This document shows, piece by piece, positions 1 through 64,000 of a DNA stretch of 64,000 nt. Source of the stretch: Eubacteriales bacterium (GTDB lineage Bacteria; Bacillota; Clostridia; Oscillospirales; SIG627). The first letter of the stretch is position 1. Every line of letters starts with the position of its first letter. The position numbers and the translations under genes are program-made. Location of the stretch: the NCBI GenBank assembly GCA_045543495.1, contig JAZQMO010000019.1:17056-81055 (forward strand). Reading direction: 5' to 3'. The notes beneath the pieces are model-generated. The model was not told where the DNA came from. It made no database searches and saw nothing but the letters and a program-made list of their open reading frames with translations.

Positions 1-373
<373 letters not shown>

Positions 374-386
374 TTATTTGTTCGGC

Positions 387-944
387 TCAGCCGGAAACCT
401 TTACCATAGCGTGGCGGATCACCTTATCCCCCACGGCGTAGCCCTTTTGCAGGACCTCGGTGACGGTGTTTTCCTCCACACCCTCCTTTTCCTCACGGAA
501 AACGGCCTCGTGGAAGACGGGATCAAAGGCATCGCCCTCGGCGGCTACGCTCTTGACCTCCATAGCATCCAAAATCTGGAAAAACTGGGCAATGATCATA
601 TCCACGCCCTTGCGGTAGTCCTCCGCCTCGGAAAACTTCTGTGCCCGATCAAAATTGTCAAATACGGGAAGGAGCTTTTTGATCACATCTGCCTTGGAGG
701 CAAAGTAGATCTCATCCTTCTCACGGGCGGTACGCTTTTTGAAATTATCGTATTCCGCCAAAATGCGGAGGTATTTATCCTCGGATTCCGCCAAGGCCTT
801 TTTGGCCTCATCCAATTCCTTCAAGGTCTCGGCTAAGGCGATCTCTTCTGCCCGAGTATCCTTTTTCGCTTCTTTTTTTTCTTTTACCTTGCTCTTTGCT
901 TCGGTGCTTTCCGTTTCCACGGCTTCTTCCTTCTTCTTTGCCAT
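387..944 (-). CDS. grpE: Nucleotide exchange factor GrpE
   Basis: ORF 387..968. The internal ATG at 944 has an AAGGAAGGA Shine-Dalgarno and sits 1 nt after the hrcA stop. K/E-rich N-terminus, then a DKYLRILAEYDNFKKRTAREKD GrpE-type block. Confidence 0.9.
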   Translation of the reverse strand: MAKKKEEAVETESTEAKSKVKEKKEAKKDTRAEEIALAETLKELDEAKKALAESEDKYLRILAEYDNFKKRTAREKDEIYFASKADVIKKLLPVFDNFDRAQKFSEAEDYRKGVDMIIAQFFQILDAMEVKSVAAEGDAFDPVFHEAVFREEKEGVEENTVTEVLQKGYAVGDKVIRHAMVKVSG

Positions 945-945
945 G

Positions 946-1998
946 CTATCCTTCCTTTGTCTGTTCAATCAGCGGCAGGCTGGGCTCAAAGCCGCTGACC
1001 GCATTTATTTTTTTGGCAAGATATTCAAGCCTTGCCATGGCCTTGGTGTAATTCATTCGCTTGGGGCCGATGATGCAGACCGTTCCCTCGGGCCCGTGTC
1101 CCAATCGGAAGGGGCAGATCACGTAGCTTGCGCCTGCGATCCCGTCCTCCTCTGAGGCAATGTGAACCCGAAGCCCCGTGGCCCAGTCCTGACGGAAGCG
1201 ATCCAAAAGGCCCCGTTGATCCTCCAATTCCCGAACCAGTCTCACAGCGGCATCTCCCTCGGAAAACTCGGGGTATTCCAAAAGATTGCTCATCCCCTTG
1301 ACGGCGATCTCCTCCTTGCCCGTGCGGGCGACCACCTCGTAAATGCTTTGGAGCAGAACCGCCGCAATGCTGCGGTAGGAGCCAAGCTCCTTTTCCATGG
1401 CCAAAAGCCGCTCCAGCGTAAGCCCGCCCAATTCCTTTTTGGCCAAATGGTCATTTAAGGTGTCGACCACAAAGGAAACAGCCTTGGGGCTCAGGGGCAG
1501 ATCCACCTGCAGGGTCTTGGTAATGGCCTTGCCCTCGGAGGTGATGAGAACCAAAAGAAAGCTTTTGGGGTTGATGTAAACCCCCTCAAAGCGCTCCACG
1601 GTGCCGCATCGCTCGGTGGCAAAGGCCACCACGGCGTAGCCGGTCATTTTGGAAAGAATACTTGCCATATCCTCCATCACCTGTCCCGTTTCCCGTCCCG
1701 CGGAGGAGAGCAGGGAATTGAGGATCAGGGTCTCCTCAAAGGAGAGGTGGTATTCCTCCATGAGGGAATTGACATAGATCCGATACCCGCGGGAGGTGGG
1801 AACCCGCCCTGCGGAGGTGTGGGGCTGCTCCAAAAAGCCCATTTTTTCCAAATCGTTCATTTCGTTTCGGATGGTGGCGCTGGAGCAGGGGGGATGGATG
1901 CGATCCAAAATCGCCTTGGAGCCCACGGGCTCCCCCGTGGCAATATAAGAGTCGATCACCTCACGGAGAACGGCCTTTTTACGCTCGGTCAGTTCCAA
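946..1998 (-). CDS. hrcA: Heat-inducible transcription repressor HrcA
   Basis: ORF 946..2031. N-terminal winged-helix block VIDSYIATGEPVGSKAI plus a long HrcA C-domain. Start trimmed to TTG 1998 (MELTERKKAVLREV) because the ORF-track start lies inside the CIRCE operator. Confidence 0.88.
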   Translation of the reverse strand: MELTERKKAVLREVIDSYIATGEPVGSKAILDRIHPPCSSATIRNEMNDLEKMGFLEQPHTSAGRVPTSRGYRIYVNSLMEEYHLSFEETLILNSLLSSAGRETGQVMEDMASILSKMTGYAVVAFATERCGTVERFEGVYINPKSFLLVLITSEGKAITKTLQVDLPLSPKAVSFVVDTLNDHLAKKELGGLTLERLLAMEKELGSYRSIAAVLLQSIYEVVARTGKEEIAVKGMSNLLEYPEFSEGDAAVRLVRELEDQRGLLDRFRQDWATGLRVHIASEEDGIAGASYVICPFRLGHGPEGTVCIIGPKRMNYTKAMARLEYLAKKINAVSGFEPSLPLIEQTKEG

Positions 1999-2020
1999 TC
2001 CAATCACCGCCTTTCGGATT

Positions 2021-2047
2021 TTGGCACTCAAAGGGCGAGAGTGCTAA
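2021..2047 (-). promoter_or_regulatory. CIRCE operator (HrcA binding site)
   Basis: TTGGCACTC-N9-GAGTGCTAA inverted repeat. One mismatch to consensus TTAGCACTC-N9-GAGTGCTAA. Located between the predicted promoter and hrcA. Confidence 0.9.
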
Positions 2048-2060
2048 TTCCCTTGAACAT

Positions 2061-2089
2061 ACTTTATCACGAATGGAAATAAAAGTCAA
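2061..2089 (-). promoter_or_regulatory. Sigma-A type promoter of the hrcA-grpE-dnaK operon
   Basis: Minus strand reads TTGACT (2089-2084), 17-nt spacer, TAAAGT (2066-2061), placed just upstream of CIRCE. Confidence 0.55.
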
Positions 2090-2379
2090 GCATATCACAA
2101 AAAATTCACATTTTTTCCCTTTCCGTCCCGTTTTTGATTCTTCCCGAGGATGCCCCGTTTTAACGGTTTTTTTCGAAAAAGTGAAGATCTGTTTTTTTCC
2201 GTTTTCCCCAAAAACGGGTCTTTTTTGTTGAAAATTAACAAAAAAACTTGAAAAAAATCGAAAATTTCTACCTCCTTTTGGGGAATTTTTATGCTATAAT
2301 ATAGATAATGAAAGAATCGGAGATCGGAAAGTCCGATCCTTCGCCACCGACCTATGAGTATGTCACAAGGAGCAAGATC

Positions 2380-2886
2380 ATGTTCGAAAAAGGAGAGCTG
2401 GTTCGTTACGGCGGATCCGGTGTCTGCAGGATCGAAGAGAAAACTACCCTGGAAATGGCAGGATCAACGCAGGAGTATTTCGTATTGTCCCCTCTGTTTA
2501 AGAGCGGCGTTTTGTACGTACCGTGCGCCAATGAGGAATTGGTGGGGCGTATCCTGCCTCTTTTGACTCCGGAGGAGATCGAAAAGGTGATTTTACAGGT
2601 CAGCGAAAGGCAAACGGATTGGATCCGTGATTTTCGCCGCCGCAGTGAAAGTGCCAAGAAGGCCCTTCAATCCGGCGACAGGGCCGATGCCCTCTATTTG
2701 ATCAAAAGCTTTTGGGCCAGAAGGATCGAGCAAAACGGGGAAGGCAAAAGGATCCACACCACCGACGATTATTTTCTGCGGGATGCCCAAAGCCTCATTT
2801 TCAGTGAATTTTCCTATGTATTGGGAAAAAGCGTGGAAGAGGTGGAAAAAGAGATCCGAGAGCGCTTCGGCATGAAGGAAGCATAA
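2380..2886 (+). CDS. CarD/CdnL-family RNA-polymerase-binding transcription regulator
   Basis: ORF 2308..2886. ATG 2380 has an AAGGAG SD 7 nt upstream. The N-terminus MFEKGELVRYGGSGVCRIEE...EYFVL resembles a CarD_CdnL_TRCF Tudor-like domain. Confidence 0.7.
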   Translation: MFEKGELVRYGGSGVCRIEEKTTLEMAGSTQEYFVLSPLFKSGVLYVPCANEELVGRILPLLTPEEIEKVILQVSERQTDWIRDFRRRSESAKKALQSGDRADALYLIKSFWARRIEQNGEGKRIHTTDDYFLRDAQSLIFSEFSYVLGKSVEEVEKEIRERFGMKEA

Positions 2887-2894
2887 GAATCGAT

Positions 2895-2930
2895 AAAAAA
2901 ACGGAGACACCGTCGTGTCTCCGTTTTTTG
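2895..2930. terminator. Bidirectional rho-independent terminator between carD-like and dpaB
   Basis: 10-bp stem ACGGAGACAC(2901-2910)/GTGTCTCCGT(2915-2924), with an A-tract before and a T-tract after. Confidence 0.75.
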
Positions 2931-2932
2931 CA

Positions 2933-3499
2933 TTATAAAAACAGGGGCTGAAGCTGGCGGTCCTCCCGTGCGGCACGGATGGCCTCGGGAAGAAGGGACA
3001 GATCACAGGAGAGAGAATAGGGCTTCTCCTCGGGAGCATCCTGCCGCATGGGGACAAAATAAAAGCCCTTTTTTTCAAGTAGTGTACCAAGACTCTTCAC
3101 CGAGCCCGAGAGGGCATCGTTGGTGGAGAGGGCGCAAAGCACCCGCCCGCCTCTGCGGCGGTGGGATTTGACTGCCATGGTCACACAGCCGTCGGTGATC
3201 CCCAGTGCCATTTTGGAAAGGGTGTTTCCCGTACAGGGGCACACCACCATCAGATCCAAGAGTCCCTTGGGGCCGATGGGCTCCGCCTCGGGAATGGTGA
3301 GAATGGGGCGCTCGCCCGTAATGGACTCCACCTTTGCCAGCACCTCCTCTTTTTTGAAAAAGCGGGTATCGGTTCCCGCTACATGCTCGGATACAATGGG
3401 GATGATACGGTAATCGTCCTTCAGACGCTTCATCCATTCAAAGGCCTTCTCCAGGGTGCAAAAGGAGCCCGTGAGAGCAAAGCCGATTGTTGGTTTCAA
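2933..3499 (-). CDS. dpaB: Dipicolinate synthase subunit B (SpoVFB, flavoprotein-like)
   Basis: 188 aa. MKPTIGFALTGSFCT...VCPCTGNTLSKMALGITD is typical of DpaB. Lies immediately downstream of dpaA. Confidence 0.85.
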   Translation of the reverse strand: MKPTIGFALTGSFCTLEKAFEWMKRLKDDYRIIPIVSEHVAGTDTRFFKKEEVLAKVESITGERPILTIPEAEPIGPKGLLDLMVVCPCTGNTLSKMALGITDGCVTMAVKSHRRRGGRVLCALSTNDALSGSVKSLGTLLEKKGFYFVPMRQDAPEEKPYSLSCDLSLLPEAIRAAREDRQLQPLFL

Positions 3500-3520
3500 G
3501 TGTTTCCCTCGCTTTCTTTG

Positions 3521-4270
3521 TTATGTGAGAAACCGCTCCATGAGAGAAAAAATGGTCTCGGCCTCCGTTTCGGGAGCAAAGCGGCCGGGAAGAGAGGGGA
3601 GGGGGACCCATTGGATCCCTTGCTTGGCCAAGGCCTCGGGATCGGCTCCCGAAAGACCCGAGGCCACCTGAAAGAGCTTGGTGCCCTGTCGCATCCCACG
3701 GCAAAACGCCTCGGTGAGAAGGGGAGCGGGAACGGTGTTGATCACAAGGTCAAACATTCCCATCCGATCCCCCGGTGCGTGGTAGAGGTTGAAGCCGTCC
3801 TCCTTCGCTCGCTTCATGGAGCCCTCGTGGGAGAAGATCCAAACCTCGCTTCCGCACAGCCAAAAAAGCCTTGCCAGAGCTCGGCCGCAGTGGCCGTAGC
3901 CGCAGATGAGAATACAGGCCTCAGAAAGAAGCCTGTCGGTGCTTCTGATCACCTCGGAGAGAGTGCCCTCAGCGGTGGCGGAGCTGTTTTTTTCCAAATA
4001 CAGCTCCTCCTCCAGCAGGCAAAAAAGGGAGAGTCCCATTTCCTTCAGGGCAGTTTTCGTTTTTTCCGAGGCTCGCCCCGCAAACAGAACACTGCCCCGT
4101 TTTGCTTTCCTTGCGATCTGCAGGATCTCCTCGTCCCTTGCCCCCAAGGGGAGCAAATAGAGACCCCTCTTTTCCCTCGGCTCGCGGTGGCAGGTAAGCC
4201 CTCTTTCACGGCAAAGCCGCTCAATGGCGGAGAATCGCCCGTCGGTTCCCAAAATATAAACCTCGTCCAT
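3521..4270 (-). CDS. dpaA: Dipicolinate synthase subunit A (SpoVFA)
   Basis: 249 aa. Rossmann-type loop ILICGYGHCGRALA. Adjacent and upstream of dpaB, as in spoVFA-spoVFB. Confidence 0.8.
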   Translation of the reverse strand: MDEVYILGTDGRFSAIERLCRERGLTCHREPREKRGLYLLPLGARDEEILQIARKAKRGSVLFAGRASEKTKTALKEMGLSLFCLLEEELYLEKNSSATAEGTLSEVIRSTDRLLSEACILICGYGHCGRALARLFWLCGSEVWIFSHEGSMKRAKEDGFNLYHAPGDRMGMFDLVINTVPAPLLTEAFCRGMRQGTKLFQVASGLSGADPEALAKQGIQWVPLPSLPGRFAPETEAETIFSLMERFLT

Positions 4271-4450
4271 AAAAAGCCCTCCTTTACGGTTCCCTTTTAG
4301 AATATGATTTCAGGCAGCGCTTTGACACGGCACCTCCGATTTCTGACCGCTTTTTTTCTTTTGAAAACGAGAGCGATCAAAAGAGAAAAAAAGAAAAGTT
4401 TTTTGTGCAAAACGCATTAAAAAACATGGCTTTTTTGTGCAAATTGGCTC

Positions 4451-4480
4451 TTGCTTTCTCTTTCTGTGAAACGATACAAT
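4451..4480 (+). promoter_or_regulatory. Sigma-A type promoter of array unit 1
   Basis: TTGCTT (4451-4456), 18-nt spacer, TACAAT (4475-4480). Confidence 0.4.
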
Positions 4481-4536
4481 AAAGGTAAATCAAACTCCGA
4501 TTTTTCTTTCCGAAAATCGGCAAAAGGAGAATGACA

Positions 4537-5781
4537 ATGTTAAAAGATACCTTAAAGGAAAAAGGCTATATTCTTCCCGAAGGATTTTCCGTAGGCTTTG
4601 CCTCTGCGGTGGTCAATCCCCCCAACGGCGTCAGTATGGCAGGCTACGGCGTGGCCAATGCCAAGGTGAGACTGACCACGGAGAATTGGGAGGATCTGAA
4701 GGTTCTCTGCGCCGCTTGGTCCGACGGAGAAAATCTTACTATGACCTGTACCTTTGATACCTGTCAGATCGCCGAGAGCGTGGCAAGACCCGTGCTTCGT
4801 ATGATGGAGGAGGAGATCGGCATCCCCGAGGAAAATGTGATCTTCAACGTGATCCATACCCACGCCGCTCCCACCATGTATACCACCTCTGCCGATTGGC
4901 CCGGCGTTCCGGAGTATCAGAAAAACGTGTTTTACCCCGCCCTGCTTCAGGCCGCCAAGGAGGCGGTGAAGGATCTTGCTCCCGCTACCCTTTCTCTGGG
5001 CCGCGGCAAGACCGAGGGGCTTTCCTATGTGCGCCGCTATCTGCTCAGCGATGGCACCTACAAGACCAATCCCCGCGGAGACGATGTGCCCGTTGCACAC
5101 GAAACGAGCCACGATGAGACCATGCAGGTGGTTCGCATTCACCGTGAGGGCGCAAAGGATCTTGTTATCATCAACTGGCAGTGCCATCCCACCAGCGCAG
5201 GCGGTGCCGGTCATACCAATACCAGCCCCGACTGGGTGGGAATCCTGCGTGACCGTGTGGAGGCAGAGCTTGATGTGCACTGTATGTTCCATCAGGGCGC
5301 CGCAGGCAATATCGTAGGAAGCGGCAAGCTTCCCGGAGAAGAGGTGTTCGGCCGTGACCGCTATGTGGAGCACGGAGAAAAAATTGCCCGGGTGGCTCTG
5401 AAGATCCTCTCCTCTCCCATGGCTCCTCTTGCCACGGGTAAGGTGCAGGCCACCAAGAAAATGCTCCCCTTGCCTCGGAAGGAGGATGAGAGCACGACCC
5501 GCGATATTCCCATTTCCGCTCTGTCTATGGGTCAGCTTTCCTTTGCCACTGCGCCCTATGAAATGTTCTCTGCCAACGGAGAATGGATCAAGGCCAATAC
5601 CCCCTTTGATGTGACCTTCGTTTGTGAAAACACCAACGGGAACTACAACTACGTTCCCTCCAAGGAAAGCTATCCTCACGGAAGCTATGAGGTTCGCATC
5701 TGTCCCTTTGCCATGGGTGCCGCTGAGACCGTGGCCGAGGAGCTGGTTTCCATGCTCAAGGCTCAAAGCCAAAACGCTTAA
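4537..5781 (+). CDS. Neutral-ceramidase-like metallo-amidohydrolase, paralog 1 of 12 (cytoplasmic form, most divergent copy)
   Basis: ORF 4531..5781. ATG 4537 is better spaced from the AAAGGAGA SD. Motifs LPEGFSVGFA, NVIHTHAAP, LSYVRRY, INWQCHPTS, HQGAAGN, APYEMF, GSYEV. No signal peptide. CDS is certain; the family call rests on motif order only. Confidence 0.75.
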   Translation: MLKDTLKEKGYILPEGFSVGFASAVVNPPNGVSMAGYGVANAKVRLTTENWEDLKVLCAAWSDGENLTMTCTFDTCQIAESVARPVLRMMEEEIGIPEENVIFNVIHTHAAPTMYTTSADWPGVPEYQKNVFYPALLQAAKEAVKDLAPATLSLGRGKTEGLSYVRRYLLSDGTYKTNPRGDDVPVAHETSHDETMQVVRIHREGAKDLVIINWQCHPTSAGGAGHTNTSPDWVGILRDRVEAELDVHCMFHQGAAGNIVGSGKLPGEEVFGRDRYVEHGEKIARVALKILSSPMAPLATGKVQATKKMLPLPRKEDESTTRDIPISALSMGQLSFATAPYEMFSANGEWIKANTPFDVTFVCENTNGNYNYVPSKESYPHGSYEVRICPFAMGAAETVAEELVSMLKAQSQNA

Positions 5782-5798
5782 TCTGCAAAATCAGGATA

Positions 5799-5840
5799 AA
5801 ACACCCAAGGGTTCCCTAAAAGCCCTTGGGTGTTTTTTTG
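5799..5840 (+). terminator. Rho-independent terminator after paralog 1
   Basis: Stem ACACCCAAGGG(5801-5811)/CCCTTGGGTGT(5823-5833) followed by a T-run. Confidence 0.75.
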
Positions 5841-5934
5841 CAAAAGGAAATAATGTTCATAAAATTGCAAAAAAATAATAATTATTTTATGTAAAATCTA
5901 AGAAAAAGTGCAAATAATTCATCAAATCTGCATC

Positions 5935-5963
5935 TTGCCACAATATTTCGGGTGGGATATAAT
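5935..5963 (+). promoter_or_regulatory. Sigma-A type promoter of array unit 2
   Basis: TTGCCA (5935-5940), 17-nt spacer, TATAAT (5958-5963). Confidence 0.55.
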
Positions 5964-6004
5964 GAAGAAAAGCGGGGCTTGTTCCCGAGAAAGGACCCGA
6001 TGAA

Positions 6005-7375
6005 ATGAAACGTACTTTATCTTTGATCTTATGTCTTTGTATTCTTTGCTCTCTCGTTTCCTGCGCTTCCTCCTTGCCTGTGGAGGAAACGGTGGAGAAA
6101 ACAGAGGAAACAAAAGAAATCACTGCCGAGAAAACCGAGGAAGAAAAGGATCTCGGCCCCATCACCTTGCCCCAAGGCTTCTCGGTAGGCTGGGCAAGAA
6201 GCGATGTGACCCCCGCCAACGGCACGGCCTTGGCAGGCTACGGTGCCGCCAGCAACACCAAGAGACTCAGCAGCAGAGTGCTGGATCCCCTTCTTCTCAC
6301 CTGTACCGCCGTGTCCGACGGAGAAAATGTAGCCCTCCTCTTTTCCACCGATAATCTTTATGTCGGTCAGGCGATCTTTGAGCAGGCAGTAAAGCTGGTG
6401 GGGAAGATCTATGATATCTCTCAAAGCAATATCATTATGAATGCCACTCATACCCACTCTGCCGCTCCGCTTCATTACAGCGGCTTTGCGGGAGAGGGCG
6501 CTTATCTGAAAAAGTATTACGCCGCCGTCAAGGAGAGTGCCGAGGGTGCTCTGCGGGATCTGGAGGAGGCTGAAATCTACATTGGTTCCGCCAATACCGA
6601 AAACTTAAACTATGTTCGCAGATACGTGAATTTAGAGGACGGCTCCTATGCGGGAAAGAATCTGAACAATGCCGATCCTGCCAAAATCGGCCACGAAACC
6701 GAGGCGGATACTCTGATGCAGATCGTAAAATTTGACCGCAAGACCAAACAGGATGTGGTGCTTTGTAACTGGCAGTGCCACGTAACCGGCCCCGGCTCCG
6801 AGAGCGGGGGAGAGGTTTCCGCCGACTGGGTGGGCACCTTCCGCAAGAACATAGAGGAAAAAGCGAGCGTGCTTTTCTCTTATCATCAGGGTGCGGCAGG
6901 CAACCTTGCCGCAAACAGCGGAATTTCGGATGAGCCCAGCAATAAGGATTATTTTGAGCACGGGAAAAAGCTTTGCGCTGTCGCTATGTCTGCCATGGAG
7001 AATATGAAAAAGGTGAATTCCGGTAAGGTGCAGGCCATTATGCAGAACCATACCGCCACCTACAACACCGATTATAAGCCCGAGGGAGGCACCTTTGATT
7101 TCCTCATCAGCGGCATTTCCATCGGCGATGTTGCCTTTGCCGCCGCTCCTTACGAGATGCACGATACCAACGGAATGGAATTGAAAGCCGCTTCCCCCTT
7201 TGAGATGACCTTCGTCTGCGCTTATTCCAACGGAGTCTGGGGCTATATGGCATCCTCCGCCGCCTTTGAAAACGGCGGCTACGAGGTGGATTCCACCCGT
7301 TTCGTGAAGGGCACGGGAGAGAATGTCATTCGGGATCTGACCGGAATTCTGAATACCCTTTACCAAACCAAATAA
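6005..7375 (+). CDS. Neutral-ceramidase-like amidohydrolase, paralog 2 (lipoprotein form)
   Basis: 456 aa. Signal peptide MKRTLSLILCLCILCSLVSC with lipobox LVSC. 34-aa T/E/K-rich linker. Motifs LPQGFSVGWA, NATHTHSAP, LNYVRRY, CNWQCH, HQGAAGN, APYEMHD, GGYEV. Confidence 0.8.
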   Translation: MKRTLSLILCLCILCSLVSCASSLPVEETVEKTEETKEITAEKTEEEKDLGPITLPQGFSVGWARSDVTPANGTALAGYGAASNTKRLSSRVLDPLLLTCTAVSDGENVALLFSTDNLYVGQAIFEQAVKLVGKIYDISQSNIIMNATHTHSAAPLHYSGFAGEGAYLKKYYAAVKESAEGALRDLEEAEIYIGSANTENLNYVRRYVNLEDGSYAGKNLNNADPAKIGHETEADTLMQIVKFDRKTKQDVVLCNWQCHVTGPGSESGGEVSADWVGTFRKNIEEKASVLFSYHQGAAGNLAANSGISDEPSNKDYFEHGKKLCAVAMSAMENMKKVNSGKVQAIMQNHTATYNTDYKPEGGTFDFLISGISIGDVAFAAAPYEMHDTNGMELKAASPFEMTFVCAYSNGVWGYMASSAAFENGGYEVDSTRFVKGTGENVIRDLTGILNTLYQTK

Positions 7376-7399
7376 TCCTAAGCAAAAAGAAAAAAAGCA

Positions 7400-7432
7400 A
7401 AAAATCCGTTGCTCGGCGACGGATTTTTTTGC
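7400..7432 (+). terminator. Rho-independent terminator after paralog 2
   Basis: ATCCGT(7404-7409)...ACGGAT(7419-7424) stem followed by TTTTTTT. Confidence 0.65.
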
Positions 7433-7589
7433 TTTTTGGCTTATGAACGGAGAAAAATATTTTCCATAACAACTTTTCATTGGAATTTGTGCTTTTTTGA
7501 CTATCTTTTACAGGTAATGTGTGGTATTCTATTTTTACAGAGATCCTTGGATCCAACCGTTTTACCAAAAACAGAATTTGGGAGGAATT

Positions 7590-8984
7590 ATGAAAAAAAT
7601 CGTATCCTTAATTTTGAGCTTCGTTCTGATGCTTTCCCTCGTCTCCTGCGCTTCTTCCCTTGGGGTGGAAAGCACCGAGGAAACGAAGGGGGCCGTCGGG
7701 GAGACCGCTACGGGAGAGGAACCCGAAAAGGAAACGGGAGTGAGGAAGGACTTTACCCTGCCCGAGGGCTTTTGTGCAGGCTTTGCCAAAGAGGTGGTCA
7801 ACCCTGAAGAAGGCGTGTTTCTCGGGGGCTTTTCCGGCGTGAGCCACCGTGTCAACGAAACCACGGCAGATGATATCTATCTTTCCTGCCTTGCCGTCTC
7901 CGACGGAGAAAACGTATTCTTTTACTTTTCCATGGATTCCACTCAGATGGGCGCCACCATTGCCGAGCGGGTGGCCTCCATTGCCGAGCAGAGCTTCGGA
8001 ATTCCTGCCGATCACGTGATCATCAATGCCACCCATACCCACTCGGGCCCCGGTATGTATTCCACGGGCAGCGCAGGTATGGTGCCTTACGTGAGGGATG
8101 TTTTTTATCCCGCCGCCCGGCGCCTTATGGGAAATGCCCTGGAGGATCTTTCCGAAGCTACCCTCAAGTACGGTACCTCTGAGGCCAAGGGGATGAATTA
8201 TGTTCGCCGCTATGTTTCTCTGGAAACGGGCGCTTTTTTGGGCAAGAATCTCTCCTCGGGTCAGGATCCCGCCAAGGTGGCTCACGAAACCGAGGCCGAT
8301 TCCGTAATGCGGGTGCTCCGCTTTGTCCGTGAGGGCAAGGAGGACGTTGTCCTTTGCAACTGGCAGTGCCACCCCTGCACGGCAGGCATCGGCTCCGCCA
8401 AGGCTACCATTCTTTCCTCCGACTGGATCTCCACCCTTCGCAAGACCGTGGAGGAGACCGAGAAGGTTCAATTCATCTATATGCAGGGTGCCGCAGGCAA
8501 CCTTTCCAATAACGGCCGCATCAAGGGAGAAAAGGTGAATTCCGATTACCGCAAATTCGGCACGGAATTGGCTTCCTTCGTGTCTCTTGCCATGGAAAAC
8601 GGAAAGGAAGTTGCCACGGGCAACATTCAGGTTAAGCGTGAGAAAGTGACGGTGAATTACAGCAAGGAGTATCAGACGAATAATAATTCCTCCAAATCCC
8701 ACGCCATGTCCCTTTGGGCCATTTCCTTCGGCGGGGTCGGCATTGCCACCCTCCCCGGTGAGCTTCACGATTCTCTGGGTGTTTCTCTCAGAGAAAAATC
8801 CCCCTACGACGTGACCCTCTTCTCCGGCTATACCAACGGAACCCATGGCTACTTTGCCGCCGATTTTGCCTATGAAAACGGCGGCTACGAGGTGGATTCC
8901 TCCCGCCACGTGAGAGGCACCTCCGAAGAGATGGTGGAGAAGCTTGTGGGAATGCTTCAGGAATTGCATCAGACCAATTCCTGA
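7590..8984 (+). CDS. Neutral-ceramidase-like amidohydrolase, paralog 3 (lipoprotein form)
   Basis: ORF 7521..8984. ATG 7590 follows a GGGAGGA SD. MKKIVSLILSFVLMLSLVSC lipobox. 36-aa acidic linker. NATHTHSGP, MNYVRRY, CNWQCHPCT, MQGAAGN, GGYEV. Confidence 0.8.
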   Translation: MKKIVSLILSFVLMLSLVSCASSLGVESTEETKGAVGETATGEEPEKETGVRKDFTLPEGFCAGFAKEVVNPEEGVFLGGFSGVSHRVNETTADDIYLSCLAVSDGENVFFYFSMDSTQMGATIAERVASIAEQSFGIPADHVIINATHTHSGPGMYSTGSAGMVPYVRDVFYPAARRLMGNALEDLSEATLKYGTSEAKGMNYVRRYVSLETGAFLGKNLSSGQDPAKVAHETEADSVMRVLRFVREGKEDVVLCNWQCHPCTAGIGSAKATILSSDWISTLRKTVEETEKVQFIYMQGAAGNLSNNGRIKGEKVNSDYRKFGTELASFVSLAMENGKEVATGNIQVKREKVTVNYSKEYQTNNNSSKSHAMSLWAISFGGVGIATLPGELHDSLGVSLREKSPYDVTLFSGYTNGTHGYFAADFAYENGGYEVDSSRHVRGTSEEMVEKLVGMLQELHQTNS

Positions 8985-9039
8985 TTCCATTGACTTTGAC
9001 AAAGGGTGACCCCTATGAATCCTAATGACAGGAGATAAT

Positions 9040-10287
9040 ATGAAACAGAGCTTTTTGCTTCCTGAGGGTTTTTCGGCGGGCTTTTCCCGCAGGATCGTAA
9101 CCCCTGAAACGGGCACCAGTCTGGGGGGCTTTCCCGGTGCCAACAAGCGCCTTTCCGACACTGTAATAGACGATCTGACTCTCTCCTGTCTGGCTCTTTC
9201 CGATGGGGAAGAGGTGATCCTTCTCTTTTCCTCCGACTCCATCCATGTGGGCAAGCCCATTGCGGATGCGGTGGCAAACATTGCCCTTGAGGAGTATGGG
9301 ATCCCCGAGGAACACGTTTTGATGAACGCCACCCACACCCACTCAGGCCCCTCCCTTTACAGCGGCCGTGGGGTGGGAATTGAAAAATACACCTCCGAGA
9401 TCTATTATCCCGCCGCCAAGGCTCTGATGGGTGAGGCCCTTCGTGATCTTGCCCCTGCCCGTGTTCGGGTGGGCAGAGTGGATACCACGGGCCGCAATTA
9501 TGTGCGCCGCTATATGAATCAGGTCACGGGGGAGTATGCGGGGAAGAATATTCCCTTTCATTCCGATCCTGCCGTCTTTGAGCACGAGACCGAGGCCGAC
9601 CATGAAATGCAGGCGGTCTCCTTTGACCGAGGAGATAAAAAGGAAATCCTTCTGTGTAATTGGCAGTGCCACGCCACTCACGTGGGCAAATCCAAGGAAA
9701 CCAAGGTCTCCTCCGACTTTGTGGGAGCCTTTCGCACCGCCGCCGAGGAAAAGGGAGACATTCATTTCTTCTATTTGCAGGGTGCCGCAGGGAACGTAAC
9801 TCCCTCAGGCCGTCTGGAGGGGGACAATCGCAATGCCGACCACATCGGGCAAGGAGAAAAGCTTGCCGAGCTTTTGTATGCCGCCCGTGAGAGGGCAAAG
9901 CCCGTGGCCACGGGGAAAATAAAGCTTTGCCGCCTGACCCTTTCCGTTCCCTTCAGCCATCGCTACTGTCTGGAGGAGCATAAGCTCTTCGGCACCGCCA
10001 CCGAGCTGTATCTGTTTGCCGTTTCCCTCGGGGATCTTTGCATCGGCACCGTTCCCGGAGAATGGCACGATGTGTTGGGAATGGAGCTGAAGAAGAAAAG
10101 CCCCTATGCCGTCACTCTGGTGGGGGCGTATACCAACGGCTGCAACGGGTATTTCCCCGCCTCCTTCGCCTTTGACCACGGCGGATACGAGGTGAAGGCA
10201 TGCCGCCACGAGAGGGGTACCTCCGAAATGTTTTTGGAAACGCTGTTATCGCTTTTGAAGGAAATGTACCCGAGCCGTATGGACTGA
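9040..10287 (+). CDS. Neutral-ceramidase-like amidohydrolase, paralog 4 (cytoplasmic form)
   Basis: ORF 9025..10287. ATG 9040 follows an AGGAGA SD. Starts MKQSFLLPEGFSAGFS, with no signal peptide. NATHTHSGP, RNYVRRY, CNWQCH, LQGAAGN, GGYEV. Confidence 0.8.
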   Translation: MKQSFLLPEGFSAGFSRRIVTPETGTSLGGFPGANKRLSDTVIDDLTLSCLALSDGEEVILLFSSDSIHVGKPIADAVANIALEEYGIPEEHVLMNATHTHSGPSLYSGRGVGIEKYTSEIYYPAAKALMGEALRDLAPARVRVGRVDTTGRNYVRRYMNQVTGEYAGKNIPFHSDPAVFEHETEADHEMQAVSFDRGDKKEILLCNWQCHATHVGKSKETKVSSDFVGAFRTAAEEKGDIHFFYLQGAAGNVTPSGRLEGDNRNADHIGQGEKLAELLYAARERAKPVATGKIKLCRLTLSVPFSHRYCLEEHKLFGTATELYLFAVSLGDLCIGTVPGEWHDVLGMELKKKSPYAVTLVGAYTNGCNGYFPASFAFDHGGYEVKACRHERGTSEMFLETLLSLLKEMYPSRMD

Positions 10288-10308
10288 TCTTTCCCTGCAG
10301 CGCTTTTT

Positions 10309-10337
10309 GGGATGGGCTTTTTGCCCGTCCCTTTTTA
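10309..10337 (+). terminator. Rho-independent terminator after paralog 4
   Basis: GGGATGGGC(10309-10317)/GCCCGTCCC(10323-10331, one G-U pair) followed by TTTTT. Confidence 0.6.
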
Positions 10338-10386
10338 TATGTTCTGTGACTTTTTTTGTGTGATGGGGGATTTTTTTCTTTTTTTC

Positions 10387-10415
10387 TTGCGAAAAGGCCC
10401 GAACTGAATTATAAT
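10387..10415 (+). promoter_or_regulatory. Sigma-A type promoter of array unit 4
   Basis: TTGCGA (10387-10392), 17-nt spacer, TATAAT (10410-10415). Confidence 0.55.
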
Positions 10416-10443
10416 GGGGGTAATCTATAAGCAGGAGGCTATT

Positions 10444-11823
10444 ATGAAAAAAATAGTGAGTATCTTACTCCTTCTTTGTATTCTTCTGACCCTTTGCTCT
10501 TGCTCCTCCTCTTTGGCGGCAGAAACGGCAGGGAAAACGGAGGAAACGAAAGACAAAATCGCAACGGGAGAGAAGGGCACCGAGGAAAAGGAGCGGGAGG
10601 AAGTGACCATTCCTCAGGGCTTTTCTGTCGGCTATGCCAAGGGAGAGGTCAATCCTGCGGTGGGCACGGGGCTCGGCGGCTACGGAACGCAGAATGACCG
10701 TGTCAGCGGAAGGATCATAGACGATCTGTATCTGACCTGCACCGCCATTTCCGACGGAGAAAACACCGTTCTCATCTTCTCCGGTGACTCCATTCACGTG
10801 GCAGGCTCCACCGCCGCCAAGGTGGGAAGCATTGCAGAAAAGAACTTTGGAATTCCCGCAGGGAATATTATCATCAACGCCACCCATACCCACGCAGGCC
10901 CCGCCATTCCCAATTCCAACGCCCCCGGCATTGCTTCTTACCTGAAAAAGTATTACGCCGTGGCAGAGGAAATGATCTATCAGGCGCTTTTGGATCTGGA
11001 GAATGCCACCGTCTATGCGGGCAGCACCGTTGCCGAGGGGATGAATTATGTTCGCCGCTATGTGAATATTCAGACCGGAGAATATGCGGGGAAAAACCTG
11101 CCTGACGGCTTGGATCCCGCCGTGTACGGTCACGAAACGGTGGCAGATCCCGAAATGCAGATCCTCCGCTTTGACCGTGCCACCAAGAAAGATGTGATCC
11201 TTTGCAACTGGCAGTGCCATCCCACTACAACGGGTAGCTCTACCGGCAGCACCGTTTCCGCAGACTTTATTGCCTACTTCCGCTCTGCCGTGGAGGAAGC
11301 GGGCCATCTCTTCTCCTATCATCAGGGGGCAGGCGGAAATCTGGTTGCAGGCAGCCGTATTGCAGGGAATCAATCAAACAGCGATTATATAAAATACGGA
11401 AAGGATCTTGCCGCAATCGCTCTCGGTGCTCTGGAAAAGCTCCCTCAGGTGGAATCGGGTAAGGTGCAGGCGAAAAAATACACCTTCACCGGCACACATT
11501 CGGAGGAATACAGAAAAAAGAATAAGATCGAAGCCACCACGGAAACCTTTTCTCTTTCGGTTCTTTCCATCGGAGATGTGGCCTTTGCCACCGCTCCCTG
11601 TGAGCTGCACGATACCCTCGGTGTGGAGATCAAGACAAAGTCTCCCTTCAAGTTGACCTTTGTCTGCGGCTATACCAACGGTACCGTAGGCTATATGCCT
11701 GCCTCCTTTGCCTTTGCAAACGGCGGCTACGAGGTGGAGAGCACCCATTTTGTTCAGGGCACGGGAGAGGCGATCGTAGCCGATCTTCTTGGCAATCTGA
11801 ACGAAATTTATACAACCAAATAA
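10444..11823 (+). CDS. Neutral-ceramidase-like amidohydrolase, paralog 5 (lipoprotein form)
   Basis: ORF 10414..11823. ATG 10444 follows an AGGAGG SD. MKKIVSILLLLCILLTLCSC signal/lipobox. 35-aa linker. NATHTHAGP, MNYVRRY, CNWQCHPTT, HQGAGGN, GGYEV. Confidence 0.8.
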   Translation: MKKIVSILLLLCILLTLCSCSSSLAAETAGKTEETKDKIATGEKGTEEKEREEVTIPQGFSVGYAKGEVNPAVGTGLGGYGTQNDRVSGRIIDDLYLTCTAISDGENTVLIFSGDSIHVAGSTAAKVGSIAEKNFGIPAGNIIINATHTHAGPAIPNSNAPGIASYLKKYYAVAEEMIYQALLDLENATVYAGSTVAEGMNYVRRYVNIQTGEYAGKNLPDGLDPAVYGHETVADPEMQILRFDRATKKDVILCNWQCHPTTTGSSTGSTVSADFIAYFRSAVEEAGHLFSYHQGAGGNLVAGSRIAGNQSNSDYIKYGKDLAAIALGALEKLPQVESGKVQAKKYTFTGTHSEEYRKKNKIEATTETFSLSVLSIGDVAFATAPCELHDTLGVEIKTKSPFKLTFVCGYTNGTVGYMPASFAFANGGYEVESTHFVQGTGEAIVADLLGNLNEIYTTK

Positions 11824-11927
11824 CGGAAGCAAAGCCGCCTTTTTCAAAAGGCGGCTTCGTTACAATTTGGACTTGTTTTTTGTGCAAAAGATTGTATTTT
11901 TCTTCTGTTTTTTGTGCTTTTCACACC

Positions 11928-11956
11928 TTGCTTGATCCTTTGTTTTTGTTTATAAT
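11928..11956 (+). promoter_or_regulatory. Sigma-A type promoter of array unit 5
   Basis: TTGCTT (11928-11933), 17-nt spacer, TATAAT (11951-11956). Confidence 0.55.
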
Positions 11957-11990
11957 AGAAATATACAGGAAATCTCAACGGAGGCTTATT

Positions 11991-13367
11991 ATGAAACGAA
12001 TTCTTGCTTTGCTTTTGTGCTTATCTTTGCTGTTTTCCGTCTCCTGTGCCGCCTCTCTCCCGAATCAAACCATAGGGAAAACCGAGGAAACGAAAACCCT
12101 CCCCGCAGTGGAAAGCACCACCGAGGAGGAGAGGGAAACAGGCCCCATCCAATTGCCCCAAGGCTTTTCCGCAGGCTGGGCAAGAGAGGTGGTCAATCCC
12201 GATCAGGGTACCAGCCTGGGCGGCTGGCCCACGGCGGAAAAGAGACTCAGCGGTGCCATTGTGGACGATATTAAATTGACCCTGACCGCCCTTTCCGACG
12301 GGGAAAAGGTGTTTTTCCTCTTTTCTACCGATGCTGTGGCGGTCTCCGAAAACCTCTTTGATCAATTTGCCGCTTTGGCAGAAAAAAATCACGGGGTGCC
12401 AAAGGAGCACGTCATCGTCAACGCCACCCATTGCCATTCGGCGCCCGCTTCCTATATTTCTGCCTTGCCCGGTGTTGCAAAGTATAACAGAAAGCTCTAT
12501 TCCGTGGTGGAAAAGCTGATGGATCAGGCCCTGCGGGATCTTGCTCCCGCCACCGTTTTGGTGGGCAGAAGCAAAACGGAAAATCTCAATTACGTTCGGC
12601 GCTATGTGACCCCCGACGGCAAAACCTATCTGGGCGGCACCGCCATGGCAACCGCCTCCTCCCAATACGCTCGCCACGAGACCGAGGCGGATAACGAAAT
12701 GCAGGTGATCCGCTTTGTGCGGGAGGAGAAAAAGGATATCGTTCTCTGCAACTGGCAGTGCCATCCCACCACAATGAGCTCCGAATTCGGCACCACCGTG
12801 TCTGCGGATTGGGTCGGCCCCTTCCGTGATGCCGTGGAGCAGGATGAGGACATCGTTTTTTCCTACCATCAGGGAGCGGCGGGCAATGTTGTTCCCTCCA
12901 CCCGTATTCAGGAGGAAAAGGGAAATGGGGACTATAACCTCCACGGCAAGGCTCTGGCCGAGGTGGCAAGAGCGGCGCTTCGTGATGCCGTTCCGGTGAA
13001 AACAGGCCCCTTTTCTGCCGTGCGGGAGGGCTTTGTGGCCACCCATTCCGATGCCTACAAGAAAAAATCGGGCACCCGATCCAATACCGATACCTTAAAT
13101 CTCACCGTGCTTTCCATCGGGGATGTGGCCTTTGTCACCAACCCCTGTGAAATGCACGATACCAACGGGCAGGAGGTCAAGGCCGCATCGCCTTATGAAA
13201 TGACCTTCGTCTGCGCCTACTCCAATGGCTCCAAAAGCTACATTCCCTCTTCTCTTGCCTTCCAAAACGGGGGGTATGAGGTCAATTCCTGTCACTTCGT
13301 TGCGGGAACGGGGGAGGCCATAGTGCAAAAGCTTTTGGAAATGCTGAACAATCAACACAACGGATAA
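11991..13367 (+). CDS. Neutral-ceramidase-like amidohydrolase, paralog 6 (lipoprotein form)
   Basis: ORF 11880..13367. ATG 11991 follows a GGAGG SD. MKRILALLLCLSLLFSVSC lipobox. 35-aa linker. NATHCHSAP, LNYVRRY, CNWQCHPTT, HQGAAGN, GGYEV. Confidence 0.8.
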   Translation: MKRILALLLCLSLLFSVSCAASLPNQTIGKTEETKTLPAVESTTEEERETGPIQLPQGFSAGWAREVVNPDQGTSLGGWPTAEKRLSGAIVDDIKLTLTALSDGEKVFFLFSTDAVAVSENLFDQFAALAEKNHGVPKEHVIVNATHCHSAPASYISALPGVAKYNRKLYSVVEKLMDQALRDLAPATVLVGRSKTENLNYVRRYVTPDGKTYLGGTAMATASSQYARHETEADNEMQVIRFVREEKKDIVLCNWQCHPTTMSSEFGTTVSADWVGPFRDAVEQDEDIVFSYHQGAAGNVVPSTRIQEEKGNGDYNLHGKALAEVARAALRDAVPVKTGPFSAVREGFVATHSDAYKKKSGTRSNTDTLNLTVLSIGDVAFVTNPCEMHDTNGQEVKAASPYEMTFVCAYSNGSKSYIPSSLAFQNGGYEVNSCHFVAGTGEAIVQKLLEMLNNQHNG

Positions 13368-13380
13368 AAGGAGAATTTCG

Positions 13381-14760
13381 ATGAGGCGAATCGTAGCTCT
13401 GGTGATGGCAATTTGGCTCCTCCTGTCCCTTGTCTCCTGCGCTTCTTCCCTTGCCGTTTCCGAAACGGCGCAGGATACAACACAAAAAGGGGAGAAAACG
13501 GAAGAAAAAACCGAAGAAACAGAGGCAGAAAAGGGCCCCATCATACTTCCCGAGGGCTTTTCCGTGGGCTTTGCAAGAAAGGTCATCAATCCCGAATCGG
13601 GGACGGGGCTTGGGGGCTTTGCCAACGGCTACAGCCGCCTTTCCACCGTGGTACAGGATGATCTGATGCTCACCTGCACCGCCTTTTCCGATGGGGAACA
13701 GGTCTTTCTGTTTTATTGCTATGATATTTCCTATGTAACGAACACCTTGGTGGATTCGGTCACGGCAAGGCTTGAAGGGCTCTTTGACGGCATCACCATC
13801 CCCCCTGAAAACGTGATGATCAATACCACCCATACTCACGCCGCTCCCGCTCTTTCGGATTCCAATACCCCCGGCATCGGGATCTACTTGAAAAAGCTTT
13901 ATCCCGCCTTCTATCAGGTGGCAGAGGATGCCCTTCGGGATCTTTCCCCCGCCACGGCCGAAATGGGCGTGACCCATACAAAGAACTTAAATTACGTCAG
14001 AAGATACGTGACCCCCGACGGCAAGACCTATCTCGGCAACTGGCCCGATTTTATGGACTCTACCGAGGGGCGCCACGAAACCGAGCCTGACAACACGATG
14101 CAGCTGCTTCGCTTCCGAAGAGAAGCGGGGAAGGATGTGGTACTGTGTAACTGGCAGTGCCACCCCTGCTCCCCCGGCATCGGAACGGCAAACGGCACCA
14201 AGGTCTCCTCTGACTGGATCGGCCCCATGAGAAAGCAGGTGGAAAAGACCGAGGACGTGCACTTTGCCTTTTTCCAAGGGGCCGCAGGCAATCTTGCCTC
14301 CAATACCCGTATTCAAGGGGAACAGGACAATAAGGACTATGTGGCCAAGGGCAGAAAGCTTGCCGAGGCAGTCAGCGGCGGCCTTGGGAATATGAAACAG
14401 GTGGAAACGGGAAGGCTTGCGGCAAAGCGGATCGAATATCCTCTCACCCGCCGTCCCGATAAGGGCGGCACCACGGATACCTTCTATCTTTCCGCCTTTT
14501 CTCTGGGGGAGATCGCCTTTGCCACCGCCCCTTACGAGATGCACGATACCAACGGCGTGCAGGTGAAGGAAGATTCCCCCTTTGAAATGACCTTTCTGTG
14601 CGCTTATACCAGCGGTATGTTCAGCTACATTCCCGCTTCCTTTGCCTTTGAAATGGGCGGGTATGAGGTGGAGAAATGCTATTACGAGAAAGGAACCGGT
14701 GAGATTCTGGCAAACAGGCTCATCACGCTGTTGGAGGAAATAGATGCTTCGCAAAAATAA
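13381..14760 (+). CDS. Neutral-ceramidase-like amidohydrolase, paralog 7 (lipoprotein form)
   Basis: 459 aa. MRRIVALVMAIWLLLSLVSC lipobox. 35-aa linker. NTTHTHAAP, LNYVRRY, CNWQCHPCS, FQGAAGN, GGYEV. Starts 13 nt after paralog 6. Confidence 0.8.
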   Translation: MRRIVALVMAIWLLLSLVSCASSLAVSETAQDTTQKGEKTEEKTEETEAEKGPIILPEGFSVGFARKVINPESGTGLGGFANGYSRLSTVVQDDLMLTCTAFSDGEQVFLFYCYDISYVTNTLVDSVTARLEGLFDGITIPPENVMINTTHTHAAPALSDSNTPGIGIYLKKLYPAFYQVAEDALRDLSPATAEMGVTHTKNLNYVRRYVTPDGKTYLGNWPDFMDSTEGRHETEPDNTMQLLRFRREAGKDVVLCNWQCHPCSPGIGTANGTKVSSDWIGPMRKQVEKTEDVHFAFFQGAAGNLASNTRIQGEQDNKDYVAKGRKLAEAVSGGLGNMKQVETGRLAAKRIEYPLTRRPDKGGTTDTFYLSAFSLGEIAFATAPYEMHDTNGVQVKEDSPFEMTFLCAYTSGMFSYIPASFAFEMGGYEVEKCYYEKGTGEILANRLITLLEEIDASQK

Positions 14761-16135
14761 GATGAAACGAATCGTGTCAATCATTCTTGTTCTTTTGATG
14801 ACTCTGTCCCTTGTCTCCTGCTCCTCTTCTCTCATCGCTCCCGACACGGCGCATAAAAAAACGCAGGAAGAGGAGAAAACGGAAGAAAAAACGGTGGAAA
14901 CAGAGGCAGAAAAGGGCCCCGTGGTGCTCCCCGAGGGCTTTTCCGTGGGCTATGCCAAAAGGGCGGCCAATCCCCAAGCGGGGGTGGGAATGGGAGGCTA
15001 TTCCAGTGTGGATTCCCGCCTTTCCGAGGTGAATTTGGATGATATTATGGTCACCTGCACCGCTCTTTCCGACGGAGAAAATGTGTTTCTTCTCTTTTGC
15101 TCCGATACCCTCTATGTGGGCGAGGATATTGTGGATGCGGCGACAAAGCGGCTGGAAAAACGCTATGAGGGCATTACCATCCCTGCCGAAAACATCTTTT
15201 TCAATGCGACCCACACCCATTCCGCTCCTGCGGTGCATCTTGAGAACGCCCCCGGAATCGGGCGGTATATGAAGGTGTATTATCCCGCTCTGTACGCTGC
15301 GGCCGATGGGGCCATGCACAGCCTTTCTCCCGCCACGGCGGAATACAGCTCGGTGAACACCGAGAATTTGAACTATGTGAGAAGGTACGTCTCTCTTGAC
15401 GGCAAGACCTACATCGGCGGATCGGGCCTTCCCGGAAATCAGGATCCCGCTCTGGTTCGCCACGAGACCCAGCCCGATACCCAAATGCAGCTTTTGCGCT
15501 TCCGTCGTCAGGAGGGAAAGGATGTGGTGCTGTGCAACTGGCAGTGCCATCCCTGCTCCTCCAAGATCGGTGCGGAAAAAAGCATCTATATTTCCGCCGA
15601 TTGGTGCGGACAGATGAGAAAGCACGTGGAACAGAATCTGGGCGTGGAATTTGCCTATCTGCAGGGGGCGGGAGGCAATCTTGTGTCTTCCACCAAGATC
15701 CGCGGGGAAAAGACCAATTCCGATTATTTGCAAAAGGGAAAGGAATTGGCCGAGGTGGTAGAGGGAGCGCTGGAGAACACAAGGCTCCTTCATACGGGTG
15801 CCTTCCGAGCCCATCGGGAGTCCGTTCCTTATCCCCGCAATGCCAAGAACCCCTCGGGAGACGATACCATGTATCTTTCCGTTCTTACCATCGGGGATGT
15901 GGCCATTGCCACCGTTCCCTGTGAATTTCACGATACCCTGGGCGTTCAGGTGAAGAGCGAATCGCCCTTTCCCATCACGCTGATGTGTGCCTACACCAGC
16001 GGCTCCCACGGCTACATTCCCGCTTCCTTTGCCTTTGAAATGGGCGGGTACGAGGTGGAATCCACCCGCTACGAAAGAGGAACGGGAGAGAAGATGGTCG
16101 AGGATCTTTTGACCATGCTGCGAGAGATTCAATAG
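14744..16135 (+). CDS. Neutral-ceramidase-like amidohydrolase, paralog 8 (lipoprotein form)
   Basis: 463 aa. A GGAGGA SD lies 5 nt before ATG 14744, which overlaps the end of paralog 7 by 17 nt. MLRKNKMKRIVSIILVLLMTLSLVSC lipobox. 35-aa linker. NATHTHSAP, LNYVRRY, CNWQCHPCS, LQGAGGN, GGYEV. Confidence 0.8.
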   Translation: MLRKNKMKRIVSIILVLLMTLSLVSCSSSLIAPDTAHKKTQEEEKTEEKTVETEAEKGPVVLPEGFSVGYAKRAANPQAGVGMGGYSSVDSRLSEVNLDDIMVTCTALSDGENVFLLFCSDTLYVGEDIVDAATKRLEKRYEGITIPAENIFFNATHTHSAPAVHLENAPGIGRYMKVYYPALYAAADGAMHSLSPATAEYSSVNTENLNYVRRYVSLDGKTYIGGSGLPGNQDPALVRHETQPDTQMQLLRFRRQEGKDVVLCNWQCHPCSSKIGAEKSIYISADWCGQMRKHVEQNLGVEFAYLQGAGGNLVSSTKIRGEKTNSDYLQKGKELAEVVEGALENTRLLHTGAFRAHRESVPYPRNAKNPSGDDTMYLSVLTIGDVAIATVPCEFHDTLGVQVKSESPFPITLMCAYTSGSHGYIPASFAFEMGGYEVESTRYERGTGEKMVEDLLTMLREIQ

Positions 16136-16141
16136 ATCAAT

Positions 16142-16185
16142 GGGGAAAACTCCTGCTTCGGCAGGGGTTTTCCCCACTTTTTTTC
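16142..16185 (+). terminator. Rho-independent terminator after paralog 8
   Basis: 15-bp stem GGGGAAAACTCCTGC/GCAGGGGTTTTCCCC (one mismatch) with a TTCG loop, followed by CTTTTTTT. Confidence 0.8.
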
Positions 16186-16269
16186 GTTTTTGGAAAGCGA
16201 ACGCACAAGTTCGGCACGGATTTGTGCATTTTTATGCAAAATATTTCGGAATTTTGGTTAATTTTTACC

Positions 16270-16298
16270 TTGATTGCAGGGGGCTTTTCCGATATAGT
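16270..16298 (+). promoter_or_regulatory. Sigma-A type promoter of array unit 6
   Basis: TTGATT (16270-16275), 17-nt spacer, TATAGT (16293-16298). Confidence 0.5.
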
Positions 16299-16345
16299 AA
16301 AGACAAGCAAAAAAACTGTTTTTGACAGGGAAAAAGGAGTATTTT

Positions 16346-17608
16346 ATGATGGAAAAAATGGTAAATCAGGGGATCACTTTCCCCGAGGGCTTTTCCGCAG
16401 GCTTCGGCCGTGCGGTGGTCAATCCTCTGCCCGGTACGGGTATGGCAGGCTGGGGCAATGCGACCCGCCGCCTTTCCGACCAAGTCGTAGATGATCTGAT
16501 GGTCACCTGCACCGCCCTTTGCGATGGAAATGAGGTGGTTCTGATCTATTCTCAGGACAATGGCTTTTCCGACCGCGCCATTTACTGTCGCATTACCGAA
16601 AAGCTGATGGCGGATTACGGGATTCCCGCCTCCCACATCATCGTCAATGCCACCCATACCCACTGCGCCCCCGCTATGTCCGATTCTTCGGTCCCCGGTG
16701 TGGAGGAATATCTGACCCGCTATTACGAGGCCGTGTACCGCATCGCCCACGAGGCCCTTTTGGATCTTGCTCCCGCCGAGATCCTCTCGGGAAAGACCTA
16801 TACCAAAAATCTTTCCTACGTGCGCCGCTACCTCTCGAAGCGTGACGGCTCCTTCATCGGCAACTGGCCGCCCATTCAGTACCCCACCGAGGCTCGCCAC
16901 GAGACCGAGCCGGACGAGATGCTTCAGGTGCTTCGCTTTGTAAGAAAAGAAAAGAAGGATATCGTCCTTTGCAACTGGCAGTGCCATCCCTGCTCCGAGA
17001 GGCTTGCGGGAGAAATGAGAAGCGAGATCTCCTCTGACTGGATCGGTGTGGCAAGAGAAGAGGTGGAAAAGAGAGAGGATGTGCTCTTCTCCTTCCATCA
17101 GGGCGCTTGCGGCAATGTGGTCTCCACCACCCATATTGCAGGAGAAAAGAACAATATCAAATACCGCACCAAGGGAATGGAGCTTTGTATGGCCATTCAG
17201 GAAGCCTTGGGAGACACCGGAAAGGTAAATGCGGGCAAGATTCAGGCCGTTCAGAAGGAATTTTGCGCCAAGCGAAGCCGTGATTGGATGGAGCGCTTTT
17301 CCGCCAAGACCGATCACGAGAATCTGTTTTTGAACATCATCGCCATCGGTGATATTGCCTTTGCCACCGCTCCCTGTGAGTGGTACGACGGCTGCGGTCG
17401 CTTCGTTCGGGAAACCTCCCCCTTCAAAACCACCTTTGTTTGCGGCTATACCAACGGCTCTCACAGCTACATTCCCGCCTCCTTCTGTTGGGAAAACGGT
17501 GGGTATGAGATCAAAAAATGCCACTTTGAAAGAGGCACGGGCGAAAAGATCGCCTTGGAGCATATTGAAGCATTAAATGCGTTATACGCAGAAAGAGAGG
17601 AACTATAA
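16346..17608 (+). CDS. Neutral-ceramidase-like amidohydrolase, paralog 9 (cytoplasmic form)
   Basis: ORF 16322..17608. ATG 16346 follows an AAAGGAG SD. MMEKMVNQGITFPEGFSAGFG. NATHTHCAP, LSYVRRY, CNWQCHPCS, HQGACGN, FCWENGGYE. Confidence 0.8.
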   Translation: MMEKMVNQGITFPEGFSAGFGRAVVNPLPGTGMAGWGNATRRLSDQVVDDLMVTCTALCDGNEVVLIYSQDNGFSDRAIYCRITEKLMADYGIPASHIIVNATHTHCAPAMSDSSVPGVEEYLTRYYEAVYRIAHEALLDLAPAEILSGKTYTKNLSYVRRYLSKRDGSFIGNWPPIQYPTEARHETEPDEMLQVLRFVRKEKKDIVLCNWQCHPCSERLAGEMRSEISSDWIGVAREEVEKREDVLFSFHQGACGNVVSTTHIAGEKNNIKYRTKGMELCMAIQEALGDTGKVNAGKIQAVQKEFCAKRSRDWMERFSAKTDHENLFLNIIAIGDIAFATAPCEWYDGCGRFVRETSPFKTTFVCGYTNGSHSYIPASFCWENGGYEIKKCHFERGTGEKIALEHIEALNALYAEREEL

Positions 17609-18862
17609 ATGGATCAGATGAAAATGAAGCAGCAGGGAATTTCCATTCCCGAGGGCTTCTCCGTTGGCTTCGGCCGCAGAGGGATCAATCCCCCTCCCGG
17701 AACGGGTCTCGGAGGATGGGGCAACTCCGATGTGAGAGTGTCCGATCAGATCAAGGACGATCTGGTGCTCTCCTGTACTGCTATTTGTGATGGTGAGGGC
17801 TTTCTCCTGCTTTATTCTCAGGATACCACGCAGTCCGGCAAGTCTCTGCAGGAGACCTTTGCCGCCGAGATCTTTGAGCTTTACGGGATTCCCGCCGAGC
17901 GTGTGATCATCAACGCCACCCATTCTCACACCGCTCCCGATATTCTGTCCAAAAAAGCCGCCGGGCACGAGGCGTATCAAGCCCTGTACCGCACCGCCTT
18001 TTTTGAGGCTACGGCAGAGGCTCTTTCAGACCTTGCCCCCGCCGAGATTCTGGCAGGCAGAACCTATACCGAAGGGATCTCCTTCGTGCGCCGCTACCTT
18101 TCCAAAAAGGATGGTTCCTTCCTCGGCAACTGGCCGCCCTTTCAGTATCCCGAAGAGGCCTATCACGAGACCCGCCCCGATGAAATGCTTCAGGTCATTC
18201 GCTTTGTGAGAGAGGCGGGGAAGGATGTGGTGCTCTGCAACTGGCAGTGCCACCCCTGCTCCGAGCTTGCAGGCTCCAAAAAGAGCGATGTTTCCTCTGA
18301 CTGGGTAGGCGTTTGCCGCAGTCAGATCGAGGCCAGAGAGGATATTTTCTTCTCCTATCATCAGGGTGCCTGCGGCAATGTGGTTTCCGGCTCCAAGATG
18401 GCCAATGATTCTCCCTTGAGATACAAGGCAAAGGGACATAAGCTTTGCTTTTTCGTTCAGGAAGCCCTCCGTGGGGCAACGCCTGTGAAATCGGGCAAGA
18501 TCCGTGCCGAGAAGCACGATTTTTACGCTCCCCGCAGCCGTGAATGGATGGAGAAATTTGGGGCTGAGAAGGATCACGAGTATCTCAATCTTACCACCGC
18601 CTGCTTCGGAGACGTGGCCATTGCCACCGCTCCTAACGAGCTGCACGACACCTGCGGAAGATTCATCCGTGAGGGCTCTCCCTTTAAGATGACCTTCTTC
18701 TGTGGCTATACCAACGGCTCTCAGAGCTACATTCCCGCCGCCTTCTGCTGGGAAAACGGCGGCTATGAAGTAGGAAAATGCCACTTTGTCCGTGGTACGG
18801 GCGAGAAGCTGACCTATCATCACCTGGATCTCTTGAACGAATTTTACGAAACGAGGGACTGA
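17609..18862 (+). CDS. Neutral-ceramidase-like amidohydrolase, paralog 10 (cytoplasmic form)
   Basis: 417 aa. The ATG directly abuts the paralog 9 stop (TAAATG). NATHSHTAP, ISFVRRY, CNWQCHPCS, HQGACGN, FCWENGGYEV. Confidence 0.8.
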   Translation: MDQMKMKQQGISIPEGFSVGFGRRGINPPPGTGLGGWGNSDVRVSDQIKDDLVLSCTAICDGEGFLLLYSQDTTQSGKSLQETFAAEIFELYGIPAERVIINATHSHTAPDILSKKAAGHEAYQALYRTAFFEATAEALSDLAPAEILAGRTYTEGISFVRRYLSKKDGSFLGNWPPFQYPEEAYHETRPDEMLQVIRFVREAGKDVVLCNWQCHPCSELAGSKKSDVSSDWVGVCRSQIEAREDIFFSYHQGACGNVVSGSKMANDSPLRYKAKGHKLCFFVQEALRGATPVKSGKIRAEKHDFYAPRSREWMEKFGAEKDHEYLNLTTACFGDVAIATAPNELHDTCGRFIREGSPFKMTFFCGYTNGSQSYIPAAFCWENGGYEVGKCHFVRGTGEKLTYHHLDLLNEFYETRD

Positions 18863-18864
18863 AA

Positions 18865-20121
18865 ATGAATTCTCATGCATTCAAATCGGCGGGAGCCGCC
18901 CTTCCTCAAGGCTTTTCGGCGGGCTTCGGTCGCAGAACCGTGAACCCTGAGGCAGGGACCTGTCTGGCGGGCTTCGGAAATCCCAATCGCCTTTCGGAAA
19001 AGGTGGTGGATGATCTGATGATCACCTGCACCGCCCTTTGCGATTCGGAGCAGATCCTGCTGATCTATTCGCTGGATCTTTGCTCCACCCGTGAGAGTAT
19101 GGTGGAGCGCGTCGTCTCCTGTTTGGGAGAAAAATTCGGCATTCCCGCCGAAAATATCATCCTGAACGCCACCCATACCCACTGCGGCCCCGATCTTCAC
19201 GAGGTGGGTCACGCAGGAATCGAAGCCTATCGGGAGCAGTATTTTGCTTCGCTTGAGGAAGCGGGTCGGGAGGCCATCCTGGATCTTACCCCCTGCGAAA
19301 TCAAGGTGGGAAGAACCTATACCGAGGGGATCTCCTTTGTGCGCCGCTACCTGTCCAAGCACGATGGCTCCTTTATCGGCAATTGGCCCAAGCCGCAGAA
19401 AAGCGAGGATGCCTATCACGAGACCCGCCCCGATGAGATGCTTCAGGTCATTCGCTTTGTGCGAGAAGAAAAGAAGGATATCGTTCTTTGCAACTGGCAG
19501 TGCCATCCCTGCTCCGGCAGACTGGCAGGGGAAATGAGAACGGATGTTTCCTCCGACTTTATCGGCCCTATGCGTGAGGCCTTGGAGGCAGAGGAGGAGA
19601 TCCTCTTCTCCTATCAGCAGGGCGCCTGCGGAAACGTGGTATCGGGCACCAAGATCATCACCGAAATGACCCCTCTTAATTATCGGATCAAGGGAATGAT
19701 CCTGTGCGGTGCCGTGAAGGAAGCTTTGAAGGCCGCCTATCCCGTCAAGGCGGGGAAGATCCGTGCCGTGAAGGAAGAGCTTTCCTTGAAGCGGAATGCG
19801 GCCTTTATGGAAAAATGGAAGGTGACAACGGATGCGGAGACCCTGCATCTGTCCACCGTCAGCATCGGAGATGTGGCCTTTGCCACCGCTCCTTGCGAAT
19901 TGCACGACGCCTGCGGAAGATTTATCCGTGAGGGCTCTCCCTTTAAGATGACCTTCTTCTGTGGCTACACCAACGGGGGACACGGCTACATTCCTGCCTC
20001 CTTCTGCTGGGAAAACGGCGGCTATGAGGTGAACAAATGCCATTTCCACCGTGGTGCGGGAGAGAGGATCGTGCGCCATCATCTGGAACAACTTGGTAAG
20101 CTTTACGAGGAGAGAGAATAA
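18865..20121 (+). CDS. Neutral-ceramidase-like amidohydrolase, paralog 11 (cytoplasmic form)
   Basis: ORF 18778..20121. ATG 18865 lies 2 nt after the paralog 10 stop. MNSHAFKSAGAALPQGFSAGFG. NATHTHCGP, ISFVRRY, CNWQCHPCS, QQGACGN, FCWENGGYEV. Confidence 0.8.
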   Translation: MNSHAFKSAGAALPQGFSAGFGRRTVNPEAGTCLAGFGNPNRLSEKVVDDLMITCTALCDSEQILLIYSLDLCSTRESMVERVVSCLGEKFGIPAENIILNATHTHCGPDLHEVGHAGIEAYREQYFASLEEAGREAILDLTPCEIKVGRTYTEGISFVRRYLSKHDGSFIGNWPKPQKSEDAYHETRPDEMLQVIRFVREEKKDIVLCNWQCHPCSGRLAGEMRTDVSSDFIGPMREALEAEEEILFSYQQGACGNVVSGTKIITEMTPLNYRIKGMILCGAVKEALKAAYPVKAGKIRAVKEELSLKRNAAFMEKWKVTTDAETLHLSTVSIGDVAFATAPCELHDACGRFIREGSPFKMTFFCGYTNGGHGYIPASFCWENGGYEVNKCHFHRGAGERIVRHHLEQLGKLYEERE

Positions 20122-21369
20122 ATGGATCGGACCAAGCTTCGGGAATGGAAGATCGCCGTTCCCGAGGGCTTTTCGGCGGGCTGGGCCAGAGAGGTGATCA
20201 ATCCTCTCCCCGGTACCTGCCTCGGCGGGTGGGCCACCGCCTCCAAGCGCTTATGCGAGGAGATTTTAGATGATATTATGGCCACCTGTACCGCCCTTTC
20301 CGACGGAAAAAGCATTTTCCTCTTTTATTCCCACGATGCGCTCTACATCCGTGACACTATGCTGGACGAGCAGACCCGCCGAGTGTGGGAAAAATACGGG
20401 ATCCCCGCAGAAAATGTGGTGATGAATGCCACCCATTCCCATTCTGCTCCCATTCTCCATTATCCTAAAATGAGCGGGATGCCCGAGTATATGGAGCGCT
20501 TCTGGGCGGCGATGGATCGCATTACCGAGGCGGCCATTCGGGATCTTGCGGAGGCCAAGCTTTTCATCGGCACCGCTCACACCAAGAACTTAAACTTTGT
20601 CCGCCGCTATGTTTCCATAGACGGCAAGGAGTATTTGGGAGGCTCCGCTCTCCCCAAGGGGCAGGATCCCACCAAGGTTCGCCACGAGACCGAGCCCGAC
20701 ACCGAAATGCAGGTGTTCCGCTTGGAGCGGGAGGGCAAAAAGAATATCGTTATGGTGAACTGGCAGTGCCATCCCTGCTCCGCAGGGGTGGGAAAAGAGT
20801 GGGGAACAGGCGTTTCCGCCGACTGGGTGGGCCATCTTCGTATGGGGGCAGAGGAGCTTTTGGATGCGCACTTTGTATACCATCAGGGCTGTGCAGGCAA
20901 TCTTGCCAACGCCTCCAAGCTTCAGGGAGTTCAGGCCATTACCGATTATAAGGCCAAGGGCCGTGCTTTGGCAGAGTATGTAAAAGAGGCCTACGACAAC
21001 GCCGCTCCCGCCAAAACGGGCGTCTTTCAGGCAAGCCGTCAGAATTTCATCGCCACCAACAATGAGCGATACCGTGAAAAGGAAAAGGCGGGCGAGACCG
21101 CTTCCCTGTATCTGAATACGCTGTCGATCGGCGATGTGGCCTTCGTCACCGTTCCCTGTGAGTGGCACGATACCTGCGGCCGTATGGTGAAGGATGCCTC
21201 TCCCTTCAAAATGACCTTCGTCTGCGCTTATTCCAACGGTGTGTTCAGCTACATTCCCTCCGCTCTCGCTTATTCCAACGGTGGGTACGAGTCCAAAATG
21301 TGCCACTTTGTCCGTGGCACGGGAGAAAAGATCGCCGAGGCGCTCATTGATTCTCTGAAAAAGATCTGA
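20122..21369 (+). CDS. Neutral-ceramidase-like amidohydrolase, paralog 12 (cytoplasmic form)
   Basis: 415 aa. The ATG abuts the paralog 11 stop. VPEGFSAGWA, NATHSHSAP, LNFVRRY, VNWQCHPCS, HQGCAGN, GGYES. Confidence 0.8.
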   Translation: MDRTKLREWKIAVPEGFSAGWAREVINPLPGTCLGGWATASKRLCEEILDDIMATCTALSDGKSIFLFYSHDALYIRDTMLDEQTRRVWEKYGIPAENVVMNATHSHSAPILHYPKMSGMPEYMERFWAAMDRITEAAIRDLAEAKLFIGTAHTKNLNFVRRYVSIDGKEYLGGSALPKGQDPTKVRHETEPDTEMQVFRLEREGKKNIVMVNWQCHPCSAGVGKEWGTGVSADWVGHLRMGAEELLDAHFVYHQGCAGNLANASKLQGVQAITDYKAKGRALAEYVKEAYDNAAPAKTGVFQASRQNFIATNNERYREKEKAGETASLYLNTLSIGDVAFVTVPCEWHDTCGRMVKDASPFKMTFVCAYSNGVFSYIPSALAYSNGGYESKMCHFVRGTGEKIAEALIDSLKKI

Positions 21370-21370
21370 A

Positions 21371-21412
21371 AACCAAAAAAGAAAAAGTCTTTTGCGTTTT
21401 GCAAAAGACTTT
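21371..21412 (-). terminator. Rho-independent terminator oriented for minus-strand transcription
   Basis: Perfect 12-bp stem AAAGTCTTTTGC(21384-21395)/GCAAAAGACTTT(21401-21412). The T-run (TTCTTTTTTGG) is present only on the minus-strand side. Confidence 0.5.
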
Positions 21413-21432
21413 AGTCTGAAGACAAAGTCCCG

Positions 21433-21470
21433 AACGGAGACACTTCGTAAAGAAGTAGTCTCCGTTTTTC
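21433..21470 (+). terminator. Rho-independent terminator closing the paralog array
   Basis: AACGGAGAC-ACTTC / GAAGT-A-GTCTCCGTT stem with a GTAAA loop, followed by TTTTTC. Confidence 0.7.
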
Positions 21471-21483
21471 TATATAAAGGAAA

Positions 21484-21570
21484 ATGACACTTTCAAAAAA
21501 TTGAAAGTGTCATAGTGGGTTACATACTTTTAAAAAGGTAAATACTTGCCGAAAAACAATTGTTTTTCGG
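21484..21570. other. Two perfect palindromes in non-coding DNA
   Basis: 13-bp stem ATGACACTTTCAA(21484-21496)/TTGAAAGTGTCAT(21501-21513) with an AAAA loop. 22-bp perfect palindrome CCGAAAAACAATTGTTTTTCGG (21549-21570). Confidence 0.8.
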
Positions 21571-21580
21571 TGCGTAAAGA

Positions 21581-21784
21581 ATGATATATCTCTAACGAGA
21601 TATGATATACGGCTTTGCCGTATGATATATTTTCACTTCGTGAAAACATGATATAATATCCGTTCCTTAATATGCCGCAGGCATATATCATCGCTCGCAG
21701 AACGATATCATACCGAAGGTATATCACCCGTTCCGTAAAGGAACGGATATCATTGAGGCACACTTCCTTACAGAGTGTGCCTCA
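21581..21784. repeat. Heptamer/hairpin array: 4 direct ATGATAT followed by 4 inverted ATATCA(T/C), each spacer a distinct mini-palindrome
   Basis: ATGATAT starts at 21581, 21602, 21622 and 21648. The reverse complement ATATCAT starts at 21685, 21705 and 21747, and ATATCAC at 21721. Spacers are atctc-taac-gagat, acggc-ttt-gccgt, ttttcac-ttc-gtgaaaa, atgcc-gca-ggcat, cgctc-gca-gaacg, acc-gaa-ggt and ccgttcc-gtaaa-ggaacgg. A terminal 10-bp stem TGAGGCACAC/GTGTGCCTCA spans 21754-21784. Confidence 0.85.
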
Positions 21785-21800
21785 AAGGGGCTTTGTTTTT

Positions 21801-22544
21801 TTATCGCTCGATGCCAAGATCCTCTAAGCTCAGGGAGATGCCTTCGGTCTCTTCGTCATCAATTTCGGGCCCGTCCTCCGAGAGGGGGGTAGGGGGAATT
21901 TTCTTCTGCGGCTTCTCGCCTGCCGAAAGGCGAAGCCAAAGAGCAAGGGAATAGGAAAGATAATAGAGAAAAACGGAAATGACAAAGAAGCGGTAACGGA
22001 AGGAGGATAGGGTGCCGAGGGGCAGAAGCTGGGTGAAATAAAACTGCGAGAGCTTTTCATCCAGCGCAAAGGATAGGATCAAAAGAGTGCCTTCTATGAG
22101 AGCGTGGCCCAGACAAAGCTGAGCGGCAAGGCGGGAAAACAACGGATTCTTTGCCGAAAGGATCACCATAGCCCCCATCAAAAGAAGAAAAATGAGGGTG
22201 ATCAGCACCGTGCCGTGCACCTTTTTTCCTCCCGCAATGACCAAAATTTCCAGTGCTCCATAAAGGAAAAGGGGAAGGGCAGCGGGAATGGCAAAGGACA
22301 GACCCTGCGGGGAAGAGAAAAGACTTACCGCCAAGGCCAAGATCAGGCAGAAGGGAGCGGCCATCCAGCAAAGATCCGCCAGAAGAGACAGGGTACCCTG
22401 CTCGGTGGAAACGGGGATCTCAAAATAAGCATCCATTCCTCTCCCGTCGGAAAACCAGCCCCAGGCAAAAAAGGTAAAAAACAGCATCATCAGGGCCAAA
22501 AAAAGGGAAAGGCCGCAGCAGAGATAATAGCGAATTTGTTTCAT
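21801..22544 (-). CDS. Hypothetical multi-pass membrane protein with acidic C-terminal tail
   Basis: 247 aa. Several hydrophobic segments (e.g. LCCGLSLFLALMMLFFTFFAWGW, VLITLIFLLLMGAMVIL). C-terminus PEIDDEETEGISLSLEDLG. No recognisable family. Confidence 0.6.
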   Translation of the reverse strand: MKQIRYYLCCGLSLFLALMMLFFTFFAWGWFSDGRGMDAYFEIPVSTEQGTLSLLADLCWMAAPFCLILALAVSLFSSPQGLSFAIPAALPLFLYGALEILVIAGGKKVHGTVLITLIFLLLMGAMVILSAKNPLFSRLAAQLCLGHALIEGTLLILSFALDEKLSQFYFTQLLPLGTLSSFRYRFFVISVFLYYLSYSLALWLRLSAGEKPQKKIPPTPLSEDGPEIDDEETEGISLSLEDLGIER

Positions 22545-22664
22545 AGCGATCTCACTTTGTTTTGATTGCCTCTATTATAGAAAAAAATCCTCCTTCCGTC
22601 AAGACTTGGCATTGCGTGGCAGGCTCGCTGCGTGGTATGGTGTGAAAAAAAAGGAGGTTCAATC

Positions 22665-23057
22665 GTGAAGAAGTTAACAGAAAAAAAGGTAAAACGCTGT
22701 CTGGAGGAGTATTTTTCCTCCCGCCGAGTGGCAAAACGGAATTCGGAGGGGGAGATCCTTGTGGCCAAAACGGGGGAGATCCTCTTTGAGGAGCGTCCCT
22801 GCACCGTGACGGGACTTGCCCTTGCCTTGGGAATGAGCCGTCGGGAGGAGATGGATCAGATCAAGGAGAAAAAAGTAAAAGCGCTCATTGACCGAGCGCT
22901 TTTGAGAATTGAAGAGAGTGCCGAGGAAAAGCTTTTTTCCAAGGACACCGTCAACGGTGCCAAGCTGTTCCTTTCCACCAATTTTCGGCGTTGGCAGGGC
23001 ACGGTGGAGGAGGAAGCCCCCGCCAATTTGGGGGTCTGCACCCTGTGGGCCGAGTGA
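22665..23057 (+). CDS. Phage terminase small subunit-like protein (orphan)
   Basis: ORF 22632..23057. GTG 22665 follows an AGGAGG SD. The HTH-like block PCTVTGLALALGMSRRE and the C-terminal GAKLFLSTNFRRWQG resemble TerS proteins of Firmicute phages. Confidence 0.55.
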   Translation: MKKLTEKKVKRCLEEYFSSRRVAKRNSEGEILVAKTGEILFEERPCTVTGLALALGMSRREEMDQIKEKKVKALIDRALLRIEESAEEKLFSKDTVNGAKLFLSTNFRRWQGTVEEEAPANLGVCTLWAE

Positions 23058-23678
23058 TCACAGATCCAAAATCAAAAAGACCTTGCCCTGGTGAACCTGA
23101 ACCCGAGTCTCCCCTGCGATCTCATTGCTGACTCCCAAGGGAAAATCAATGGTGAGGGGAGCGTGGGACAAATTGTATTTTGCTCCCGAAACGGAAACGA
23201 TGGCCTTTTCCGTGGCGGAAAAGAGGGAAAAATAGCGGCAGGGCGCAAGGGAGATCTCTTCCCCCTGCTCCACAAGATCGATCCTGCATTTTAAATCCCG
23301 AATTTGCCCCTTGGCCCCCTTGGAGGAGAGGGTCAGAAGGGTGGAAAGGTTTGCCACGGTGTGGGAAAAGCGGTTTCCGCCCATGGCTCCGTAGAGAACG
23401 AAGCGGCGGTAGCCCAAATTCAGGCCCTCCCGCACGGCGGCGAGGGTATCGGTATCGTCCTTTACCTTGGGGAGAACAATGGATCTGACTCCTTCGGGAG
23501 AAAAGCCGAGGGAGTCCGAATCGCCAATATAAAGGTCGCAAGGGATGCCCGCCTCCCGTAAGAGGGCATAGCCTCGGTCTGCGGCGATGACAAGATCGCC
23601 CGCTTCTGTTTCAAAGACGGCGGGATCAAAATCCCCCGCTCCTACGATGCGGCAGACACCGCTTTTTCCTTCTGACAT
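23058..23678 (-). CDS. thiN: Thiamine diphosphokinase (thiamine pyrophosphokinase)
   Basis: 206 aa. IGDSDSLG and KVKDDTDTLAAV motifs typical of TPK. Downstream of thiT under a TPP riboswitch. Confidence 0.8.
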   Translation of the reverse strand: MSEGKSGVCRIVGAGDFDPAVFETEAGDLVIAADRGYALLREAGIPCDLYIGDSDSLGFSPEGVRSIVLPKVKDDTDTLAAVREGLNLGYRRFVLYGAMGGNRFSHTVANLSTLLTLSSKGAKGQIRDLKCRIDLVEQGEEISLAPCRYFSLFSATEKAIVSVSGAKYNLSHAPLTIDFPLGVSNEIAGETRVQVHQGKVFLILDL

Positions 23679-23684
23679 ATTACC

Positions 23685-24338
23685 TCAATTCTTTTTCACA
23701 AAGGGAAGTCGGGAAACGGGAATGGCGGCCACAAGGGTGATCACGGTCTCGGGAAGCATATAAAGCCCGTTGTATACCACGGAGTAAACAAGGGAAAGAG
23801 AAAAGCCCGAGAAGGTTTCCATGGCCCATTGGGAGATGGCAAAATCCTTGGCGGCGCTTTCCAAAAAGAACCATTCTGCCCAAGCCCCGTAGAAGATGGC
23901 ACCGGAGAGCACGTGGAACAGGTAGCAAAGGGCACAGCCTAAGATCGAGCCCGAAACCAGCGCCTTTGCAGGGGAGAGGTGGCGAAAGACGCCTCCGAGC
24001 CCCACCGAGGTAAAGGCGAGAATGTAATCCAGAAGCAAAATGGCAAAGGCCACTCCCACCGATCCCATATAGGAATCGGAATCGGGTAAAAACAGGCCCG
24101 AAACGGTCTTGAAGCCAATGGCCATCTGCAAGAGGGAATACACGAAGGCACTGCCAAGACCCCAGCGAACGCCATACAGATAAGAGATCAGAACAAGGGG
24201 CAAAAGGCTTGCGATGGTGACGGTGCCGCCGAAGGGGAGGTTTAAGAAGGGGATCCATTCGGATACCAGCGAAATGGCGCTGCCCAAGGCAATCAGCATT
24301 GCCGAGGTGACCAGCTTTTGTGTTTTGGTGTGATTCAT
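23685..24338 (-). CDS. thiT: Thiamine ECF-transporter S component (ThiT-like)
   Basis: 217 aa, about 6 TM segments. First gene after a TPP riboswitch and immediately upstream of thiN. Confidence 0.7.
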   Translation of the reverse strand: MNHTKTQKLVTSAMLIALGSAISLVSEWIPFLNLPFGGTVTIASLLPLVLISYLYGVRWGLGSAFVYSLLQMAIGFKTVSGLFLPDSDSYMGSVGVAFAILLLDYILAFTSVGLGGVFRHLSPAKALVSGSILGCALCYLFHVLSGAIFYGAWAEWFFLESAAKDFAISQWAMETFSGFSLSLVYSVVYNGLYMLPETVITLVAAIPVSRLPFVKKN

Positions 24339-24349
24339 ACGACACTCCT

Positions 24350-24485
24350 ATAAAAAAATTCGCACAGGACGGAAGTCCCGTGCGAACGTGAATCTGTTCT
24401 CCATAAAAACTCCCTACGCCGGTATTATCCATCTCAGGTGAAAGGGTTTGCATTTCTGCATCTCAGCCGTAGCACCCCTGTTTTT
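24350..24485 (-). promoter_or_regulatory. TPP (THI-box) riboswitch with terminator expression platform
   Basis: Minus strand reads GGGGTGCTACGGCTGAGATGCAGAAATGCAAACCCTTTCACCTGAGATGGATAATACCGGCGTAGGGA (about 24482-24410). This carries the CTGAGA and ACCTGA..GGATAATACC..GCG.AGGGA hallmarks. It is followed by hairpin CGCACGGG/CCTGTGCG (24384-24361) plus AATTTTTTTA. Confidence 0.9.
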
Positions 24486-24506
24486 TCCGCTCTTGTGCGT
24501 AGCCTT

Positions 24507-24535
24507 ATGATAACTTCTTTTTTTGGATTTGTCAA
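24507..24535 (-). promoter_or_regulatory. Sigma-A type promoter of the riboswitch-thiT-thiN unit
   Basis: Minus strand TTGACA (24535-24530), 17-nt spacer, TATCAT (24512-24507). Overlaps the 5' end of the terL ORF on the other strand. Confidence 0.5.
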
Positions 24536-24543
24536 GTAAAAAA

Positions 24544-25914
24544 ATGAATGCAACTGAAAAATTATTATCCACCCTGCACCCCTTTCCTCCGCAGGAGGCT
24601 TTTTTTCGTGCCCGTGCACGGCGCATCGCCTACGGCGGGGCGAGAGGGGGCGGGAAGAGCTTTGCCATGCGAGCAAAGCTTGTGCTCCTTGCTCTGCGCT
24701 ATCCCGGAATTCAGATCCTTCTGCTTCGGCGCACCTTTCCCGAGCTTCGGGAAAACCACATCAATCCCCTGCGCCGCTGGCTTTACGGCATTGCCACCTA
24801 TCGGGATTCCACCAAGGAATTTCTGTTCCCCGGCGGCTCCCGCATCAAGCTGGGCTACCTTTCGGAGGAGGGGGACGCCCTTCAGTATCAGGGTCAGGCC
24901 TATGAGGTCATCGGAATGGAGGAGGCCACGCAGTTTACGGAAAGTCAGTATTACGCCATGACCGAGTGCTGCCGCTTGGCGGGGCAGATGAAGGAAAAAT
25001 TTGTGCCCCGTATGTATTTTACCTGTAACCCCGGCGGGGTGGGACACGCTTGGGTCAAGCGCCTTTTCATTGATCGGGATTACCGAGCGGGGGAGGATGG
25101 GAGGGACTATGTTTTCATTCCCTCCACCGTTTATGACAACCGCTATCTCATTCAGGAAAATCCCGAGTATGTGCGAAGCCTGGAGAGCCTGCCGCCCCTG
25201 CGCCGCCGAGCTATGCTGGACGGAGATTGGGATGCCTTCGAGGGGCAGTATTTCACGGAATTTGACCGTGCCAAGCACGAAATCGCCCCCTTTGCCATTC
25301 CCTCCCATTGGCATCGCTTTGCCGCCTTGGACTACGGCCTTGATATGACCGCCTGCCTTTTATTTGCCTACCCGCCCGATCAGAGCCGCCTTGTGGTATA
25401 CGGGGAATTGTATGAGCCGGATCTTGTGCTCTCCCAAGCGGCGGAAAAGATCGTGGAAATGACCAAGGGGCAGAATCTGCGCTATGTCACTGCCTCTCCC
25501 GACCTTGCGGGGCGGCGGCAGGACGGGGGCAAATCGGGCTTTGATATTCTGCAAAAGGGCGGGGTCAAGGGCCTTGTCAGCGCCGATAACGCCCGCATCC
25601 CCGGCTGGCGCAGAGTGCGGGAATTTTTGCGGGCCGAGGGAGAGGAGGGGGCGTATCTGGGCATCTTTTCCAATTGCCGAAACCTGCTTCGCACCTTGCC
25701 CTCCCTCACCTTTGACCCCATCAAGACCGAGGATGCCGCCCTGACGCCCCACGAATATACCCACGCCCCCGATGCCCTGCGCTACGGTCTGTCCTCCCTG
25801 CCCTTTCTCCCCGGTGCCCCTTTGCCCAAAAAGGAAGAAAAATGGGATGTGGTGCAGTCCTTTTTCGGGAAGGAGCGCTCCCGCAGCGATTATCTTGGTT
25901 TTTTGAAAAAATAA
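24544..25914 (+). CDS. Phage terminase large subunit-like protein (orphan)
   Basis: ORF 24523..25914; first ATG at 24544. Walker A YGGARGGGKSF, Walker B-like EVIGMEEAT, a C-terminal RNaseH-like nuclease block (ALDYGLDMTAC...) and the terminal HAPDALRY typical of TerL. Confidence 0.8.
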   Translation: MNATEKLLSTLHPFPPQEAFFRARARRIAYGGARGGGKSFAMRAKLVLLALRYPGIQILLLRRTFPELRENHINPLRRWLYGIATYRDSTKEFLFPGGSRIKLGYLSEEGDALQYQGQAYEVIGMEEATQFTESQYYAMTECCRLAGQMKEKFVPRMYFTCNPGGVGHAWVKRLFIDRDYRAGEDGRDYVFIPSTVYDNRYLIQENPEYVRSLESLPPLRRRAMLDGDWDAFEGQYFTEFDRAKHEIAPFAIPSHWHRFAALDYGLDMTACLLFAYPPDQSRLVVYGELYEPDLVLSQAAEKIVEMTKGQNLRYVTASPDLAGRRQDGGKSGFDILQKGGVKGLVSADNARIPGWRRVREFLRAEGEEGAYLGIFSNCRNLLRTLPSLTFDPIKTEDAALTPHEYTHAPDALRYGLSSLPFLPGAPLPKKEEKWDVVQSFFGKERSRSDYLGFLKK

Positions 25915-25960
25915 TTGACATCCCCTCCATCTTTTGCTACACTTTTTTTCGGAGGGTGCT

Positions 25961-26743
25961 ATGTTGAAGGAATTTTTTGAAAGGGAAGGGATCTTCTGTT
26001 ACGGAGAGATCCGAAAAGAAGCCCTTCGTGTGATAAACGAAAGGAAAATGCTTCGGGTCGAGGAGAAGCTGGGTGGGGTCGAAAGTGCGATCCTCTTTTT
26101 GATGCCCTATTATTCGGGGCAAAAGACCACCAATCTTTCGATTTATGCCCAGCCCCGTGATTATCACCTGTTTGCCAACTCCCTTTCCCAAAGACTTTTG
26201 GAATACTGGAAGAAAAAGGGTCTTGAGGGCTCCTTTTTCCTCACGGCCGATACTTCTCCTGTTGATGAGCGAAATGCCGCCCTGAAGGCGGGCCTTGGGG
26301 TGCTGGGGAAGCACGGCCTTTTGATCCACCCTCGTTACGGCTCCTTTGTGTTCATCGGTATTGTGTTTTTATCCAAGGCCATCTGTCCCCAAAAGGAAAA
26401 AGAGATCGCTTTTTGTCCACGCTGCGGTGCTTGTGTCTCTGCCTGTCCCACCCGCTTTTTGGAGGATGGGGGGGCGTGCCTTTCTGAGCTGACACAAAAA
26501 AAGCTTCTCACCGAAGAGGAGCTTGTCTTGGTGAAGAAGGCAGATTGTAAATGGGGCTGCGATCTTTGCCAAAACGCCTGTCCCCTGAACCAAGGGGTGG
26601 AGAAAACCCCCATTCCCTTCTTTCGGGAGGATTTGCTGGAGGAGTTGACAGAAAAGACGCTGTCCTTTTCCGATGAAGACCTTGCCTCCCGTGCCTTTTT
26701 CTGGCGGGGGAGAGCTGTTTTGCGCCGAAATTTGGATCGTTAA
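25961..26743 (+). CDS. Epoxyqueuosine-reductase-like 4Fe-4S protein (QueG/DUF1730-like)
   Basis: ORF 25934..26743. ATG 25961 follows a GGAGGG SD. Two ferredoxin-type motifs, CPRCGACVSACP and CDLCQNACP. Confidence 0.5.
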   Translation: MLKEFFEREGIFCYGEIRKEALRVINERKMLRVEEKLGGVESAILFLMPYYSGQKTTNLSIYAQPRDYHLFANSLSQRLLEYWKKKGLEGSFFLTADTSPVDERNAALKAGLGVLGKHGLLIHPRYGSFVFIGIVFLSKAICPQKEKEIAFCPRCGACVSACPTRFLEDGGACLSELTQKKLLTEEELVLVKKADCKWGCDLCQNACPLNQGVEKTPIPFFREDLLEELTEKTLSFSDEDLASRAFFWRGRAVLRRNLDR

Positions 26744-26838
26744 ACGGTAGACGACTTGGAATCGTCTGCCGTTTTTTGCATTTTTCTTTCCATTTTTGGC
26801 CATTTTCCGTTTGTTTTTTCCACGGAAGGGTCTAAATC

Positions 26839-26867
26839 TTGACGAAAAAAAGCACAAATGATATAAT
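26839..26867 (+). promoter_or_regulatory. Sigma-A type promoter
   Basis: TTGACG (26839-26844), 17-nt spacer, TATAAT (26862-26867). Confidence 0.55.
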
Positions 26868-26894
26868 GTTCTTTCTCAAAAAAGGAGTAACGTG

Positions 26895-29240
26895 ATGGAA
26901 AAAAGGCTTGTGTTTTGTGAAAAAGGCCGCAAAGAGGGATCCTTTTTCCGTAAGGCTTTGGTGGGGGATGTTCTCTTTAACAGCTTTTATCACCGTGAAT
27001 TTGAAATCAATTTTGCCAAAAAGGGCAGATCCAAAACCGCAGGGATAGACCGCACCGCCGCCTTTCTTTTGGCGAAAGGTCTTTTGTCCGAGGAGGAGCT
27101 TTCCTCCTATTACGATGCCCTTTTTTCTCTTTTTACCTTGGATTCCATTCACGATTTTGACTCCTGTTCCATTGAAGAGCTGTATGCCCTTTTGACCCGA
27201 AAGAGGGAAGAAATTTTGGGCAGAGAGCGCCTTTTGCAGGGCTTTCTTTTGGCCGCTTCGGAGAGCACACCCCTTTCCTTGAAAACGGGGATTGACCAAA
27301 GGGTGCGGATCCATACGCTTTTAAGAGAAAAGGAGTATCTTTTCATCGCCCTTACCGAGCCTCGGCTTTTTGCCACGGCAAAGGAGCAGCTTTCCCCTTA
27401 TGAAACAGAAAAAAAGATCCTTTGGATCGTGTCCGACGGGGGAGAAGAAGGCCTTCCCACCAAGGAACAGATCAAAGCCCTTTTGGGCACAGAGGCGGTC
27501 ACGGCGCCCTTGAAAAAGGGAACCCTTTCCCTTGAAGGGGAGGCTTCTGCCGAAAATGCCGCTCTGCTTGTTTTTGGAGAATCGGGGCTTTTGGATTGCA
27601 GAGGGCTTCTTCTTGACAGCGGTGTATTTTGCCTGCCCCGCGGCTATTTTGCTTCGGCTTTGGCAGGGCAAACGGGGCTTTCCCGCCCCGTGGCGGTGTA
27701 TGTTCCCGCAGGGTACGATATCCTTCCCTTCGTTCCCATCACCACCCCCACCCGCCTTCATTACCTGATCCTGGCAAAGCTTCATTCCCGCTTCGGAGAT
27801 GGGGTATATGCCCTTTCCCTTGAGGAGCTTTACGGGCGCTACCCCGAATATTTTTTCAATGTATATGAAACCTCCTTGCAGGATCGCTCGGAGAAGGCTC
27901 TCCCTGCCTTTTCTCCCGAGAAAAGGGAAAAGCGCAGTCCCGAGGAGCTTTATGAGGAGAAGAAATGTGCCATCTCAGAGCATTTTGCCTCTCTTTCGGG
28001 CTGTCGCTATTTTGAGCGATTGTTCACCGAGGAGACAAGCGGCATCAAGGGGAAGATCCTGGTTCACGGCGTGGCCGTCAAATCGCAAGAGGCTCGGGTG
28101 ATCCCCTGCGGCGAAAAGACCTCTCTGCGAGAGAGGATCGCTTCCCTCGGCTTTGAGGGAACGGCCGTTTCCTCCAATTTTCTCTTCTTTTTGACTCCCA
28201 AGCTTGCCACCCTCTATAACGATCTGCGCTCCTCCCGCCCTCGGGAGAGGGCACAGGTGGATGCGGGGCACTTGGATTATCTTTTGGAATACCGTGAGGG
28301 AAAGAGGGTAGAGACCTTCCCTCTGTTTGATAAAACCTGCATCGCCCTGAAGGAAAACGGAGAATTTGCCTTCTTCCATTTCCGCTTGGGCGGCGGCAAA
28401 ATGCAGCTGGGAGAACGTGAGATCTCTTGGAAAAAAGAGGATGTGGATCCCGAGAAGCCCGCTTCCTTGCCCGTTTGCATCTTCACCCCGTACCTGTCTT
28501 TGGAGGATGAGAGGGCCGATCGGGAGCAGTACACCAAGGCAGTGGGAGAAGGCCGAGTGAATTTCGTTCTGATTCAGGATCGCATCACCTGTATCCGTGA
28601 GGGAGATGTGCTCCTTCCCGGAATGGGCGTTGTGGTGAGTCTGGAACGGGCTCGGGGGCTTTCTCTCTTAAAAGCCCTTGGCGCAAAGCCCTTGGAGGAT
28701 GGCTATTATTCCCCCGAAGGGCTCGGCTTTGATCTTTGTCTGGATCCCCCCGAGGGCATGGCAAGGCAGGATTGGGATGGCGTCAAGTGGGCCTTTGGCG
28801 GCGGCCTTTCCCTGATCCTCGATGGCGTTGGCCTTTGCGACGGCGACCATATGGAATCTTGGTTCCGCCGAGACGGATGGACTACCCCTCTCTCTCGCCA
28901 AACGCAGGAATCCACCCTCCACAGCCTCGTCAAGCACCCCCGTACCGCCGTGGGCAATACCAAAAACGGAGAGCTTGTGATTTTGGTCTTTTCCGGCAGA
29001 ACCGCCTTTTCCGACGGAGCGGATTACGGAGAAATGTGCCGCATTGCCCGTATTCTCTGTCCCGATATTCAGAATTTAATGAATGTGGACGGCGGCGGCT
29101 CCGCAATGCTTGGCCTTGCTTACAATGGGAGCTTTACGGAATTGAGCCTGCCCTCCACCTCAACGGGCAGCACCGCAGGGCAGGTCAGACCCATTCATAC
29201 AACATTATTTGTCCCCATCAAGGACGGAAAGAAGAACTGA
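26895..29240 (+). CDS. Large protein with C-terminal phosphodiester glycosidase (NAGPA/DUF2233-like) domain
   Basis: ORF 26892..29240. C-terminal block FGGGLSLILDG...HPRTAVGNTKNGELVILVFSGR...NLMNVDGGGSAMLG resembles DUF2233. The N-terminal ~500 aa are unassigned. Confidence 0.55.
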   Translation: MEKRLVFCEKGRKEGSFFRKALVGDVLFNSFYHREFEINFAKKGRSKTAGIDRTAAFLLAKGLLSEEELSSYYDALFSLFTLDSIHDFDSCSIEELYALLTRKREEILGRERLLQGFLLAASESTPLSLKTGIDQRVRIHTLLREKEYLFIALTEPRLFATAKEQLSPYETEKKILWIVSDGGEEGLPTKEQIKALLGTEAVTAPLKKGTLSLEGEASAENAALLVFGESGLLDCRGLLLDSGVFCLPRGYFASALAGQTGLSRPVAVYVPAGYDILPFVPITTPTRLHYLILAKLHSRFGDGVYALSLEELYGRYPEYFFNVYETSLQDRSEKALPAFSPEKREKRSPEELYEEKKCAISEHFASLSGCRYFERLFTEETSGIKGKILVHGVAVKSQEARVIPCGEKTSLRERIASLGFEGTAVSSNFLFFLTPKLATLYNDLRSSRPRERAQVDAGHLDYLLEYREGKRVETFPLFDKTCIALKENGEFAFFHFRLGGGKMQLGEREISWKKEDVDPEKPASLPVCIFTPYLSLEDERADREQYTKAVGEGRVNFVLIQDRITCIREGDVLLPGMGVVVSLERARGLSLLKALGAKPLEDGYYSPEGLGFDLCLDPPEGMARQDWDGVKWAFGGGLSLILDGVGLCDGDHMESWFRRDGWTTPLSRQTQESTLHSLVKHPRTAVGNTKNGELVILVFSGRTAFSDGADYGEMCRIARILCPDIQNLMNVDGGGSAMLGLAYNGSFTELSLPSTSTGSTAGQVRPIHTTLFVPIKDGKKN

Positions 29241-29241
29241 T

Positions 29242-30663
29242 ATGATCAAATTTGGAACCGGTGGCTGGAGAGCCATCATCGGAGATGAATTTACAAAAGC
29301 AAACATTCAGCTTTTTGCCAAGGCCATGGCGGAAAAAATGAAGGCCGAGGGCTGTGCCGAGCAGGGCCTTGTTTTGGGATACGACCGCCGCTTTTTATCC
29401 AAGGAGACCGTCAAGTGGATCTGCGAGGTGATGGCGGTGGAGGGGATCCATTGCTATTTTGTGTGCCGCAGTGTGCCCACCCCTCTTATTATGAACCACG
29501 TAACAAAGTATGATCTTCCCTACGGCCTTATGGTCACCGCCAGCCACAATCCCTCCCTGTATAACGGCATCAAGGTGTTCACCCGCGGCGGCCGTGATGC
29601 AGACGAGAATCAGACCCGTGATATTGAAGCCTATATTGAAAAGGTGGAAAAGTCGGGAGAAGCGATCCTGACCATGGAGTATGAAAAGGCACTGGCCGAG
29701 GGACACGTCACCGAATTTTACCCCATGAATGAGTATGTGGATGATATTATGGCCAAAATCGATACCAAGGCCATCCGCTCCGCTCAGCTGCAGATCGTTT
29801 TGGATCCCATGTACGGCGTGGGGAAGACCGCTCTGACCACCATTCTCACCTCCTGCCGCTGTGACGTGGAGGTGATCCGTGAGGAGCACGATACCCTCTT
29901 CGGCGGCAAAATGCCCGCCCCTTCCGAGGATCGCTTGAATCTGCTTAAGACCACCGTGGTGGATCACGCCTACGATATGGGCCTTGCCACCGATGGAGAT
30001 GCCGACCGCTTGGGCGTCATTGACGATGAGGGCAATTACCTCCATCCCAATGACATTCTCGTTCTTCTGTATTATTATCTTTTGGAATACAAGGGCTGGA
30101 AGGGCCCCGTGGTGCGCAATCTTGCCACCACCCACCGTCTGGATGCCTTGGCTGAAAAATACGGCGAGAAGTGCTATGAGGTGCCCGTTGGCTTCAAGCA
30201 TATTTCTGCCAAAATGGCCGAAACGGGAGCCGTCATCGGCGGTGAGTCCTCGGGAGGCCTGACCGTAACGGGTCACGTGAAGGGGAAGGACGGAGTTTAC
30301 GCCGCATCCCTCTTGGTGGAAATGGTTGCCGTAACGGGAATGAAGCTTTCTGCTCTTTTGAGAAAGATCCGTGAGGAATTTGGCGATCCCTATATGGAGG
30401 AGACCTCCTTCCGCTTCTCTGCCGAAAAGAAGGCGGAGCTGATGAAGCGCCTGTTTGAGGACAAGGAGCTTCCCGATTTCAAGTCCTATGAGATCGACCA
30501 CGTGTCGTATCTTGACGGCTGCAAGATCTTCTTTGCCTGCGGTGGCTGGGCCATCATCCGTTTTTCGGGAACCGAGCCCATTATCCGTGTGTTCTGCGAA
30601 ATGAAGCGCAAGGAGGATACCGTTAAGATCTGCCGCATCATTCAGAACCATTTTGACCTGTAA
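29242..30663 (+). CDS. Phosphoglucomutase/phosphomannomutase-family phosphohexomutase
   Basis: ORF 29209..30663; ATG 29242 (MIKFGTGGWRA). Active-site loop TASHNP, metal loop ATDGDADRLGV, sugar loop GGESSGG. Confidence 0.85.
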   Translation: MIKFGTGGWRAIIGDEFTKANIQLFAKAMAEKMKAEGCAEQGLVLGYDRRFLSKETVKWICEVMAVEGIHCYFVCRSVPTPLIMNHVTKYDLPYGLMVTASHNPSLYNGIKVFTRGGRDADENQTRDIEAYIEKVEKSGEAILTMEYEKALAEGHVTEFYPMNEYVDDIMAKIDTKAIRSAQLQIVLDPMYGVGKTALTTILTSCRCDVEVIREEHDTLFGGKMPAPSEDRLNLLKTTVVDHAYDMGLATDGDADRLGVIDDEGNYLHPNDILVLLYYYLLEYKGWKGPVVRNLATTHRLDALAEKYGEKCYEVPVGFKHISAKMAETGAVIGGESSGGLTVTGHVKGKDGVYAASLLVEMVAVTGMKLSALLRKIREEFGDPYMEETSFRFSAEKKAELMKRLFEDKELPDFKSYEIDHVSYLDGCKIFFACGGWAIIRFSGTEPIIRVFCEMKRKEDTVKICRIIQNHFDL

Positions 30664-30790
30664 AAAAGAACGCTTGGGGCATCTTCCGAAAGGAAGGTGC
30701 CCCAAGCTTTGTCGGTGGCAGCGGAAAATGCAGTTGACAGAAAATGCGGGAGCCTTTATAATGGAAGAAACCAAGAAAGGAGTTTTCATT

Positions 30791-31345
30791 ATGACAGATC
30801 AACAAATGGTGGAACAAAGAGAAAATGTATTGGCAGGAACCGTCGGTGCCATCCTGTTTTCCTTGGCAGGGGGTATTTTGTGGTTCTTATTGTATCAGGT
30901 AGGCTTTATGGCAGGACTCAGCGGCCTTGTGGGCGTGATCTGCGCCATTAAGGGCTATTCGATCTTTGCCAAAAAGGAAAGTGTAAAGGGCATTGTCATT
31001 GCCATCCTCTGTGCCGTTGCCGTAATGGTTTTGGCTTGGTACCTGTGCCTTTCTTTGGATGTATATAAGGCGCATCAGGATTGGTATGCCAACGGTGAGA
31101 TCGATTACACCATCGGCTTTGCCGAGGCTGTGAGCGGGGCTTATATGTACCTGACCGAGGCGGATATTGCTCTGGCTTATTTTAAGGATCTTGGCATCGG
31201 CCTTCTGCTTTGCGTGGTGGGTGCTTACCGCTTTGTGATCGATGCGGTTCGCCGTGTGAAGCAGGAGAAAAAACTTGCTGAGGAAAATCCCGCAGCAGAG
31301 ACTCCCGTGAATGAGATTCCCCCGCAGGACGATCCCCGAGTATGA
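30791..31345 (+). CDS. Hypothetical membrane protein
   Basis: ORF 30653..31345. ATG 30791 follows an AAGAAAGGAG SD. Four predicted TM segments. C-terminal K/E/P tail. Confidence 0.55.
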   Translation: MTDQQMVEQRENVLAGTVGAILFSLAGGILWFLLYQVGFMAGLSGLVGVICAIKGYSIFAKKESVKGIVIAILCAVAVMVLAWYLCLSLDVYKAHQDWYANGEIDYTIGFAEAVSGAYMYLTEADIALAYFKDLGIGLLLCVVGAYRFVIDAVRRVKQEKKLAEENPAAETPVNEIPPQDDPRV

Positions 31346-31485
31346 AAAAACAAAAAAGATGCAGAACGGACAAACCGAGCAAAAAGCAAGGGGAAGCCTT
31401 GCTTTTCGGTTACCCGAAGGCGTACAAGAAAACGCCGAGAGGCGAGGTTTGTTGGTAGCATCAAATCAGTATTACGGTTTTCATC

Positions 31486-31530
31486 AAAAAAGGATTCTTC
31501 GGAAGTATTGTTCCAAAGAATCCTTTTTGT
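31486..31530. terminator. Bidirectional terminator hairpin
   Basis: GGATTCTTCGGA/TCCAAAGAATCC stem (one mismatch), with an A-run before and a T-run after. Lies between convergent genes. Confidence 0.55.
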
Positions 31531-31574
31531 TTTATGATGGGAAGAAGCGGTCTGCGCTTTTTCACATCCCCTTT

Positions 31575-32837
31575 TTATGCCGTCAGGGCGCCTTCCCAAA
31601 CAACAGGTCTTGCACCGTTGCCGAGCTGGCAGGTGATGCGAACGCTGTGGTCCCCGCCTGTGAACTTGGAGAGGGATCCCACCATAATGGAGGTTCCGAG
31701 GGAAAGGGTCTTCACTCCCGAATAGGTGGCACGGCAAGCCTTGGTTTCCACGACCTCGCCCTCCTTGATGAATTCTACATAAACATCGGAAATGTAGTAA
31801 TTGGCATTGACCTTGGCCTCACAGAGCTCCTTGGCGGAAATGCTGTCTCCCTCATAGGAGAGAGTGCATTGAGTCTCCTCAATGGGATCGGTGCCGAGAA
31901 ATTCTGCAAAGGTGTAGGGAATGTAACTGGAGGAGAAGAGATGGCTGAAGGTGAATTTCTTATCGATATTGGCCTCCATTTGGGCGGTAGTGCCGTCGGA
32001 GAGCTTGCGAGGCTCCCAGGTTCCCGTCTGATCCACAATGAGAACATAGCTCTTTTCCCCGTCAATGGTTCCATCGGGCGTTCTCTCCACCACAGGCTCG
32101 CCCGAGATCATCATCACGTGGCCTGCGGAGTTGTAATACACCACAAGATCGGCAAGTTTTAGCTGAGCGTAAGACTCAAACATCACCTGATCGCCGTTAT
32201 CGTGAACGATGGAGGCGGTTTTCATCTCACCCACCTTGGTGTTGGGATCGATCTTGTAAGGGCCAACGGGAATGAAGCCGTTGGAGGGAACCATTTCCTC
32301 GGTCAGGCCGTAATTGGCGGAATTGATCACTCTTGCCCAGCCCCAATGGGAGCCCCAAGAGCAGTGGTTTCCGAAATAGCGGGGATTCTTTCCGATCTCA
32401 GCCACATCCAAAAGGCCTGTTTCGGGATCGTATACATCCATCATACGGTAAACGTTACCCGTGCCCGCCATATAGGGAAAGCCCGTGTAAATCCCGCCCT
32501 TTGTTAAGCTGCGGTTCAGGGGGCCGTTGGGCTGGCTGGGGTACTTGTGATTGACCGAAGAGACCCAAGCCCAGCTTTTGGAAAACTTGAAGAAATCCAC
32601 ACAAAGCTGACGAAGCTCCTGAATGGACATGGAAGAGTTTGCAATGGGGAAGGCGTTGATCTTCTCCCAGCTGAGGCGGTCTGCCTCGGGAACGATATAG
32701 AATTCGGTTTCTTCTGCACTGCTCTCCTGTTCCTCGGCGGTCACGCTTTCATCGGTGGCTTTCAGCTCCGAGGCGGTGCAGGCAGGCAGCGTAAGGCAAA
32801 AGAGAAGGGCAAGGAAAAAGGCAAGGCTTCTTTTCAT
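31575..32837 (-). CDS. Hypothetical lipoprotein
   Basis: 420 aa. MKRSLAFFLALLFCLTLPAC lipobox followed by an acidic linker. Contains GNHCSWGSHWGW and SAGHVMMI, a possible Cys/His hydrolase pair. Family not recognised. Confidence 0.55.
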   Translation of the reverse strand: MKRSLAFFLALLFCLTLPACTASELKATDESVTAEEQESSAEETEFYIVPEADRLSWEKINAFPIANSSMSIQELRQLCVDFFKFSKSWAWVSSVNHKYPSQPNGPLNRSLTKGGIYTGFPYMAGTGNVYRMMDVYDPETGLLDVAEIGKNPRYFGNHCSWGSHWGWARVINSANYGLTEEMVPSNGFIPVGPYKIDPNTKVGEMKTASIVHDNGDQVMFESYAQLKLADLVVYYNSAGHVMMISGEPVVERTPDGTIDGEKSYVLIVDQTGTWEPRKLSDGTTAQMEANIDKKFTFSHLFSSSYIPYTFAEFLGTDPIEETQCTLSYEGDSISAKELCEAKVNANYYISDVYVEFIKEGEVVETKACRATYSGVKTLSLGTSIMVGSLSKFTGGDHSVRITCQLGNGARPVVWEGALTA

Positions 32838-32931
32838 AGTATCCTCCGGGTGATTTTATGCTTTCAGTATAGCAGAAAGAGGCGTGCATTTCAAGAGGTT
32901 ATGTAAAACTAACAATTTTGTAACAAAAGGA

Positions 32932-33291
32932 TCAGATCGGCCGAATCCAAACGATCTTTCCGTTTTTTCTTGCAAGATCGATCATCGATTTTGTCCCTCG
33001 ACTTTTTCCGTCCCAAAAGGAAATCAAAACATCACATTCCTCGGCAAGGAGCTTGTTTCGGATGGGGCCTGCTGCTTTTCCGTATTTCTCCCATTGGGCG
33101 GGATATACCCTTATTTCAAAACCAAAATCTGCGGCGAATTGTTCTCCCAAGCGGTCTGCCCCTCGACATCCGCCGGATAAAAATACGGGATTCTCTTTCA
33201 GGTTGGCTTTTTTCAGACATTCCTTAATGAATTGTTTTGCTTCCGAATAATTCTGATAGTCTCTGCTTCCCGCTATTACAATTTTGATCAT
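32932..33291 (-). CDS. SLOG-family / DUF2493-like protein
   Basis: ORF 32932..33300. ATG 33291 follows a GAGGTG SD. MIKIVIAGSRDY...FLSGGCRGADRLGE...GPIRN...GKSRGT, typical of DUF2493/SLOG Rossmann-like proteins. Confidence 0.6.
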   Translation of the reverse strand: MIKIVIAGSRDYQNYSEAKQFIKECLKKANLKENPVFLSGGCRGADRLGEQFAADFGFEIRVYPAQWEKYGKAAGPIRNKLLAEECDVLISFWDGKSRGTKSMIDLARKNGKIVWIRPI

Positions 33292-33383
33292 AGAAATCAC
33301 CTCAAGACTATTTTACTACCAAAGGATAGTAAAATCAATACTATTGTTTGATAGTACATATACTGAATACTGAGGTGAGGTAT

Positions 33384-33608
33384 TTGTATTATCCGAGATT
33401 GAAGGATCTTCGTGAGGATCGGGATCTGGTTCAAAAAGAAATCGCGGCCCTCCTTGGCATAGATCAAAGAGTGTATAGCAATTATGAAACCGGGAAGAGG
33501 GAAATTCCCACCCGTTTTGTCATTCGGTTGGCGAGGTTTTACAATACCTCCACCGATTACATCTTGGGATTAACCAACGATTCCGTTTCAAAGAAGAAAA
33601 AAGCTTGA
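33384..33608 (+). CDS. XRE-family helix-turn-helix transcriptional regulator
   Basis: ORF 33348..33608. Likely TTG 33384 after a GAGGTGAGG SD. RLKDLREDRDLVQKEIAALLGIDQRVYSNYETGKREIP is a classical HTH_3 block. Confidence 0.7.
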   Translation: MYYPRLKDLREDRDLVQKEIAALLGIDQRVYSNYETGKREIPTRFVIRLARFYNTSTDYILGLTNDSVSKKKKA

Positions 33609-33703
33609 GCTTTGCCTGCCAACAGTGAATCCGAGGCGGCAATGACTTTGAATTTGAGAGAAAAAGCAGAACTGTTCCCCGAACAGTTCTGCTTTTTTCT
33701 TTT

Positions 33704-35524
33704 TTATTTATCGTTCCAGAGGGTGATTTCTGCAATGCGAAGGGTGGCGTCTGCCGTTTCTTCTCTTGCCCATTCCTTCCCGATGGTGGAGAGGATCTCA
33801 AGCTTTAAGTAGCGGGTCTTCACCTTGGCAAAGCGCACCGTTTCCTCCCATCCGAAGATGCGGAAGCGCCCCGAGGCAACGGGGGTAAAGGTCTCGCCGT
33901 CAGGGCTTACCGAAATGCGGTACTTGGCGGGGAAGAGCTTTAACAGGGCCTCCTCTTTGTTCTTTTCGGTATCACGGACACGGTCGATCCAGAAGGGGAA
34001 GTGGCTCAGAGCGCAAACTTCTTTTTCCTCCCCCAGATCAAAGATCAGATCGGCGGTTCCGTGCTGGGACTGCCAGGGCTCCAGAGGGGTATCGTTGATC
34101 AGCTCGGGAATTTCCTTGTCGCTGATGCGGTCCCATACACAAACCCCTTCCTTGGAAATGGGGAAAAGAGCCTTTTCCTTTTTCTTCTTTTGGAATTCTT
34201 TTCCCGTCCAAACGGGGTAGGACCAGGTCTTTCTGCCCTTTTCATCCAGCAGGCAAAGGTAGAAATAGTGAGAGTCGGGAGCGTTCAGGGTGAAATCAAA
34301 GCAGTCGCCCGTATCGTTCAGCTCCAAGATCTCACAGCCCTTGTCGGTCACGACCTTGCATTTTTTAATGTGGGTATCCATTTCACCCAAGCGGAAATAG
34401 CTCAATTCCACGTGGAAGGAGTATTCTCCCTCGTTATCCAGCGTTGTGGGAGCCACCTTCCCGTTGACGGTATAAAACAGCTTCACATTGCCTGTGGAGC
34501 TGGCGTACATACGGTTGGACAAAATGGCATCGTGGAAGGCTTCCTTGCTCTTTTCGGGTGCCAAAATGACGGTCTTGCCGGGGAATTTTTCGTAGCCCCA
34601 ACGTCCGGGCCCGTGGCCGTCGCTGGAGCAGGTGGGAGATACGTGAAAGCCCTCGTCCAGCGCCATGGAATAGACATATTCATTGAGGGTATTGCCGGAA
34701 CGGGAGGTGCCGTCTCCCATTTCCACAAAGCGGAAGAGCTTTTGAAAGCGAGGGGAGTTATTTTCTCTGTGCCTGAAATCCCACACGCCCTTGACGGAAA
34801 AGCCAATGGCCTGAGGATGGGGATAGCCGCAGAAGGCAAAGGGGCTGTGCTTTAACATTTTGAAAAACTTGTCCCAGGAACGGGCGGTAAAGGCCGTGTC
34901 GGCATTGAAGGTCAAAACCTCGCCGCCGTGCATATGCTCCAGCCCGTAGCGGTCTGTTTCAATGATGGTCACCTGTCCCTCGGAGCCGGGAAAGAAGGTG
35001 ATGTGAGGAGCAAATTCCTCGGCGTGGGAATAGCCACGGTAAAAATCCTGTGCCGTAAGACAGCTGGAATGGTCGGAAACCACGGCAAAATCAAGCCTTC
35101 CGTCCTCCTTCATTCGCTTCATATAGTGATTTCTGTGGTGAAAGGAAACATCTCGCTCGGCAAATTCCGCTCTCTTGTGCTTGGTGTAGGTGTGATCGTG
35201 CATATCCCCCACGAAATAGCAAAGCTCGGCAGAGGGCTCGGTGTGGCGCATTTGGCGAACCTCCACGGTGCAGGTGTAGGTCTTTTTGCCGTATTTGGCA
35301 AACACCTTGGCGCTTCCTGCACTGAGAAAGGTCAAAAGAACGCCGTTTGTAAATTCTCCGCCGTAGTGGTAATCCTTGGCAAAGGTGGTGATCTGAACCA
35401 CCTCTTTGTTGTCGGTGCTCCAGCGAATGGGATCCTGATTGAATTCACTCTCTCCCCCAAGAAGCATCAAGGGGAGTACATTTCCCGCATACGTGGAAAT
35501 ATGATCCTGTGATAAGTAGCGCAT
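33704..35524 (-). CDS. PHP-like metal-dependent phosphoesterase domain fused to a C-terminal discoidin (F5/8 type C)-like domain
   Basis: ORF 33704..35716; ATG 35524 (MRYLSQD). His-rich blocks GDMHDHT, VVSDHS, SSDGHG. C-terminal ~140 aa (ADLIFDLGEEKEV...RYLKLEILS) look like a galactose-binding/discoidin fold. No signal peptide. Confidence 0.45.
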   Translation of the reverse strand: MRYLSQDHISTYAGNVLPLMLLGGESEFNQDPIRWSTDNKEVVQITTFAKDYHYGGEFTNGVLLTFLSAGSAKVFAKYGKKTYTCTVEVRQMRHTEPSAELCYFVGDMHDHTYTKHKRAEFAERDVSFHHRNHYMKRMKEDGRLDFAVVSDHSSCLTAQDFYRGYSHAEEFAPHITFFPGSEGQVTIIETDRYGLEHMHGGEVLTFNADTAFTARSWDKFFKMLKHSPFAFCGYPHPQAIGFSVKGVWDFRHRENNSPRFQKLFRFVEMGDGTSRSGNTLNEYVYSMALDEGFHVSPTCSSDGHGPGRWGYEKFPGKTVILAPEKSKEAFHDAILSNRMYASSTGNVKLFYTVNGKVAPTTLDNEGEYSFHVELSYFRLGEMDTHIKKCKVVTDKGCEILELNDTGDCFDFTLNAPDSHYFYLCLLDEKGRKTWSYPVWTGKEFQKKKKEKALFPISKEGVCVWDRISDKEIPELINDTPLEPWQSQHGTADLIFDLGEEKEVCALSHFPFWIDRVRDTEKNKEEALLKLFPAKYRISVSPDGETFTPVASGRFRIFGWEETVRFAKVKTRYLKLEILSTIGKEWAREETADATLRIAEITLWNDK

Positions 35525-35890
35525 GGTATCTCTTCCTTTTGTCAGATTATTTTGTCCCTTTTCGGGAAAGGAATCAGTATTTTCCTTTGCTTTATAAATA
35601 TACCAAATTGTCTCGGTACTGTCAAGAAAAGAGGGAAAGAAAGTATCAATTGAGGCAATGGGAGAGGCGGTTGTAGAAGGAGGGCGTTTTTTTGATGAAG
35701 CAACGGGCAAGAGCAATTTTCCTTTTTAGGCGTATTTGTCATCCCTTATTAAAAGGGAAGGCGTTTTCAAATAAAGCATAAAGAATGTTTTGTTCCACCC
35801 ACCGTCTCTTGCGGTCTTCTTGCTTTTGTGCTACAATGGTGAAGCAAGTGATTATAAGGAAACTGCGTTTTCAGAAAAGAGGAGATTTGT

Positions 35891-37180
35891 TTGAAAGTGA
35901 AAGAGATTACACAGGAAAAGAAACGAATTGATTACAAGTGGGTGATTGTCGTTCTGTCTTTTTTGATGGTTATGATATGCCTTGGCTTTTGCAGTTCGCC
36001 AAAAAGCCTTTTTATCGCTCCCGTAACACAAGCCCTCGGGATTGACAGAGGACTTTTTTCCATCAACGATAGCGTGCGCTTTATTTCAACTGCGGTCATC
36101 AACATTTTCTTTGGTGCACTGATCCAGCGTTTCGGTACAAAAAAACTCATTGGTGCGGGCGTTCTTTGTTTGATCCTTTCTCAGCTCATTTACTCCTTTG
36201 CAACCAATGTTTTTGTTTTCTGCATCGGCGGTGTTTTTTTGGGGCTGGGACTTTCCTGGACTACCACCACAATGGTTGGCGCAATTATAAACAAGTGGTG
36301 TCGAGAAAGCAAGGGAACCATAATGGGAGCCGTTCTTGCGGCCAATGGCATCGGAGGTGCCCTTGCGATTCAGGTGGTAACACCGGTAATAGAAAGCGGA
36401 GTCTTTGGCTACCGCAATGCATACAGAATGATCGCCATAGCCCTTTTCGTTCTTTTTGTGCTTCTTATGATCTTCTTTAAAAACAGCCCCTCAAAGGAGG
36501 ATACGGCACCGATCCCTGTGGAAAAAAAGAAGTCTCGCAGCCACGAGTGGTCGGGCATTGAATATAGCAAGGCAGTGAAAATGCCCTATTTTTACTGTGC
36601 CCTTGTTTGCATCTTCTTAACGGGTCTTGCTTTGCAGTCCGTCAACGGTGTTGCCGCTGCCCATATGAGAGATTCCGGGCTTGATCCAACCTATGTCAGC
36701 CTTGTGCTCAGTGCCCATTCTTTGGTTCTGACCGGCTGCAAATTTTTCCTGGGCGTCTCATACGACAAATTCGGTCTCAGAGCAACGGTGAATATGTGTA
36801 CCGTTGCTGCGGTGATCGTTATGATCAGCCTTACCTTGATTACCAATTCCTTTGCAGGAAAGGTCTTCGCTATGATCTATGGCGTGCTTTCCTCTCTTGC
36901 GCTTCCCTTGGAAACCATTATGCTTCCCATCTATGCAGGCGATCTTTTTGGTCAGAAGTCATACAATAAAATTCTCGGTATCTTCGTTTCTGTAAATACT
37001 GCGGGTTATGCGGTGGGCGCACCCATGATCAATTTCATTTTTGACTTGTGCAAAAGCTATAACCCCGGTTTTATCTTCTGCGCTGTCCTTATGGTGGGAG
37101 TTATCATTGCAATGCAGTTTTTGATCAGCGCTGCCCATCGCTATCAAAAGGAATCCGAAAAAAGCCGACAAACGCTGTGA
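35891..37180 (+). CDS. MFS transporter
   Basis: 429 aa, about 12 TM segments in 6+6 organisation with a central basic loop (KKKSRSHEW). Confidence 0.7.
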   Translation: MKVKEITQEKKRIDYKWVIVVLSFLMVMICLGFCSSPKSLFIAPVTQALGIDRGLFSINDSVRFISTAVINIFFGALIQRFGTKKLIGAGVLCLILSQLIYSFATNVFVFCIGGVFLGLGLSWTTTTMVGAIINKWCRESKGTIMGAVLAANGIGGALAIQVVTPVIESGVFGYRNAYRMIAIALFVLFVLLMIFFKNSPSKEDTAPIPVEKKKSRSHEWSGIEYSKAVKMPYFYCALVCIFLTGLALQSVNGVAAAHMRDSGLDPTYVSLVLSAHSLVLTGCKFFLGVSYDKFGLRATVNMCTVAAVIVMISLTLITNSFAGKVFAMIYGVLSSLALPLETIMLPIYAGDLFGQKSYNKILGIFVSVNTAGYAVGAPMINFIFDLCKSYNPGFIFCAVLMVGVIIAMQFLISAAHRYQKESEKSRQTL

Positions 37181-37214
37181 CAAGAAAAGGGGTTCCGAAA
37201 AAACACTAAAAACA

Positions 37215-37300
37215 AAAAAGAAGGCAGTCAGTTGACTACCTTCTTTTTATTTGTAAATCAATCTTACTTGTTCAGAGCCACAGAAACGGGGTGGCTACGG
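37215..37300. repeat. Copy A of duplicated gene-3'-end plus terminator (relic)
   Basis: 34 bp AAAAAGAAGGCAGTCAGTTGACTACCTTCTTTTT (37215-37248) is identical to 38042-38075. A flanking relic reading frame on the minus strand ends ...VSVALNK-stop, against ...ISMALNK-stop for the GGGtGRT gene. Confidence 0.85.
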
Positions 37301-37537
37301 GAGCTGCCTTTTTAATTTTTCTAGACAATTGTGGCAAAGAAATAGATTTGGCTTTAATTTTAAAAGATTTTCAGGGCTTTGGCAAATAGCGCAGTGGGTG
37401 CTTTCTTTTGTCAGTGTGATTTTCTTTTCTTTCGAATCATAGTCGATGAAAAGAAAGTCGCCTTCGTTTAAGCCCATATCTTCTCGTATTTCTTTCGGGA
37501 TCCCGATCCTTCCCAAGGTATTCAGTCTCTTTTTCAT
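37295..37537 (-). CDS. AbrB/MazE/SpoVT-type DNA-binding domain fused to a CxxC...CxxC zinc ribbon
   Basis: ORF 37295..37600. ATG 37537 follows an AAGAGGAG SD. LGRIGIPKEIREDMGL is a SpoVT_AbrB swapped-hairpin motif. C-terminal CAICQ...CHNC. Confidence 0.6.
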   Translation of the reverse strand: MKKRLNTLGRIGIPKEIREDMGLNEGDFLFIDYDSKEKKITLTKESTHCAICQSPENLLKLKPNLFLCHNCLEKLKRQLP

Positions 37538-37666
37538 TGTTGCTCCTCTTTTTTTGCTTTGGTCATAGCATAGCACAAGACTTCTCAAAAGCCAACTCAA
37601 AAGAGTTAAACTTTTTAACTCAAAAAAGTTACCATTAGAAAAAAGATGATTTTTGCGGAGGAATGT

Positions 37667-37909
37667 ATGAGGGTTGGAGAGGCGGTTCGTTTGAGAATTA
37701 TGGAACTATGCGAGGAAAGAGGGCTTACCACCAATGCCCTTGCCAATCTTTGCGGTGTAACGCAATCCACCCTTGCGAATATTGTCGGCGGCAGAAATCA
37801 AAGCACCACGGTGTCTACGATCAAAAAGCTTTGTGACGGCTTGGAAATTGAAATCGGGGACTTTTTTGACTCCTCGCTCTTTTCCGATCTGGAGCAAGAG
37901 ATCCGTTGA
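37667..37909 (+). CDS. XRE-family helix-turn-helix protein
   Basis: ORF 37646..37909. ATG 37667 follows a GGAGGA SD. RLRIMELCEERGLTTNALANLCGVTQSTLANIVGGRN is an HTH_3-like block. Confidence 0.65.
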   Translation: MRVGEAVRLRIMELCEERGLTTNALANLCGVTQSTLANIVGGRNQSTTVSTIKKLCDGLEIEIGDFFDSSLFSDLEQEIR

Positions 37910-38041
37910 CTTGGAATCAAAAAAATGCTCCTTGCCTATTGTGGAAGCAGCAAGGCTTTCATTATAAAACCCTGAAGGTTTTTGGGAAGGGGATGGGAAA
38001 CACTTTTTGCCGAAAAAGGGTTTCCCGAAAAACAAAAAAAT

Positions 38042-38129
38042 AAAAAGAAGGCAGTCAGTTGACTACCTTCTTTTTCTATATAAGCTTGATCTTACTTATT
38101 GAGAGCCATGGAGATTTCTACGGCTACGG
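38042..38129. repeat. Copy B of duplicated 3'-end plus terminator (functional end of the GGGtGRT gene)
   Basis: Identical 34-bp hairpin core at 38042-38075. It folds best on the minus strand (G-U pair) and is followed there by a T-run. Overlaps the last codons of CDS 38092..39093. Confidence 0.85.
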
Positions 38130-39093
38130 CAACGGTCATACCAACCATGGGGTTGTTACCTGCGCCGATGAGGCCCATCATTTCCACGTGAGCGGGAACG
38201 GAGGAGGAGCCTGCGAACTGAGCATCGCCGTGCATACGGCCCATGGTATCGGTCATACCGTAGGAAGCGGGGCCTGCAGCCATATTATCGGGATGCAGGG
38301 TTCTGCCCGTACCGCCGCCGGAAGCAACGGAGAAGTACTTCTTGCCGTTTTCAATGGCCCACTTCTTGTAGGTACCTGCAACGGGGTGCTGGAAGCGGGT
38401 GGGGTTGGTGGAGTTACCGGTGATGGAAACGTCAACAGACTCGTGCTGCATAATGGCAACGCCTTCCAGAACATCGTTGGAGCCGTAGCAACGAACCTTG
38501 GCTCTTTCGCCGTCGGAATAAGCCTTGGACTTGATGATGTTCAGCTTGTTCTCGGTGAAATCAAACTCGGTCTGCACATAGGTGAAGCCGTTGATTCTTG
38601 AGATGATGTGAGCGGCATCCTTACCCAGACCGTTGAGGATGATCTGGAGAGGCTCTTTACGAACCTTATTTGCGGTCTTTGCAATACCGATTGCGCCCTC
38701 TGCAGCGGCGAAGGACTCGTGACCTGCCAGGAAGCAGAAGCACTTGGTCTCTTCTCTGAGCAGCATAGCAGCCAGATTACCGTGGCCCAGACCGACGTTT
38801 CTGGTCTCGGCAACGGAGCCGTGAATACAGAATGCCTGCAGGCCGATACCGATCGCCTCGGCAGCCTCAGCGGCGCTCTTAACGCCCTTCTTTACTGCAA
38901 TGGCAGCACCCAGGGTGTAAGCCCAAGCGGCGTTTTCAAATGCGATGGGCTGAACGCCCTTGACCAGAGCGTCTACATCCACGCCCAGATCCAGGCAGAT
39001 CTTCTGTGCTTCCTCGAGAGAAGCAATGCCGTATTCCTTGAGGCACTCGTTGATCTTACCAATTCTTCTTTCGTATCCTTCAAATTTAACCAT
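38092..39093 (-). CDS. GGGtGRT-family protein (function unknown)
   Basis: 333 aa. Contains the family-defining string SGGGTGRTLHPDN. Confidence 0.8.
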   Translation of the reverse strand: MVKFEGYERRIGKINECLKEYGIASLEEAQKICLDLGVDVDALVKGVQPIAFENAAWAYTLGAAIAVKKGVKSAAEAAEAIGIGLQAFCIHGSVAETRNVGLGHGNLAAMLLREETKCFCFLAGHESFAAAEGAIGIAKTANKVRKEPLQIILNGLGKDAAHIISRINGFTYVQTEFDFTENKLNIIKSKAYSDGERAKVRCYGSNDVLEGVAIMQHESVDVSITGNSTNPTRFQHPVAGTYKKWAIENGKKYFSVASGGGTGRTLHPDNMAAGPASYGMTDTMGRMHGDAQFAGSSSVPAHVEMMGLIGAGNNPMVGMTVAVAVEISMALNK

Positions 39094-39104
39094 CTTATGC
39101 CTCC

Positions 39105-39800
39105 TTATTCTTCACGGGGATCAATGTACTTGACAGCGGAATCGTATCTTCCGTAGGTCTTTACATTGGTCTCGTAAGCTTCCTTGGGATCCTTGCCGTG
39201 ACGGATCTGCTCCATCATCTTTCCAAGGTGAACGAACTTGTAGCCGATGATCTCGTTGTCCTCGTCAAGACCCAGGGAGAGAATGTAGCCCTCGGCCATT
39301 TCCAGATAACGAACGCCCTTGGCGTTGGTAGCGAAGATGGTACCAACCTGGCTTCTCAGACCCTTACCAAGGTCATCGAGGGTGGAGCCGACGGGCAGAC
39401 CGTCCTCGGAGAAAGCGGTCTGGGTGCGGCCGTAAACCAGCTGCAGGAAGATCTCTCTCATGGCCACGTTGATGGCGTCGCAAACGAGGTCGGTGTTCAG
39501 GGCTTCCAGAATGGTCTTGCCCTGGAGGATCTCAGCTGCCATAGCAGCGGAGTGGGTCATACCGGAGCAGCCGCTGGTCTCAACCAGAGCCTCTTCGATG
39601 ATACCCTTCTTAACGTTCAGGGTGAGCTTGCACATACCCTGCTGGGGAGCGCACCAGCCGATACCGTGGGAAAGACCGGAGATATCGGTTACGTCATAAG
39701 CCTTGACCCATCTGCCTTCTTCGGGAATGGGAGCGGGGCCGTGCTTGGGGCCTTTGGCCACAACACACATGTTTTCTACGTCTTCGGTAAACATTGTCAT
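39105..39800 (-). CDS. NifU/IscU-like iron-sulfur scaffold-domain protein
   Basis: 231 aa. Cys-containing blocks GWCAPQQGMC and SGCSGMTHSAAMAAE resemble the IscU/NifU N-terminal domain. Confidence 0.55.
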   Translation of the reverse strand: MTMFTEDVENMCVVAKGPKHGPAPIPEEGRWVKAYDVTDISGLSHGIGWCAPQQGMCKLTLNVKKGIIEEALVETSGCSGMTHSAAMAAEILQGKTILEALNTDLVCDAINVAMREIFLQLVYGRTQTAFSEDGLPVGSTLDDLGKGLRSQVGTIFATNAKGVRYLEMAEGYILSLGLDEDNEIIGYKFVHLGKMMEQIRHGKDPKEAYETNVKTYGRYDSAVKYIDPREE

Positions 39801-39823
39801 GATCTGTTATCCTTTCTGATTTC

Positions 39824-40411
39824 TTATTCCACCAGAGTTCCCATGGTGCCGGGAGCAGCCATGGCAGCATTGGATTCGTCGGTATCGATGTGCATAGCGG
39901 CGGCGAACTTCTCGCTGACTCTGACCACGACCTCATCGAAAATCAGGGCTCTGTCGCCCTCCACACGGATCTTTACGATCTGCTTGTCCTTCACACCGAA
40001 GGCAGCAGCATCGGCGGGGGTAAAGTGAATGTGACGCTTTGCCACGATGACACCCTCAGCCAGCTCAACGCTCTTGTCGCCAACCTGAATGGTGCAGCCG
40101 GCAGAGCCTGCCACATCACCGGATTCACGGATGGGAGCCTTCACACCCAGGCTTCTGGCATCGGTAGCGGAAACCTCTACCTGAGAAGCGGGACGGGCGG
40201 GTCCGAGAATGATTACGTTTTTGATGGTGCCTTTGGGGCCTACCAGATCCACTCTCTCCTCACAAGCGAACTGACCGGGCTGGGACAGATCCTTCTTGTG
40301 GGTCAGCTGATATCCTTTGCCGAAGAGCGCTTCGATGTGCTCCTGAGTAAGGTGAACGTGGCGGGCAGAAGTTTCAACAAGTACCTTCTTTTCCATTTTC
40401 TTCATCTCCAA
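39824..40411 (-). CDS. pduL: Phosphate acyltransferase PduL-type (phosphate propanoyl/acetyl-transferase)
   Basis: 195 aa. Duplicated PduL signature: ETSARHVHLTQEHIEALFG and AKRHIHFTPADAAAFG. Confidence 0.8.
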   Translation of the reverse strand: MEMKKMEKKVLVETSARHVHLTQEHIEALFGKGYQLTHKKDLSQPGQFACEERVDLVGPKGTIKNVIILGPARPASQVEVSATDARSLGVKAPIRESGDVAGSAGCTIQVGDKSVELAEGVIVAKRHIHFTPADAAAFGVKDKQIVKIRVEGDRALIFDEVVVRVSEKFAAAMHIDTDESNAAMAAPGTMGTLVE

Positions 40412-40496
40412 TTCTTTGTTTTTGTATTTGCTTAACCGCCCTATTATACTATAACTTTCCCTCTTTTGTAAAGAGGGAGGACGGATTTTTACGAAA

Positions 40497-41441
40497 TTAT
40501 CTGCGGGATTTTAAGGATACGGAACGAATTTTGATCAAAACGAAAAGGGTAATGGCAAGATCAATGACCAGAGTGGAGGAATCCACCAGATCCATAGAGA
40601 TCCGGTCCCCCATCACCGCAAAGAGCTGAGGCAGGCGGCCCGTCACTCCGAAGAAGGCGGTGGCAAGGGCGGAAAAGGAGTAGGAGGCGGGAGCAAACAT
40701 GGCCTTTTCGCCCAAAAGAAGCTGAGCCTGATACAGGAAAAAGATCATAGCGGATATGATGAAGAGAAACTGGCCGATGTAAAGGGTCTTGTTGACAAAG
40801 CGGGCCAGATCCCGATATTCCACCACCATTCTTACGGTGCACCACAGGGCGGGCAGCAGGGCGAAAAAGGGACGGGAGGCGGATCTCTGCGAGGAATTGC
40901 CGATTCCCGTGAAAATAAAGTAAGCGCCCGACAGCGCCGACAGAACGGAAAAGGCAAGATAATAGGCGTTCAGCTCAATTTCGGGATTGAATACGAAGGA
41001 GAGGGCATAGGCCAAAAAGCCAAAGCCGGGGAGGAAGGTGGCAAAGGCCGACAGGGTTCCCTCCCAAACGGCGCTCTTGCGGGCAAAGCCCTGCAAAAAC
41101 AGGTGAGGCAGATCCTCCTCCACCTCGTGAACCTCTTGATTTTGCATCAACAGGGTGTTGGCACCGATGCCGGGGGCAACGGTGGTGTGATCGTTTTCCG
41201 CCCTTTTCTTCTTTTTCTCACGGGTGCGAATGAATTTCTGCACGGAGAAAAACAGGCACAAAAAGAACACAAAAAAGCCCATACCGTTGTAGATCAGGCA
41301 GGCGGTGGGCTCCTTTGCGAAAAAGCCCGTGTTGATTTCCAGCTCCGTCCAGTAGGTGATCAGCCGCAAAGCAATGGCGGGCACGGCCAAAATCGCCACA
41401 AAGTAAAAAATGATGCGGAACAGCTTGCGATCGTATTTCAT
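40497..41441 (-). CDS. Hypothetical multi-pass membrane protein
   Basis: 314 aa, many TM segments, basic loop RTREKKKKRAEND. No family recognised. Confidence 0.55.
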   Translation of the reverse strand: MKYDRKLFRIIFYFVAILAVPAIALRLITYWTELEINTGFFAKEPTACLIYNGMGFFVFFLCLFFSVQKFIRTREKKKKRAENDHTTVAPGIGANTLLMQNQEVHEVEEDLPHLFLQGFARKSAVWEGTLSAFATFLPGFGFLAYALSFVFNPEIELNAYYLAFSVLSALSGAYFIFTGIGNSSQRSASRPFFALLPALWCTVRMVVEYRDLARFVNKTLYIGQFLFIISAMIFFLYQAQLLLGEKAMFAPASYSFSALATAFFGVTGRLPQLFAVMGDRISMDLVDSSTLVIDLAITLFVLIKIRSVSLKSRR

Positions 41442-41470
41442 TTCTTGCGTTACGCTCCTTTGAAAAAAGC

Positions 41471-41680
41471 TTATTTATTTTCGTTTCGGATCACGGTGAC
41501 CACGGATAAAACGGCGCTGAAAAGAGAGAGAAGCGCCACCATGCTCTTGGTGATGGAATTGTTCAAAAAGGCCATGGATTCATTGAACAGATCAATGGTA
41601 AAGAAGGTGAGAAGGGCAAGGCTTAAAATCAGGGTGATGTGCGGCAGGATCCGCCAAAAAAATCGAAGGGGTGCTTTCAC
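41471..41680 (-). CDS. Small hypothetical membrane protein
   Basis: ORF 41471..41707. GTG 41680 follows an AAGGAG SD and forms a GTGA overlap with the upstream stop. Two TM segments. Confidence 0.4.
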   Translation of the reverse strand: MKAPLRFFWRILPHITLILSLALLTFFTIDLFNESMAFLNNSITKSMVALLSLFSAVLSVVTVIRNENK

Positions 41681-42612
41681 GGTTGCTCCTTTCCCGAATA
41701 AGACCAAGTGTCGGTATACAGATAGACGATGTCGCTGATGTCACGCCCGCCCTTTTTGCTGGGGGAGGAATAAATTTCGCCCTCCAGCGTCATCACAGCG
41801 GAGTGGCCGCCGTCCAGATTATAGGCTCGCTTGCAGCCGAGAGACCGGAATAGCTCTGCCATTTGAACAAGGGTCATTCCCTTGGAATGGCTCTGCCGAC
41901 CGTCCACCGCCAAAAGAACATAGTGACCGGGCTCAAAATAGCCAATGGCAATGCGGGGATTTTCCCCTGCGATTCCCGTTTGAAATTCCCCAACGGCCCT
42001 TCCGTTCTGATCCAATAGGGCAGGGCCGAAGTCCCAAGCCTGCCAGGCACCTCCCGCAATGGCCTTTTCCACGTCAAAGGAGCCGTAGGAATAGGTCTCC
42101 ATGGTGCCGTCGTAATACAAAACGCAGACCTGATGGGCCTTGGTCTTGCGGTAGATCTGACCGTTGCGAATGACGATGCCGCGGTCCCGAATCCCGAAAT
42201 AATCTCCCGATACCCCCAAAAGGGCGTTGTTTTCACGGCTCATTTCCAAGGTGGAGGCGGCCACGCCCGTGGCAAACTCCTCCGAGGCCATGGCGGTGCG
42301 AAGGGAGGTGATACGGCGAATGTAAAAATCCGCCAGGTGATAGGTGACCCCGTCCTCCTCCACGGTCTTCACCGTGAGGTTGATCTCGGAGTCCATATAA
42401 AAGCCGTCTTTCTTGACTACGCTTCCATCCTCGGTGAAGCGGTCGGGGAATTTTTCTCCCCAATCCTCGATCTCTCCCGAGCCTGTGGCGCCGTACAGAT
42501 GGCCGATGCTGCGGGGCAGAACGTGATGAAAGAGGGCGAAGGTGCAAAGGGTGATGCCGAGAAGCAAAAGATCCAGAGAAAAAAACAGAACCAATCGGGA
42601 TTTTTTGCTCAT
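41677..42612 (-). CDS. Membrane-anchored phosphodiester glycosidase (NAGPA/DUF2233-like) protein
   Basis: 311 aa. N-terminal TM anchor. GVSGDYFG...NPRIAIGYFEPGHYVLLAVDGR...AYNLDGGHSAVM resembles DUF2233. Confidence 0.6.
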   Translation of the reverse strand: MSKKSRLVLFFSLDLLLLGITLCTFALFHHVLPRSIGHLYGATGSGEIEDWGEKFPDRFTEDGSVVKKDGFYMDSEINLTVKTVEEDGVTYHLADFYIRRITSLRTAMASEEFATGVAASTLEMSRENNALLGVSGDYFGIRDRGIVIRNGQIYRKTKAHQVCVLYYDGTMETYSYGSFDVEKAIAGGAWQAWDFGPALLDQNGRAVGEFQTGIAGENPRIAIGYFEPGHYVLLAVDGRQSHSKGMTLVQMAELFRSLGCKRAYNLDGGHSAVMTLEGEIYSSPSKKGGRDISDIVYLYTDTWSYSGKEQP

Positions 42613-43709
42613 TTTGTCTCCTTATTTTTGTTCTTCTTTTGAGGGAATACAAGGTATTTCTGAATCAAAAAGCTGATGGGGAAGCAAATGGTCTGCGCCA
42701 GAATCAGAGAGAGCACCTCGTGGAAGCCAAAATGAATGAGAAACAGGGTGTTGATCTCGTGATTGCCGAAGAAAATAGCCACCACCAAGAGAGCGTACAG
42801 GAAAAGGGTCTTGACGGGGTTTTCCGAGCTGTGAAAGACCACCTTGCGATTGATCATATAATTGGCCAAGGACGAAAGAGCCCTTGCGCACAAAAGGGAG
42901 GCGAAGGCCACCGTTTCAAGCCCCGCAAACAAATGGGGGAAGACCAAATTGAACAGGAGAGCATACCCTCCCACATCAATGCCGAAGGCCAACAGGGAGG
43001 AAAACAGGAAGGAGGCGATCTGATAGAGCTTACCGGAGGCGTTGCGGATCAGAATGCTGTAAACCCGCATGGCATCCTTCAAGGGGTTGAAATGGCTGGA
43101 TTTGTTTTCCTCGATATAGACGGTCTCGATCTCGATCTGCCGCAGCGGAAGGTGATCCCGTGCCGCATTGCAGAGGATCTGCATTTCATATTCGTACCGA
43201 TCGGCCGCAACCTCAAGCATACGGGGAATGAGGCTGCCGTGAAAGGCGCGAAGGCCCGTCTGCGTGTCATACACCATAGTGCCCATAAGAAAATAGAAAG
43301 TCCAGCGGGACACGGTATTGCCGAAGCGACTGCGGAAGGGCACGTTCCCTTGGAAGGAGCGGCCGCCGATCACCAGAGAGTCGGGGTGCGCCTCGGCCTC
43401 CTCGAGACAGCGCACAATGTCCTTGGGAAGGTGCTGACCGTCGGCATCGGCGGTGCAGATGATCTCGTTTTCTCCGCCGTTTTCCCAAAGGTAGCGAAAG
43501 GCGGTTTTCATAGCGGCGCCCTTGCCACGGTTTTCGGGGTGACAAATCAGGGTGCAGCCAAGGGCTTTGACCTGATGAAAAACCTCATCGTAGGCTGCGC
43601 CGGAGCCGTCGTTCACCACGAGAAGGGTGGCATCGGTGATCTCTTTGAGCTGCCCGATGAGACCGAGAAGCTTCTCGTCCGGTTTGTATGCGGGAATGAC
43701 GATGGTCAT
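42609..43709 (-). CDS. Family-2 glycosyltransferase fused to a GtrA-like membrane domain
   Basis: ORF 42609..43814; ATG 43709 (MTIVIPAYKPDE). GT2 DxD region VVNDGSG...TADADGQH. C-terminal 4-TM GtrA-like domain. Confidence 0.75.
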   Translation of the reverse strand: MTIVIPAYKPDEKLLGLIGQLKEITDATLLVVNDGSGAAYDEVFHQVKALGCTLICHPENRGKGAAMKTAFRYLWENGGENEIICTADADGQHLPKDIVRCLEEAEAHPDSLVIGGRSFQGNVPFRSRFGNTVSRWTFYFLMGTMVYDTQTGLRAFHGSLIPRMLEVAADRYEYEMQILCNAARDHLPLRQIEIETVYIEENKSSHFNPLKDAMRVYSILIRNASGKLYQIASFLFSSLLAFGIDVGGYALLFNLVFPHLFAGLETVAFASLLCARALSSLANYMINRKVVFHSSENPVKTLFLYALLVVAIFFGNHEINTLFLIHFGFHEVLSLILAQTICFPISFLIQKYLVFPQKKNKNKETK

Positions 43710-43870
43710 AGTGCTTCCTTTCTGCCGCCTCTCGGGAAAAAGAGGGGAGAGCGTGTTTGTTTTTACAGATAATCTATTGTACCAAAATGGATCGGATTTT
43801 GCAATACCCTCCACCCCTCAAAAGGGGAAAAACTTTTCAAATACGAACGTCGTCACCTCCTTTCGCAAAA

Positions 43871-43925
43871 TTACGAACGAAATTTCGTAAAAACCGTTGA
43901 CAATTACGAAATTTCGTGATATAAT
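43871..43925 (+). promoter_or_regulatory. Consensus extended -10 sigma-A promoter with two ACGAAATTTCGT operator palindromes
   Basis: TTGACA (43897-43902), 17-nt spacer, TGaTATAAT (43917-43925). The 12-bp palindrome ACGAAATTTCGT occurs at 43877-43888 and again at 43906-43917 inside the spacer. A third TTACGAA half-site lies at 43946-43952. Confidence 0.7.
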
Positions 43926-43965
43926 CCGATCAAGCAATGAGAAAGTTACGAAAAAAGGAGCAATT

Positions 43966-44187
43966 ATGCAGTTTCAGTATGACAAAGAAAAGGAGGAGGC
44001 CATCCTGATCGCCAAGGAAAAGGTTGCGGAAGCGGTGGATGTGCTGGAGGAAGCGCTGCCGGATACGGCAGAGGAATTGAATTGGATCCGCAGTCAGCTT
44101 TTGCAGGAGCTGATGCGTTTGCAAAACAAAATGGCCCTTCGGGCCGACGGGGAAATCCCCGCAGGAGAGTGCTATTATGACCTTTGA
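43966..44187 (+). CDS. Small hypothetical helical protein
   Basis: ORF 43897..44187. ATG 43966 follows an AAAGGAG SD. 73 aa, no family recognised. Overlaps the next gene by 11 nt. Confidence 0.45.
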   Translation: MQFQYDKEKEEAILIAKEKVAEAVDVLEEALPDTAEELNWIRSQLLQELMRLQNKMALRADGEIPAGECYYDL

Positions 44188-44725
44188 GGAATATTTGGTT
44201 CGGTTTCGGCTTTTGCAGCACGCCTTAGAAAAGGACGGGCGAACCCTTGCCCTGATGCAAAAAAATACCTACCGTCAGTTTTACTCCCGCTTTGCCGATT
44301 CGGGAGAAGAGAGTCTGTCTCGGCTGGTGATATCGGAAGGGGAGCTTCGGGAGAGAATGGAGCGAAGAGAGCGCCTGTGCCGGCGATACGCCCTGCGCCT
44401 TGCCCGTGCCATTGATCGGATCCGAGTGCCCGAGTGGAAGGAATACGCCACCTTTCACTATCTGTACGGCTTGACCCACGAGGAGATCGCAGAGTCCAGC
44501 TTTTACAGCGTGAGAACCGTGTACCGCCACGGCAAAAAGGCCAAAAAGGCCATGGAGGAGGCCATGCGTGAGGTGGGCCCCAAGATCCGAAGGATCCCGC
44601 CCAATCGCTTCCGTGCGGGAGCAAGGCTTCGGAGAAAAAGCTATGAGGCGGATCGGGTCTCCCGCAGCATCGCCACCCTGACGGCACGGCAGAAAAGCCG
44701 CCCCTATCGCCCCGTTTACGCATAA
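44177..44725 (+). CDS. Sigma-70 region-4-like HTH protein (ArpU/RinA/DUF1492-like phage late-regulator type)
   Basis: 182 aa. YLYGLTHEEIAESSFYSVRTVYRHGKKAKKAME is a region 4.2-type HTH. Basic C-terminal tail. Confidence 0.5.
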   Translation: MTFEEYLVRFRLLQHALEKDGRTLALMQKNTYRQFYSRFADSGEESLSRLVISEGELRERMERRERLCRRYALRLARAIDRIRVPEWKEYATFHYLYGLTHEEIAESSFYSVRTVYRHGKKAKKAMEEAMREVGPKIRRIPPNRFRAGARLRRKSYEADRVSRSIATLTARQKSRPYRPVYA

Positions 44726-44726
44726 A

Positions 44727-44764
44727 AAAGAAAAAAGCAACGGATAAACCGTTGCTTTTTTGAT
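44727..44764. terminator. Bidirectional terminator
   Basis: AGCAACGG(44736-44743)/CCGTTGCT(44749-44756), with an A-run before and a T-run after. Lies between convergent genes. Confidence 0.7.
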
Positions 44765-44773
44765 CCAACTAAA

Positions 44774-45052
44774 TTAGTTGTTTTCCTTCATTGCTGCGAA
44801 GCAATCGCTGCAATAAACAGGGCGATCGCTGGTGGGCTGGAAGGGAACCTTAGCTTCCTTGCCGCAGTTTGCGCAGGTCGTAGTGAAATACTCTCTTGCC
44901 TGTCTGGAAGCGTTCTTCTTTGCGTCTCTGCAGGGCTTGCATCTCTGGGGTTCGTTCTGGAAACCTTTCTCGGCGTAGAATTCCTGTTCACCTGCGGTGA
45001 ATACGAATTCGTTGCCACAATCCTTGCATACCAGTGTCTTGTCTTCGTACAT
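44774..45052 (-). CDS. Zinc-ribbon protein (zf-trcl-like, CxxC x4)
   Basis: 92 aa. CKDCGNEF...CKPCRD and CANCGKE...CSDCF. Confidence 0.65.
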   Translation of the reverse strand: MYEDKTLVCKDCGNEFVFTAGEQEFYAEKGFQNEPQRCKPCRDAKKNASRQAREYFTTTCANCGKEAKVPFQPTSDRPVYCSDCFAAMKENN

Positions 45053-45162
45053 TTGCCATACCTCTACATTTTTTTATTATTGCCCAGAACGGACTTGCAC
45101 CGTCACCCTTTTAGATCGTTGCCGATCAAAACGCTCTGCTTTAAGCTACACGGGCATATTGA

Positions 45163-45732
45163 CTAATTTTGAGCGGAATAAAGCTTCTTCCGCAAACGGT
45201 AGAGCGTGTTTTCCACGCTTTTTTTATCCTTTGCCACAAGCCTTGCGATCTCCTCACACCTCTTGCCCTGAAGCTTCAAGCCGAAAATACGGCGCTCCAT
45301 AGGGGAGAGCGTTTCTTCCACCTGCTGCATCAGGCGGGCCAATTCCTCCTTGCCCATCAGGATCCTGTCGGGACTGAGATGGTCGGGAGCGGAGACCTCC
45401 TCCTCCATTTCCTCCAGAGAGGGGAGAGGGGTGGCACTGCCGCATTTTCTGACGCCGTCCAAAACGGCGGAGCGCATACAAATGCGGGCAAAGGTGGCAA
45501 AAGAAGAAAGGGCGGGGTCAAAGAGCCTTGCGGCCTTATAAAGACCGATGAGACCCTCCTGCACAAGATCCTCCCGATCGGCATCAGACACCGTAAAGCG
45601 GGAGACCATAGCACCGAGAGCGGGCAGAAAATGCTCCGCCAAACGGGAAAAAGCCTCTTCGTCGCCGTGCCCCGCCAACAGGGCCAGCTCACAAAGATCG
45701 GTGGTGCTCTCGTTCATAGGTACCTCTTTCAT
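45163..45732 (-). CDS. RNA polymerase sigma factor, sigma-70 family
   Basis: 189 aa. Region-2-like DLVQEGLIGLYKAARLFD...FATFARICMRSAVLD and region-4 HTH CEEIARLVAKDKKSVENTLYRLRKKL. The exact start (45732 or 45717) is uncertain. Confidence 0.75.
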   Translation of the reverse strand: MKEVPMNESTTDLCELALLAGHGDEEAFSRLAEHFLPALGAMVSRFTVSDADREDLVQEGLIGLYKAARLFDPALSSFATFARICMRSAVLDGVRKCGSATPLPSLEEMEEEVSAPDHLSPDRILMGKEELARLMQQVEETLSPMERRIFGLKLQGKRCEEIARLVAKDKKSVENTLYRLRKKLYSAQN

Positions 45733-45930
45733 AGTTCTACCTAAAATGCATTATAGCATCTAATAAAAATTATGTCAAGTGTTTTAATAAAAATAAACAA
45801 AAATGAAACATTTTTTTGTAGAAATTCTTACGTTTCGTCAAAAAATACACAATCTCACACAAAACTCTGTTGCACCCGAGGGAGTGCTGTGCTACAATAA
45901 GGTACAAAAAAGAGTAAAAGGAGAATTGTT

Positions 45931-46236
45931 ATGATTCGTCACATCGTACTGTTTCGCTTCAAGGAAAGCGCCGAAGGAAGAAGCAAGGCGGAAAACGTTC
46001 GCTTGACCCGTGAAATGCTTGCCGCCCTGCCTAAAAAAATTGACCTGATCCTCCACAGCGAGACCCATATCAACGCCGAGGGCACCAATCCCGAAAATGC
46101 GGATCTGATCCTCATTTCCGATTTTGCCGATCAGGCGGCGCTGGATGCCTACATCGTTCATCCCGATCACAAGGCCGTGGGCGCCTTTATGGGGCCCCTT
46201 CGTGAGGGAAGAAGCTCCATTGACCTTATCGTATAA
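45931..46236 (+). CDS. Dabb (stress-responsive alpha/beta barrel) family protein
   Basis: 101 aa. MIRHIVLFRFKE...YIVHPDHKAV is typical of Dabb domains. Preceded by TTGCAC-17-TACAAT. Confidence 0.7.
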   Translation: MIRHIVLFRFKESAEGRSKAENVRLTREMLAALPKKIDLILHSETHINAEGTNPENADLILISDFADQAALDAYIVHPDHKAVGAFMGPLREGRSSIDLIV

Positions 46237-47659
46237 CCTTGGTTAAAACGGCGTGAACGGCAAAGCGCTGTTCCGATTCGCTTTGGTTATCCATACAGGT
46301 GGACAGGGTGATGATCTGACTGTCCTTGGTGAACTGTGCATTGGTTTGGAAAATGGAAATGAAGGCCATTTGCTGACAAAAGTCCAAAAAGTCCTCATCG
46401 GAAACAAAATCCGTTTCAAAGTAATTGTCAAAGGCGTTGGATTCGTGCACCGAGAAGGGGGTGTAAATGAAAACACCCTCGCTGGTGGCGATCTGAATGG
46501 TGGTTTTGTAGAACATGGTGGAGCTGGCAAAATCGTGAATGGAGGCAAACATACTGCCGTCGGTCATATTGTGCCCGTAAATGACGGTGTTGCGGTTTTC
46601 CGTCAGGTTGGGAGAATTTCTTTCATCAATATATATAGTGCCGCTGGAAAGCTTCTTTCCGTAGAAGTCCCGCCTGAGGTAATAATTCTTGGTGGCAGAC
46701 CATACCACGGGGTAGTTGACCACGGTGCCGTCAATGGTGATCCAGCCTGCCGTATCGGGATTGATCTTTTTCAGCTGAGCGATCTTGTTAACGAGAGTCT
46801 CCTGCTCCTCAGAGAAGGTGCCCGAAATTTCCGTTTCCTCTCCCGTTTTGCCCGCCAGAATGTCCGCAGGGGTCAAAACCTTTTGGGAAAGCTGAGCCTT
46901 TTTCAGGTATTCCTCGGCAAAGCGATCCTTTTCGCTGACCATTTCCTGCAGCCCCGAATAGATCACATAGGAGCGGTAATATTCAAAAAGCTTCCCGAAA
47001 ACGAACCAGCCCGCCAAAAGAAAGCCGAAAATGCACACGAACAGAACGCCGTAGCGCGCATAATCAGCCCCCGTCAGGGCTCTTTTCGGGGCCTTTTCGG
47101 GGTCGGTATACACCCCGTACATGCCATCGAGAGATTTCAGGATCTCGCTTTCCTTGTTTGGGAGAGCGGGGTCCTTTTCTTGTGCGGGTGTCTCCTTCTT
47201 CGGCGGGGTGTGCGCAATGTCACGCCGTGCCCGCATCGGTCTTTTCACCCTCGGCACGGGGGCTTTTTCTCCGTGGCCCTCCTGCCCTTCGGGCTTCTTT
47301 TCGGCCTCGGGGGCTTTTTGCTCTGCCCCTTTTTTCTTTGCTTCGGCAAGGGCCTTCTTTTTTTTCGCTTCTTCTATCTTTTGAAGGAATGCCTTGACCG
47401 CCTCCTGCAGCTCTTTTTTTGCTTCGGTGAGGGCGGCCTTCGCCTTTTTCAGCCGATCCTTTTTTTCTTTCGGGGGGAGGGAAGGTGCCTCATCCGAGGG
47501 CTTTTGGGGCGTTGGTGCCTTGTTTTCTGCCTTTTTTTCTTGTTTTTCGGATTTCTCTTTTCTTTCGGACTCTCGGGAGGTGCTTTTCTGTTCCATTTCG
47601 CCCAAAAAGAAATCACTGCGGTAGGAATCGTCATCGTATTCTTTTCTGTTGCCGAACAT
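46226..47659 (-). CDS. srtB: Class B sortase with long low-complexity N-terminal extension
   Basis: ORF 46226..47794. ATG 47659 follows an AAGGAGG SD. SrtB core NPDTAGWITIDGTVVNYPVV...TVIYGHNMTDGSMFA...ITLSTC...RFAVHA. Preceded by ~240 aa of K/E/A/P-rich sequence and one TM segment. Confidence 0.8.
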   Translation of the reverse strand: MFGNRKEYDDDSYRSDFFLGEMEQKSTSRESERKEKSEKQEKKAENKAPTPQKPSDEAPSLPPKEKKDRLKKAKAALTEAKKELQEAVKAFLQKIEEAKKKKALAEAKKKGAEQKAPEAEKKPEGQEGHGEKAPVPRVKRPMRARRDIAHTPPKKETPAQEKDPALPNKESEILKSLDGMYGVYTDPEKAPKRALTGADYARYGVLFVCIFGFLLAGWFVFGKLFEYYRSYVIYSGLQEMVSEKDRFAEEYLKKAQLSQKVLTPADILAGKTGEETEISGTFSEEQETLVNKIAQLKKINPDTAGWITIDGTVVNYPVVWSATKNYYLRRDFYGKKLSSGTIYIDERNSPNLTENRNTVIYGHNMTDGSMFASIHDFASSTMFYKTTIQIATSEGVFIYTPFSVHESNAFDNYFETDFVSDEDFLDFCQQMAFISIFQTNAQFTKDSQIITLSTCMDNQSESEQRFAVHAVLTKVIR

Positions 47660-47673
47660 ACAGCCTCCTTGCT

Positions 47674-49938
47674 TTATTTCCAAAATTGGGCAAGAGCCCG
47701 TTTTAAGTCTGCATCCCGTTCCAAAAGAACGGCTTCCTCCCAGCTTTCGGGGAACAGCTCCTTGATATCCTCCCCACGGTAGCGGGCATCGCACAGGAGG
47801 AGAACACCCCGATCCTCCTCGTCTCGGATCACTCGGCCCGCCGCCTGAAGCACTCGGCTCCAGCCGGGCAGGGTATAGGCAAAGCTTTTGCCGTCCATCT
47901 CCCGCTTGTAATAGGCGGCGCTTTCCGCCTCTGCCTCGGGGCTTGGCGGGGGGAAGCCCGTTCCCACCAGGATCTCGCCCAAAAGGGAGTCTCCCTTCAG
48001 GTCCACACCCTCGGAGAAGATGCCGCCCAAAACGCAGAACCCAATGAGGGTTCCTTTTTTTGTTTCTTCAAAGGTGCGCAAAAATTCCACTCGCTCTTTT
48101 TGGTTCATCACCCGCTTCTGGATCAGGACCCGATGGTCGAAGAAGCGGCGCTTGTATTCCTGTGATACCAGATTCAGGTAATCGAAGGAGGGGAGAAAGA
48201 CCATATAATGCCCTTCCTTGGCAGATACGGCGCTGTGAATGATACTGCAAAGCTGACCGGCGGTGGTGGCACGGTTGGAATAGGAAACATCCACGGGGCA
48301 AATGCCCACAAAAAGATTGTCCTTGGGAAAGGGGGAGGAGAGGGTGAGAAAATCGTCACACTCTCTGCCGCCCAGCTGTTGAAAATAGTATTCCTCCGGT
48401 TGAAGGGTGGCGGAGAAGAAGAGGGTGGAGCGGAACTGCTCCGTGGCCTCCAGGATCTTGTCTCTGGGATCCACCAGATAGATCTTCACCCCGCCCGAGG
48501 GGGGGAATACCGTGGCAAAATGATCGTCGTACAGTTTGGCCAAGGCGCAGAATTTTTTCAGCTTGGAAAAAAGCTCCTTCAGCCTCTTTTCAAAGGCCTC
48601 GTCCATTTCGCCCCAGCCGCCGTGGAGCGCAAAGCCAAGCTTTGGAGCAAGGGCCTTGGCACTCTCTGCCACCTCGGCGGGCACGGTGAGGGAAAAATAT
48701 TCTTTTTTCTCGTTTCGCTCCTTGTCAATGCGGGCAAAATGCCCCGTCAGAGCCGAAAGATGCTCCCGCAGAGCAAGGGCGGTGTGACCGTTGTCACGGA
48801 AGAGAAAATCAAGATCCGAGGGAGCAAGACACTCCGTGTAGCTCTCCCGAATACGGGTGGGCAGGTTGTGGGCCTCGTCCACCAGACAAACCGTTTCCCT
48901 GTCGGGAGAAATGACCCTGCGCTTGGGATCGAAAATGTGATTGTAATCCCCGATGATCACCTGACAGAAGTCGGCGTATTTTAAGGCCAATTCAAAGGGG
49001 CAGAGACCAAAGCTCTCGGCGGCGGCCGAAAGCTCCTTTGCGCTGACACAGGGGAAGGCCGAAAGGTAAGAAAGGGCATCGGAAAGCTTTTCGCCAAACA
49101 GCTCCCTTCGGGGGCAGTCCCGCATCAGGCACTCGGTGTTGTGAGAGGGGCACAGGCTCATTTTGGCACTGAGGATCAAAGTTCTCAGTCCTCTGACCTT
49201 TTGCAGATCCTCCACGGCGGCGGCGGCCTGAAGCTTCAGAGGGTTTTTGGGCGAGGCGTAAAAAATACGCTTGGCCTTTCCCGTTTCCAATGCCTTCAGA
49301 GCAGGGTAGAGCACCGCCAAGGTCTTGCCGATGCCCGTGGGGGCACAGGCGAACAGCTTGGATTCGGCCTTAATGGCACCCCAAGCGGCACGGATGAGAT
49401 CCTTTTGCCCGTCCCGCAGAGCCTTGTGGGGGAATTCAATGACGGACTCCGCCTTTTTCCAAAGGGGAGCCAAGGAGAGGATCTTCTGTATGTAGGGGGT
49501 CAGGGAAGCGGAAAGCGCTGCTTTTTCCATCACGGCGGTTTGGGTCTCCACTCGCCCCTGAAAGAAAAAGGAGAGACGGATCCGGATCCGATCAAGAGCC
49601 TTGGTGTTGCACAGAGCCAAGGCAAGAAATCTTGCCCGCAAAAGCCCCCGCTCCTGCCAGGCGGCGCATTCTCCCGCCGATTGGGTGAGGATCTCCTCCT
49701 CCACGGCGTAAAAGTCATGTTCGATGTGAACGGCATCGGCCACGCCCCGCAGGCGGATCTCATCCTCCCCGCTTTTCAGCGTCAGAGTAAGGGGAGTGTC
49801 GGGATAACGGGCCGCTTCCGTACCGAACAGCTCTTTTCGCTCCTCGGCCGAGGGACACTTCTTTTGCTTTTCGTCTCCCGGGGCAAAGGGCATAATAAGA
49901 TCCAGCACGTCATCCAAATTCAAGGGGTACTGTGTCAC
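47674..49938 (-). CDS. DinG/XPD(Rad3)-family ATP-dependent DNA helicase
   Basis: ORF 47674..50052. Likely GTG 49938 after a GAGGAGGA SD (alternative ATG 49893). Walker A APTGIGKT, DEAH box VDEAHNL, a four-Cys Fe-S-like insert (CPSHNTECLMRDCP...LCP), and a C-terminal QAAGRVIR motif. Confidence 0.75.
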   Translation of the reverse strand: MTQYPLNLDDVLDLIMPFAPGDEKQKKCPSAEERKELFGTEAARYPDTPLTLTLKSGEDEIRLRGVADAVHIEHDFYAVEEEILTQSAGECAAWQERGLLRARFLALALCNTKALDRIRIRLSFFFQGRVETQTAVMEKAALSASLTPYIQKILSLAPLWKKAESVIEFPHKALRDGQKDLIRAAWGAIKAESKLFACAPTGIGKTLAVLYPALKALETGKAKRIFYASPKNPLKLQAAAAVEDLQKVRGLRTLILSAKMSLCPSHNTECLMRDCPRRELFGEKLSDALSYLSAFPCVSAKELSAAAESFGLCPFELALKYADFCQVIIGDYNHIFDPKRRVISPDRETVCLVDEAHNLPTRIRESYTECLAPSDLDFLFRDNGHTALALREHLSALTGHFARIDKERNEKKEYFSLTVPAEVAESAKALAPKLGFALHGGWGEMDEAFEKRLKELFSKLKKFCALAKLYDDHFATVFPPSGGVKIYLVDPRDKILEATEQFRSTLFFSATLQPEEYYFQQLGGRECDDFLTLSSPFPKDNLFVGICPVDVSYSNRATTAGQLCSIIHSAVSAKEGHYMVFLPSFDYLNLVSQEYKRRFFDHRVLIQKRVMNQKERVEFLRTFEETKKGTLIGFCVLGGIFSEGVDLKGDSLLGEILVGTGFPPPSPEAEAESAAYYKREMDGKSFAYTLPGWSRVLQAAGRVIRDEEDRGVLLLCDARYRGEDIKELFPESWEEAVLLERDADLKRALAQFWK

Positions 49939-50386
49939 AGCCTCGTTCCTCCTCTCTGAAGATCTGCGCCAAGGACAGGGCAAAGCCCATGGCAAGGTTT
50001 TTATACAAATTGAAATTTCGGTCAAAGGGGATCCTGTTTTCAAAGGGGCCAACGACCCTTCCTCCCAGCGTGATCTCCCGCTGAAGGCAGAGCATAGCCC
50101 GCTCCTCTCCGATGCTGGAGAGGGTCACGGCATCCTCCTGCCCCATTCCGCCCGATAGAACCAGCCCCTCCTCGGGGAGGGTGCGGGGCAAAAGAAGCCC
50201 CGAGATCAGGTACAGGTCGGCGGGAGGCAACAGATGCCCCCAAAAGGGCTCCCGATCGGACAGGATCAGATCCTGCCCCGCATCCCGTGCCCTTGTGATC
50301 TGCCTCGGATCCAAGCCCTGTCGGGCAAAAAGCCCCCGCAGTCTTGACTCCATCAGAGGCAGGGATTCCCAAATGCCGATGTTCAT
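49910..50386 (-). CDS. Hypothetical protein
   Basis: ORF 49910..50437; ATG 50386 (MNIGIWESL). No family recognised. Its 3' end overlaps the predicted helicase start. Confidence 0.4.
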   Translation of the reverse strand: MNIGIWESLPLMESRLRGLFARQGLDPRQITRARDAGQDLILSDREPFWGHLLPPADLYLISGLLLPRTLPEEGLVLSGGMGQEDAVTLSSIGEERAMLCLQREITLGGRVVGPFENRIPFDRNFNLYKNLAMGFALSLAQIFREEERGCDTVPLEFG

Positions 50387-50450
50387 ACGATCCCCCCTGC
50401 GATTGTTTTCGTAGGGATAGTATGGCCCGATGGGCAAAAAGCATACGCCG

Positions 50451-51041
50451 TTATTCCTGTTCGGAAATTTCTACGGTCTTTTCAATGAGATTCCAAACGC
50501 TCTCCACTCCTTCCCCCGTCAGGGAAGAAAAGGGGAAAACGGGAGTGGGGAACATTCTCTCCTCCAGCTCCTGTAAATTCTTCTTTTGGTTGGTCTTGTT
50601 TAATTTATCCAGCTTGGTGGCCACGATCACGAAGGGAATGCCCACCTCCCGCAAAAAGGAGATCATCATTTCGTCATCCTTGCTGGGGCCCGTTTTCAGG
50701 TCTATGAGCTGAAGCACCAGCGCCAGATCCTCGTGATCCTGAAAATAGGAATCGGTGAGATTCGACCAAGCCTTCTTTTCCTTTTCACTGCGACGGGCAA
50801 AGCCGTAGCCCGGCAGATCCACCAGATAACAGCGGTTGTCCAAATGGAAAAAGTTGATGGTCACGGTCTTTCCCGGAGAGGAGGATACCCTCGCCAGGCT
50901 CTTTCTTCCCAACAGACGGTTCAGGGCGGAGCTTTTGCCCACGTTGCTTCGGCCCGAAAGGGCGATCTGGCATTTGCCGTCCCGAATGATCTGATCCCGC
51001 CTGCCTGCGGAAATGGTCAGGGTAATGTTGTTTTTGTTCAT
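50451..51041 (-). CDS. engB: Ribosome-biogenesis GTPase EngB/YsxC
   Basis: 196 aa. G1 GRSNVGKSS, G3 DLPGYG, G4 TKLDK. Overlaps the lon stop by 4 nt, matching the lon-ysxC order of Bacillus. Confidence 0.9.
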   Translation of the reverse strand: MNKNNITLTISAGRRDQIIRDGKCQIALSGRSNVGKSSALNRLLGRKSLARVSSSPGKTVTINFFHLDNRCYLVDLPGYGFARRSEKEKKAWSNLTDSYFQDHEDLALVLQLIDLKTGPSKDDEMMISFLREVGIPFVIVATKLDKLNKTNQKKNLQELEERMFPTPVFPFSSLTGEGVESVWNLIEKTVEISEQE

Positions 51042-53374
51042 TCCGACTCCAGTGCCACCCGCAAGACATCGTCAATGGTGCGGCAGGGAATAAATTCCAT
51101 GCACTCCAATGCCTTGGGATCCACTTCCTCCAAATCCTTTTTGTTGTCCTCGGGAATAAGAACGGTGCGGATTCCCGCCCGCAGAGCGGCGCCCGCCTTT
51201 TCCCGCAGACCGCCGATGGCCAATACCTTTCCGTGGAGGGTGATTTCTCCCGTCATGGCAACGTCCGAGCGAACCCTTCTGCCCGACAGAAGAGAAACCA
51301 GACAGGTCACCAAGGTCACACCTGCGCTGGGCCCGTCCTTGGGAATGGCGCCCTCGGGCAGGTGAATGTGAAGGTCGCACTCCTTATAAAACTGCGGACT
51401 TTCGATCTTGAAATCCTCGTGGCGGGCACGAAGAAGGGAGAGGGCGGCCTTGGCCGATTCCTTCATCACGTCTCCCAAAGAGCCGGTCAATTCCAATTTG
51501 CCCGTTCCCTCAAGCTTTAAGGCCTCCACCTCCAGCATTTCGCCGCCGGACATGGTCCAGGCAAGGCCGTTGACCACGCCCACTCTGCCGCCCTTTTCGA
51601 TCTTTTCGGGCAGGATCTTCTCTTTTCCGAGAAAGTCCACCGTGTTATGGACGGTGACGGAAACGGATGCTTCTCCGTCCAAGATCCTCTTGGCACTCTT
51701 TCGGCAGATGCCCGCGATCTCCCGCTCCAGCTTTCTCACGCCCTGTTCACGGGTGTAGGAGCGAATGATCTTGCGAAGGGCCCCGTCGCTGATGCGAAGC
51801 TGATCCTTTTTCAGACCGTGCTCCTTCAATTGCTTGGGGATCAGGTGGTGCTTGGCAATGTCGCACTTTTCACTTTCGGTGTAGCCGTTGATGCGGATGA
51901 TCTCCATTCGGTCCAAAAGGGCAGGGGGAATGGTGGAGGTCTCGTTGGCCGTGGCCAAAAAGACGCAGGAGGACAGATCCACGGGCAATTCGATAAAATG
52001 ATCACGGAAGGCGTGGTTCTGCGCCGAGTCCAATACCTCAAGTAGGGCGGAGGAGGGATCTCCGTGAGCATCACGGGTCAGTTTATCAATTTCATCCAAT
52101 GTGATGAGGGGATTCATGGTGCCTGCCTGCGTCAGCGCCGTAATGATGCGGCCGGGCATGGCGCCGATGTAGGTCTTTCTGTGGCCTCGGATGTCGGCCT
52201 CGTCCCGCACGCCGCCGAGGGACACACGAACGTATTTTCTTCCCAGCGCCTCGGCAATGGAGGAGGCAATGCTGGTCTTGCCCACGCCGGGGGCACCCAC
52301 CAGACACAGGATCTGTCCCTGTACCTTGCCTCGCAGAACGCCTGCGGCCAGGAATTCCAAAATTCTCTCCTTCACCTTTTCCAGCCCGTCGTGATCCCGA
52401 TCCAGGATCTCTCTTGCCTTTTGGGGATCCACCGTGTCGGCAGAATAGCGCTCCCACGGAATTTCAAGGCAGGTGTCAATATAGTTTCGCAGGAGGGCGG
52501 ATTCCGAGGAGCCAAAGGGCATCTGACGGATCTTTTTGGCCTCACGGGTCAGCCTCTCCCGAATGGCATCGGGCATTTTGGTGCGGCCTATTTTGCCCAA
52601 AAGATCGTCCTCATCGGCATCGGACTCCTCCTGAGGCATACCGGAAAGCTCCGACTGAATGGCACGGAGCTGCTCTCTTAAATACGCTTCTCTCTGCTGC
52701 TCGGTCATATGAGCCTGCACCTTCCGCTCCAAACGGCTCTCCAAAGAGGCCACCTGGATCTCACGGTTCAGGATCTCCTTGAGCTTTAAGGCCCGTTCCG
52801 CAGGATCAAACAGGGTCAGGATCTCCATTTTGTCCTCGGGACGGCGGAGAATGTTGGCCGCCACAAAGTCCGAGAGGAAGGCGGGATCGGAAATGGTCTG
52901 CAGGGCGCTTGTCACATCGGGAGAGAGCTTGGGCAAATAGGCAGACAGATCCTCCACGCTGTGAAGAATGCTTCTGCGGTAGGCATCGGCGGAAATGTCA
53001 TCCATCACGCTGATGTTCTTGCGGATCACCTCGGCGGTGACGGCGCCGGATTCCAAGCGGAAATAGTTTTGCACCTCGGCACGGTCAAGCCCCTCGGTAA
53101 TGAGGCGGAAGCTTTGATCGGGGAGGCGAATGGACTGCTTGATGCGGGAGACCACGCCCACCCGATACAGATCCTCAGGGGCAAAGCTCTCCAATGCGGC
53201 GTCCTTTTGTGCTACGAGAAAAACCAAGCCGTCTGCCTTCAGGGCCATTTCGGTGCTCTTGACGGTCTGGGGACGGGCCACCTCAAAGCTGGTATCGATC
53301 CCGGGGAAGACCACCAGGCCTCTTAAAGCAATGACGGGCAGTGCGACTCGGTCGAGTTTTTCGGTGTAAAGCAT
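51038..53374 (-). CDS. lon: ATP-dependent Lon protease (LonA)
   Basis: ORF 51038..53437; ATG 53374 (MLYTEKLDRVALPVIALRGLVVFPG). Walker A GAPGVGKTS. Protease block PKDGPSAGVT with the catalytic Ser. Confidence 0.95.
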   Translation of the reverse strand: MLYTEKLDRVALPVIALRGLVVFPGIDTSFEVARPQTVKSTEMALKADGLVFLVAQKDAALESFAPEDLYRVGVVSRIKQSIRLPDQSFRLITEGLDRAEVQNYFRLESGAVTAEVIRKNISVMDDISADAYRRSILHSVEDLSAYLPKLSPDVTSALQTISDPAFLSDFVAANILRRPEDKMEILTLFDPAERALKLKEILNREIQVASLESRLERKVQAHMTEQQREAYLREQLRAIQSELSGMPQEESDADEDDLLGKIGRTKMPDAIRERLTREAKKIRQMPFGSSESALLRNYIDTCLEIPWERYSADTVDPQKAREILDRDHDGLEKVKERILEFLAAGVLRGKVQGQILCLVGAPGVGKTSIASSIAEALGRKYVRVSLGGVRDEADIRGHRKTYIGAMPGRIITALTQAGTMNPLITLDEIDKLTRDAHGDPSSALLEVLDSAQNHAFRDHFIELPVDLSSCVFLATANETSTIPPALLDRMEIIRINGYTESEKCDIAKHHLIPKQLKEHGLKKDQLRISDGALRKIIRSYTREQGVRKLEREIAGICRKSAKRILDGEASVSVTVHNTVDFLGKEKILPEKIEKGGRVGVVNGLAWTMSGGEMLEVEALKLEGTGKLELTGSLGDVMKESAKAALSLLRARHEDFKIESPQFYKECDLHIHLPEGAIPKDGPSAGVTLVTCLVSLLSGRRVRSDVAMTGEITLHGKVLAIGGLREKAGAALRAGIRTVLIPEDNKKDLEEVDPKALECMEFIPCRTIDDVLRVALESE

Positions 53375-53547
53375 GCGGGGGTTTCCTTTCAACATAACAA
53401 TAGGGTATAAAAAACCATTATTACAATATAATAGCACACTTTTTTCAAAAAGGAAATCCCTTTTGCATATTTTCCTAAAACTTTTCGAGAGTCTTTTCTT
53501 GGAACGAAATTTGTGGTAAAATGGAGAAAACCAAAGGAGAATCGTGT

Positions 53548-54564
53548 ATGTCTGTGAAAGTTCATCCCTCTGTCAAAATGCGCTCTCGGGCCGATCTAAT
53601 CCCGTCTCCCGTAATCCTTGTGGATGACGGGGGAGAGATTTTGTATCGCAACCGTCAGGCAATGCGCCTGCTCCCCGCCGCCCCGCGGGTCAAAAAGGCT
53701 CTTTCCCGTGTTTTATTTCGGGAAGAAAGGATGCTCCGCCTGACCTTGGATCACATTTCCTACTACGCCTTTTTCCTGAAGCCCGAGGAGAAAAAGCGAG
53801 AGCGTATGGTGGTTTTGATGGAGCATTTTCTCCTGTTTCATCCCCGCTTTGATGCCTATTTCGTGCAGGAGGGAATGGAGCTTGTGCGGGAGCTTTCCCG
53901 CTTTCGGGTCTCGGGAAACGGCCCGACCTCCCGTGAAAAGGCTCTTTCCGATCGGGTGCTGGCAAGAGCGGGTCGCTTTCGGGAGGAGGGCAAGCTCCTC
54001 CAGCGCTTTTTGGAGCAGCAAAGGCCCCGTGGAGAAAGGGTGCCCTGTGAGCTGGAGGCTTTTTTCTCGGCTTTGGCAGAAAAGCTTACCGCCTTCCGTA
54101 TGGAATTGATGTTCGAGAATATGGGAGCACTGCGGGTGCTTTTCTCCCCTGAGGATCTGGTTTTCTGCCTTCTGCATCTGGTGCAGTTCGCCTCTGTTTT
54201 CGAAGGGGAAACGAAGCTTTCCTTCACGGCGCAAAGAACCTCGGGACGGGTGATCCTCACCGCCTCGGTTCGGGATCGGGAGGATCTGTTCGGGGCTTTT
54301 TCTCGGCTGATGACGGGGGAGGGAAAGGAGAAGAAGGATCTGTTTCCCGCTGCCATGGGGATCCCGCCCATTTTGTCTCTGGCCTCCTTTTTCCGTCAGG
54401 AGGGCTTGGACTTTTCCGTGGAGGTGCGGGAGGGGGTCTGCCGGATATCCCTGTCTCTGCCCCGCACCACCCGACAGGCGGCCTTCTTCTTGGGCACCGA
54501 GAAAAAGACCCGAGACAGTAAGCTGGCTTGCCTCATTCGTGAATTTTTTGGTCAGGATCTGTAA
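53548..54564 (+). CDS. Hypothetical protein with PAS-like N-terminus and degenerate histidine-kinase-ATPase-like C-terminus
   Basis: ORF 53521..54564. ATG 53548 follows an AAAGGAG SD. PVILVDDGGEILYRNRQAMRLL is PAS-like. The C-terminal region resembles an HATPase_c fold but no phospho-acceptor His box was seen. Confidence 0.35.
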   Translation: MSVKVHPSVKMRSRADLIPSPVILVDDGGEILYRNRQAMRLLPAAPRVKKALSRVLFREERMLRLTLDHISYYAFFLKPEEKKRERMVVLMEHFLLFHPRFDAYFVQEGMELVRELSRFRVSGNGPTSREKALSDRVLARAGRFREEGKLLQRFLEQQRPRGERVPCELEAFFSALAEKLTAFRMELMFENMGALRVLFSPEDLVFCLLHLVQFASVFEGETKLSFTAQRTSGRVILTASVRDREDLFGAFSRLMTGEGKEKKDLFPAAMGIPPILSLASFFRQEGLDFSVEVREGVCRISLSLPRTTRQAAFFLGTEKKTRDSKLACLIREFFGQDL

Positions 54565-54657
54565 AAAGCACATCTTTTTCTTGCAGAAGCGAAAAAAAGA
54601 GAATATAATAGAAACAGAAACAGAAGGGCTTTGCCCGCCGAAGGAGGAAGAAAAAAG

Positions 54658-55647
54658 ATGGCAACGAAGGAAAGGAAGATCAAACGAATCGGCGTTCTCA
54701 CCTCGGGAGGAGATGCTCCCGGTATGAATGCGGCCATCCGTGCCGTGGTACGCTCGGGTCTGCATTACGGCTTTCGGGTATTCGGCATCAAGCGTGGCTA
54801 CGAGGGACTTCTGGAGGGAGAAATTGCCGAAATGGACAATCACTCCGTTTCCAATGTGATCAGCCGTGGCGGCACCGTTCTTCTGACGGCAAGAAGCAAG
54901 GAATTTTCCACTCCCGAGGGGGTGGAAAAGGGCAAGGCCATGGCTGAGATCTTCCGTTTGGATGCCATTGTGGTCATTGGGGGAGACGGGTCCCTTCGGG
55001 GGGCGAGAGATCTGCACCGCTTGGGCGTTCCCGTTATCGGGATCCCTGCCACCATTGACAACGACGTGGCCTTTACGGATTACACCATCGGCTTTGATAC
55101 GGCCATGAACACCGTCAAGGAGGCCATTGACCGCATTAAGGATACCGCCTCCTCTCACGAGCGATGCAGCGTGGTGGAGGTCATGGGACGGGGCGCAGGC
55201 CACATTGCCCTTCATTGCGGCATTGCAGGAGGTGCGGAGGCCTGCATCATTCCCGAAAAAGAGCCGGATCTGGCAAAGGATGTGATCGAGCCCATTCTCA
55301 AGTGTCGCAACGCAGGAAAAAATCACTATATCATCATCAATGCCGAGGGCGTGGGCAATTCCATGTCCCTTGCCGAGAAGATCACCGAGCTGACGGGCAT
55401 TTCCACCACCACCACCATTTTGGGCCATCAGCAGCGGGGCGGCTCCCCCACCGTGCGGGACCGTGTGGCCGCAAGCCTGATGGGACTCAGAGCGGTGGAG
55501 CTTTTGGCCGAGGGAAAATTCGGCAGAGCGGTGGCCATGAAGGGAGACTGTGTGACGGATCTGGATCTGGAAGAGGCCCTTCAAATGAAAAAAGAGATGG
55601 ATGAAACCCTGATTCAGGCAGGAAAAATCCTTTCTCTCTACAATTAA
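54658..55647 (+). CDS. pfkA: ATP-dependent 6-phosphofructokinase
   Basis: ORF 54631..55647. ATG 54658 follows an AAGGAGGA SD. IGVLTSGGDAPGMNAAIRAVVR, GGDGS, PATIDND and MGR motifs. Confidence 0.92.
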   Translation: MATKERKIKRIGVLTSGGDAPGMNAAIRAVVRSGLHYGFRVFGIKRGYEGLLEGEIAEMDNHSVSNVISRGGTVLLTARSKEFSTPEGVEKGKAMAEIFRLDAIVVIGGDGSLRGARDLHRLGVPVIGIPATIDNDVAFTDYTIGFDTAMNTVKEAIDRIKDTASSHERCSVVEVMGRGAGHIALHCGIAGGAEACIIPEKEPDLAKDVIEPILKCRNAGKNHYIIINAEGVGNSMSLAEKITELTGISTTTTILGHQQRGGSPTVRDRVAASLMGLRAVELLAEGKFGRAVAMKGDCVTDLDLEEALQMKKEMDETLIQAGKILSLYN

Positions 55648-55830
55648 AAAGAGGCGAAGAACGCACCTGCGGTGCGGGAGCGTGCAAGGATGGGCACCTC
55701 CCGCACCGATTGTTTTTGAAAAAAACACTTGATTTTTTTTTGACACGGTGCTATAATTTTGTAAGGTGCTATCGTGGTATGTTTTACAGTTTGATCATTT
55801 CATCCGTAAGGAGAGTCAGAAAGGTTATCC

Positions 55831-56946
55831 ATGGCCTACGACGAATATCAAAAGATCCCTTCCATTCTGCGCCGCTTCGGCGTGGAATTTAATTCCTATA
55901 AGGTAGAGACCTTCCACAGCGGTCACATCAATTCCACCTACAAGGTGGATGTCCGCTCCGGAGGAAAGAGCGCAAGCTTCGTTCTGCAAAGGATCAATAC
56001 CTATGTATTCCCCGATCCCGTGGGAATTATGAAGAATATTGAGCTTGTGACGGGCCACATCCGAGGAAAGCTTCTTGCGGATGGGGTAGATCCTGCGGGG
56101 AGAGTGCTGGAATTCCTCCGTCGGGAGGACGGCACCAATTATTTCTTTGAGGATGCAAGCAACTTCTGGCGGGCCTACCGCTACATTCCCAACTCCATCA
56201 CCTACGATCAGGCGGAGGATCCTCAGATCCTGCGGAGCGCGGGTCACGCCTTCGGCCTCTTTCAGAAGCAGCTTTGCGATTTTCCCATGGCGGAGCTTCT
56301 GGATACCGTGCCCGATTTTCACAATACCCCCGTCAGAATGAAGAATTTTCTTTCTGCCTGCGAGCGGGATGAGGCGGGAAGGCGCTGTGAGATCGAACAG
56401 GAGATCGCTCTTCTTTCGGAGAACGAGCCTCTTTGGTCGAAATTGGAGCGGGACCGAAGAGAAGGAAGGCTTCCTCTCCGTGTCACCCATAACGATACCA
56501 AGTACAACAATGTCCTCATTGACCGTGACAGCGGCGAGGCCATTTGCGTCATTGATCTGGATACCGTGACCCCCGGCCTTTGCGCCTACGATTTCGGAGA
56601 TGCCGTTCGCTTTTCCGCCAATCTTGCCGCAGAGGACGAGCCGGATCTTCGCAAGGTGGGGCTCAATCTTGAGCTTTACCGTGCCTTTGCGGAGGGCTTC
56701 ATTTCCGTTTGCCGTGATTTTTGCGGGGAGGCGGAATTGGAAAGTCTGGCGCTCGGTGCCGTCACCATGAGCTTTGAATTGGCGGCCCGCTTTTTGGAGG
56801 ATTATCTCAATTCGGATCGGTATTTTAAGATTCATCATCCTTTGCACAATCTGGAGCGTGGCAGAAGCCAGCTTTCCTTGGCGCTGGATATGAAGGATAA
56901 ATTGGAACAAATGCAGGAGATCAACCGCAGTATCGCCAAGGCGTAG
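55831..56946 (+). CDS. Aminoglycoside-phosphotransferase-fold kinase (NahK / N-acetylhexosamine-1-kinase-like)
   Basis: 371 aa. Catalytic loop VTHNDTKYNNVLID and metal-binding VIDLDT. HSGHINSTYKV near the N-terminus. Confidence 0.55.
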   Translation: MAYDEYQKIPSILRRFGVEFNSYKVETFHSGHINSTYKVDVRSGGKSASFVLQRINTYVFPDPVGIMKNIELVTGHIRGKLLADGVDPAGRVLEFLRREDGTNYFFEDASNFWRAYRYIPNSITYDQAEDPQILRSAGHAFGLFQKQLCDFPMAELLDTVPDFHNTPVRMKNFLSACERDEAGRRCEIEQEIALLSENEPLWSKLERDRREGRLPLRVTHNDTKYNNVLIDRDSGEAICVIDLDTVTPGLCAYDFGDAVRFSANLAAEDEPDLRKVGLNLELYRAFAEGFISVCRDFCGEAELESLALGAVTMSFELAARFLEDYLNSDRYFKIHHPLHNLERGRSQLSLALDMKDKLEQMQEINRSIAKA

Positions 56947-56983
56947 AGCGCACTTCTGTTTGAGAGAAAGGACAACGAAAAAA

Positions 56984-57673
56984 GTGGAAATTTCATTGAA
57001 AAACCTCTTCGATTGGATCATGAAGAGCATTGTGTTCGTGCTGGTGATCACCCTGGTGTTCTGCTCGGGCGCATTCGTTTTGACCAAGTATTTTATGCAG
57101 CCCACCTATACCACCAGCGTAAAGTTTTACGCCAGCGGATCGGAAAACAGCCTGCAGGCTTTGCAGAGCGCACAGTCCGTTGCTCCTCAGTACATTGAAT
57201 TTTTGAATGTAAACGAGTTTTATGAGAGCGTTTCCCAGGATCTGAAGGCCGATGTGGGCGTGGAGCTTTCTCCCAAGGAGATCGCCGCCACCGTGGGCTT
57301 TTCTGCCGTGATTCAGGAGACCAGCTCCTTCTTCGTATCGGTCAGCACGGCCGATGCCAACCTGTCCTACAACATCGCCCTTTCCATTGCGGAAATGGCG
57401 CCCTTGCAGATTCAGAATTTCCAGAACGTAGGCGCACTGGAGGTATTGAGTAACCCCGTGATGCCCACCGCTCCCTCCTCGCCCAACGTGTTGACCAACA
57501 CCTTTATCGGCCTGTTTTTGGGCTTCGTTCTGGCATCGGCCATCGTGGTGCTCCGTGAGGTGCTGGACAATCGCATCAAAACCGCCGACGAGATTACAGC
57601 CCTGTTCGGTCTCCCTGTGTTCGGCGTAGTACCTGATTTCTCCGCAGGGGAGAAGAAAGGGGCGCAGAAATGA
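56984..57673 (+). CDS. Wzz/CpsC-type polysaccharide chain-length determinant (tyrosine-kinase modulator)
   Basis: ORF 56960..57673; likely GTG 56984. N- and C-terminal TM segments flank a periplasmic-type domain. Immediately upstream of the BY-kinase. Confidence 0.7.
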   Translation: MEISLKNLFDWIMKSIVFVLVITLVFCSGAFVLTKYFMQPTYTTSVKFYASGSENSLQALQSAQSVAPQYIEFLNVNEFYESVSQDLKADVGVELSPKEIAATVGFSAVIQETSSFFVSVSTADANLSYNIALSIAEMAPLQIQNFQNVGALEVLSNPVMPTAPSSPNVLTNTFIGLFLGFVLASAIVVLREVLDNRIKTADEITALFGLPVFGVVPDFSAGEKKGAQK

Positions 57674-58452
57674 AAAAGAGTCAGTACGGCTACGGCTACG
57701 GAAACGAAGCCGGCGGCACCCTTTACGCCGCAAAGGAAGCCTATCGCACCATAAGAACCAATCTGATGTTCTCCGTGGCAAATCCCGGATGTAAGACCAT
57801 CGTATTTTCCAGCTCCATTCAGGGTGAGGGCAAAACCACCTCCTCTGCCAATGTAGCCTTTTCCATTGCCAGAAGCAACAAAAAGGTGCTTTTGATGGAT
57901 CTGGACCTTCGTAACCCCCACATTCACCGCTTGGTGAAAAAGCCCAATGCCCCCGGCCTGACCAATCTTCTCAGCGGCTTTAATACTCTGGAGGATGTGG
58001 TCCACAAGGAGATCTTCCCCAATCTGGATGTGATCTGCGCCGGCACCATTTCCCCCAATCCTGCGGAAATGATCGCCAGCGAGGGAATGGCAAATCTTTT
58101 GGCTAAAATGAAGAAATCCTACGATTTCATCATTTTGGATACACCCCCCATCAATCTGGTATCCGATGCATTGAATCTGGTTCAGCATTCCGACGGTGTG
58201 GTACTGGTGGTTCGTCCCCGTTATACCGCCCGCAAGGAGGTGCAGAGTGCCATTGATCAGATCCGCTTTGTGGATGGAAAGATCCTGGGCGTGATCGCCA
58301 ACGGCGTGCAGGATGAGAAGCGTGGCTACGGCAGATACGGCCGCTATGGCCGCTACGGCAGATACGGCCGTTACGGCAGCTACGGTCAGTACGGCACCGA
58401 TGCCGCTCCCGCACCGGAAAAGAAGGAAGAAGATTCCGAAGAGGAAGAATAA
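57670..58452 (+). CDS. CpsD/CapB-type bacterial tyrosine kinase (BY-kinase)
   Basis: 260 aa. Walker A GEGKTT, Walker A' LLMDLDLRNP, Walker B IILDTPP. C-terminal Tyr cluster GYGRYGRYGRYGRYGRYGSYGQYG. Confidence 0.88.
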   Translation: MKKSQYGYGYGNEAGGTLYAAKEAYRTIRTNLMFSVANPGCKTIVFSSSIQGEGKTTSSANVAFSIARSNKKVLLMDLDLRNPHIHRLVKKPNAPGLTNLLSGFNTLEDVVHKEIFPNLDVICAGTISPNPAEMIASEGMANLLAKMKKSYDFIILDTPPINLVSDALNLVQHSDGVVLVVRPRYTARKEVQSAIDQIRFVDGKILGVIANGVQDEKRGYGRYGRYGRYGRYGRYGSYGQYGTDAAPAPEKKEEDSEEEE

Positions 58453-58455
58453 GCC

Positions 58456-59157
58456 ATGCAGACCGACATCCATTCCCACATTCTTTGCGGGATCGATGAC
58501 GGAGCCCACAAGCCTGAGGTGACCCGCAGTGCCCTTGCCGCCCTTTCCCGTGAAGGGGTGACCCATTTGGCGCTGACCCCTCACTATTATCCCTCCCGCA
58601 AGCCGATGCACCGTTTTTTGGCTCGCAGGGAAGACTCATACAGGGCTCTTCTCAAAATGCCCGAAGCAAAACAGTTTCATCTTTCTTTGGGTGCAGAGGT
58701 TTATTTCACCGAGCCCCTGTTTAATTACGATGATTTGAAGCCCCTTTGCTATACCGGCACCAATCTGATGCTGACGGAATTGGAATACGGCGATCTGTAT
58801 ACCTCCTCCACCCGCAGAAGACTGACCCGCCTTGTGGAGGATTACGGGATCACCCCCGTTTTGGCTCATATCGATCGGTATTCCTTTCTGACCCGTGATC
58901 CCGAGATCCTGTTGGAGCTGCGGGATGTAGGGTGCTTGTTTCAAACCAATCTTGTCTCTTGGTCCAAATTCTTTTTAAGAGGCCGCCTTGCCCGCCTTGC
59001 CCGTATGGGGCTTGTGGATTTCTTCGGAGAGGATGTTCACGGGGAGGTCATTTGCGGGAAGGACCGCAAGGATCTTCTTTGCCGAATCCGCCAAAAGGCG
59101 CCTGATCTGATCCCCTTGGCCAATGAAAGGGCCAAGAAAAAAATCTTTCTTACCTGA
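58456..59157 (+). CDS. CpsB/YwqE-type PHP-family protein-tyrosine phosphatase
   Basis: 233 aa. N-terminal DIHSHILCGIDDGA and later LTPHY, VLAHIDRY, EDVHG His motifs. Confidence 0.85.
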   Translation: MQTDIHSHILCGIDDGAHKPEVTRSALAALSREGVTHLALTPHYYPSRKPMHRFLARREDSYRALLKMPEAKQFHLSLGAEVYFTEPLFNYDDLKPLCYTGTNLMLTELEYGDLYTSSTRRRLTRLVEDYGITPVLAHIDRYSFLTRDPEILLELRDVGCLFQTNLVSWSKFFLRGRLARLARMGLVDFFGEDVHGEVICGKDRKDLLCRIRQKAPDLIPLANERAKKKIFLT

Positions 59158-59230
59158 ATGGTACGCCACCGGGAAAAGACGGTGTCGTTTCCAGATAAAT
59201 TTACGTAAATTTTTTTAGGAGGTACCCATC

Positions 59231-59779
59231 ATGAAAAAGCTTATGGCTCTTGTTCTTGCTCTGGTGCTCGTGGTTTCCCTGATTCCTATGAGCGTTAGCG
59301 CCAGAACCCTCACCGCTGAGGAAAAGGCATTGTTTGATGAGCTGAGAGCACACATCGCAGTAGCAGACGGCGAGTTCTATCTGCCCGCAGATGTTGTAAC
59401 TCAGGGCGAAAACTATGTTGCTTCCTTGGCAGCCGCTCTGACCCCCGCGCAGATCACCGAGATCCGTGCACAGGTTACTGCTGCTATCGCTGCCGTAAAG
59501 GCAGAGAACACCGGTGAAGTGTCCAAGTGGTCCGAAAAGACCAAGTCTGAGATCCTTGCTAAGATTGATGCCGCTGCAAAGGTTGTTGGCTGTACTGCAG
59601 TTGCCGACGCTAAGGGCGGAATCGAAGTAAAGGATGCTGCCGGTAAGACCATCGTTACCAATGATCAATTGGTAAAGAAGACCGGCTTCGGCGCCGAGAG
59701 CATGATCGTTGTTGGTCTGAGCACCATCACCGTTCTGTGCGCTGTTGCTTTCGTTTCCAAGAAGGTTGAACTTTTCTAA
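59231..59779 (+). CDS. Secreted Ala-rich protein with C-terminal cell-wall-sorting-like signal (VKKTG + TM + basic tail)
   Basis: 182 aa. Signal peptide MKKLMALVLALVLVVSLIPMSVSA. C-terminus LVKKTGFGAESMIVVGLSTITVLCAVAFVSKKVELF. The next gene is a sortase. Confidence 0.6.
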   Translation: MKKLMALVLALVLVVSLIPMSVSARTLTAEEKALFDELRAHIAVADGEFYLPADVVTQGENYVASLAAALTPAQITEIRAQVTAAIAAVKAENTGEVSKWSEKTKSEILAKIDAAAKVVGCTAVADAKGGIEVKDAAGKTIVTNDQLVKKTGFGAESMIVVGLSTITVLCAVAFVSKKVELF

Positions 59780-59791
59780 GGCCGTCAGGAA

Positions 59792-60460
59792 ATGCAAAAG
59801 CACCATAAAGTGGTAAAATCAGTGGCGGTAGCAATATCGCCACTGATTTTATCGTTAGGCGTCATTTTTTTGTTGTACCTTCTATTGGGAAACACACTTT
59901 CCCCCTTCTTTTCCGCTGTCAATTTGCTTTTGTTTGATGAAAGCACGCCTGTCAGCGAGGGGTATGAAAACGTATTTGAGGGCTATCAGGAGCGAGGCGA
60001 GAGTGGCCTTGTGGTAGACGGGAACGATATCGTGTATCCCTCCCGCGGCGACCTGTATGCCAATTTGAAGATCGAGCGGATCGGAATGGATACCAATGTG
60101 TTCTATGACGATTCGGACGAAGCCCTGTCCCGTGGTGGGGTCGGGCAGTATTACGGGAGCCGTATCCCGGGCTACGGCACCCCCATTCTCATCTGCGGCC
60201 ACAACAACGGGGTCTTTAACGCCCTGCAGCACGTGACGGTGGGGGATGTGGTGAAGATCACCACCAATTACGGCATTTATGAATACAAGGTGCGGGAAAT
60301 TGCCATTAAAAAGGCATCGGATGAAAGTGCCGTGAACCTGCAAAAAGAGGAAGAGGAACTGATCCTTTATACCTGCTACCCCTTTTATATGCTCGGCATC
60401 ACAAACGACCGCTACTTTGTATATGCAGATAAGATCTCCGGTCCGGAGGTCCTTCATTAG
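59792..60460 (+). CDS. Sortase-family transpeptidase (class undetermined)
   Basis: 222 aa. N-terminal TM. His block ILICGHNNG, Cys block LILYTCYPF, Arg block NDRYFVYA. Confidence 0.75.
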   Translation: MQKHHKVVKSVAVAISPLILSLGVIFLLYLLLGNTLSPFFSAVNLLLFDESTPVSEGYENVFEGYQERGESGLVVDGNDIVYPSRGDLYANLKIERIGMDTNVFYDDSDEALSRGGVGQYYGSRIPGYGTPILICGHNNGVFNALQHVTVGDVVKITTNYGIYEYKVREIAIKKASDESAVNLQKEEEELILYTCYPFYMLGITNDRYFVYADKISGPEVLH

Positions 60461-60469
60461 GAGCTTGTT

Positions 60470-61405
60470 ATGGTAAAAAATACGGTGCGGTGGGTCGCCA
60501 CCGCCATTCTCCTTGTTTTTTGTGCTACCTCGCTGTGCATCGTTTCTCTAATCAATAGCATCCAAAAGCCCGCCTCCCCCGAGGGGATCCTGTCGGCCTT
60601 GGAGGAAACGGGGTATCTGGAGGGAATGAAGCAAAGCCTTGGAGAGGATTGCAAGAGCCTCTGCCTGACCGGCGGAATTCCCGAGGAGCTCATTGCCGAT
60701 TTCGTGGAGGAGCAGGTGGTGGAGAGCGTGGCCTATTTTCCCATTCATCAAATGATGGGAACGGCTGAGACCAAGGCGGTGGATTACGATGCCATGAAAG
60801 CCTCCCTGACGGAGAAGATCACCTCCTTTGCCGCCTCCCTTCGGGAAAGCGGTCAAATGCCCCTTTCCGACGAGGAATGGGAGGAAATGAAAAAAGGCTT
60901 CCCCGAAACCGCCTCCTATTTCGTGGAGGAGATCCGCACCTCGGTGCAGCTCAGCGGGGTGTATTCCGTCCTCGGTTCTGCCCTCGGCCTTGTGGAGCGG
61001 GTGAGACCCTATCTTTTTTGGGGAGCCCTGTTTGTATTGGGATTTTCCCTTGTTCTTTTGATGAAAATTTGGAAGAAAAGGGTACTTTTGTGCTTCTATA
61101 CCGCTTTTGCCTCTGCAGGCTTTTTGATGCTCGTTCCCTCGTGGTGGGTGTATCGGGTGGATTTTGTTTCCCGTTTGGGTCTTGAGCCTGAGTATCTGAA
61201 ACGTCTGGTGCGCTATGAGGTCATGGAGGTTATGAGGGCGCTGATGCGCCGGGGCGGCTCTCTTCTTGCCGCAGGGCTGGTGCTTGGCGCCGTGTCGCTT
61301 GTTCTTTCCTTTTGGGAGAAAAAGAAGAGGGGTCTCCAAGGGGAAGAAAAAGCAGAAGAAAAAACGGAAGAAAGATCGGAAGAAGGAAAGGAATCGAAGG
61401 AATGA
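60470..61405 (+). CDS. Hypothetical membrane protein with K/E-rich C-terminal tail
   Basis: 311 aa. TM segments at the N-terminus and in the C-terminal third. Tail KKKRGLQGEEKAEEKTEERSEEGKESKE. Confidence 0.5.
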   Translation: MVKNTVRWVATAILLVFCATSLCIVSLINSIQKPASPEGILSALEETGYLEGMKQSLGEDCKSLCLTGGIPEELIADFVEEQVVESVAYFPIHQMMGTAETKAVDYDAMKASLTEKITSFAASLRESGQMPLSDEEWEEMKKGFPETASYFVEEIRTSVQLSGVYSVLGSALGLVERVRPYLFWGALFVLGFSLVLLMKIWKKRVLLCFYTAFASAGFLMLVPSWWVYRVDFVSRLGLEPEYLKRLVRYEVMEVMRALMRRGGSLLAAGLVLGAVSLVLSFWEKKKRGLQGEEKAEEKTEERSEEGKESKE

Positions 61406-61905
61406 TTCGGGAATATAAGGAGAAAAAGCCTGTCATTGCAGAGGATGTATTTTTGGCAGAAAACTGCGCTGTCATCGGGGATGTGATCATTGGGGAGCAG
61501 GCAAGTATTTGGTACGGCGCCGTTCTCCGTGGAGACGAGGGCCCCATTGAGATCGGAAAAGGCTCCAATGTGCAGGATAACGCCACCGTTCACACCGGCC
61601 ACGGCTTTTCCGTGAAGATCGGAGAGAATGTGACCGTGGGACACAATGCGGTGATCCACGGCTGTCAGGTGGGAGACGGCACCATTGTGGGAATGGGCGC
61701 CGTGGTGCTGGACGGAGCCAAGATCGGCAAGGGCTGTATGATCGCCGCAGGAGCGCTTGTGAAGGCGGGTGAGGTGATCCCCGACGGCTCCCTTTGCGTG
61801 GGAATTCCCGCCAAGATCGTTCGTGAAATGGACGAGGCGGCTCGGGAGGGCCTTGCGGAAAACGCCAAAATGTACGTTTCTTTAGGGAAGGATTATAAGG
61901 GATAA
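61402..61905 (+). CDS. Gamma-carbonic-anhydrase-like left-handed beta-helix protein (YrdA/PaaY family)
   Basis: ORF 61312..61905. ATG 61402 forms an ATGA overlap with the previous stop. Hexapeptide repeats IWYGAVLRGD...IGKGSNVQDNATVH...VGHNAVIHGC. Confidence 0.8.
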   Translation: MIREYKEKKPVIAEDVFLAENCAVIGDVIIGEQASIWYGAVLRGDEGPIEIGKGSNVQDNATVHTGHGFSVKIGENVTVGHNAVIHGCQVGDGTIVGMGAVVLDGAKIGKGCMIAAGALVKAGEVIPDGSLCVGIPAKIVREMDEAAREGLAENAKMYVSLGKDYKG

Positions 61906-61906
61906 T

Positions 61907-62722
61907 ATGCTCATTTGTCCGAAATGCGCCCTGCCTCTTTCCGAGGGGGAAAGAAGTGCCGCTTGCCGAGCGGGGCACAGCTTTGACCGTGCCCGTCAAG
62001 GGTATTGGAATCTCCTGATGGATTCTGCCCAAAGGGGCCACGGGGACGATGCGGCTATGCTCCGTGCCCGCCGAGTCTTTTTGGAGCGGGGGCATTATGA
62101 GCCCCTGGCTTCTCTTTTATCCCAAACCGTTGCCTCCCTTCTGCCCCACGGCGAGAGCCTGTTGGATTCGGGCTGCGGGGAAGGGTACTATACCCAAAGG
62201 GTAATGAGTCATCTTTGGGAAAGCGGCAAAGGGGCGGAGCTGTTTGCCTTTGATATTGCCAAGGATGCGGTGAAAATGACCGCAAGCCGTATGGGAGGAA
62301 AGGGGCACTTTTTCGTAGCCAGCACCTTTCATATCCCCATTGAAACAGAAAGCATCGCAGTGGCCATGAGCCTGTTCAGCCCGTACAGCGAGGCGGAATT
62401 TTTGCGGGTCCTTCGCCCCGGCGGGTATCTGATCCGTGCCGTGGCGCTGGAAAAGCACCTGTTTTCCTTAAAGGAGGCGGTGTATGAAAGCCCCACCTTA
62501 AACCAAGGAAAAGCCAAGGTGGGAGAGGGCTTTGCCATTCTGTCGGAACAGCGCCTGACCTATCCCTTGCTTCTGAAGTCGCAGGAGGAGATCCGAAGCC
62601 TTTTTGATATGACCCCCTACGCTCACAAAACAAGCCCCGAGGACAGAAAAAAGCTGGAAAAGCTGGAGAAATTGGAAACGGAAGCGGATTTTGGCCTGAT
62701 CGTGATGCAAAAGAGATCTTAA
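61907..62722 (+). CDS. rlmA: 23S rRNA (guanine-N1)-methyltransferase RlmA-like
   Basis: 271 aa. N-terminal Zn-ribbon CPKC...C..GHSFD..RQGYWNLL and SAM motif LLDSGCGEGYY, matching the RrmA layout. Confidence 0.8.
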   Translation: MLICPKCALPLSEGERSAACRAGHSFDRARQGYWNLLMDSAQRGHGDDAAMLRARRVFLERGHYEPLASLLSQTVASLLPHGESLLDSGCGEGYYTQRVMSHLWESGKGAELFAFDIAKDAVKMTASRMGGKGHFFVASTFHIPIETESIAVAMSLFSPYSEAEFLRVLRPGGYLIRAVALEKHLFSLKEAVYESPTLNQGKAKVGEGFAILSEQRLTYPLLLKSQEEIRSLFDMTPYAHKTSPEDRKKLEKLEKLETEADFGLIVMQKRS

Positions 62723-62803
62723 AGTTACGGGGAATCAAAAAAATCTCTTGCAAATCCCAAGAAATTGGGATATACTAAAAAAAGAAATGAAAAAGGAGGA
62801 AGG

Positions 62804-63736
62804 ATGATGAAGCAATCCTTGCGTGATTATGTGATCACTCTGTGTCTTGCATTGGTGATCTTTGCCGTTGTCGCCTTCTTTTTGATTCGTGCAGGCGAGG
62901 GCCTTATGGGCGATGTGGTTCACAAGATCGGCTCGGAAAAGGAAGAGGTGACCGAAACCCTGGAAACCCCGAGCACACAGGAAAGCACGCCTGCGGGCGC
63001 CACTCCTCAGCCGGAGAAGGTGCCGGATACGATGGCAACCTTCCTTCTGATGGGTCTGGATCACAGCGAAAAAAATGCCGATGCCATTTTTTTGGTTTGC
63101 ATCAACGCCACCCAAAAGCAGGCGCAGGTGGTTCTGATCCCCTCCAACACCATTGTGACCGAAGGGGCTAAGCACTATAAATTGGGCGAGCTTTACGGCA
63201 CCAAGAGCCCCAATTTCTATAAGGAATTTGTCTTTCAGCAAACGGGCGTGATGCCCGATTACTACGGGGCCATGACCATGTCGGGCCTTGCCAACCTCAT
63301 TGATTTTCTCGGTGGTATTCAGTATAAGGTTCCTCAGAATATGTATTATTTTGATCCCACCCAAAATCTAAAGATCAACCTGAAGGCAGGCACTCAGACT
63401 CTTACGGGCGATCAGGCGGTGCAGCTCGTGGCCTTCCGTGGCTATCCCAACGGAAACGCGACCCGTGAGGAAACGCAGATCGGCTTTGCCCGTGTGTTCT
63501 GTCAGAGCTTTCTGACCCCCGAAAATCTGGCCCGTGCCAAGTCCATTTTGTATAACGTGATCTATCACGTGGATACGGATTTTGAAGAGATGGATCTGAA
63601 TACCTTGGGTGAGGTGATCTTCAATTTCACGGGCTACGCACAGAATTTCAGTCGGATTCCCGGCAGCTCCACCAAGGACGGATATTATAACATCGGCTCC
63701 TCCAATGCGAAGGCCATGTTGCAGATCTATCAGTAA
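62804..63736 (+). CDS. LytR-CpsA-Psr (LCP) family cell-envelope phosphotransferase
   Basis: ORF 62765..63736. ATG 62804 follows an AAAGGAGGA SD. N-terminal TM, then TFLLMGLDHSEKNADAIFLV...IPSNT, typical of LCP proteins. Confidence 0.75.
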   Translation: MMKQSLRDYVITLCLALVIFAVVAFFLIRAGEGLMGDVVHKIGSEKEEVTETLETPSTQESTPAGATPQPEKVPDTMATFLLMGLDHSEKNADAIFLVCINATQKQAQVVLIPSNTIVTEGAKHYKLGELYGTKSPNFYKEFVFQQTGVMPDYYGAMTMSGLANLIDFLGGIQYKVPQNMYYFDPTQNLKINLKAGTQTLTGDQAVQLVAFRGYPNGNATREETQIGFARVFCQSFLTPENLARAKSILYNVIYHVDTDFEEMDLNTLGEVIFNFTGYAQNFSRIPGSSTKDGYYNIGSSNAKAMLQIYQ

Positions 63737-63739
63737 AAT

Positions 63740-63772
63740 AAAAAAAGGAGGCGAAAACCTCCTTTTTCTTTT
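63740..63772 (+). terminator. Rho-independent terminator after the LCP gene
   Basis: AAGGAGG(63745-63751)/CCTCCTT(63758-63764) followed by a T-rich run. Confidence 0.65.
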
Positions 63773-63791
63773 CAAAAGGGAAAGGAAATAT

Positions 63792-64000
63792 ATGGAAGAA
63801 AAGCTCATTTTGGAGCAGGAGGAGACCCCTTCCTGTGATTCGGAAAAAGTCCAAAAGAAAAAGATCCCCCCTGCCGTCGCCTCCCTTCTCGGGTGGCTGG
63901 AGGAAAAGCGTGAGGGCCCTTGGCCCTTGGTGCTGTCCTTTCTTTTGCCCTTTCTGATCTTCTCCCTGTGCCTTGTGTTTCAGGGGGTGTACCCCTTCGG
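63792..64000 (+). CDS. YfhO-like membrane protein, N-terminal fragment (runs off the right edge)
   Basis: Open at the edge, so absent from the ORF track. ATG 63792 gives MEEKLILEQEE...PWPLVLSFLLPFLIFSLCLVFQGVYPFG. The GVYPFG motif after the first TM is typical of YfhO-family N-termini. Confidence 0.45.
   Translation, partial: MEEKLILEQEETPSCDSEKVQKKKIPPAVASLLGWLEEKREGPWPLVLSFLLPFLIFSLCLVFQGVYPF

What the first reader, a model, noticed from the sequence alone, without database searches (positions are those of the whole stretch)
22665..25914. Orphan terminase small and large subunit genes split by a riboswitch-controlled thiamine salvage operon
A TerS-like gene (22665-23057) and an apparently full-length TerL-like gene (24544-25914) lie on the same strand. 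TerL has a Walker A GGARGGGKS, a nuclease block and a terminal HAPDALRY. The two are separated by 1.5 kb carrying thiN-thiT and a TPP riboswitch on the opposite strand. No portal, capsid, tail, integrase or lysis gene is visible anywhere in the 64-kb window. Both ORFs are uninterrupted. This is consistent with a domesticated or satellite-type packaging module, or with an odd rearrangement of a degraded prophage. An ArpU/RinA-like regulator, which normally sits directly upstream of terS in Firmicute phages, lies 19 kb away at 44177-44725.
Basis: partly seen in the sequence, partly recalled or inferred. Interest (0 to 1): 0.6.

Follow-up and report, generated by a model that had tools for sequence, protein, structure and literature searches.

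The report
Split terminase genes of GTA-like element
The two "orphan" phage DNA-packaging genes are intact, strongly conserved chromosomal genes of uncultured gut/rumen Clostridia whose partner head genes (portal, capsid) lie at a second chromosomal site behind the same promoter motif in related genomes, which fits a domesticated phage-particle system (gene-transfer-agent-like) whose terminase operon was split by a thiamine-uptake cassette.

Summary
The core observation holds. terS (22665-23057) and full-length terL (24544-25914) are separated by thiN, thiT and a TPP riboswitch on the opposite strand, and no other phage gene was found among the window ORFs scanned. The ArpU/RinA remark is unsupported.

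The pair is not a decaying relic or a satellite.
- TerL relatives of at least 62% identity form one clade in 17 species-representative genomes. All lack an adjacent portal or capsid and keep fixed, syntenic chromosomal positions.
- TerL dN/dS is about 0.04-0.15, and dN is as low as in glnA or pgi.
- This clade is absent from 2.9 million viral contigs.

In at least five assemblies with such a TerL, and on one contig (L008), there is a separate terminase-less locus: portal, scaffold, P22-type capsid and 3-5 more genes. It carries the same upstream motif (TTGTCATTGCGTGKCAGTA) as terS.

The sister clade keeps a compact ~9 kb terS-to-holin cluster without integrase or replication genes, often beside lepA-hemW.

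The thiT cassette sits exactly in the ancestral 1-nt terS/terL spacer. Its terminator hairpin is written into the terS coding sequence.

Best reading: the terminase of a multi-locus, GTA-like domesticated element. It resembles the recently described FpGTA in architecture but has a different capsid family. Particle production is inferred, not shown.

The parts
22606..22623 (+). Conserved upstream motif TTGGCATTGCGTGGCAGG (family consensus TTGTCATTGCGTGKCAGTA). It is a direct repeat TGKCA-N6-TGKCA overlapping the -35 position, so it is probably an activator site or promoter.
   Evidence: The motif lies at the same place upstream of terS in Group A loci. It also lies upstream of the portal gene of the terminase-less structural loci L085, L086 and L087. 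The window has 1 match at <=3 mismatches against 0.02 expected by chance. The strict pattern TGKCATTGNNTGKCAG occurs in 8 of 87 loci, only upstream of terS or portal.
22636..22641 (+). Putative extended -10 element (TGgTATGGT), 14 nt after the motif.
   Evidence: Read from the sequence. A TAnAAT-like hexamer sits 12-13 nt after the motif in most related loci. This is an inference, not tested.
22665..23057 (+). terS, terminase small subunit (130 aa). GTG start with Shine-Dalgarno AAAGGAGG at 22651-22658.
   Evidence: Pfam GP3_package, E 3.1e-8. PHROG 606, E 7.9e-10. HTH-like P.TVTGLALALG.SR.EL motif and conserved C-terminal Trp. dN/dS 0.08-0.22.
22877..22903 (-). Intrinsic-terminator-like hairpin plus T-run for the thiT-thiN operon, embedded antisense in the terS coding sequence (terS residues KALIDRALL).
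   Evidence: 11-bp stem plus ACTTTTTTCT tail. A hairpin sits at the homologous terS position in L006, L008, L009, L011, L017 and L018 (-14 to -29 kcal/mol), with C-G to T-A compensatory changes and a wholly different stem in the A2 subgroup. It has decayed in L007 (cassette lost) and is absent in A3 and Group B, which have no thiT.
23058..23678 (-). thiN, thiamine pyrophosphokinase. Its stop codon abuts the terS stop codon.
   Evidence: Pfam TPK_catalytic plus TPK_B1_binding. Coordinates.
23685..24338 (-). thiT, the thiamine-binding S component of an ECF transporter.
   Evidence: Pfam Thia_YuaJ, E 2.5e-20. Present between terS and terL in all thiT-clade loci except L007.
24358..24387 (-). Riboswitch expression platform: a terminator hairpin plus T-run.
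   Evidence: 13-bp stem plus TTTTTTATAG. Equivalent hairpins occur in all thiT-clade loci examined.
24394..24489 (-). TPP riboswitch aptamer.
   Evidence: RF00059, 60.5 bits against a gathering score of 54.3. Found in 8 of 8 related loci, with its 5' end 29-55 nt from the terL ATG.
24507..24535 (-). thiT promoter (TTGACA, 17-nt spacer, TATCAT). The -35 box lies only 9 nt from the terL ATG.
   Evidence: 11 of 12 consensus positions match. The -35 box is conserved as TTTGTCAAG just upstream of terL in the thiT clade.
24544..25914 (+). terL, terminase large subunit (456 aa): ATPase plus RNase-H-like nuclease, with all catalytic motifs intact. No obvious Shine-Dalgarno sequence.
   Evidence: dN/dS 0.04-0.15.

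Best explanation
terS and terL are the functional terminase (DNA-packaging enzyme) of a domesticated, chromosomally fixed, multi-locus phage-derived particle system. It is most like a gene transfer agent (GTA).

Proposed history:
- The ancestor was a compact ~9 kb podovirus-type cluster: terS-terL-P22-type portal-scaffold-P22-type coat-3 or 4 virion proteins-holin. The sister clade still has this cluster, often next to lepA-hemW.
- At the base of the window's clade the cluster was broken up. terS-terL stayed in the old lepA-hemW-hrcA...prmA chromosomal neighbourhood.
- The portal-scaffold-capsid-virion genes now sit at another chromosomal site. They lie behind a copy of the same promoter/operator motif (TGKCA-N6-TGKCA, then a -10 element), so the loci are co-regulated.
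- Later, a thiT cassette with its promoter and TPP riboswitch inserted, in inverted orientation, exactly into the 1-nt spacer between the terS stop and the terL ATG. thiN was added in the window's subclade.
- The cassette's transcription terminator evolved inside the terS coding sequence.

Shown:
- Intact genes.
- Purifying selection.
- Single origin of the clade.
- Fixed synteny.
- Co-occurrence with a terminase-less head locus in relatives.
- The shared motif.
- The embedded terminator.

Inferred:
- The window's own genome has the head locus.
- Particles are made.
- They package host DNA.
- terL is expressed either by read-through from the terS promoter, antisense to thiN-thiT, or from an unrecognised promoter inside the thiT leader.
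For: (1) Family and integrity..

(2) Single clade.
- In an NJ tree of 81 TerLs, all TerLs of at least 62% identity group together as sister to the compact-cluster group.
- That clade comprises 17 species-representative genomes plus the metagenome locus L002.
- None has a portal or capsid within 10 kb downstream of terL. L008 has capsid-module genes about 5-8 kb upstream.

(3) Vertical inheritance.
- Five A3 species share glnA-pgi-terS-terL-recombinase-prmA-rsmE-ftsEX.
- At least eight A1 species share C7-C15-up247-terS-<thiN-<thiT-terL-queG-like.
- No assembly prefix carries both Group A and Group B TerL.

(4) Selection.
- TerL dN/dS is 0.04-0.15. In L006/L008, dN is 0.05 and dS about 1.4.
- TerL dN (0.13-0.17) is similar to GlnA and PGI and lower than HrcA, CarD, PrmA and RsmE in the same genome pairs.

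(5) Partner locus.
- L085, L086, L087 and L091 all read: housekeeping genes | P22_portal - p130-150 - Phage_capsid_4 (278 aa) - 3-5 virion proteins | housekeeping genes. None has a terminase.
- The capsid family is 66-98% identical across more than 100 clusters.

(6) Same genomes, judged by GenBank accession blocks.
- TerL MBR2615903 with capsid MBR2615961.
- TerL MBQ9544301 with capsid MBQ9545233.
- TerL HAZ19037-39, HBE14416 and HCG35868 with capsids HAZ20312, HBE12612 and HCG35424.
- L008 holds both loci within 10 kb.

(7) Shared cis motif upstream of terS and of portal.

(8) The sister Group B cluster has no integrase or replication genes. It is flanked by mtnA, secDF, lepA (16 loci) and hemW (8 loci).

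(9) Not viral. The best IMG/VR TerL identity is 57%. The best cultured phage reaches 38%.

(10) Precedent. FpGTA of Faecalibacterium is a two-locus, podovirus-like GTA-like element. GTA-like packaging has been observed in Ruminococcaceae, Oscillospiraceae and Christensenellaceae (PMC12946183).
Against: - No experimental evidence of particles or DNA packaging exists for this family.
- Only 64 kb of the window's own genome was available, so the presence of its portal-capsid locus is inferred from relatives. The closest relative with proof has a TerL 81% identical.
- No lysis or receptor-binding locus was identified for Group A.
- Co-occurrence rests on accession-number proximity plus one contig. 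Whole genomes were not inspected.
- TerS keeps an HTH-like motif, unlike the DNA-binding-domain-less TerS reported for RcGTA and FpGTA. Packaging could therefore be sequence-specific.
- terL has no recognisable promoter or Shine-Dalgarno sequence in most thiT-clade loci. Its expression is assumed from purifying selection only.
- L012 has a hairpin directly after terS that may block read-through.
Confidence: 0.65

Rival explanations
1. The terminase pair has been repurposed for a job that is not capsid packaging, for example an ATP-driven nuclease or translocase in defence or DNA metabolism. On this view the portal-capsid locus found in related genomes is an unrelated relic.
For: - terS/terL are physically separate from all structural genes in every Group A locus except L008.
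- terL lacks an obvious promoter and Shine-Dalgarno sequence.
- A second, independent set of TerLs without adjacent portals exists (L054, L063, L066). This suggests that stand-alone terminases recur.
Against: - The portal-capsid locus is as conserved as TerL (66-98% identity).
- It co-occurs with TerL in the same assemblies.
- It carries the same upstream motif as terS.
- TerL keeps every motif needed for a packaging terminase.
- TerS keeps the conserved C-terminal Trp region typical of the family.
- PADLOC defence models were not scanned.
Confidence: 0.15
2. A satellite-type (PICI-like) or otherwise mobile packaging module that hijacks capsids of infecting helper phages.
For: - A terS/terL pair without head genes is what some satellites carry.
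- In the A3 subgroup a large serine recombinase lies directly downstream of terL.
Against: - No integrase lies within 10 kb in the A1 and A2 loci, nor among the window ORFs scanned.
- Neighbours are identical across 5-8 species per subgroup.
- The pair is interrupted by a host thiamine operon.
- No Group A TerL occurs among 2.9 million viral contigs.
- Cognate head genes are in the same genomes.
- Even the A3 recombinase sits at a fixed position in all five species.
Confidence: 0.07
3. Random, neutrally decaying fragments of an old prophage, rearranged by the chance insertion of thiT-thiN.
For: - No phage genes are nearby in the window.
- Some MAGs show fragmented TerL ORFs (P0043 with P0274; HAZ19037-39). 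These could be pseudogenes or assembly errors.
Against: - ORFs are intact in all 18 Group A loci examined.
- dN/dS is far below 1, with dS saturated.
- More than 130 TerL positions are invariant, including all catalytic motifs.
- TerL is the most conserved protein of its neighbourhood: 84% against 45-74% for its neighbours in the window/L001 comparison.
Confidence: 0.03
4. Part of a still-autonomous temperate phage whose genes merely look dispersed because of MAG mis-assembly.
For: All related sequences are MAG or metagenome contigs.
Against: - The same junctions with housekeeping genes recur in independent assemblies and studies. For terS/terL. For the portal locus.
- Contigs reach 100-400 kb.
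- No replication or lysogeny genes are adjacent.
Confidence: 0.03

Closest known systems
FpGTA of Faecalibacterium prausnitzii (PMC12946183, Nat Commun 2026)
   Same: - A phage-derived cluster in gut Oscillospirales with the gene order terS-terL-portal-(small protein)-major capsid-hypothetical virion proteins. It is about 10 kb, podovirus-like, and has no replication or integration genes.
- Additional genes lie at a second chromosomal locus.
- The sister Group B cluster here has the same architecture and size.
   Different: - The FpGTA capsid is annotated as N4-gp56 family and is preceded by a Prp protease.
- The capsids here are P22-coat-like (Pfam Phage_capsid_4), preceded by a 130-180 aa scaffold-like protein. 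They give no NCBIfam hit at all.
- In FpGTA the terminase stays with the head genes and the second locus holds tail and lysis genes. Here the terminase itself is separated from portal and capsid, and terS is separated from terL.
- Homology of TerL and portal to FpGTA could not be tested, because no Faecalibacterium sequence was available.
- FpGTA has experimental support. This family has none.
RcGTA-type gene transfer agents of Alphaproteobacteria (general knowledge, and as summarised in PMC12946183)
   Same: - Vertically inherited, under purifying selection, with no replication or integration module.
- Genes lie in several loci under common host regulation.
- terS and terL begin the head cluster.
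   Different: - Unrelated lineage: siphovirus-like, HK97-type heads, CtrA/GafA control.
- The RcGTA TerS lacks a DNA-binding domain, whereas the TerS here keeps an HTH-like motif.
- In RcGTA the terminase genes are not separated from portal and capsid.
P22/Sf6-like podovirus packaging and head module (gp3 TerS, gp2 TerL, gp1 portal, gp8 scaffold, gp5 coat)
   Same: - Same gene order and same Pfam families: GP3_package, Terminase_6N, P22_portal and a P22-coat-like capsid.
- The TerL fold matches Sf6 gp2.
   Different: - Sequence identity to any cultured phage TerL is at most 38%.
- The coat protein is only 278 aa.
- There is no phage genome around the genes.
Excludon-type convergent or antisense operon arrangements (general knowledge, first described in Listeria)
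   Same: Two functionally unrelated transcription units overlap on opposite strands. Here the thiT-thiN terminator lies about 155-180 nt inside terS, and any terS-to-terL read-through would be antisense to the whole thiamine operon.
   Different: No transcript data exist, so mutual regulation is purely hypothetical. At least one relative (L012) has a hairpin between terS and the cassette.

Membership tests
Phage large terminase (TerL) | N-terminal ASCE ATPase with a Walker A P-loop and a Walker B/catalytic Glu | tested here: met
   GGARGGGKS and MEEAT are invariant in 22 homologues. Pfam Terminase_3 and Terminase_6N both score above their cut-offs.
Phage large terminase (TerL) | C-terminal RNase-H-like nuclease domain with conserved acidic residues, in a full-length two-domain protein | tested here: met
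   D263, D267 and D320 are invariant and the HAPDALRY motif is conserved. The AF2 model aligns over about 440 columns with full-length D6E, Sf6, T4 and HK97 terminases and with the P22 and SPP1 nuclease domains.
Phage small terminase (TerS, P22 gp3 type) | Sequence match to the family. The ring oligomer and DNA binding are further defining properties. | tested here: met
   GP3_package scores 34.2 bits against a cut-off of 29.4. PHROG 606, E 7.9e-10. Oligomer formation and DNA binding are not testable here.
Gene transfer agent (GTA) | Phage-derived head and packaging genes without replication, lysogeny or integration genes | tested here: met
   This holds for the Group B clusters, for the Group A terS/terL loci and for the Group A portal-capsid loci. 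Exception: a fixed serine recombinase lies next to terL in the A3 subgroup.
Gene transfer agent (GTA) | Vertical inheritance at conserved chromosomal positions, under purifying selection | tested here: met
   Synteny in 5-8 species per subgroup. A monophyletic clade. dN/dS 0.04-0.15. Absent from IMG/VR.
Gene transfer agent (GTA) | Genes dispersed over several loci under common regulation | tested here: met
   The same TGKCATTGNNTGKCAG motif lies upstream of terS and of portal, at separate loci. The regulator is unknown. This is shown for relatives, not for the window genome.
Gene transfer agent (GTA) | Particles package quasi-random host DNA in pieces too small to carry the whole gene set, and transfer it to other cells | not testable with these tools
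   Needs particle purification and sequencing of the packaged DNA.
FpGTA family | [quoted passage not shown] | tested here: not met
   The capsids from L085 and L004, and the small proteins preceding them, give no NCBIfam hit at E <= 0.01. Their Pfam family is Phage_capsid_4.
FpGTA family | Sequence homology of TerL and portal to RCH50852.1 and RCH50851.1 | not tested
None is among the 80 best genome loci.
Phage satellite / PICI | A contiguous, integrase-bearing, excisable island found at variable insertion sites | tested here: not met
   A1 and A2 loci have no integrase. Synteny is fixed. The pair is interrupted by a host operon.
TPP riboswitch (RF00059) | Covariance-model score above the gathering threshold, followed by an expression platform upstream of a thiamine gene | tested here: met
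   60.5 bits against 54.3. Terminator hairpin at 24387-24358, then thiT. Present in 8 of 8 related loci.

The most novel reading that the evidence does not exclude
A previously undescribed GTA family, widespread in rumen and gut Oscillospirales, is encoded in three pieces: terS | terL | portal-capsid. The pieces are held together by one activator-dependent promoter motif.

In the window's clade, an inverted thiT(-thiN) cassette controlled by a TPP riboswitch sits inside the terminase operon. On this reading, terL is expressed by read-through from the terS promoter, antisense to the thiamine operon.

The consequences would be:
- When thiamine is scarce, the riboswitch lets the strong thiT promoter transcribe head-on through to a terminator written into the terS codons. 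That would suppress terminase.
- When thiamine pyrophosphate is abundant, the antisense transcript stops early and packaging is permitted.

Particle production would then be gated by vitamin status through an excludon-like arrangement.
Probability: 0.15. Interest if true: 0.85.

Novelty: new variant of a known kind. Interest (0 to 1): 0.65.

Why it matters
GTA-like DNA packaging was recently observed at high levels in gut Ruminococcaceae, Oscillospiraceae and Christensenellaceae. A gene cluster has been assigned only for Faecalibacterium (PMC12946183).

What this family offers:
- It is a concrete candidate gene set for such activity in many uncultured rumen and gut Clostridia. About 100 TerL clusters (90% identity clustering) and more than 100 capsid clusters were found.
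- It has a different capsid type from FpGTA.
- Its conserved promoter motif gives a direct handle on the unknown regulator and on further regulon members, such as lysis and receptor-binding genes.
- It shows that "orphan terminase" calls in MAGs can mark split domesticated elements rather than junk.

The window also gives an unusual case of overlapping information. An intrinsic terminator for a vitamin-uptake operon is maintained, with compensatory changes, inside the coding sequence of a convergent gene.

Tried and rejected
- Sequence searches of TerL and TerS against PDB, both by phmmer and with a profile, gave nothing significant. A fold search was needed.
- The look-up of encoding contigs for the window's own TerL (P0001) found no record. 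The rest of the window genome could therefore not be inspected.
- An exact-motif scan of JGI metagenome contigs with TTGTCATTGCGTGKCAGTAT found nothing. More degenerate patterns would have given too many chance hits, so no third regulon locus was found.
- The motif is absent upstream of Group B terS. Some of those loci have a different direct repeat.
- The conserved membrane protein divergent from terS in A1 (up247, window 21801-22544) is not homologous to the gene at the same position in A2. It was therefore not counted as part of the system.
- The 9.6 kb faecal-virome contig MT836592.1 (TerL 49% identical) has the same gene order. It is an incomplete linear fragment without terminal repeats and is uninformative about autonomy.
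- dS is saturated (above 1) in all available pairs, and YN00 failed for most. The dN/dS values are therefore approximate. The comparison of dN with housekeeping neighbours is the more robust statement.
- A sigma-54 reading of the motif was considered and rejected, because the GG/GC spacing does not fit the -24/-12 consensus (own knowledge).
- PADLOC was not run.

Full report
**1. What is in the window**

The window (52% G+C) is ordinary chromosome. It carries hrcA, a carD-like gene, seven ceramidase-like paralogues, a queG-like Fe-S protein, phosphoglucomutase, lon, engB and a DinG-type helicase.

At 22665-23057 (+) lies a 130-aa gene.
- It has a strong Shine-Dalgarno sequence and a GTG start.
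- It matches P22 gp3-type small terminases: Pfam GP3_package, E 3.1e-8, above the cut-off, and PHROG 606, E 7.9e-10.

At 24544-25914 (+) lies a 456-aa large terminase.
- It matches Pfam Terminase_3 and Terminase_6N.
- It matches PHROG 979 (E 1e-45) and PHROG 2 over residues 13-430.

Between the two genes, on the minus strand, lie:
- thiN, 23058-23678;
- thiT, 23685-24338;
- a TPP riboswitch, 24394-24489 (60.5 bits), with its terminator hairpin at 24387-24358;
- a near-consensus promoter at 24535-24507.

No portal, capsid, tail, integrase or lysis gene was found. This rests on Pfam scans of most larger ORFs and PHROG scans of terS, terL and ten ORFs without Pfam hits.

**2. TerL is complete and catalytically intact**

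- In an alignment of 22 homologues of 57-84% identity, 134 positions are invariant. They include Walker A GGARGGGKS, MEEAT, TCNPGG, the nuclease acidic residues in LDYGLDMT and SPDL, and HAPDALRY.
- Sequence searches against PDB were uninformative.
- An AlphaFold model (pLDDT 81.8) aligns over about 440 columns with full-length large terminases of phages D6E (E 5.8e-22), Sf6, T4 and HK97.

**3. The pair is a conserved chromosomal feature, not a local accident**

The protein database holds about 100 clusters (90% identity clustering) with 62-87% identity to the window TerL. They come from Clostridia, Oscillospiraceae and 'Ruminococcaceae' MAGs of ruminant and other guts, many on contigs of 100-400 kb.

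A scan of one genome per species returned 80 loci. Mapping neighbours by tblastn, an NJ tree and gene clustering gives three groups.

*Group A* (TerL at least 62% identical; 17 species genomes plus the metagenome locus L002)
- It is monophyletic.
- It never has a portal or capsid within 10 kb downstream of terL. One locus, L008, has capsid-module genes about 5-8 kb upstream.
- Subgroup A1, including the window: terS-<thiN-<thiT-terL-queG-like, with the same neighbours in at least eight species.
- Subgroup A2: terS-<thiT-terL.
- Subgroup A3: glnA-pgi-terS-terL-serine recombinase-prmA-rsmE-ftsEX, identical in five species.

*Group B* (about 40 species; TerL 55-65% identical)
- It keeps a compact ~9 kb cluster: terS-terL-P22_portal-scaffold-like-Phage_capsid_4-3 or 4 virion proteins-holin.
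- It has no integrase or replication genes.
- In many loci it lies directly downstream of mtnA, secD, secF, lepA (16 loci) and hemW (8 loci).

*Group C* mixes ordinary prophages, other compact clusters and another orphan-TerL set.

No assembly carries both a Group A and a Group B TerL.

The three contexts are:
- next to lepA-hemW (Group B);
- near hrcA-carD (A1, as in the window and L010);
- just upstream of prmA-rsmE (A3).

These are pieces of the lepA-hemN-hrcA-grpE-dnaK-dnaJ-prmA-rsmE neighbourhood known from Bacillus (own knowledge). That is consistent with one ancient acquisition followed by vertical descent.

**4. Selection**

- TerL dN/dS is 0.04-0.15 and TerS dN/dS is 0.08-0.22 (NG86). 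dS is saturated, so these are rough values.
- TerL dN between species pairs (0.13-0.17) equals that of GlnA and PGI. It is lower than that of HrcA, CarD, PrmA and RsmE in the same pairs.
- Between the window and L001, TerL is 84% identical. The neighbours are lower: ThiT 74%, TerS 66%, ThiN 56%, QueG-like 51% and the upstream membrane protein 45%.
- No Group A TerL occurs among 2.9 million IMG/VR contigs; the best identity there is 57%. Relatives of 50-56% identity sit in 33-40 kb viral contigs.
- The best hit in the phage record collection is 49% identical, on a faecal-virome fragment. The best cultured phage reaches 38%.

**5. The missing head genes are elsewhere in the same genomes**

L008 carries scaffold, capsid and two virion genes about 5-8 kb upstream of its terS.

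Its capsid has more than 100 homologue clusters at 66-98% identity. Four contexts were examined: L085, L086, L087 and L091. All read the same way:
- housekeeping genes;
- then P22_portal, a 130-150 aa protein, the 278-aa capsid, and three to five more proteins. One of these weakly matches a virion structural / head-closure family, and one matches a tail-fibre N-terminus;
- then housekeeping genes again.

None has a terminase.

GenBank accession blocks place a Group A TerL and such a capsid in the same assembly five times:
- MBR2615903 with MBR2615961;
- MBQ9544301 with MBQ9545233;
- HAZ19037-39 with HAZ20312;
- HBE14416 with HBE12612;
- HCG35868 with HCG35424.

For the last three, the TerL locus is terS-<thiT-terL in yet another chromosomal context (L089).

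**6. The loci share a promoter motif**

Upstream of terS, in A1, A2 and A3 alike, lies TTGTCATTGCGTGKCAGTA, followed after 12-13 nt by a -10-like hexamer. The window version is TTGGCATTGCGTGGCAGG at 22606-22623.

The same sequence lies upstream of the portal gene in L085, L086 and L087. Variants occur in L089 (terS) and L091 (portal locus) of one organism.

- In the window there is one match at up to 3 mismatches, against 0.02 expected.
- The strict pattern occurs in 8 of 87 loci, only at these places.
- The geometry is a direct repeat at one helical turn that overlaps the -35 position, with no canonical -35 box. This suggests an activator-dependent promoter (inference).
- Group B lacks the motif. 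It therefore arose with, or after, the split.

**7. The thiamine cassette**

- In A3, in Group B and in L007, the terS stop and the terL ATG overlap or lie no more than 8 nt apart. The spacer is 1 nt in L002, L019 and L007.
- In the thiT clade, the cassette (promoter, riboswitch, thiT, with or without thiN) sits exactly in that spacer, inverted.
- The riboswitch is present in 8 of 8 loci tested, 29-55 nt from the terL ATG.
- The thiT -35 box lies 3-10 nt from the terL ATG. That leaves no room for a conventional terL promoter or, in most loci, a Shine-Dalgarno sequence.
- The terS and thiN stop codons abut.

The thiamine operon's terminator-like hairpin plus T-run lies inside terS, at 22903-22877 on the minus strand. 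At the homologous terS position:
- a hairpin of -14 to -29 kcal/mol occurs in L006, L008, L009, L011, L017 and L018;
- it shows C-G to T-A compensatory changes within A1 and an entirely different stem in A2;
- it has decayed in L007 (-7 kcal/mol), which has lost the cassette;
- it is absent in A3 and Group B.

The TerS protein sequence there (KKVKALIDRALL) therefore appears shaped by the antisense terminator.

No conserved plus-strand terminator lies between terS and terL. Read-through from the terS promoter is thus a plausible source of terL mRNA. However, L012 has a hairpin right after terS that could block it, and an internal promoter cannot be excluded.

**8. Comparison with what is known**

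A 2026 paper reports GTA-like packaging of 4.6-8.9 kb host DNA fragments in gut Ruminococcaceae, Oscillospiraceae and Christensenellaceae. It describes FpGTA of Faecalibacterium as follows (PMC12946183):
- a 10.5 kb operon, terS-terL-portal-...-capsid;
- a second 5.5 kb locus with tail and lysis genes;
- capsids of about 40 nm, podovirus-like.

Group B has that architecture. The window's clade is a further-split derivative.

Membership in FpGTA itself is not supported.
- The FpGTA capsid is of the N4-gp56 family and is preceded by a Prp protease.
- The capsids here are P22-coat-like and match no NCBIfam model.
- TerL and portal homology to FpGTA could not be tested.

I found no other description of this family.

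**9. Verdict**

The 'orphan' terminase is best explained as the packaging enzyme of a domesticated, multi-locus, GTA-like element (confidence 0.65).

Still inferred:
- that particles are produced;
- what DNA they package;
- how terL is expressed;
- whether the window genome itself has the head locus.

The thiamine-gating idea is a low-probability but testable extension.

Noticed in passing
window 21680-21755 (-): A Gut-1 RNA motif (RF01706; 59.3 bits against a gathering score of 50) lies just downstream of the membrane-protein gene that diverges from terS. It was not found in eight related loci. Its function is unknown.
   Followed up: partly
window 4531-5781, 6005-7375, 10414-11823, 11880-13367, 13381-14760, 18778-20121, 20122-21369 (+): Seven paralogous genes match the N-terminal part of neutral/alkaline ceramidase (Pfam Ceramidase_alk, mostly near the cut-off). 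They form an expanded family between hrcA and terS. Relatives have only one or two copies nearby.
   Followed up: no
L002 11549-12886, and the same position in L014, L016, L019 and L068: A large serine recombinase (Resolvase plus Recombinase plus Zn_ribbon_recom) lies directly downstream of terL in all five A3 species. Its chromosomal position is fixed, and identity between species is 56-71%. No mobile element is evident. It could be the retained integrase of the ancestral phage with a new role.
   Followed up: partly
L007 9604-10003: L007 is nested within the thiT clade in the TerL tree. Yet it has the uninterrupted ancestral junction TGA-A-ATG and only a decayed remnant of the embedded hairpin and T-run in terS. 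This implies a precise secondary loss of the thiT-thiN cassette, possibly by recombination with an uninterrupted allele.
   Followed up: partly
L054, L063, L066 (TerL at 3408-4772, 1352-2716 and 10001-11362): A second, separate clade of TerLs (53-56% identical to the window's) also lacks an adjacent portal or capsid. Separation of the terminase from the head genes may therefore have happened more than once.
   Followed up: no
L017 1128-1904 (-), L020 7735-8499 (-): In A2 loci the gene divergent from terS contains a GIDCSG motif typical of NlpC/P60 cell-wall endopeptidases. This was read by eye in a pairwise alignment. It is a possible lysis function next to the terminase locus.
   Followed up: no
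L029, L032, L033, L053, about 60-140 nt upstream of terS: Group B loci lack the Group A motif. Several instead carry a tandem direct repeat, GGGATTTTCTTCGGAAAAAAGC, upstream of terS. This may be a different regulatory site.
   Followed up: no
L088 (MT836592.1, 1-9588): A 9.6 kb 'Bacteriophage sp.' contig from a human faecal virome has the same gene order: terS, terL (49% identical), portal, scaffold, a 278-aa capsid (40% identical to the Group A capsid) and a large virion protein. It ends in a collagen-like repeat gene. It is linear, has no terminal repeat and is incomplete.
   Followed up: partly
window 24523-24546: terL has no recognisable Shine-Dalgarno sequence in the window or in most thiT-clade loci; the sequence before the ATG is A-rich (AAGTAAAAAA ATG). 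L012 and L013 do have one. In the ancestral arrangement terL was probably translationally coupled to terS.
   Followed up: no

What the first reader, a model, noticed from the sequence alone, without database searches (positions are those of the whole stretch)
37215..38129. Duplicated gene-3'-end plus terminator brackets an 0.8-kb AbrB-Zn-ribbon / XRE cassette (integration scar)
A 34-bp sequence, AAAAAGAAGGCAGTCAGTTGACTACCTTCTTTTT, occurs identically at 37215-37248 and 38042-38075. Similarity continues for another ~50 bp on one side. In copy B this flank encodes the true C-terminus of the GGGtGRT protein (...VAVEISMALNK-stop). In copy A it leaves a relic frame (...RSHPVSVALNK-stop). Elements that integrate into the 3' end of a gene and bring a replacement end leave this signature. 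Here only two small divergent regulator-like genes remain between the repeats, and no integrase is present. The last codons of the AbrB-like ORF run into copy A.
Basis: seen in the sequence. Interest (0 to 1): 0.55.

Follow-up and report, generated by a model that had tools for sequence, protein, structure and literature searches.

The report
Integrase-less gene cassette at integration hotspot
An 0.8-kb two-regulator gene cassette sits between two copies of the tail end of a conserved metabolic gene, and related genomes carry other cassettes and integrase genes at this same spot, so it is an ordinary but well-preserved leftover of site-specific DNA integration.

Summary
The 34-mer occurs exactly twice in 64 kb, with none expected by chance. 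It sits inside an imperfect direct repeat of about 115 bp (37185-37300 and 38012-38130). The repeat comprises the last codons of the GGGtGRT gene, the stop codon, a strong terminator and about 30 bp beyond it.

The repeat brackets an XRE gene and an AbrB/Zn-ribbon gene. They are transcribed divergently from a conserved operator. The cassette has 41% GC against 53-55% in the flanks.

Related genomes support the integration reading and widen it:
- Extra direct copies of the gene's 3' end lie downstream of GGGtGRT in 8 of 81 related loci. They bracket unrelated cargo: gtrAB-like genes, a barnase/barstar pair and an XRE-YAcAr pair.
- The same XRE-AbrB cassette, with the same ends, is second in the array in one relative.
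- It is absent from three other close relatives.
- Tyrosine integrases lie within about 0.9 kb downstream of this gene's stop codon in four other lineages.

Best reading: an integrase-less, CIME-like cassette in a tandem-accretion hotspot. Its genes are still under purifying selection (dN/dS 0.04-0.1). Mobility, the crossover site and the responsible integrase are inferred, not shown. It is a new member of a known kind, at a target gene I found no report of as an integration site.

The parts
38092..39093 (-). GGGtGRT-family gene, the target gene whose 3' end is duplicated
   Evidence: PF14057, E 1e-191. It lies in a conserved PduL/PTAC - NifU-like - GGGtGRT operon, also present in L001, L002 and L101.
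38012..38130 (-). Direct-repeat copy B (gene-proximal): the true last ~13 codons, stop codon, 15-nt spacer, terminator T1 and ~30 nt beyond
   Evidence: Alignment with copy A; translation AVAVEISMALNK*.
38042..38075 (-). Terminator T1, copy B (the 34-mer)
   Evidence: 15-bp stem followed by a T-run; dG about -23 kcal/mol, z -5.3. Exact 34-mer.
37667..37909 (+). XRE-family HTH regulator (80 aa), first cassette gene
   Evidence: PF13443, PF13560 and PF01381. 96% aa identity to L081 and 85% to L084; dN/dS 0.04-0.08.
37538..37666 (.). Divergent promoter/operator region. Inverted repeat GAGTTAA-N5-TTAACTC at 37593-37611, a third AACTC half-site at 37584-37588, and the complement of a TTGACT-like -35 box for the AbrB gene
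   Evidence: The block TTTTTGAGTTAAAAAG(A/T)TTAACTCTTTTG is invariant apart from one position in 5 genomes whose proteins differ by 20-35%, and the adjoining -35 segment is nearly so. Repeat family D5.
37295..37537 (-). SpoVT/AbrB-domain protein with a C-terminal CxxC...CxxC zinc ribbon (80 aa), second cassette gene
   Evidence: PF04014, 29 bits, above the cut-off. DUF4428-like Zn ribbon, below the cut-off. Full-length match to phrog_4681. PDB profile hits to SpoVT/AbrB N-domains and to uS14-type Zn ribbons. dN/dS about 0.09.
37185..37300 (-). Direct-repeat copy A (gene-distal): decayed relic of the last ~12 codons (SRSHPVSVALNK*), stop codon, spacer, terminator T1 and ~30 nt beyond. It overlaps the AbrB stop codon.
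   Evidence: The spacer type matches the AbrB-cassette repeats of L081.
37215..37248 (-). Terminator T1, copy A (the 34-mer). It is positioned to terminate the AbrB gene on the minus strand and the convergent MFS gene on the plus strand.
   Evidence: The MFS stop codon is at 37178-37180.
32932..33608 (.). Second small cassette of the same island: YAcAr/SLOG gene (32932-33300, minus) and XRE gene (33387-33608, plus). 40-41% GC.
   Evidence: 71% nt identity to the XRE-YAcAr cassette that lies between gene-end repeats in L002 and L081. PF10686. GC profile.
33704..33733 (-). Possible decayed gene-end relic that forms the last codons and stop of the F5/8-type-C gene, just gene-proximal to the XRE-YAcAr cassette (weak)
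   Evidence: 19/30 ungapped identity, in register with the stop codon. It is one of only two non-self 30-mers in the 128,000 positions of both strands that reach this score.

Best explanation
The 827-bp unit is an integrase-less integrative cassette, CIME-like. It sits in a site-specific integration hotspot at the 3' end of the GGGtGRT gene.

Inferred history: a circular element carried an att site homologous to the gene's last codons, stop codon and terminator. It recombined with the chromosomal gene end. This left one copy attached to the gene (copy B, keeping the reading frame and a terminator) and one relic on the far side (copy A). Repeated events of this kind, catalysed by tyrosine integrases of elements that share the target, piled up cassettes downstream of the gene (tandem accretion). 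The integration genes were lost or were never on the small units.

What remains here is a self-contained regulatory module. An XRE repressor-type protein and an AbrB/Zn-ribbon DNA-binding protein are transcribed divergently from a conserved palindromic operator. Selection keeps the module, most likely as an immunity or regulatory switch of mobile-element origin.

Shown: the repeat, the cassette content, its presence/absence and its different array position in relatives, the recurrence of gene-end relics, integrases at the same site in other lineages, and purifying selection.

Inferred: the recombination mechanism, the integrase that acted, current mobility, and the function of the regulator pair.
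For: 1. The repeat is real and non-random.

2. A profile of GGGtGRT gene ends finds extra copies downstream of the gene in L001, L002 (two copies), L008 (two), L011, L015 (two), L049, L068 and L081. All are in direct orientation.

3. The repeats bracket unrelated cargo:
- L001: GT2 + GtrA + a membrane protein, 3.6 kb.
- L049: a barnase-like RNase plus barstar.
- L002: a DUF6056 membrane protein.
- L002 and L081: XRE-YAcAr.

4. L081 reads gene | XRE-YAcAr | repeat+T1 | XRE-AbrB | short relic+T1. The AbrB cassette is 80% identical to the window over 964 nt. It has the same junction, with the AbrB stop codon about 12 nt before the relic, and its flanking repeats are 67/67 identical. Contig L084 starts at TAAGAT plus a terminator and ends just past the AbrB stop codon. 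That is where an assembly would break at flanking repeats.

5. The cassette is absent at this position in L001, L002 and L101. These relatives have GGGtGRT 95-96% aa identity (L001, L002) or NifU-like 97% aa identity (L101).

6. PF00589 integrases with Arm/SAM-like N-domains lie within about 0.9 kb downstream of the gene's stop codon in L068, L042, L023 and L025. The L023 and L042 integrases are 42% identical.

7. The cassette GC is about 41%, against 53-55% in the flanks.

8. dN/dS is 0.04-0.1 and the operator is conserved.

9. The AbrB/Zn-ribbon protein matches a phage family over its full length and has homologues in the early regions of temperate phages.

10. The pattern matches published tandem accretion and CIMEs (PMC5704250) and the tandem ssrA islands of Dehalococcoides, which are bounded by repeats of the ssrA 3' end and some of which lack integration modules (PMC3146451).
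Against: - There is no integrase in the cassette or in the 64-kb window. The integrases found at this site are in lineages with only 77-81% GGGtGRT identity.
- No complete element with both att copies was recovered. No second copy lay within the flank sequence held, which was less than 6 kb downstream of the gene.
- The repeat extents relative to the stop codon vary widely: -114..+51, -84..-5, -14..+80 and +17..+59. No single common core is demonstrated.
- In the window, the putative shared block TCTCCATGGCNCTGAA has 4 mismatches in copy A, so this copy may no longer be recombination-proficient.
- In L101 the duplication is of the terminator alone.
- The perfect 34 bp could be kept by selection on terminator function.
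- No circular form or empty-site read was available.
Confidence: 0.62

Rival explanations
1. Campbell-type homologous recombination without a dedicated integrase. A circularised foreign fragment already carried a GGGtGRT 3' end plus terminator, for example DNA from a related species. It recombined once by RecA-dependent crossover with the resident gene end. This duplicated the homologous segment and inserted the cargo.
For: - Repeat lengths and boundaries differ from case to case, from 43 to about 170 bp, with no fixed core.
- The repeats in L001 and L081 are long and perfect (118 and 67 nt), long enough for homologous recombination.
- No integrase accompanies most cassettes.
Against: - Integrases lie right at the same gene end in four lineages.
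- The AbrB-side junction is the same in the window, L081 and L084. This argues for a defined element end rather than random fragment ends.
- A recurring source of circular non-replicating fragments would be needed.
Confidence: 0.15
2. An actively trans-mobilised cassette system, integron-like in logic. Small self-regulated cassettes are captured and reshuffled at the gene-end site by an integrase encoded elsewhere in the genome or on a visiting element. New cassettes enter next to the gene.
For: - Cassette order differs between relatives. The window has AbrB first and YAcAr fourth or so. L081 has YAcAr first and AbrB second. L002 has a membrane gene and then YAcAr.
- In the window, relics look more decayed with distance from the gene.
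- The cassettes have defined ends.
- The XRE-YAcAr module also occurs at an unrelated locus.
Against: - No resident integrase was found next to the site in the window, L001, L002, L081 or L101.
- The cassettes carry their own promoters and are heterogeneous in size.
- The distal relics in the window are statistically weak.
- In L081 the distal repeat pair is the better preserved one.
Confidence: 0.13
3. A local tandem duplication of the gene end plus terminator by slippage or unequal crossing-over. An unrelated insertion between the copies followed, and the 34-mer has been kept identical only because both copies are working terminators.
For: - Gene-less tandem copies about 100-150 bp apart exist in L008, L015, L031 and L068.
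- Both T1 copies are strong terminators placed after genes.
- The flanks of the 34-mer have diverged to about 70-80% identity.
Against: - It does not explain why the same cassette with the same junctions appears in a different array position in L081.
- It does not explain why many unrelated cargos lie between such repeats.
- It does not explain the integrases at the site.
- It does not explain the low GC of the cassette.
Confidence: 0.07
4. A chance or generic terminator family: the two 34-mers are members of a common terminator type with no relation to the cassette.
For: Many terminators in this clade share the form A-run, GAAC/GAAG ... GTTC/CTTC, T-run.
Against: - Exactly two matches with up to 3 mismatches in 64 kb, and none in shuffles.
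- With up to 5 mismatches, the only matches in about 1 Mb are the two window sites, the L081 AbrB-cassette repeat and one unrelated hairpin in a viral contig.
- Similarity extends beyond the hairpin into the gene end on one side and into the flank on the other.
Confidence: 0.02

Closest known systems
CIMEs (cis-mobilizable elements) and tandem accretion at the 3' end of fda in Streptococcus thermophilus (ICESt1/ICESt3 family), as reviewed in PMC5704250
   Same: - An element flanked by attL/attR direct repeats that include the end of a protein-coding target gene.
- No integration or transfer genes.
- It lies in tandem with other units at the same site.
- Integrase-bearing elements share the target.
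   Different: - The target gene is GGGtGRT, in uncultured gut/rumen Clostridia.
- The unit is very small (0.83 kb, two regulators).
- The repeats are long (about 115 bp), imperfect, and include the terminator.
- No cognate integrase-bearing element was found in the same genome.
- Mobilisation is untested.
Tandem ssrA genomic islands of Dehalococcoides (PMC3146451)
   Same: - Several islands in a row downstream of one conserved gene.
- Each is bounded by a direct repeat of that gene's 3' end.
- The content is strain-specific and low in GC.
- Some islands lack an integration module and were proposed to be CIMEs.
   Different: - There the target is the tmRNA gene, the repeat is 20 bp, and the integrase is a CcrB-like serine recombinase.
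- Here the target encodes a protein, the repeats are 43-170 bp, and the integrases seen at the site are tyrosine recombinases.
Integron gene cassettes
   Same: An array of small, integrase-less units separated by repeated recombination-site-like sequences. The order varies between relatives.
   Different: - No intI/attI platform.
- The separators are copies of a host gene's end plus a terminator, not attC sites.
- The cassettes have their own promoters and several genes.
Prophage remnants that keep att-proximal morons or immunity genes, such as gtrABC serotype-conversion clusters next to attP/int in enterobacterial phages (from my own knowledge, not checked here)
   Same: - The L001 cassette is gtrA/gtrB-like and is bracketed by gene-end repeats.
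- The window cassette is an XRE-type divergent switch like a phage immunity region.
- The AbrB/Zn-ribbon protein has phage homologues.
   Different: - No other phage genes are present.
- The cassette ends are conserved between genomes, which is not expected from random deletional decay.

Membership tests
CIME / decayed integrative element | [quoted passage not shown] | tested here: met
   37185-37300 versus 38012-38130. Copy B is the true gene end and copy A a relic.
CIME / decayed integrative element | Lacks integrase/excisionase and transfer genes | tested here: met
   Only XRE and AbrB/Zn-ribbon genes lie between the repeats. No recombinase ORF was found in the window by phmmer/jackhmmer.
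CIME / decayed integrative element | The same att site is used by integrase-encoding elements (shared specificity) | tested here: inconclusive
   PF00589 integrases lie within about 0.9 kb downstream of the GGGtGRT stop codon in L068, L042, L023 and L025. These are more distant lineages, and their second att copy was not recovered.
CIME / decayed integrative element | Excision or mobilisation when a cognate integrase is supplied | not testable with these tools
   Needs PCR or long reads for the circular junction and the empty site, or a recombination assay.
Integron cassette | Adjacent intI integrase with attI and the Pc promoter | tested here: not met
   No recombinase in the window. The upstream neighbour is the GGGtGRT operon.
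Integron cassette | attC site at the cassette end; a mostly promoterless single ORF | tested here: not met
   The separator is a gene-end copy plus an intrinsic terminator. The cassette has two genes and its own conserved promoter/operator.
Type II toxin-antitoxin pair (MazE/AbrB-type antitoxin) | Antitoxin co-transcribed with an adjacent toxin gene | tested here: not met
   The only partner is an XRE HTH protein, and it is transcribed divergently. There is no toxin domain. The 'antitoxin' label of phrog_4681 is an annotation only.
Insertion sequence / MITE | Terminal inverted repeats, a short target-site duplication, and a transposase or derivation from one | tested here: not met
   The only inverted repeats found are the terminator hairpins themselves. 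The duplication is about 115 bp and is a copy of the gene end.
SpoVT/AbrB-family DNA-binding protein (for the 80-aa ORF) | N-terminal swapped-hairpin (looped-hinge-helix) domain | tested here: met
   PF04014 at 29.1 bits, cut-off 24.7. PDB profile hits to SpoVT and AbrB N-domains, E 7e-4 to 6e-3. The 3-D model was too poor to add anything (pLDDT 62).

The most novel reading that the evidence does not exclude
The 3' end of the GGGtGRT gene in this clade of gut/rumen Clostridia is the platform of a cassette-capture system that is integron-like in logic. Small, self-regulated, integrase-less modules (XRE-AbrB/Zn-ribbon, XRE-YAcAr/SLOG, toxin-immunity pairs, gtr genes) are inserted next to the gene and reshuffled by a trans-acting tyrosine integrase. 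Each insertion regenerates the gene's end and terminator, and older units are pushed outward and decay.
Probability: 0.13. Interest if true: 0.7.

Novelty: new member of a known kind. Interest (0 to 1): 0.38.

Why it matters
It identifies the 3' end of the GGGtGRT gene as a recurrent integration site and variable-gene hotspot in uncultured gut and rumen Clostridia. The gene is highly conserved and of unknown function. The 13 papers in the held library that mention GGGtGRT are proteomic or expression studies by title, not studies of integration sites.

Practical consequences:
- The repeats break metagenome assemblies. Contigs L002, L081, L083 and L084 all end at them.
- The repeats mark where strain-specific accessory genes should be looked for, such as surface glycosylation genes, toxin-immunity pairs and small regulator modules.
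- The locus provides a compact XRE / AbrB-Zn-ribbon switch with a clearly conserved operator that could be tested directly.

Conceptually it is another example of tandem accretion and CIME formation rather than a new mechanism.

Tried and rejected
- Exact-protein look-ups of the window's GGGtGRT and AbrB proteins found nothing on record.
- Metagenome and IMG/VR scans with the AbrB/Zn-ribbon alignment gave only distant hits of 34-53% identity and no informative context.
- The cassette DNA has no plasmid match.
- I looked for phage records carrying a GGGtGRT 3' fragment as a free attP. This gave seven 'UNVERIFIED Bacteriophage sp.' fecal contigs. The four I fetched carry a GGGtGRT gene or gene end but none of the integrase families seen at this site. 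The two whose ORFs I read look like ordinary bacterial chromosome (uvrB, ribosomal protein genes). I dropped this line.
- I looked for the second att copy of the integrase-bearing elements in L042, L023 and L025. None lay within the flank sequence held.
- The AlphaFold model of the AbrB/Zn-ribbon protein, built from 5 sequences, had pLDDT 62, so I ran no fold search.
- Rfam and tRNA scans of the region gave only sub-threshold hits caused by the hairpin, and no tRNA.
- A degenerate T1 pattern scan of viral contigs gave three unrelated palindromes.
- The nhmmer profile is too insensitive for relics of about 35 nt. It misses even copy A, so it cannot confirm the weak distal relics in the window.
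- I considered T1 as the crossover core. I did not adopt this, because repeats in other loci share the gene end but have different terminators.

Full report
**Observation**

The 34-mer AAAAAGAAGGCAGTCAGTTGACTACCTTCTTTTT is present at 37215-37248 and 38042-38075. It occurs nowhere else in the window, even with three mismatches allowed, and none of 100 dinucleotide-preserving shuffles gave a match.

Similarity is not limited to one side. The two copies align over about 37185-37300 and 38012-38130. BLAST gives 97 nt at 83.5%, and MAFFT extends the alignment to a shared GGCTACGG block.

Read in the direction of the minus-strand GGGtGRT gene, each copy holds four parts: the last roughly 12 codons, a TAA stop codon, a 15-nt spacer, the 34-nt hairpin (here called T1) and about 30 nt beyond it.
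- Copy B encodes the real C-terminus AVAVEISMALNK*.
- Copy A reads SRSHPVSVALNK*.

T1 is a strong intrinsic terminator in both copies, with a 15-bp stem, dG about -22 to -23 kcal/mol and z about -5.

**What lies between the copies**

There are only two genes.
- An 80-aa XRE-type HTH protein at 37667-37909 on the plus strand (PF13443, PF13560, PF01381).
- An 80-aa protein at 37295-37537 on the minus strand. It has an N-terminal SpoVT/AbrB domain (PF04014, above the cut-off) and a C-terminal CxxC...CxxC zinc ribbon. It matches phrog_4681 over its full length, and a PDB profile search hits SpoVT/AbrB N-domains and uS14-type zinc ribbons.

The two genes diverge from a 129-bp intergenic region. A block there containing the inverted repeat GAGTTAA-N5-TTAACTC varies at only one position in five genomes whose proteins differ by 20-35%. 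The adjoining -35-like TTGACT segment is nearly as conserved.

Between the window, L081 and L084, dN/dS is 0.04-0.08 for the XRE gene and about 0.09 for the AbrB gene. The module is therefore functional and not decaying.

GC is about 41% in the cassette, against 53-55% in the GGGtGRT operon and beyond.

No recombinase ORF was found in the cassette or anywhere in the 64-kb window.

**Context from related genomes**

A scan of one genome per species returned 80 loci encoding close GGGtGRT relatives. A nucleotide profile of their gene ends finds additional copies downstream of the gene in L001, L002 (two), L008 (two), L011, L015 (two), L049, L068 and L081. Every copy is in the same orientation as the gene.

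The DNA between these copies is unrelated from case to case:
- L001: a GT2 glycosyltransferase, GtrA and a large membrane protein, 3.6 kb.
- L002: a DUF6056 membrane protein, then an XRE-YAcAr pair.
- L049: a barnase-like RNase with two barstar genes.
- L011: an XRE-fusion protein and a glycosidase-like gene.

L001 and L002 are the closest relatives, at 96% and 95% GGGtGRT identity. Neither has the XRE-AbrB cassette.

L101 is another close relative (NifU-like neighbour 97% identical). It also lacks the cassette next to the gene. It carries a 34-nt terminator after GGGtGRT that is repeated, 33/34 identical, 1170 bp downstream around a different two-gene unit. Further out it has an XRE homologue (71% identity) with the same operator but no AbrB gene.

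**The same cassette elsewhere**

The AbrB/Zn-ribbon protein is rare. Only five 90%-identity clusters were found among 5.8 billion sequences.

In L081 the arrangement is: GGGtGRT end | XRE-YAcAr | gene-end copy + T1 | XRE-AbrB | short relic + T1 | contig end.
- The whole unit is 80% identical to the window over 964 nt.
- The AbrB stop codon sits at the same distance from the relic.
- The two flanking repeats are 67/67 identical up to the contig end.
- They carry L081-specific T1 variants.

Contigs L084 and L083 contain just the cassette. L084 begins at TAAGAT plus a terminator and ends 14 nt after the AbrB stop codon. An assembler would break there if the unit were flanked by repeats.

So the cassette has defined ends in several genomes. 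It occupies the first position in the window and the second in L081.

The XRE-YAcAr cassette that precedes it in L081 is also in the window, about 4 kb further out at 32932-33608. It is 71% identical at the nucleotide level and has 40-41% GC. Cassette order therefore differs between relatives.

The same XRE-YAcAr pair is also found at an unrelated chromosomal site in another lineage.

**Integrases at the site**

ORFs lying within about 0.9 kb downstream of the GGGtGRT stop codon in L068, L042, L023 and L025 are tyrosine recombinases. They have PF00589 with SAM-like and, in L023, Arm-binding N-domains. The L023 and L042 proteins are 42% identical over their full length.

In L068 a 60-nt relic of the gene end lies between the gene and the integrase.

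These lineages are more distant, at 77-81% GGGtGRT identity. Their distal att copy lay outside the flank sequence held. They show that the gene end is a target of integrase-bearing elements, but they do not identify the enzyme that moved this cassette.

**Interpretation**

The pattern has three features: direct repeats of a conserved gene's 3' end, several units in tandem with strain-specific low-GC cargo, and integrases on some units but not others. This is what is described as site-specific integration followed by decay and tandem accretion. Integrase-less units that keep attL/attR are called CIMEs (PMC5704250). The tandem ssrA islands of Dehalococcoides, some without integration modules, are a close parallel (PMC3146451).

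I therefore read the window feature as a CIME-like cassette in a GGGtGRT-3'-end hotspot, with confidence about 0.6.

The regulator pair most likely works as an autoregulated switch or immunity module of mobile-element origin. The AbrB/Zn-ribbon family occurs in the early regions of temperate Paenibacillus and Clostridium perfringens phages. This function is an inference.

**Open points**

- The repeats do not share one obvious core. Their extents relative to the stop codon range from -114..+51 to +17..+59. The block common to most is TCTCCATGGCNCTGAA just before the stop codon, and copy A of the window has four mismatches there.
- The 34-bp perfect identity within roughly 70-80% identical flanks can be explained in two ways: selection on a bidirectional terminator that serves the AbrB and MFS genes, or gene conversion. 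It need not mark the crossover.
- Copy A carries the spacer type seen with the AbrB cassette in L081, whereas copy B has a different spacer. The simple rule 'proximal copy imported, distal copy native' therefore does not fit cleanly, and the repeats are mosaic.
- A RecA-dependent Campbell-type insertion of circular fragments cannot be excluded. Neither can an actively trans-mobilised cassette system.

**Weak additional relics in the window**

The last 30 nt of the F5/8-type-C gene (33704-33733) match the GGGtGRT end at 19/30, in register with the stop codon. This lies exactly where L081 and L002 have a gene-end copy before the XRE-YAcAr cassette. Only one other non-self 30-mer in the 128,000 positions of both strands reaches that score. 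It lies at 35742-35771, between the F5/8-type-C and MFS genes.

This suggests that the region from 38091 down to about 32840 is a series of four or five old cassettes. The profile search cannot confirm such short relics.

**Verdict**

This is a new example of a known kind of structure, at a target gene I found no report of as an integration site. It has moderate practical interest and low conceptual surprise, unless the cassettes prove to be actively shuffled.

Noticed in passing
window 32932-33608: A second low-GC (40-41%) two-gene module: an XRE regulator divergent from a YAcAr/SLOG (DUF2493) protein. It is homologous to the cassette that lies between GGGtGRT-end repeats in L002 and L081. 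The same pair also sits between a PBP gene and an HMGL-like gene in another lineage (L098-L100).
   Followed up: partly
window 33704-33733 and 35742-35771: These are the only two non-self 30-mers in the window with at least 19/30 identity to the GGGtGRT gene end. One forms the last codons and stop of the F5/8-type-C gene. The other lies just upstream of that gene. They may be decayed relics marking older cassettes (MFS, F5/8-type-C). Statistically weak.
   Followed up: partly
window 37915-37975 (minus strand): A second hairpin followed by a run of seven T lies downstream of T1 in the GGGtGRT transcription direction, just before the 3' end of the XRE gene. It is not significant against shuffles (z -1.5). 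It might insulate the XRE gene from read-through.
   Followed up: no
L101 5350-5395 and 6520-6565: In a close relative, the terminator after GGGtGRT is duplicated (33/34 identical) 1170 bp downstream. It brackets a 242-aa ORF with no Pfam match plus an XRE gene, with no gene-end relic. This is the same theme as the window, with the terminator alone repeated.
   Followed up: partly
L101 10973-11290: An XRE homologue (71% aa identity) keeps the GAGTTCAAAAGTTTAACTC operator but has no AbrB/Zn-ribbon partner. It sits next to sigma-70 region-4 and DUF4367 genes. It may be a derivative of the cassette.
   Followed up: no
L008 7097-7293, L015 1338-1745, L031 7041-7216, L068 7097-7156: Gene-less tandem copies of the GGGtGRT end plus a hairpin, spaced only about 70-340 bp apart. 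They may be fully decayed mini-units or slippage products. Their origin was not examined.
   Followed up: no
L049 6626-7886: A cassette between gene-end repeats encodes a barnase-family RNase with a Mu-F-like N-terminal region, followed by two barstar immunity genes. This is a toxin-immunity cargo at the same hotspot.
   Followed up: partly
window 30764-31345 versus L001 11828-12385: The membrane-protein gene that flanks the variable region (67% aa identity) has the opposite orientation relative to GGGtGRT in the two genomes. This implies an inversion or rearrangement at the far edge of the island.
   Followed up: no

What the first reader, a model, noticed from the sequence alone, without database searches (positions are those of the whole stretch)
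38092..40411. pduL / NifU-like / GGGtGRT three-gene operon of unknown function
Three tightly packed minus-strand genes (gaps of 23 and 11 nt) encode a PduL-type phosphate acyltransferase, a 231-aa Cys-rich NifU/IscU-like protein, and a GGGtGRT-family protein. As far as I know the GGGtGRT family has no assigned function. No microcompartment shell genes or pdu/eut pathway genes are nearby. PduL is therefore not in its textbook context. The grouping suggests an uncharacterised acyl-phosphate/acyl-CoA step that depends on an Fe-S or metal-handling partner.
Basis: partly seen in the sequence, partly recalled or inferred. Interest (0 to 1): 0.6.

Follow-up and report, generated by a model that had tools for sequence, protein, structure and literature searches.

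The report
PduL with NifU-like/GGGtGRT gene pair
Three tightly packed, apparently highly expressed genes join a working acyl-CoA/phosphate transferase (PduL, here outside any microcompartment) to an extremely conserved but never characterised two-protein module (an IscU-like cysteine-rich protein plus a "GGGtGRT" protein) found across gut anaerobes. The operon is real and recurs in related genomes, but what the module does is still unknown.

Summary
Three minus-strand genes (PduL, a 231-aa IscU-like protein, GGGtGRT) lie 23 and 11 nt apart, between a near-consensus promoter and a strong terminator. They are the three most codon-biased ORFs in the window. No shell, eut, ackA or pta genes occur in the 64 kb.

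The stable unit is the pair, not the triad. An IscU-like gene sits directly upstream of GGGtGRT in 77 of 77 genome loci from about eight phyla (median gap 18 nt), and also in a divergent 50%-identity clade. GGGtGRT is 75-83% identical across phyla. It has no solved structural relative and no published function.

PduL accompanies the pair in only 7 of 80 species-level loci. Among PduL's own closest homologues, however, 9 of 10 sit in the same triad, in at least four genomic contexts, and two lineages place PduL downstream instead. The grouping is therefore a conserved, clade-specific operon and not an accident.

PduL keeps all six metal ligands and lacks an encapsulation peptide.

Best reading: an abundant heteromeric iron(-sulfur) protein of central anaerobic metabolism, linked in this clade to the acetyl-CoA/acetyl-phosphate node. 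The reaction remains unknown.

The parts
40443..40472 (-). Sigma-70-type promoter, TTTACA-18 nt-TATAAT (11 of 12 matches), upstream of pduL
   Evidence: sequence read
39824..40411 (-). pduL-type phosphate acyltransferase. The ORF runs from the TTG at 40411, but the probable real start is the ATG at 40396 (190 aa). There is no N-terminal encapsulation peptide. The metal ligands H18, H20, E79, H127, H129 and H174 and the phosphate-contact residue R73 are all present (numbering of the 195-aa ORF).
   Evidence: ligand list from PMC4784909
39105..39800 (-). 231-aa IscU-fold-derived Cys-rich protein ('NifU-like'). The IscU-like core spans about residues 50-107; residues 120-231 match no known family. 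Invariant Cys at 12, 50, 57, 78 and 107.
39094..39104 (-). 11-nt junction: TAA stop of the NifU-like gene, then a GGAGG Shine-Dalgarno, a 6-nt spacer and the ATG of GGGtGRT. This fits translational coupling.
   Evidence: gap distribution in 89 loci
38092..39093 (-). GGGtGRT-family protein (PF14057), 333 aa. The model has an N-terminal helical domain (1-112), a central alpha/beta domain with an invariant N154-G-L-G-K-D-A-A turn, and C-terminal invariant loops (S258-GGGTGRT-LHPDN, ASYG-TD-MGRMH, QFAGSSSVPAHVEM) that are modelled with low confidence.
38042..38075 (-). Intrinsic terminator: 15-bp stem, 4-nt loop and a T-run, 17 nt after the GGGtGRT stop

Best explanation
The locus is one strongly expressed transcription unit made of two functional parts.

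Part 1, shown. pduL encodes a catalytically intact, non-encapsulated phosphate acyltransferase (acyl-CoA + Pi <-> acyl-phosphate + CoA). It most likely acts on acetyl-CoA as a cytosolic, housekeeping-type enzyme.

Part 2, pairing shown, function inferred. The NifU-like and GGGtGRT genes are an obligate, translationally coupled pair that most likely forms a heteromeric iron(-sulfur) protein. The IscU-derived subunit would hold a stably bound metal or Fe-S centre on its conserved cysteines. The GGGtGRT subunit would be the substrate- or cofactor-binding, probably catalytic, subunit. It has a new fold, a Rossmann-like central domain and invariant Gly/His/Asp-rich loops.

Inferred role. The pair works in central fermentative or redox metabolism of anaerobes. 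In this Oscillospirales-type clade it is wired to the acetyl-CoA/acetyl-phosphate node through co-transcription with PduL. The pair does not need PduL, and PduL does not need the pair. The reaction catalysed is not known.
For: Operon anatomy: gaps of 23 and 11 nt, one promoter, one terminator, and a stop-GGAGG-ATG junction.

High expression: ENC is 31.5, 31.6 and 35.5 for the three genes, against 39.4-56.9 for 45 other ORFs. GGGtGRT and its NifU partner are repeatedly seen as abundant proteins in rumen, chicken and human gut proteomes.

PduL is intact: all six Zn ligands and R103 of the R. palustris enzyme are conserved and there is no encapsulation peptide. It passes NCBIfam PRK15070 (274 bits against 209) but falls below the microcompartment EutD equivalog cut-off (288 against 315).

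Obligate pair: the NifU-like gene is directly upstream of GGGtGRT in 77 of 77 loci that include upstream DNA, in the divergent clade (L082-L084), and in Vibrio and Persicobacter. The median gap is 18 nt (n=89).

Strong constraint: GGGtGRT is 75-83% identical across Clostridia, Treponema, Elusimicrobiales, Bacteroidales, Melainabacteria, Eggerthellaceae and Polyangiaceae.

Iron link: B. thetaiotaomicron BT0173-74 falls 11-13-fold on iron deprivation (PMC10434189). The C. pasteurianum homologue changes 2-7-fold between iron-rich and iron-limited cultures (PMC5395762; I did not confirm the direction from the table's column headings). Five Cys are invariant in the partner.

Central-metabolism link: transposon insertions in BT0173-4 came out of the same screen as pfkA for loss of glucose repression of Cur. 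A Rex-like operator is enriched upstream of the pair in some Clostridia: 6 of 74 at two mismatches or fewer, against 0.46 in shuffles and 5 of 330 in all intergenic regions.

Phosphotransacylase link: PduL is the only specific recurrent neighbour of the pair, in 7 of 80 loci. Nine of 10 close PduL homologues are in the triad, in at least four different flanking contexts. PduL lies downstream of the pair in L006 and L041, and a classical pta lies 1.2 kb away in L062.
Against: - No biochemical datum exists for either protein of the pair.
- Complex formation is inferred only from gene coupling. No fusion proteins were found and a complex could not be modelled.
- The IscU-like model is poor (pLDDT 56), so cluster binding is unproven.
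- The Rossmann-like reading of the central domain rests on weak Foldseek hits (E >= 0.03, TM <= 0.29) and a GxGxxA-type turn.
- 70 of 77 species-level loci lack PduL, and B. thetaiotaomicron mutants grow normally on glucose. Any tie to the acetyl-CoA node may therefore be no more than co-expression of abundant genes.
- The window itself has no Rex-like box.
- The PduL-linked loci are phylogenetically clustered, so the number of independent linkage events is small, about 3-5.
Confidence: 0.45

Rival explanations
1. Iron or Fe-S handling module. The IscU-like protein is a scaffold, carrier or store for Fe-S clusters (or iron/sulfide), and GGGtGRT is its dedicated partner (assembly factor, nucleotide-dependent release factor or storage matrix). 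PduL is linked only because both are abundant housekeeping genes.
For: - IscU-type core with conserved Cys.
- Public annotation as 'iron-sulfur cluster assembly scaffold protein'.
- Strong down-regulation in low iron, as for iron-storage or iron-rich proteins (iron-dependent abundance change also).
- It co-varied with cysteine synthase and O-acetylhomoserine thiol-lyase in the rumen proteome.
- It is present in lineages with heavy Fe-S demand.
- One locus has a class-V aminotransferase and a weak Se/S-carrier hit nearby.
Against: - It fails all three NCBIfam scaffold equivalogs by a wide margin (22-25 bits against 92-192).
- The IscU Cys37/Asp39 positions are not kept, LPPVK is absent, and four or five Cys suggest a fixed rather than transient centre (sequence).
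- No cysteine desulfurase is a recurrent neighbour.
- Assembly systems are usually induced or maintained in low iron, not repressed 12-fold.
- The many invariant polar and glycine residues of GGGtGRT and its extreme conservation look like an active site.
- The repeated phosphotransacylase linkage is left unexplained.
Confidence: 0.3
2. One reading: a dedicated three-protein pathway in which an acyl-CoA/acyl-phosphate conversion by PduL depends on the Fe-S or metal partner and the GGGtGRT protein. For example, the pair makes the acyl-CoA that PduL turns into acyl-phosphate for ATP synthesis, like an aldehyde dehydrogenase/PduL couple without a shell.
For: - The triad is conserved in 9 of 10 close PduL homologues, in several contexts, with short gaps of 22-102 nt in 14 loci.
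- Alternative gene orders keep the linkage (L006, L041), and a non-homologous pta lies near the pair in L062.
- All three genes share strong codon bias.
- One universally conserved Cys (C202), a Rossmann-like domain and Gly-rich loops in GGGtGRT would suit thioester or phosphate chemistry.
Against: - The pair is found without PduL in most lineages and phyla.
- PduL is a complete enzyme on its own.
- There is no detectable similarity of GGGtGRT to acylating aldehyde dehydrogenase EutE, acetate kinase or PFK (hhalign probabilities below 1%).
- No ackA is linked in any locus.
- One close PduL homologue stands alone beside a purine operon.
Confidence: 0.12
3. Meaningless adjacency. pduL merely landed upstream of a strong bicistronic operon in one lineage and has been inherited vertically, with no functional relation.
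For: - PduL linkage is confined to related Clostridia that cluster in the GGGtGRT tree.
- 70 of 77 species-level loci lack it.
Against: - At least three different arrangements exist: upstream adjacent, downstream at +250 nt, and downstream after two genes. There is also a pta case.
- The triad persists while its flanks change, in at least four contexts, and while GGGtGRT diverges to 70-78% identity.
- PduL is the only specific family recurring near the pair.
Confidence: 0.1

Closest known systems
PduL / Gram-positive EutD phosphotransacylase of Pdu, Eut and Grp metabolosomes (PF06130; structure 5CUO)
   Same: Same fold family: E=2e-42 to 5CUO over 174 residues. Identical dimetal ligand set and phosphate-contact arginine. 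The expected reaction is the same, acyl-CoA + Pi <-> acyl-phosphate + CoA.
   Different: There is no encapsulation peptide, and the window has no shell genes, no aldehyde dehydrogenase and no signature enzyme. It scores below the NCBIfam microcompartment EutD equivalog cut-off. It belongs with the minority of PduL homologues from genomes without shell genes that Erbilgin et al. 2016 mention. Its partners here are not known for any PduL.
Pta-AckA acetate branch of fermentative bacteria
   Same: Same chemical node. PduL is the isofunctional analogue of Pta. Strong codon bias and a consensus promoter fit a housekeeping flux enzyme. One related locus has a classical pta beside the pair.
   Different: No acetate kinase is linked in the window or in any of the 93 loci checked. 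The enzyme is PduL-type, not Pta-type.
IscU / NifU N-terminal domain / SufU Fe-S scaffold proteins (PF01592)
   Same: Local similarity over about 55 residues, including the GC(S/G) motif of IscU Cys63. The predicted beta-sheet plus helix core is present, and a further Cys (C107) sits where IscU Cys106 would be expected.
   Different: The protein is twice as long, with a C-terminal half that has no family. IscU Cys37 and Asp39 are replaced by a C-x6-C arrangement (C50, C57). There is no LPPVK motif and no desulfurase partner. It is always paired with GGGtGRT, and it fails every scaffold equivalog model.
Bacteroides thetaiotaomicron BT0173-BT0174 (GGGtGRT protein + 'NifU')
   Same: The same two-gene module. 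This is the only member with any experimental data: it is iron-dependent, dispensable on glucose, and its mutants show modest loss of glucose repression of Cur.
   Different: No PduL is reported with it in B. thetaiotaomicron (the papers name only the two genes), and the Bacteroidales loci here (L054, L057, L077) show the pair alone. Function is unassigned there too.

Membership tests
PduL phosphate acyltransferase (PF06130 / NCBIfam PRK15070) | Full-length match above the curated cut-offs | tested here: met
   PF06130: 276 bits against a cut-off of 25, profile positions 2-174 of 176. PRK15070: 274 bits against 209.
PduL phosphate acyltransferase (PF06130 / NCBIfam PRK15070) | Dimetal site ligands (rPduL H48, H50, E109; H157, H159, H204) and the phosphate-contact residue R103 | tested here: met
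   In the alignment to 5CUO they correspond to H18, H20, E79, H127, H129, H174 and R73. The ligand list is from PMC4784909.
PduL phosphate acyltransferase (PF06130 / NCBIfam PRK15070) | Phosphotransacylase activity and acyl-chain preference | not testable with these tools
   This needs an enzyme assay.
Microcompartment-associated PduL/EutD (metabolosome core enzyme) | N-terminal encapsulation peptide | tested here: not met
   The domain starts at residue 12 of the ORF (residue 7 from the probable ATG). Orthologues are 188-194 aa.
Microcompartment-associated PduL/EutD (metabolosome core enzyme) | Shell protein genes (BMC-H/T, EutN/PduN type) and an aldehyde dehydrogenase in the locus | tested here: not met
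   tblastn with EutM, EutK, EutL, EutN, PduA and EutE against the 64-kb window found nothing below E=0.2. Pfam scans of neighbours found none. EutS was not used as a query.
Microcompartment-associated PduL/EutD (metabolosome core enzyme) | NCBIfam BMC_EutD_Gpos equivalog cut-off | tested here: not met
   287.9 bits against a cut-off of 315.
IscU/NifU/SufU Fe-S scaffold | Match to the family model over the whole domain | tested here: not met
   PF01592 gives only 22.7 bits (cut-off 22) over profile positions 39-88 of 127. NifU_clost 25 bits against 188, IscU 23 against 192, SufU 22 against 92.5.
IscU/NifU/SufU Fe-S scaffold | Three cluster-ligand cysteines at the canonical positions (IscU C37, C63, C106) plus the labile Asp39 | tested here: inconclusive
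   C78 aligns with C63. C37 aligns with Gln54, with Cys at -4 (C50) and +3 (C57) instead, and the Asp39 position is not kept. C107 lies where C106 is expected but outside the HMM alignment.
IscU/NifU/SufU Fe-S scaffold | LPPVK chaperone-binding motif and a genomic partner cysteine desulfurase | tested here: not met
   The 231-aa sequence has no LPPVK. The scanned neighbours include no class-V aminotransferase, and none is a recurrent neighbour in the 80 loci.
IscU/NifU/SufU Fe-S scaffold | Binds and transfers an Fe-S cluster | not testable with these tools
   This needs anaerobic purification and spectroscopy.
GGGtGRT family (PF14057) | Full-length match and the eponymous GGGTGRT motif | tested here: met
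   636 bits, profile positions 1-325 of 327. S258-G-G-G-T-G-R-T265 is invariant or nearly so in 46 sequences.
GGGtGRT family (PF14057) | Obligate upstream IscU-like partner gene (a feature established here, not part of the Pfam definition) | tested here: met
   77 of 77 loci with upstream DNA, and also L082-L084, L100 and L101.

The most novel reading that the evidence does not exclude
The IscU-like/GGGtGRT pair is a previously unrecognised, very abundant two-subunit metalloenzyme with a new fold. It catalyses a still-unassigned redox or phosphoryl/acyl step in the core fermentative metabolism of gut anaerobes. In the PduL-linked clade it feeds or drains the acyl-CoA/acyl-phosphate pool, which would make the triad a shell-free route to substrate-level phosphorylation.
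Probability: 0.2. Interest if true: 0.85.

Novelty: new variant of a known kind. Interest (0 to 1): 0.6.

Why it matters
GGGtGRT and its IscU-like partner are among the most conserved proteins of anaerobic gut and rumen bacteria (about 75-83% identity across phyla), and they turn up repeatedly in gut and rumen proteomes. Yet they have no known function, no solved structure and no structural relative. Any reliable functional lead for such a 'known unknown' would fill a visible gap in models of gut microbial metabolism.

This work shows three things:
- The two proteins are an obligate pair.
- The pair has the signature of very high expression.
- Its one specific recurrent neighbour is a phosphotransacylase.

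That turns a vague question into testable ones: does the pair bind Fe-S, NAD(P)H, CoA or acyl-phosphate, and do mutants shift acetyl-CoA and acetyl-phosphate pools? Tractable hosts exist (B. thetaiotaomicron BT0173-74, and Vibrio strains that carry the pair).

The locus also documents PduL as a cytosolic, probably housekeeping, phosphotransacylase in uncultured Oscillospirales-type bacteria.

Tried and rejected
1. GGGtGRT as a divergent phosphofructokinase. The prompts were the top Foldseek hit (T. brucei PFK), an 'MGR' motif and the pfkA-like transposon phenotype. hhalign against E. coli PfkA aligned only 18 columns at 0.5% probability. Rejected.

2. GGGtGRT as a divergent CoA-acylating aldehyde dehydrogenase or acetate kinase. 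hhalign against EutE and AckA gave probabilities of 0.3% and 0.1%. Rejected at the sequence level.

4. Other Pfam relationships of the sub-domains, at E <= 10: none.

5. Rosetta-stone fusions of the pair: none among 390 retrieved proteins. The long 'hits' are assembly chimeras or frameshifts.

6. Riboswitch or leader upstream of the pair: no Rfam match in 8 diverse loci.

7. Fur, PerR and cre boxes upstream: not enriched. A Rex-like box is enriched in a subset of loci but absent in the window.

8. Informative neighbours in Vibrio, Persicobacter and the divergent clade: none recurrent.

9. Literature under alternative names (BT0173/BT0174, guessed DUF/COG/IPR identifiers, PduL together with NifU, Rex regulon together with NifU): no functional study found.

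10. Correction. The first ENC value for pduL (44.2) was computed out of frame. The corrected value is 35.5.

11. The model of the IscU-like protein was too poor (pLDDT 56) to justify a fold search.
Full report
OBSERVATION. Pfam assigns the first to PF06130 (PduL/PTAC, E=1e-82) and the third to PF14057 (GGGtGRT, E=1e-191, full length). The middle one matches NifU_N only marginally (22.7 bits against a cut-off of 22, residues 58-103).

A near-consensus promoter (TTTACA-18-TATAAT) lies at 40472-40443. A 15-bp hairpin plus T-run lies 17 nt after the GGGtGRT stop. The NifU-like stop codon is followed at once by GGAGG, a 6-nt spacer and the GGGtGRT ATG. The likely pduL start is the ATG at 40396 (190 aa, as in orthologues), not the TTG at 40411.

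The three genes are the three most codon-biased ORFs of the window: ENC 31.5, 31.6 and 35.5, against 39.4-56.9 for 45 other ORFs of at least 150 codons (corrected for pduL). This is a single, probably very highly expressed operon.

CONTEXT. tblastn with E. coli EutM/K/L/N, EutB/C/A/E/G/H/J/T, EutD, Pta and AckA, and a recalled PduA sequence, found nothing in the 64 kb (best E=0.2). Pfam scans of about 30 neighbouring ORFs show housekeeping and cell-envelope genes only: an MFS transporter, XRE and AbrB-type regulators, a NAGPA glycosidase, a GT2-GtrA glycosyltransferase, Lon, a GTPase, a helicase, a sortase, PGM and thiamin pyrophosphokinase.

PduL. It aligns to the R. palustris PduL structure 5CUO over 174 residues (E=2e-42). 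It keeps the Zn1 ligands (H48, H50, E109), the Zn2 ligands (H157, H159, H204) and the phosphate-contact residue R103 described by Erbilgin et al. 2016. It has no N-terminal encapsulation peptide. It passes the NCBIfam subfamily model but stays below the cut-off of the microcompartment EutD equivalog. It is best read as a cytosolic phosphotransacylase of the kind that paper found in genomes without shell genes.

THE PAIR IS THE CONSERVED UNIT. A scan of one genome per species returned at least 598 loci, of which the best 80 were analysed. They come from Clostridia, Treponema, Elusimicrobiales, Melainabacteria, Bacteroidales, Eggerthellaceae and a Polyangiaceae MAG, and GGGtGRT is 74-96% identical to the query in all of them.
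- In all 77 loci that include upstream DNA, a homologue of the 231-aa protein lies immediately upstream on the same strand. The median gap in 89 loci is 18 nt.
- An exhaustive search of 50%-identity cluster representatives shows the family is essentially one tight clade plus a divergent lineage at about 50% identity. That lineage is also preceded by the IscU-like gene.
- The same holds on large secondary replicons of Vibrio (65% identity) and Persicobacter.
- Clustering all flanking ORFs found no other recurrent specific neighbour except PduL.

PduL LINKAGE. From the GGGtGRT side, PduL is in the locus in 7 of 80 cases:
- directly upstream in L001 and L002 (close relatives), L009 and L047;
- upstream with a 453-nt gap in L005;
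- downstream on the same strand in L006 (+250 nt) and in L041 (after two phosphoesterase genes).

One further locus (L062) has a classical pta 1.2 kb downstream, convergent.

From the PduL side the picture is much stronger. Of ten PduL homologues of 70-86% identity looked up on their contigs, nine are followed by the IscU-like gene and GGGtGRT. One of these has a GDSL lipase gene inserted and one is cut by the contig end. Only one stands alone, beside a purine operon. The triads sit in at least four different flanking contexts (GT2/NAGPA; ClpP/ECF/cation efflux; heparinase; SDR). Their GGGtGRT is as divergent from the window's (70-78%) as that of other phyla.

Equally, the pair functions without PduL in most lineages.

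WHAT THE TWO UNKNOWN PROTEINS LOOK LIKE.

GGGtGRT. The AlphaFold2 model has mean pLDDT 80 and pTM 0.82. It shows an N-terminal helical domain, a central alpha/beta domain and a C-terminal segment (259-300) of very low confidence. That segment coincides with the most invariant loops (SGGGTGRTLHPDN, ASYG-TD-MGRMH, QFAGSSSVPAH). Such a region may need a partner or cofactor to fold.

Foldseek against PDB found nothing significant (best E=0.03, TM <= 0.29). The weak hits are generic Rossmann-type proteins such as PFK, carboxyspermidine dehydrogenase and Gfo/Idh/MocA oxidoreductases. An invariant beta-strand followed by N-G-L-G-K-D-A-A and a helix, with a conserved Asp about 23 residues on, is compatible with a dinucleotide-binding turn. 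That is inference only.

Five His (104, 125, 267, 288, 302), several acidic residues and a single Cys (C202) are conserved in both clades. This suits a metal or active-site constellation.

Sequence and profile searches against PDB and Pfam, and direct hhalign tests against PfkA, EutE and AckA, were negative.

IscU-like protein. Only residues of about 50-105 resemble IscU. C78 matches IscU Cys63. IscU Cys37 and Asp39 are replaced by a C50-x6-C57 arrangement. C107 sits where Cys106 is expected. LPPVK is absent, the C-terminal 110 residues have no family, and all three NCBIfam scaffold equivalogs fail by large margins. I read it as an IscU-derived subunit with a fixed Cys-ligated centre rather than a transient assembly scaffold. 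Its model was too poor (pLDDT 56) to test this.

EXTERNAL DATA. No paper assigns a function. As late as 2025 the protein is called functionally unclear.
- In B. thetaiotaomicron, BT0173-74 (GGGtGRT and 'NifU') fall 11-13-fold on iron deprivation.
- The C. pasteurianum homologue changes 2-7-fold between iron-rich and iron-limited cultures. I did not confirm the direction from the table's column headings.
- Transposon insertions in BT0173-4 were isolated, together with pfkA, as mutants with reduced glucose repression of the regulator Cur. They grow normally on glucose.
- The proteins are repeatedly detected as abundant in rumen, chicken and human gut proteomes.
- A Rex-type operator is enriched upstream of the pair in a subset of Clostridia: 6 of 74 at two mismatches or fewer, against 0.46 in shuffles and 5 of 330 among all intergenic regions. 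It is absent in the window.

INTERPRETATION.

Shown:
- one operon of three strongly codon-biased genes;
- an intact, non-encapsulated PduL;
- an obligate, tightly coupled IscU-like/GGGtGRT pair under extreme constraint;
- recurrent, clade-specific linkage to a phosphotransacylase.

Inferred: the pair forms a heteromeric iron(-sulfur) protein acting in central anaerobic metabolism, and in this clade its expression, and perhaps its function, is tied to the acetyl-CoA/acetyl-phosphate node.

The main rival is an iron or Fe-S handling role. It fits the IscU ancestry and the iron regulation. It fits less well with the failed scaffold tests, the repression in low iron, the enzyme-like conservation of GGGtGRT and the phosphotransacylase linkage.

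Pure chance adjacency is unlikely, given the alternative gene orders and the changing flanks.

NOVELTY. All three families exist in databases and the operon is present, unremarked, in many public MAGs. What is new is that the pair is recognised as an obligate module, that it carries a signature of very high expression here, and that phosphotransacylase is its only specific neighbour. The function of the pair may well be categorically new (no fold or sequence relative of known function), but that is not demonstrated.

IN PASSING. An IMG/VR scan showed that the last 57 or so codons of GGGtGRT recur as isolated fragments. In 29 of 68 loci a tyrosine integrase of one family starts 195-382 nt downstream of the GGGtGRT stop or fragment. 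This indicates that the conserved 3' end of this gene is an attachment site for a family of integrative elements.

Noticed in passing
L102-L169 (IMG/VR loci), e.g. L146:5001-5174 with integrase at 5546-6763; L150:5001-5171 with integrase at 5366-6586: Isolated copies of only the last 57 or so codons of GGGtGRT (residues about 277-333, 77-86% identity) sit inside viral or integrative contigs. In 29 of 68 loci the same family of tyrosine integrase (Arm-DNA-bind_5 + Phage_int_SAM_5 + Phage_integrase) begins 195-382 nt downstream, on the same strand. The conserved 3' end of the GGGtGRT gene looks like an attachment site for integrative elements that bring a replacement gene end.
   Followed up: partly
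window 37295-38041, compared with L087 and L088: The DNA just downstream of the GGGtGRT terminator differs between the window (XRE HTH at 37646-37909 and an AbrB/MazE-like plus DUF4428 protein at 37295-37600), L087 (a 434-aa unknown and an M28 peptidase) and L088 (a Schlafen/AlbA_2-HATPase protein and an HTH). Their GGGtGRT genes are nevertheless 98-99% identical. This is a variable spot, consistent with the integration-site idea. No integrase was seen in the window.
   Followed up: partly
window 38092-40396 against the rest of the window: The three operon genes have the lowest effective number of codons of all ORFs of at least 150 codons in the window: 31.5, 31.6 and 35.5, with the next lowest at 39.4.
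   Followed up: yes
upstream of the NifU-like gene in L006, L007, L024, L045, L048 and L051: Rex-type operator-like sequences (TTGTTAA-N4-TTAACAA, two mismatches or fewer) lie 44-166 nt upstream of the pair in 6 of 74 loci. The expectation is about 0.5 from shuffles, and the count is 5 of 330 among all intergenic regions. None is present in the window.
   Followed up: partly
L082:842-6141 (metagenome contig, divergent GGGtGRT clade): The pair is preceded on the same strand by a histidine-phosphatase (PGM-family) gene, an HTH gene, an archaeal-type cofactor-independent phosphoglycerate mutase and a HAD phosphatase. This is a single case of glycolysis-related neighbours.
   Followed up: partly
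L062:2221-3261 (-): A classical Pta-type phosphate acetyltransferase (44% identical to E. coli Pta) lies 1.2 kb downstream of GGGtGRT, convergent, in an Oscillospiraceae MAG. It is a non-homologous isofunctional enzyme next to the same pair.
   Followed up: partly
L098:749-2222: A class-V aminotransferase (cysteine-desulfurase-like) and a weak Se/S-carrier hit lie just beyond ClpP, upstream of a PduL triad. This was seen once only.
   Followed up: no
GGGtGRT genes of L001-L080: Clustering of GGGtGRT by identity does not follow taxonomy. For example, the Elusimicrobiales locus L014 groups with the window's Clostridia clade, and Treponema groups with Bacteroidales. With 75-83% identity across phyla, this suggests lateral transfer on top of strong constraint.
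   Followed up: no
plasmid collection hits H5-H10 (L100, L101): The pair is present on the 1-1.8 Mb secondary replicons of Vibrio sp. THAF strains (65% identity) and of Persicobacter, so genetically tractable facultative anaerobes carry it.
   Followed up: partly
window 24523-26743: A lone phage terminase large-subunit ORF (24523-25914) is followed by a 4Fe-4S dicluster-domain protein (25934-26743), with no other phage genes identified in the scans made.
   Followed up: no
window 40497-41441 (-): A 314-aa multi-pass membrane protein with no Pfam family lies directly upstream of the operon. It is syntenic with the NAGPA and GT2-GtrA genes in the window and in L087 and L088.
   Followed up: no
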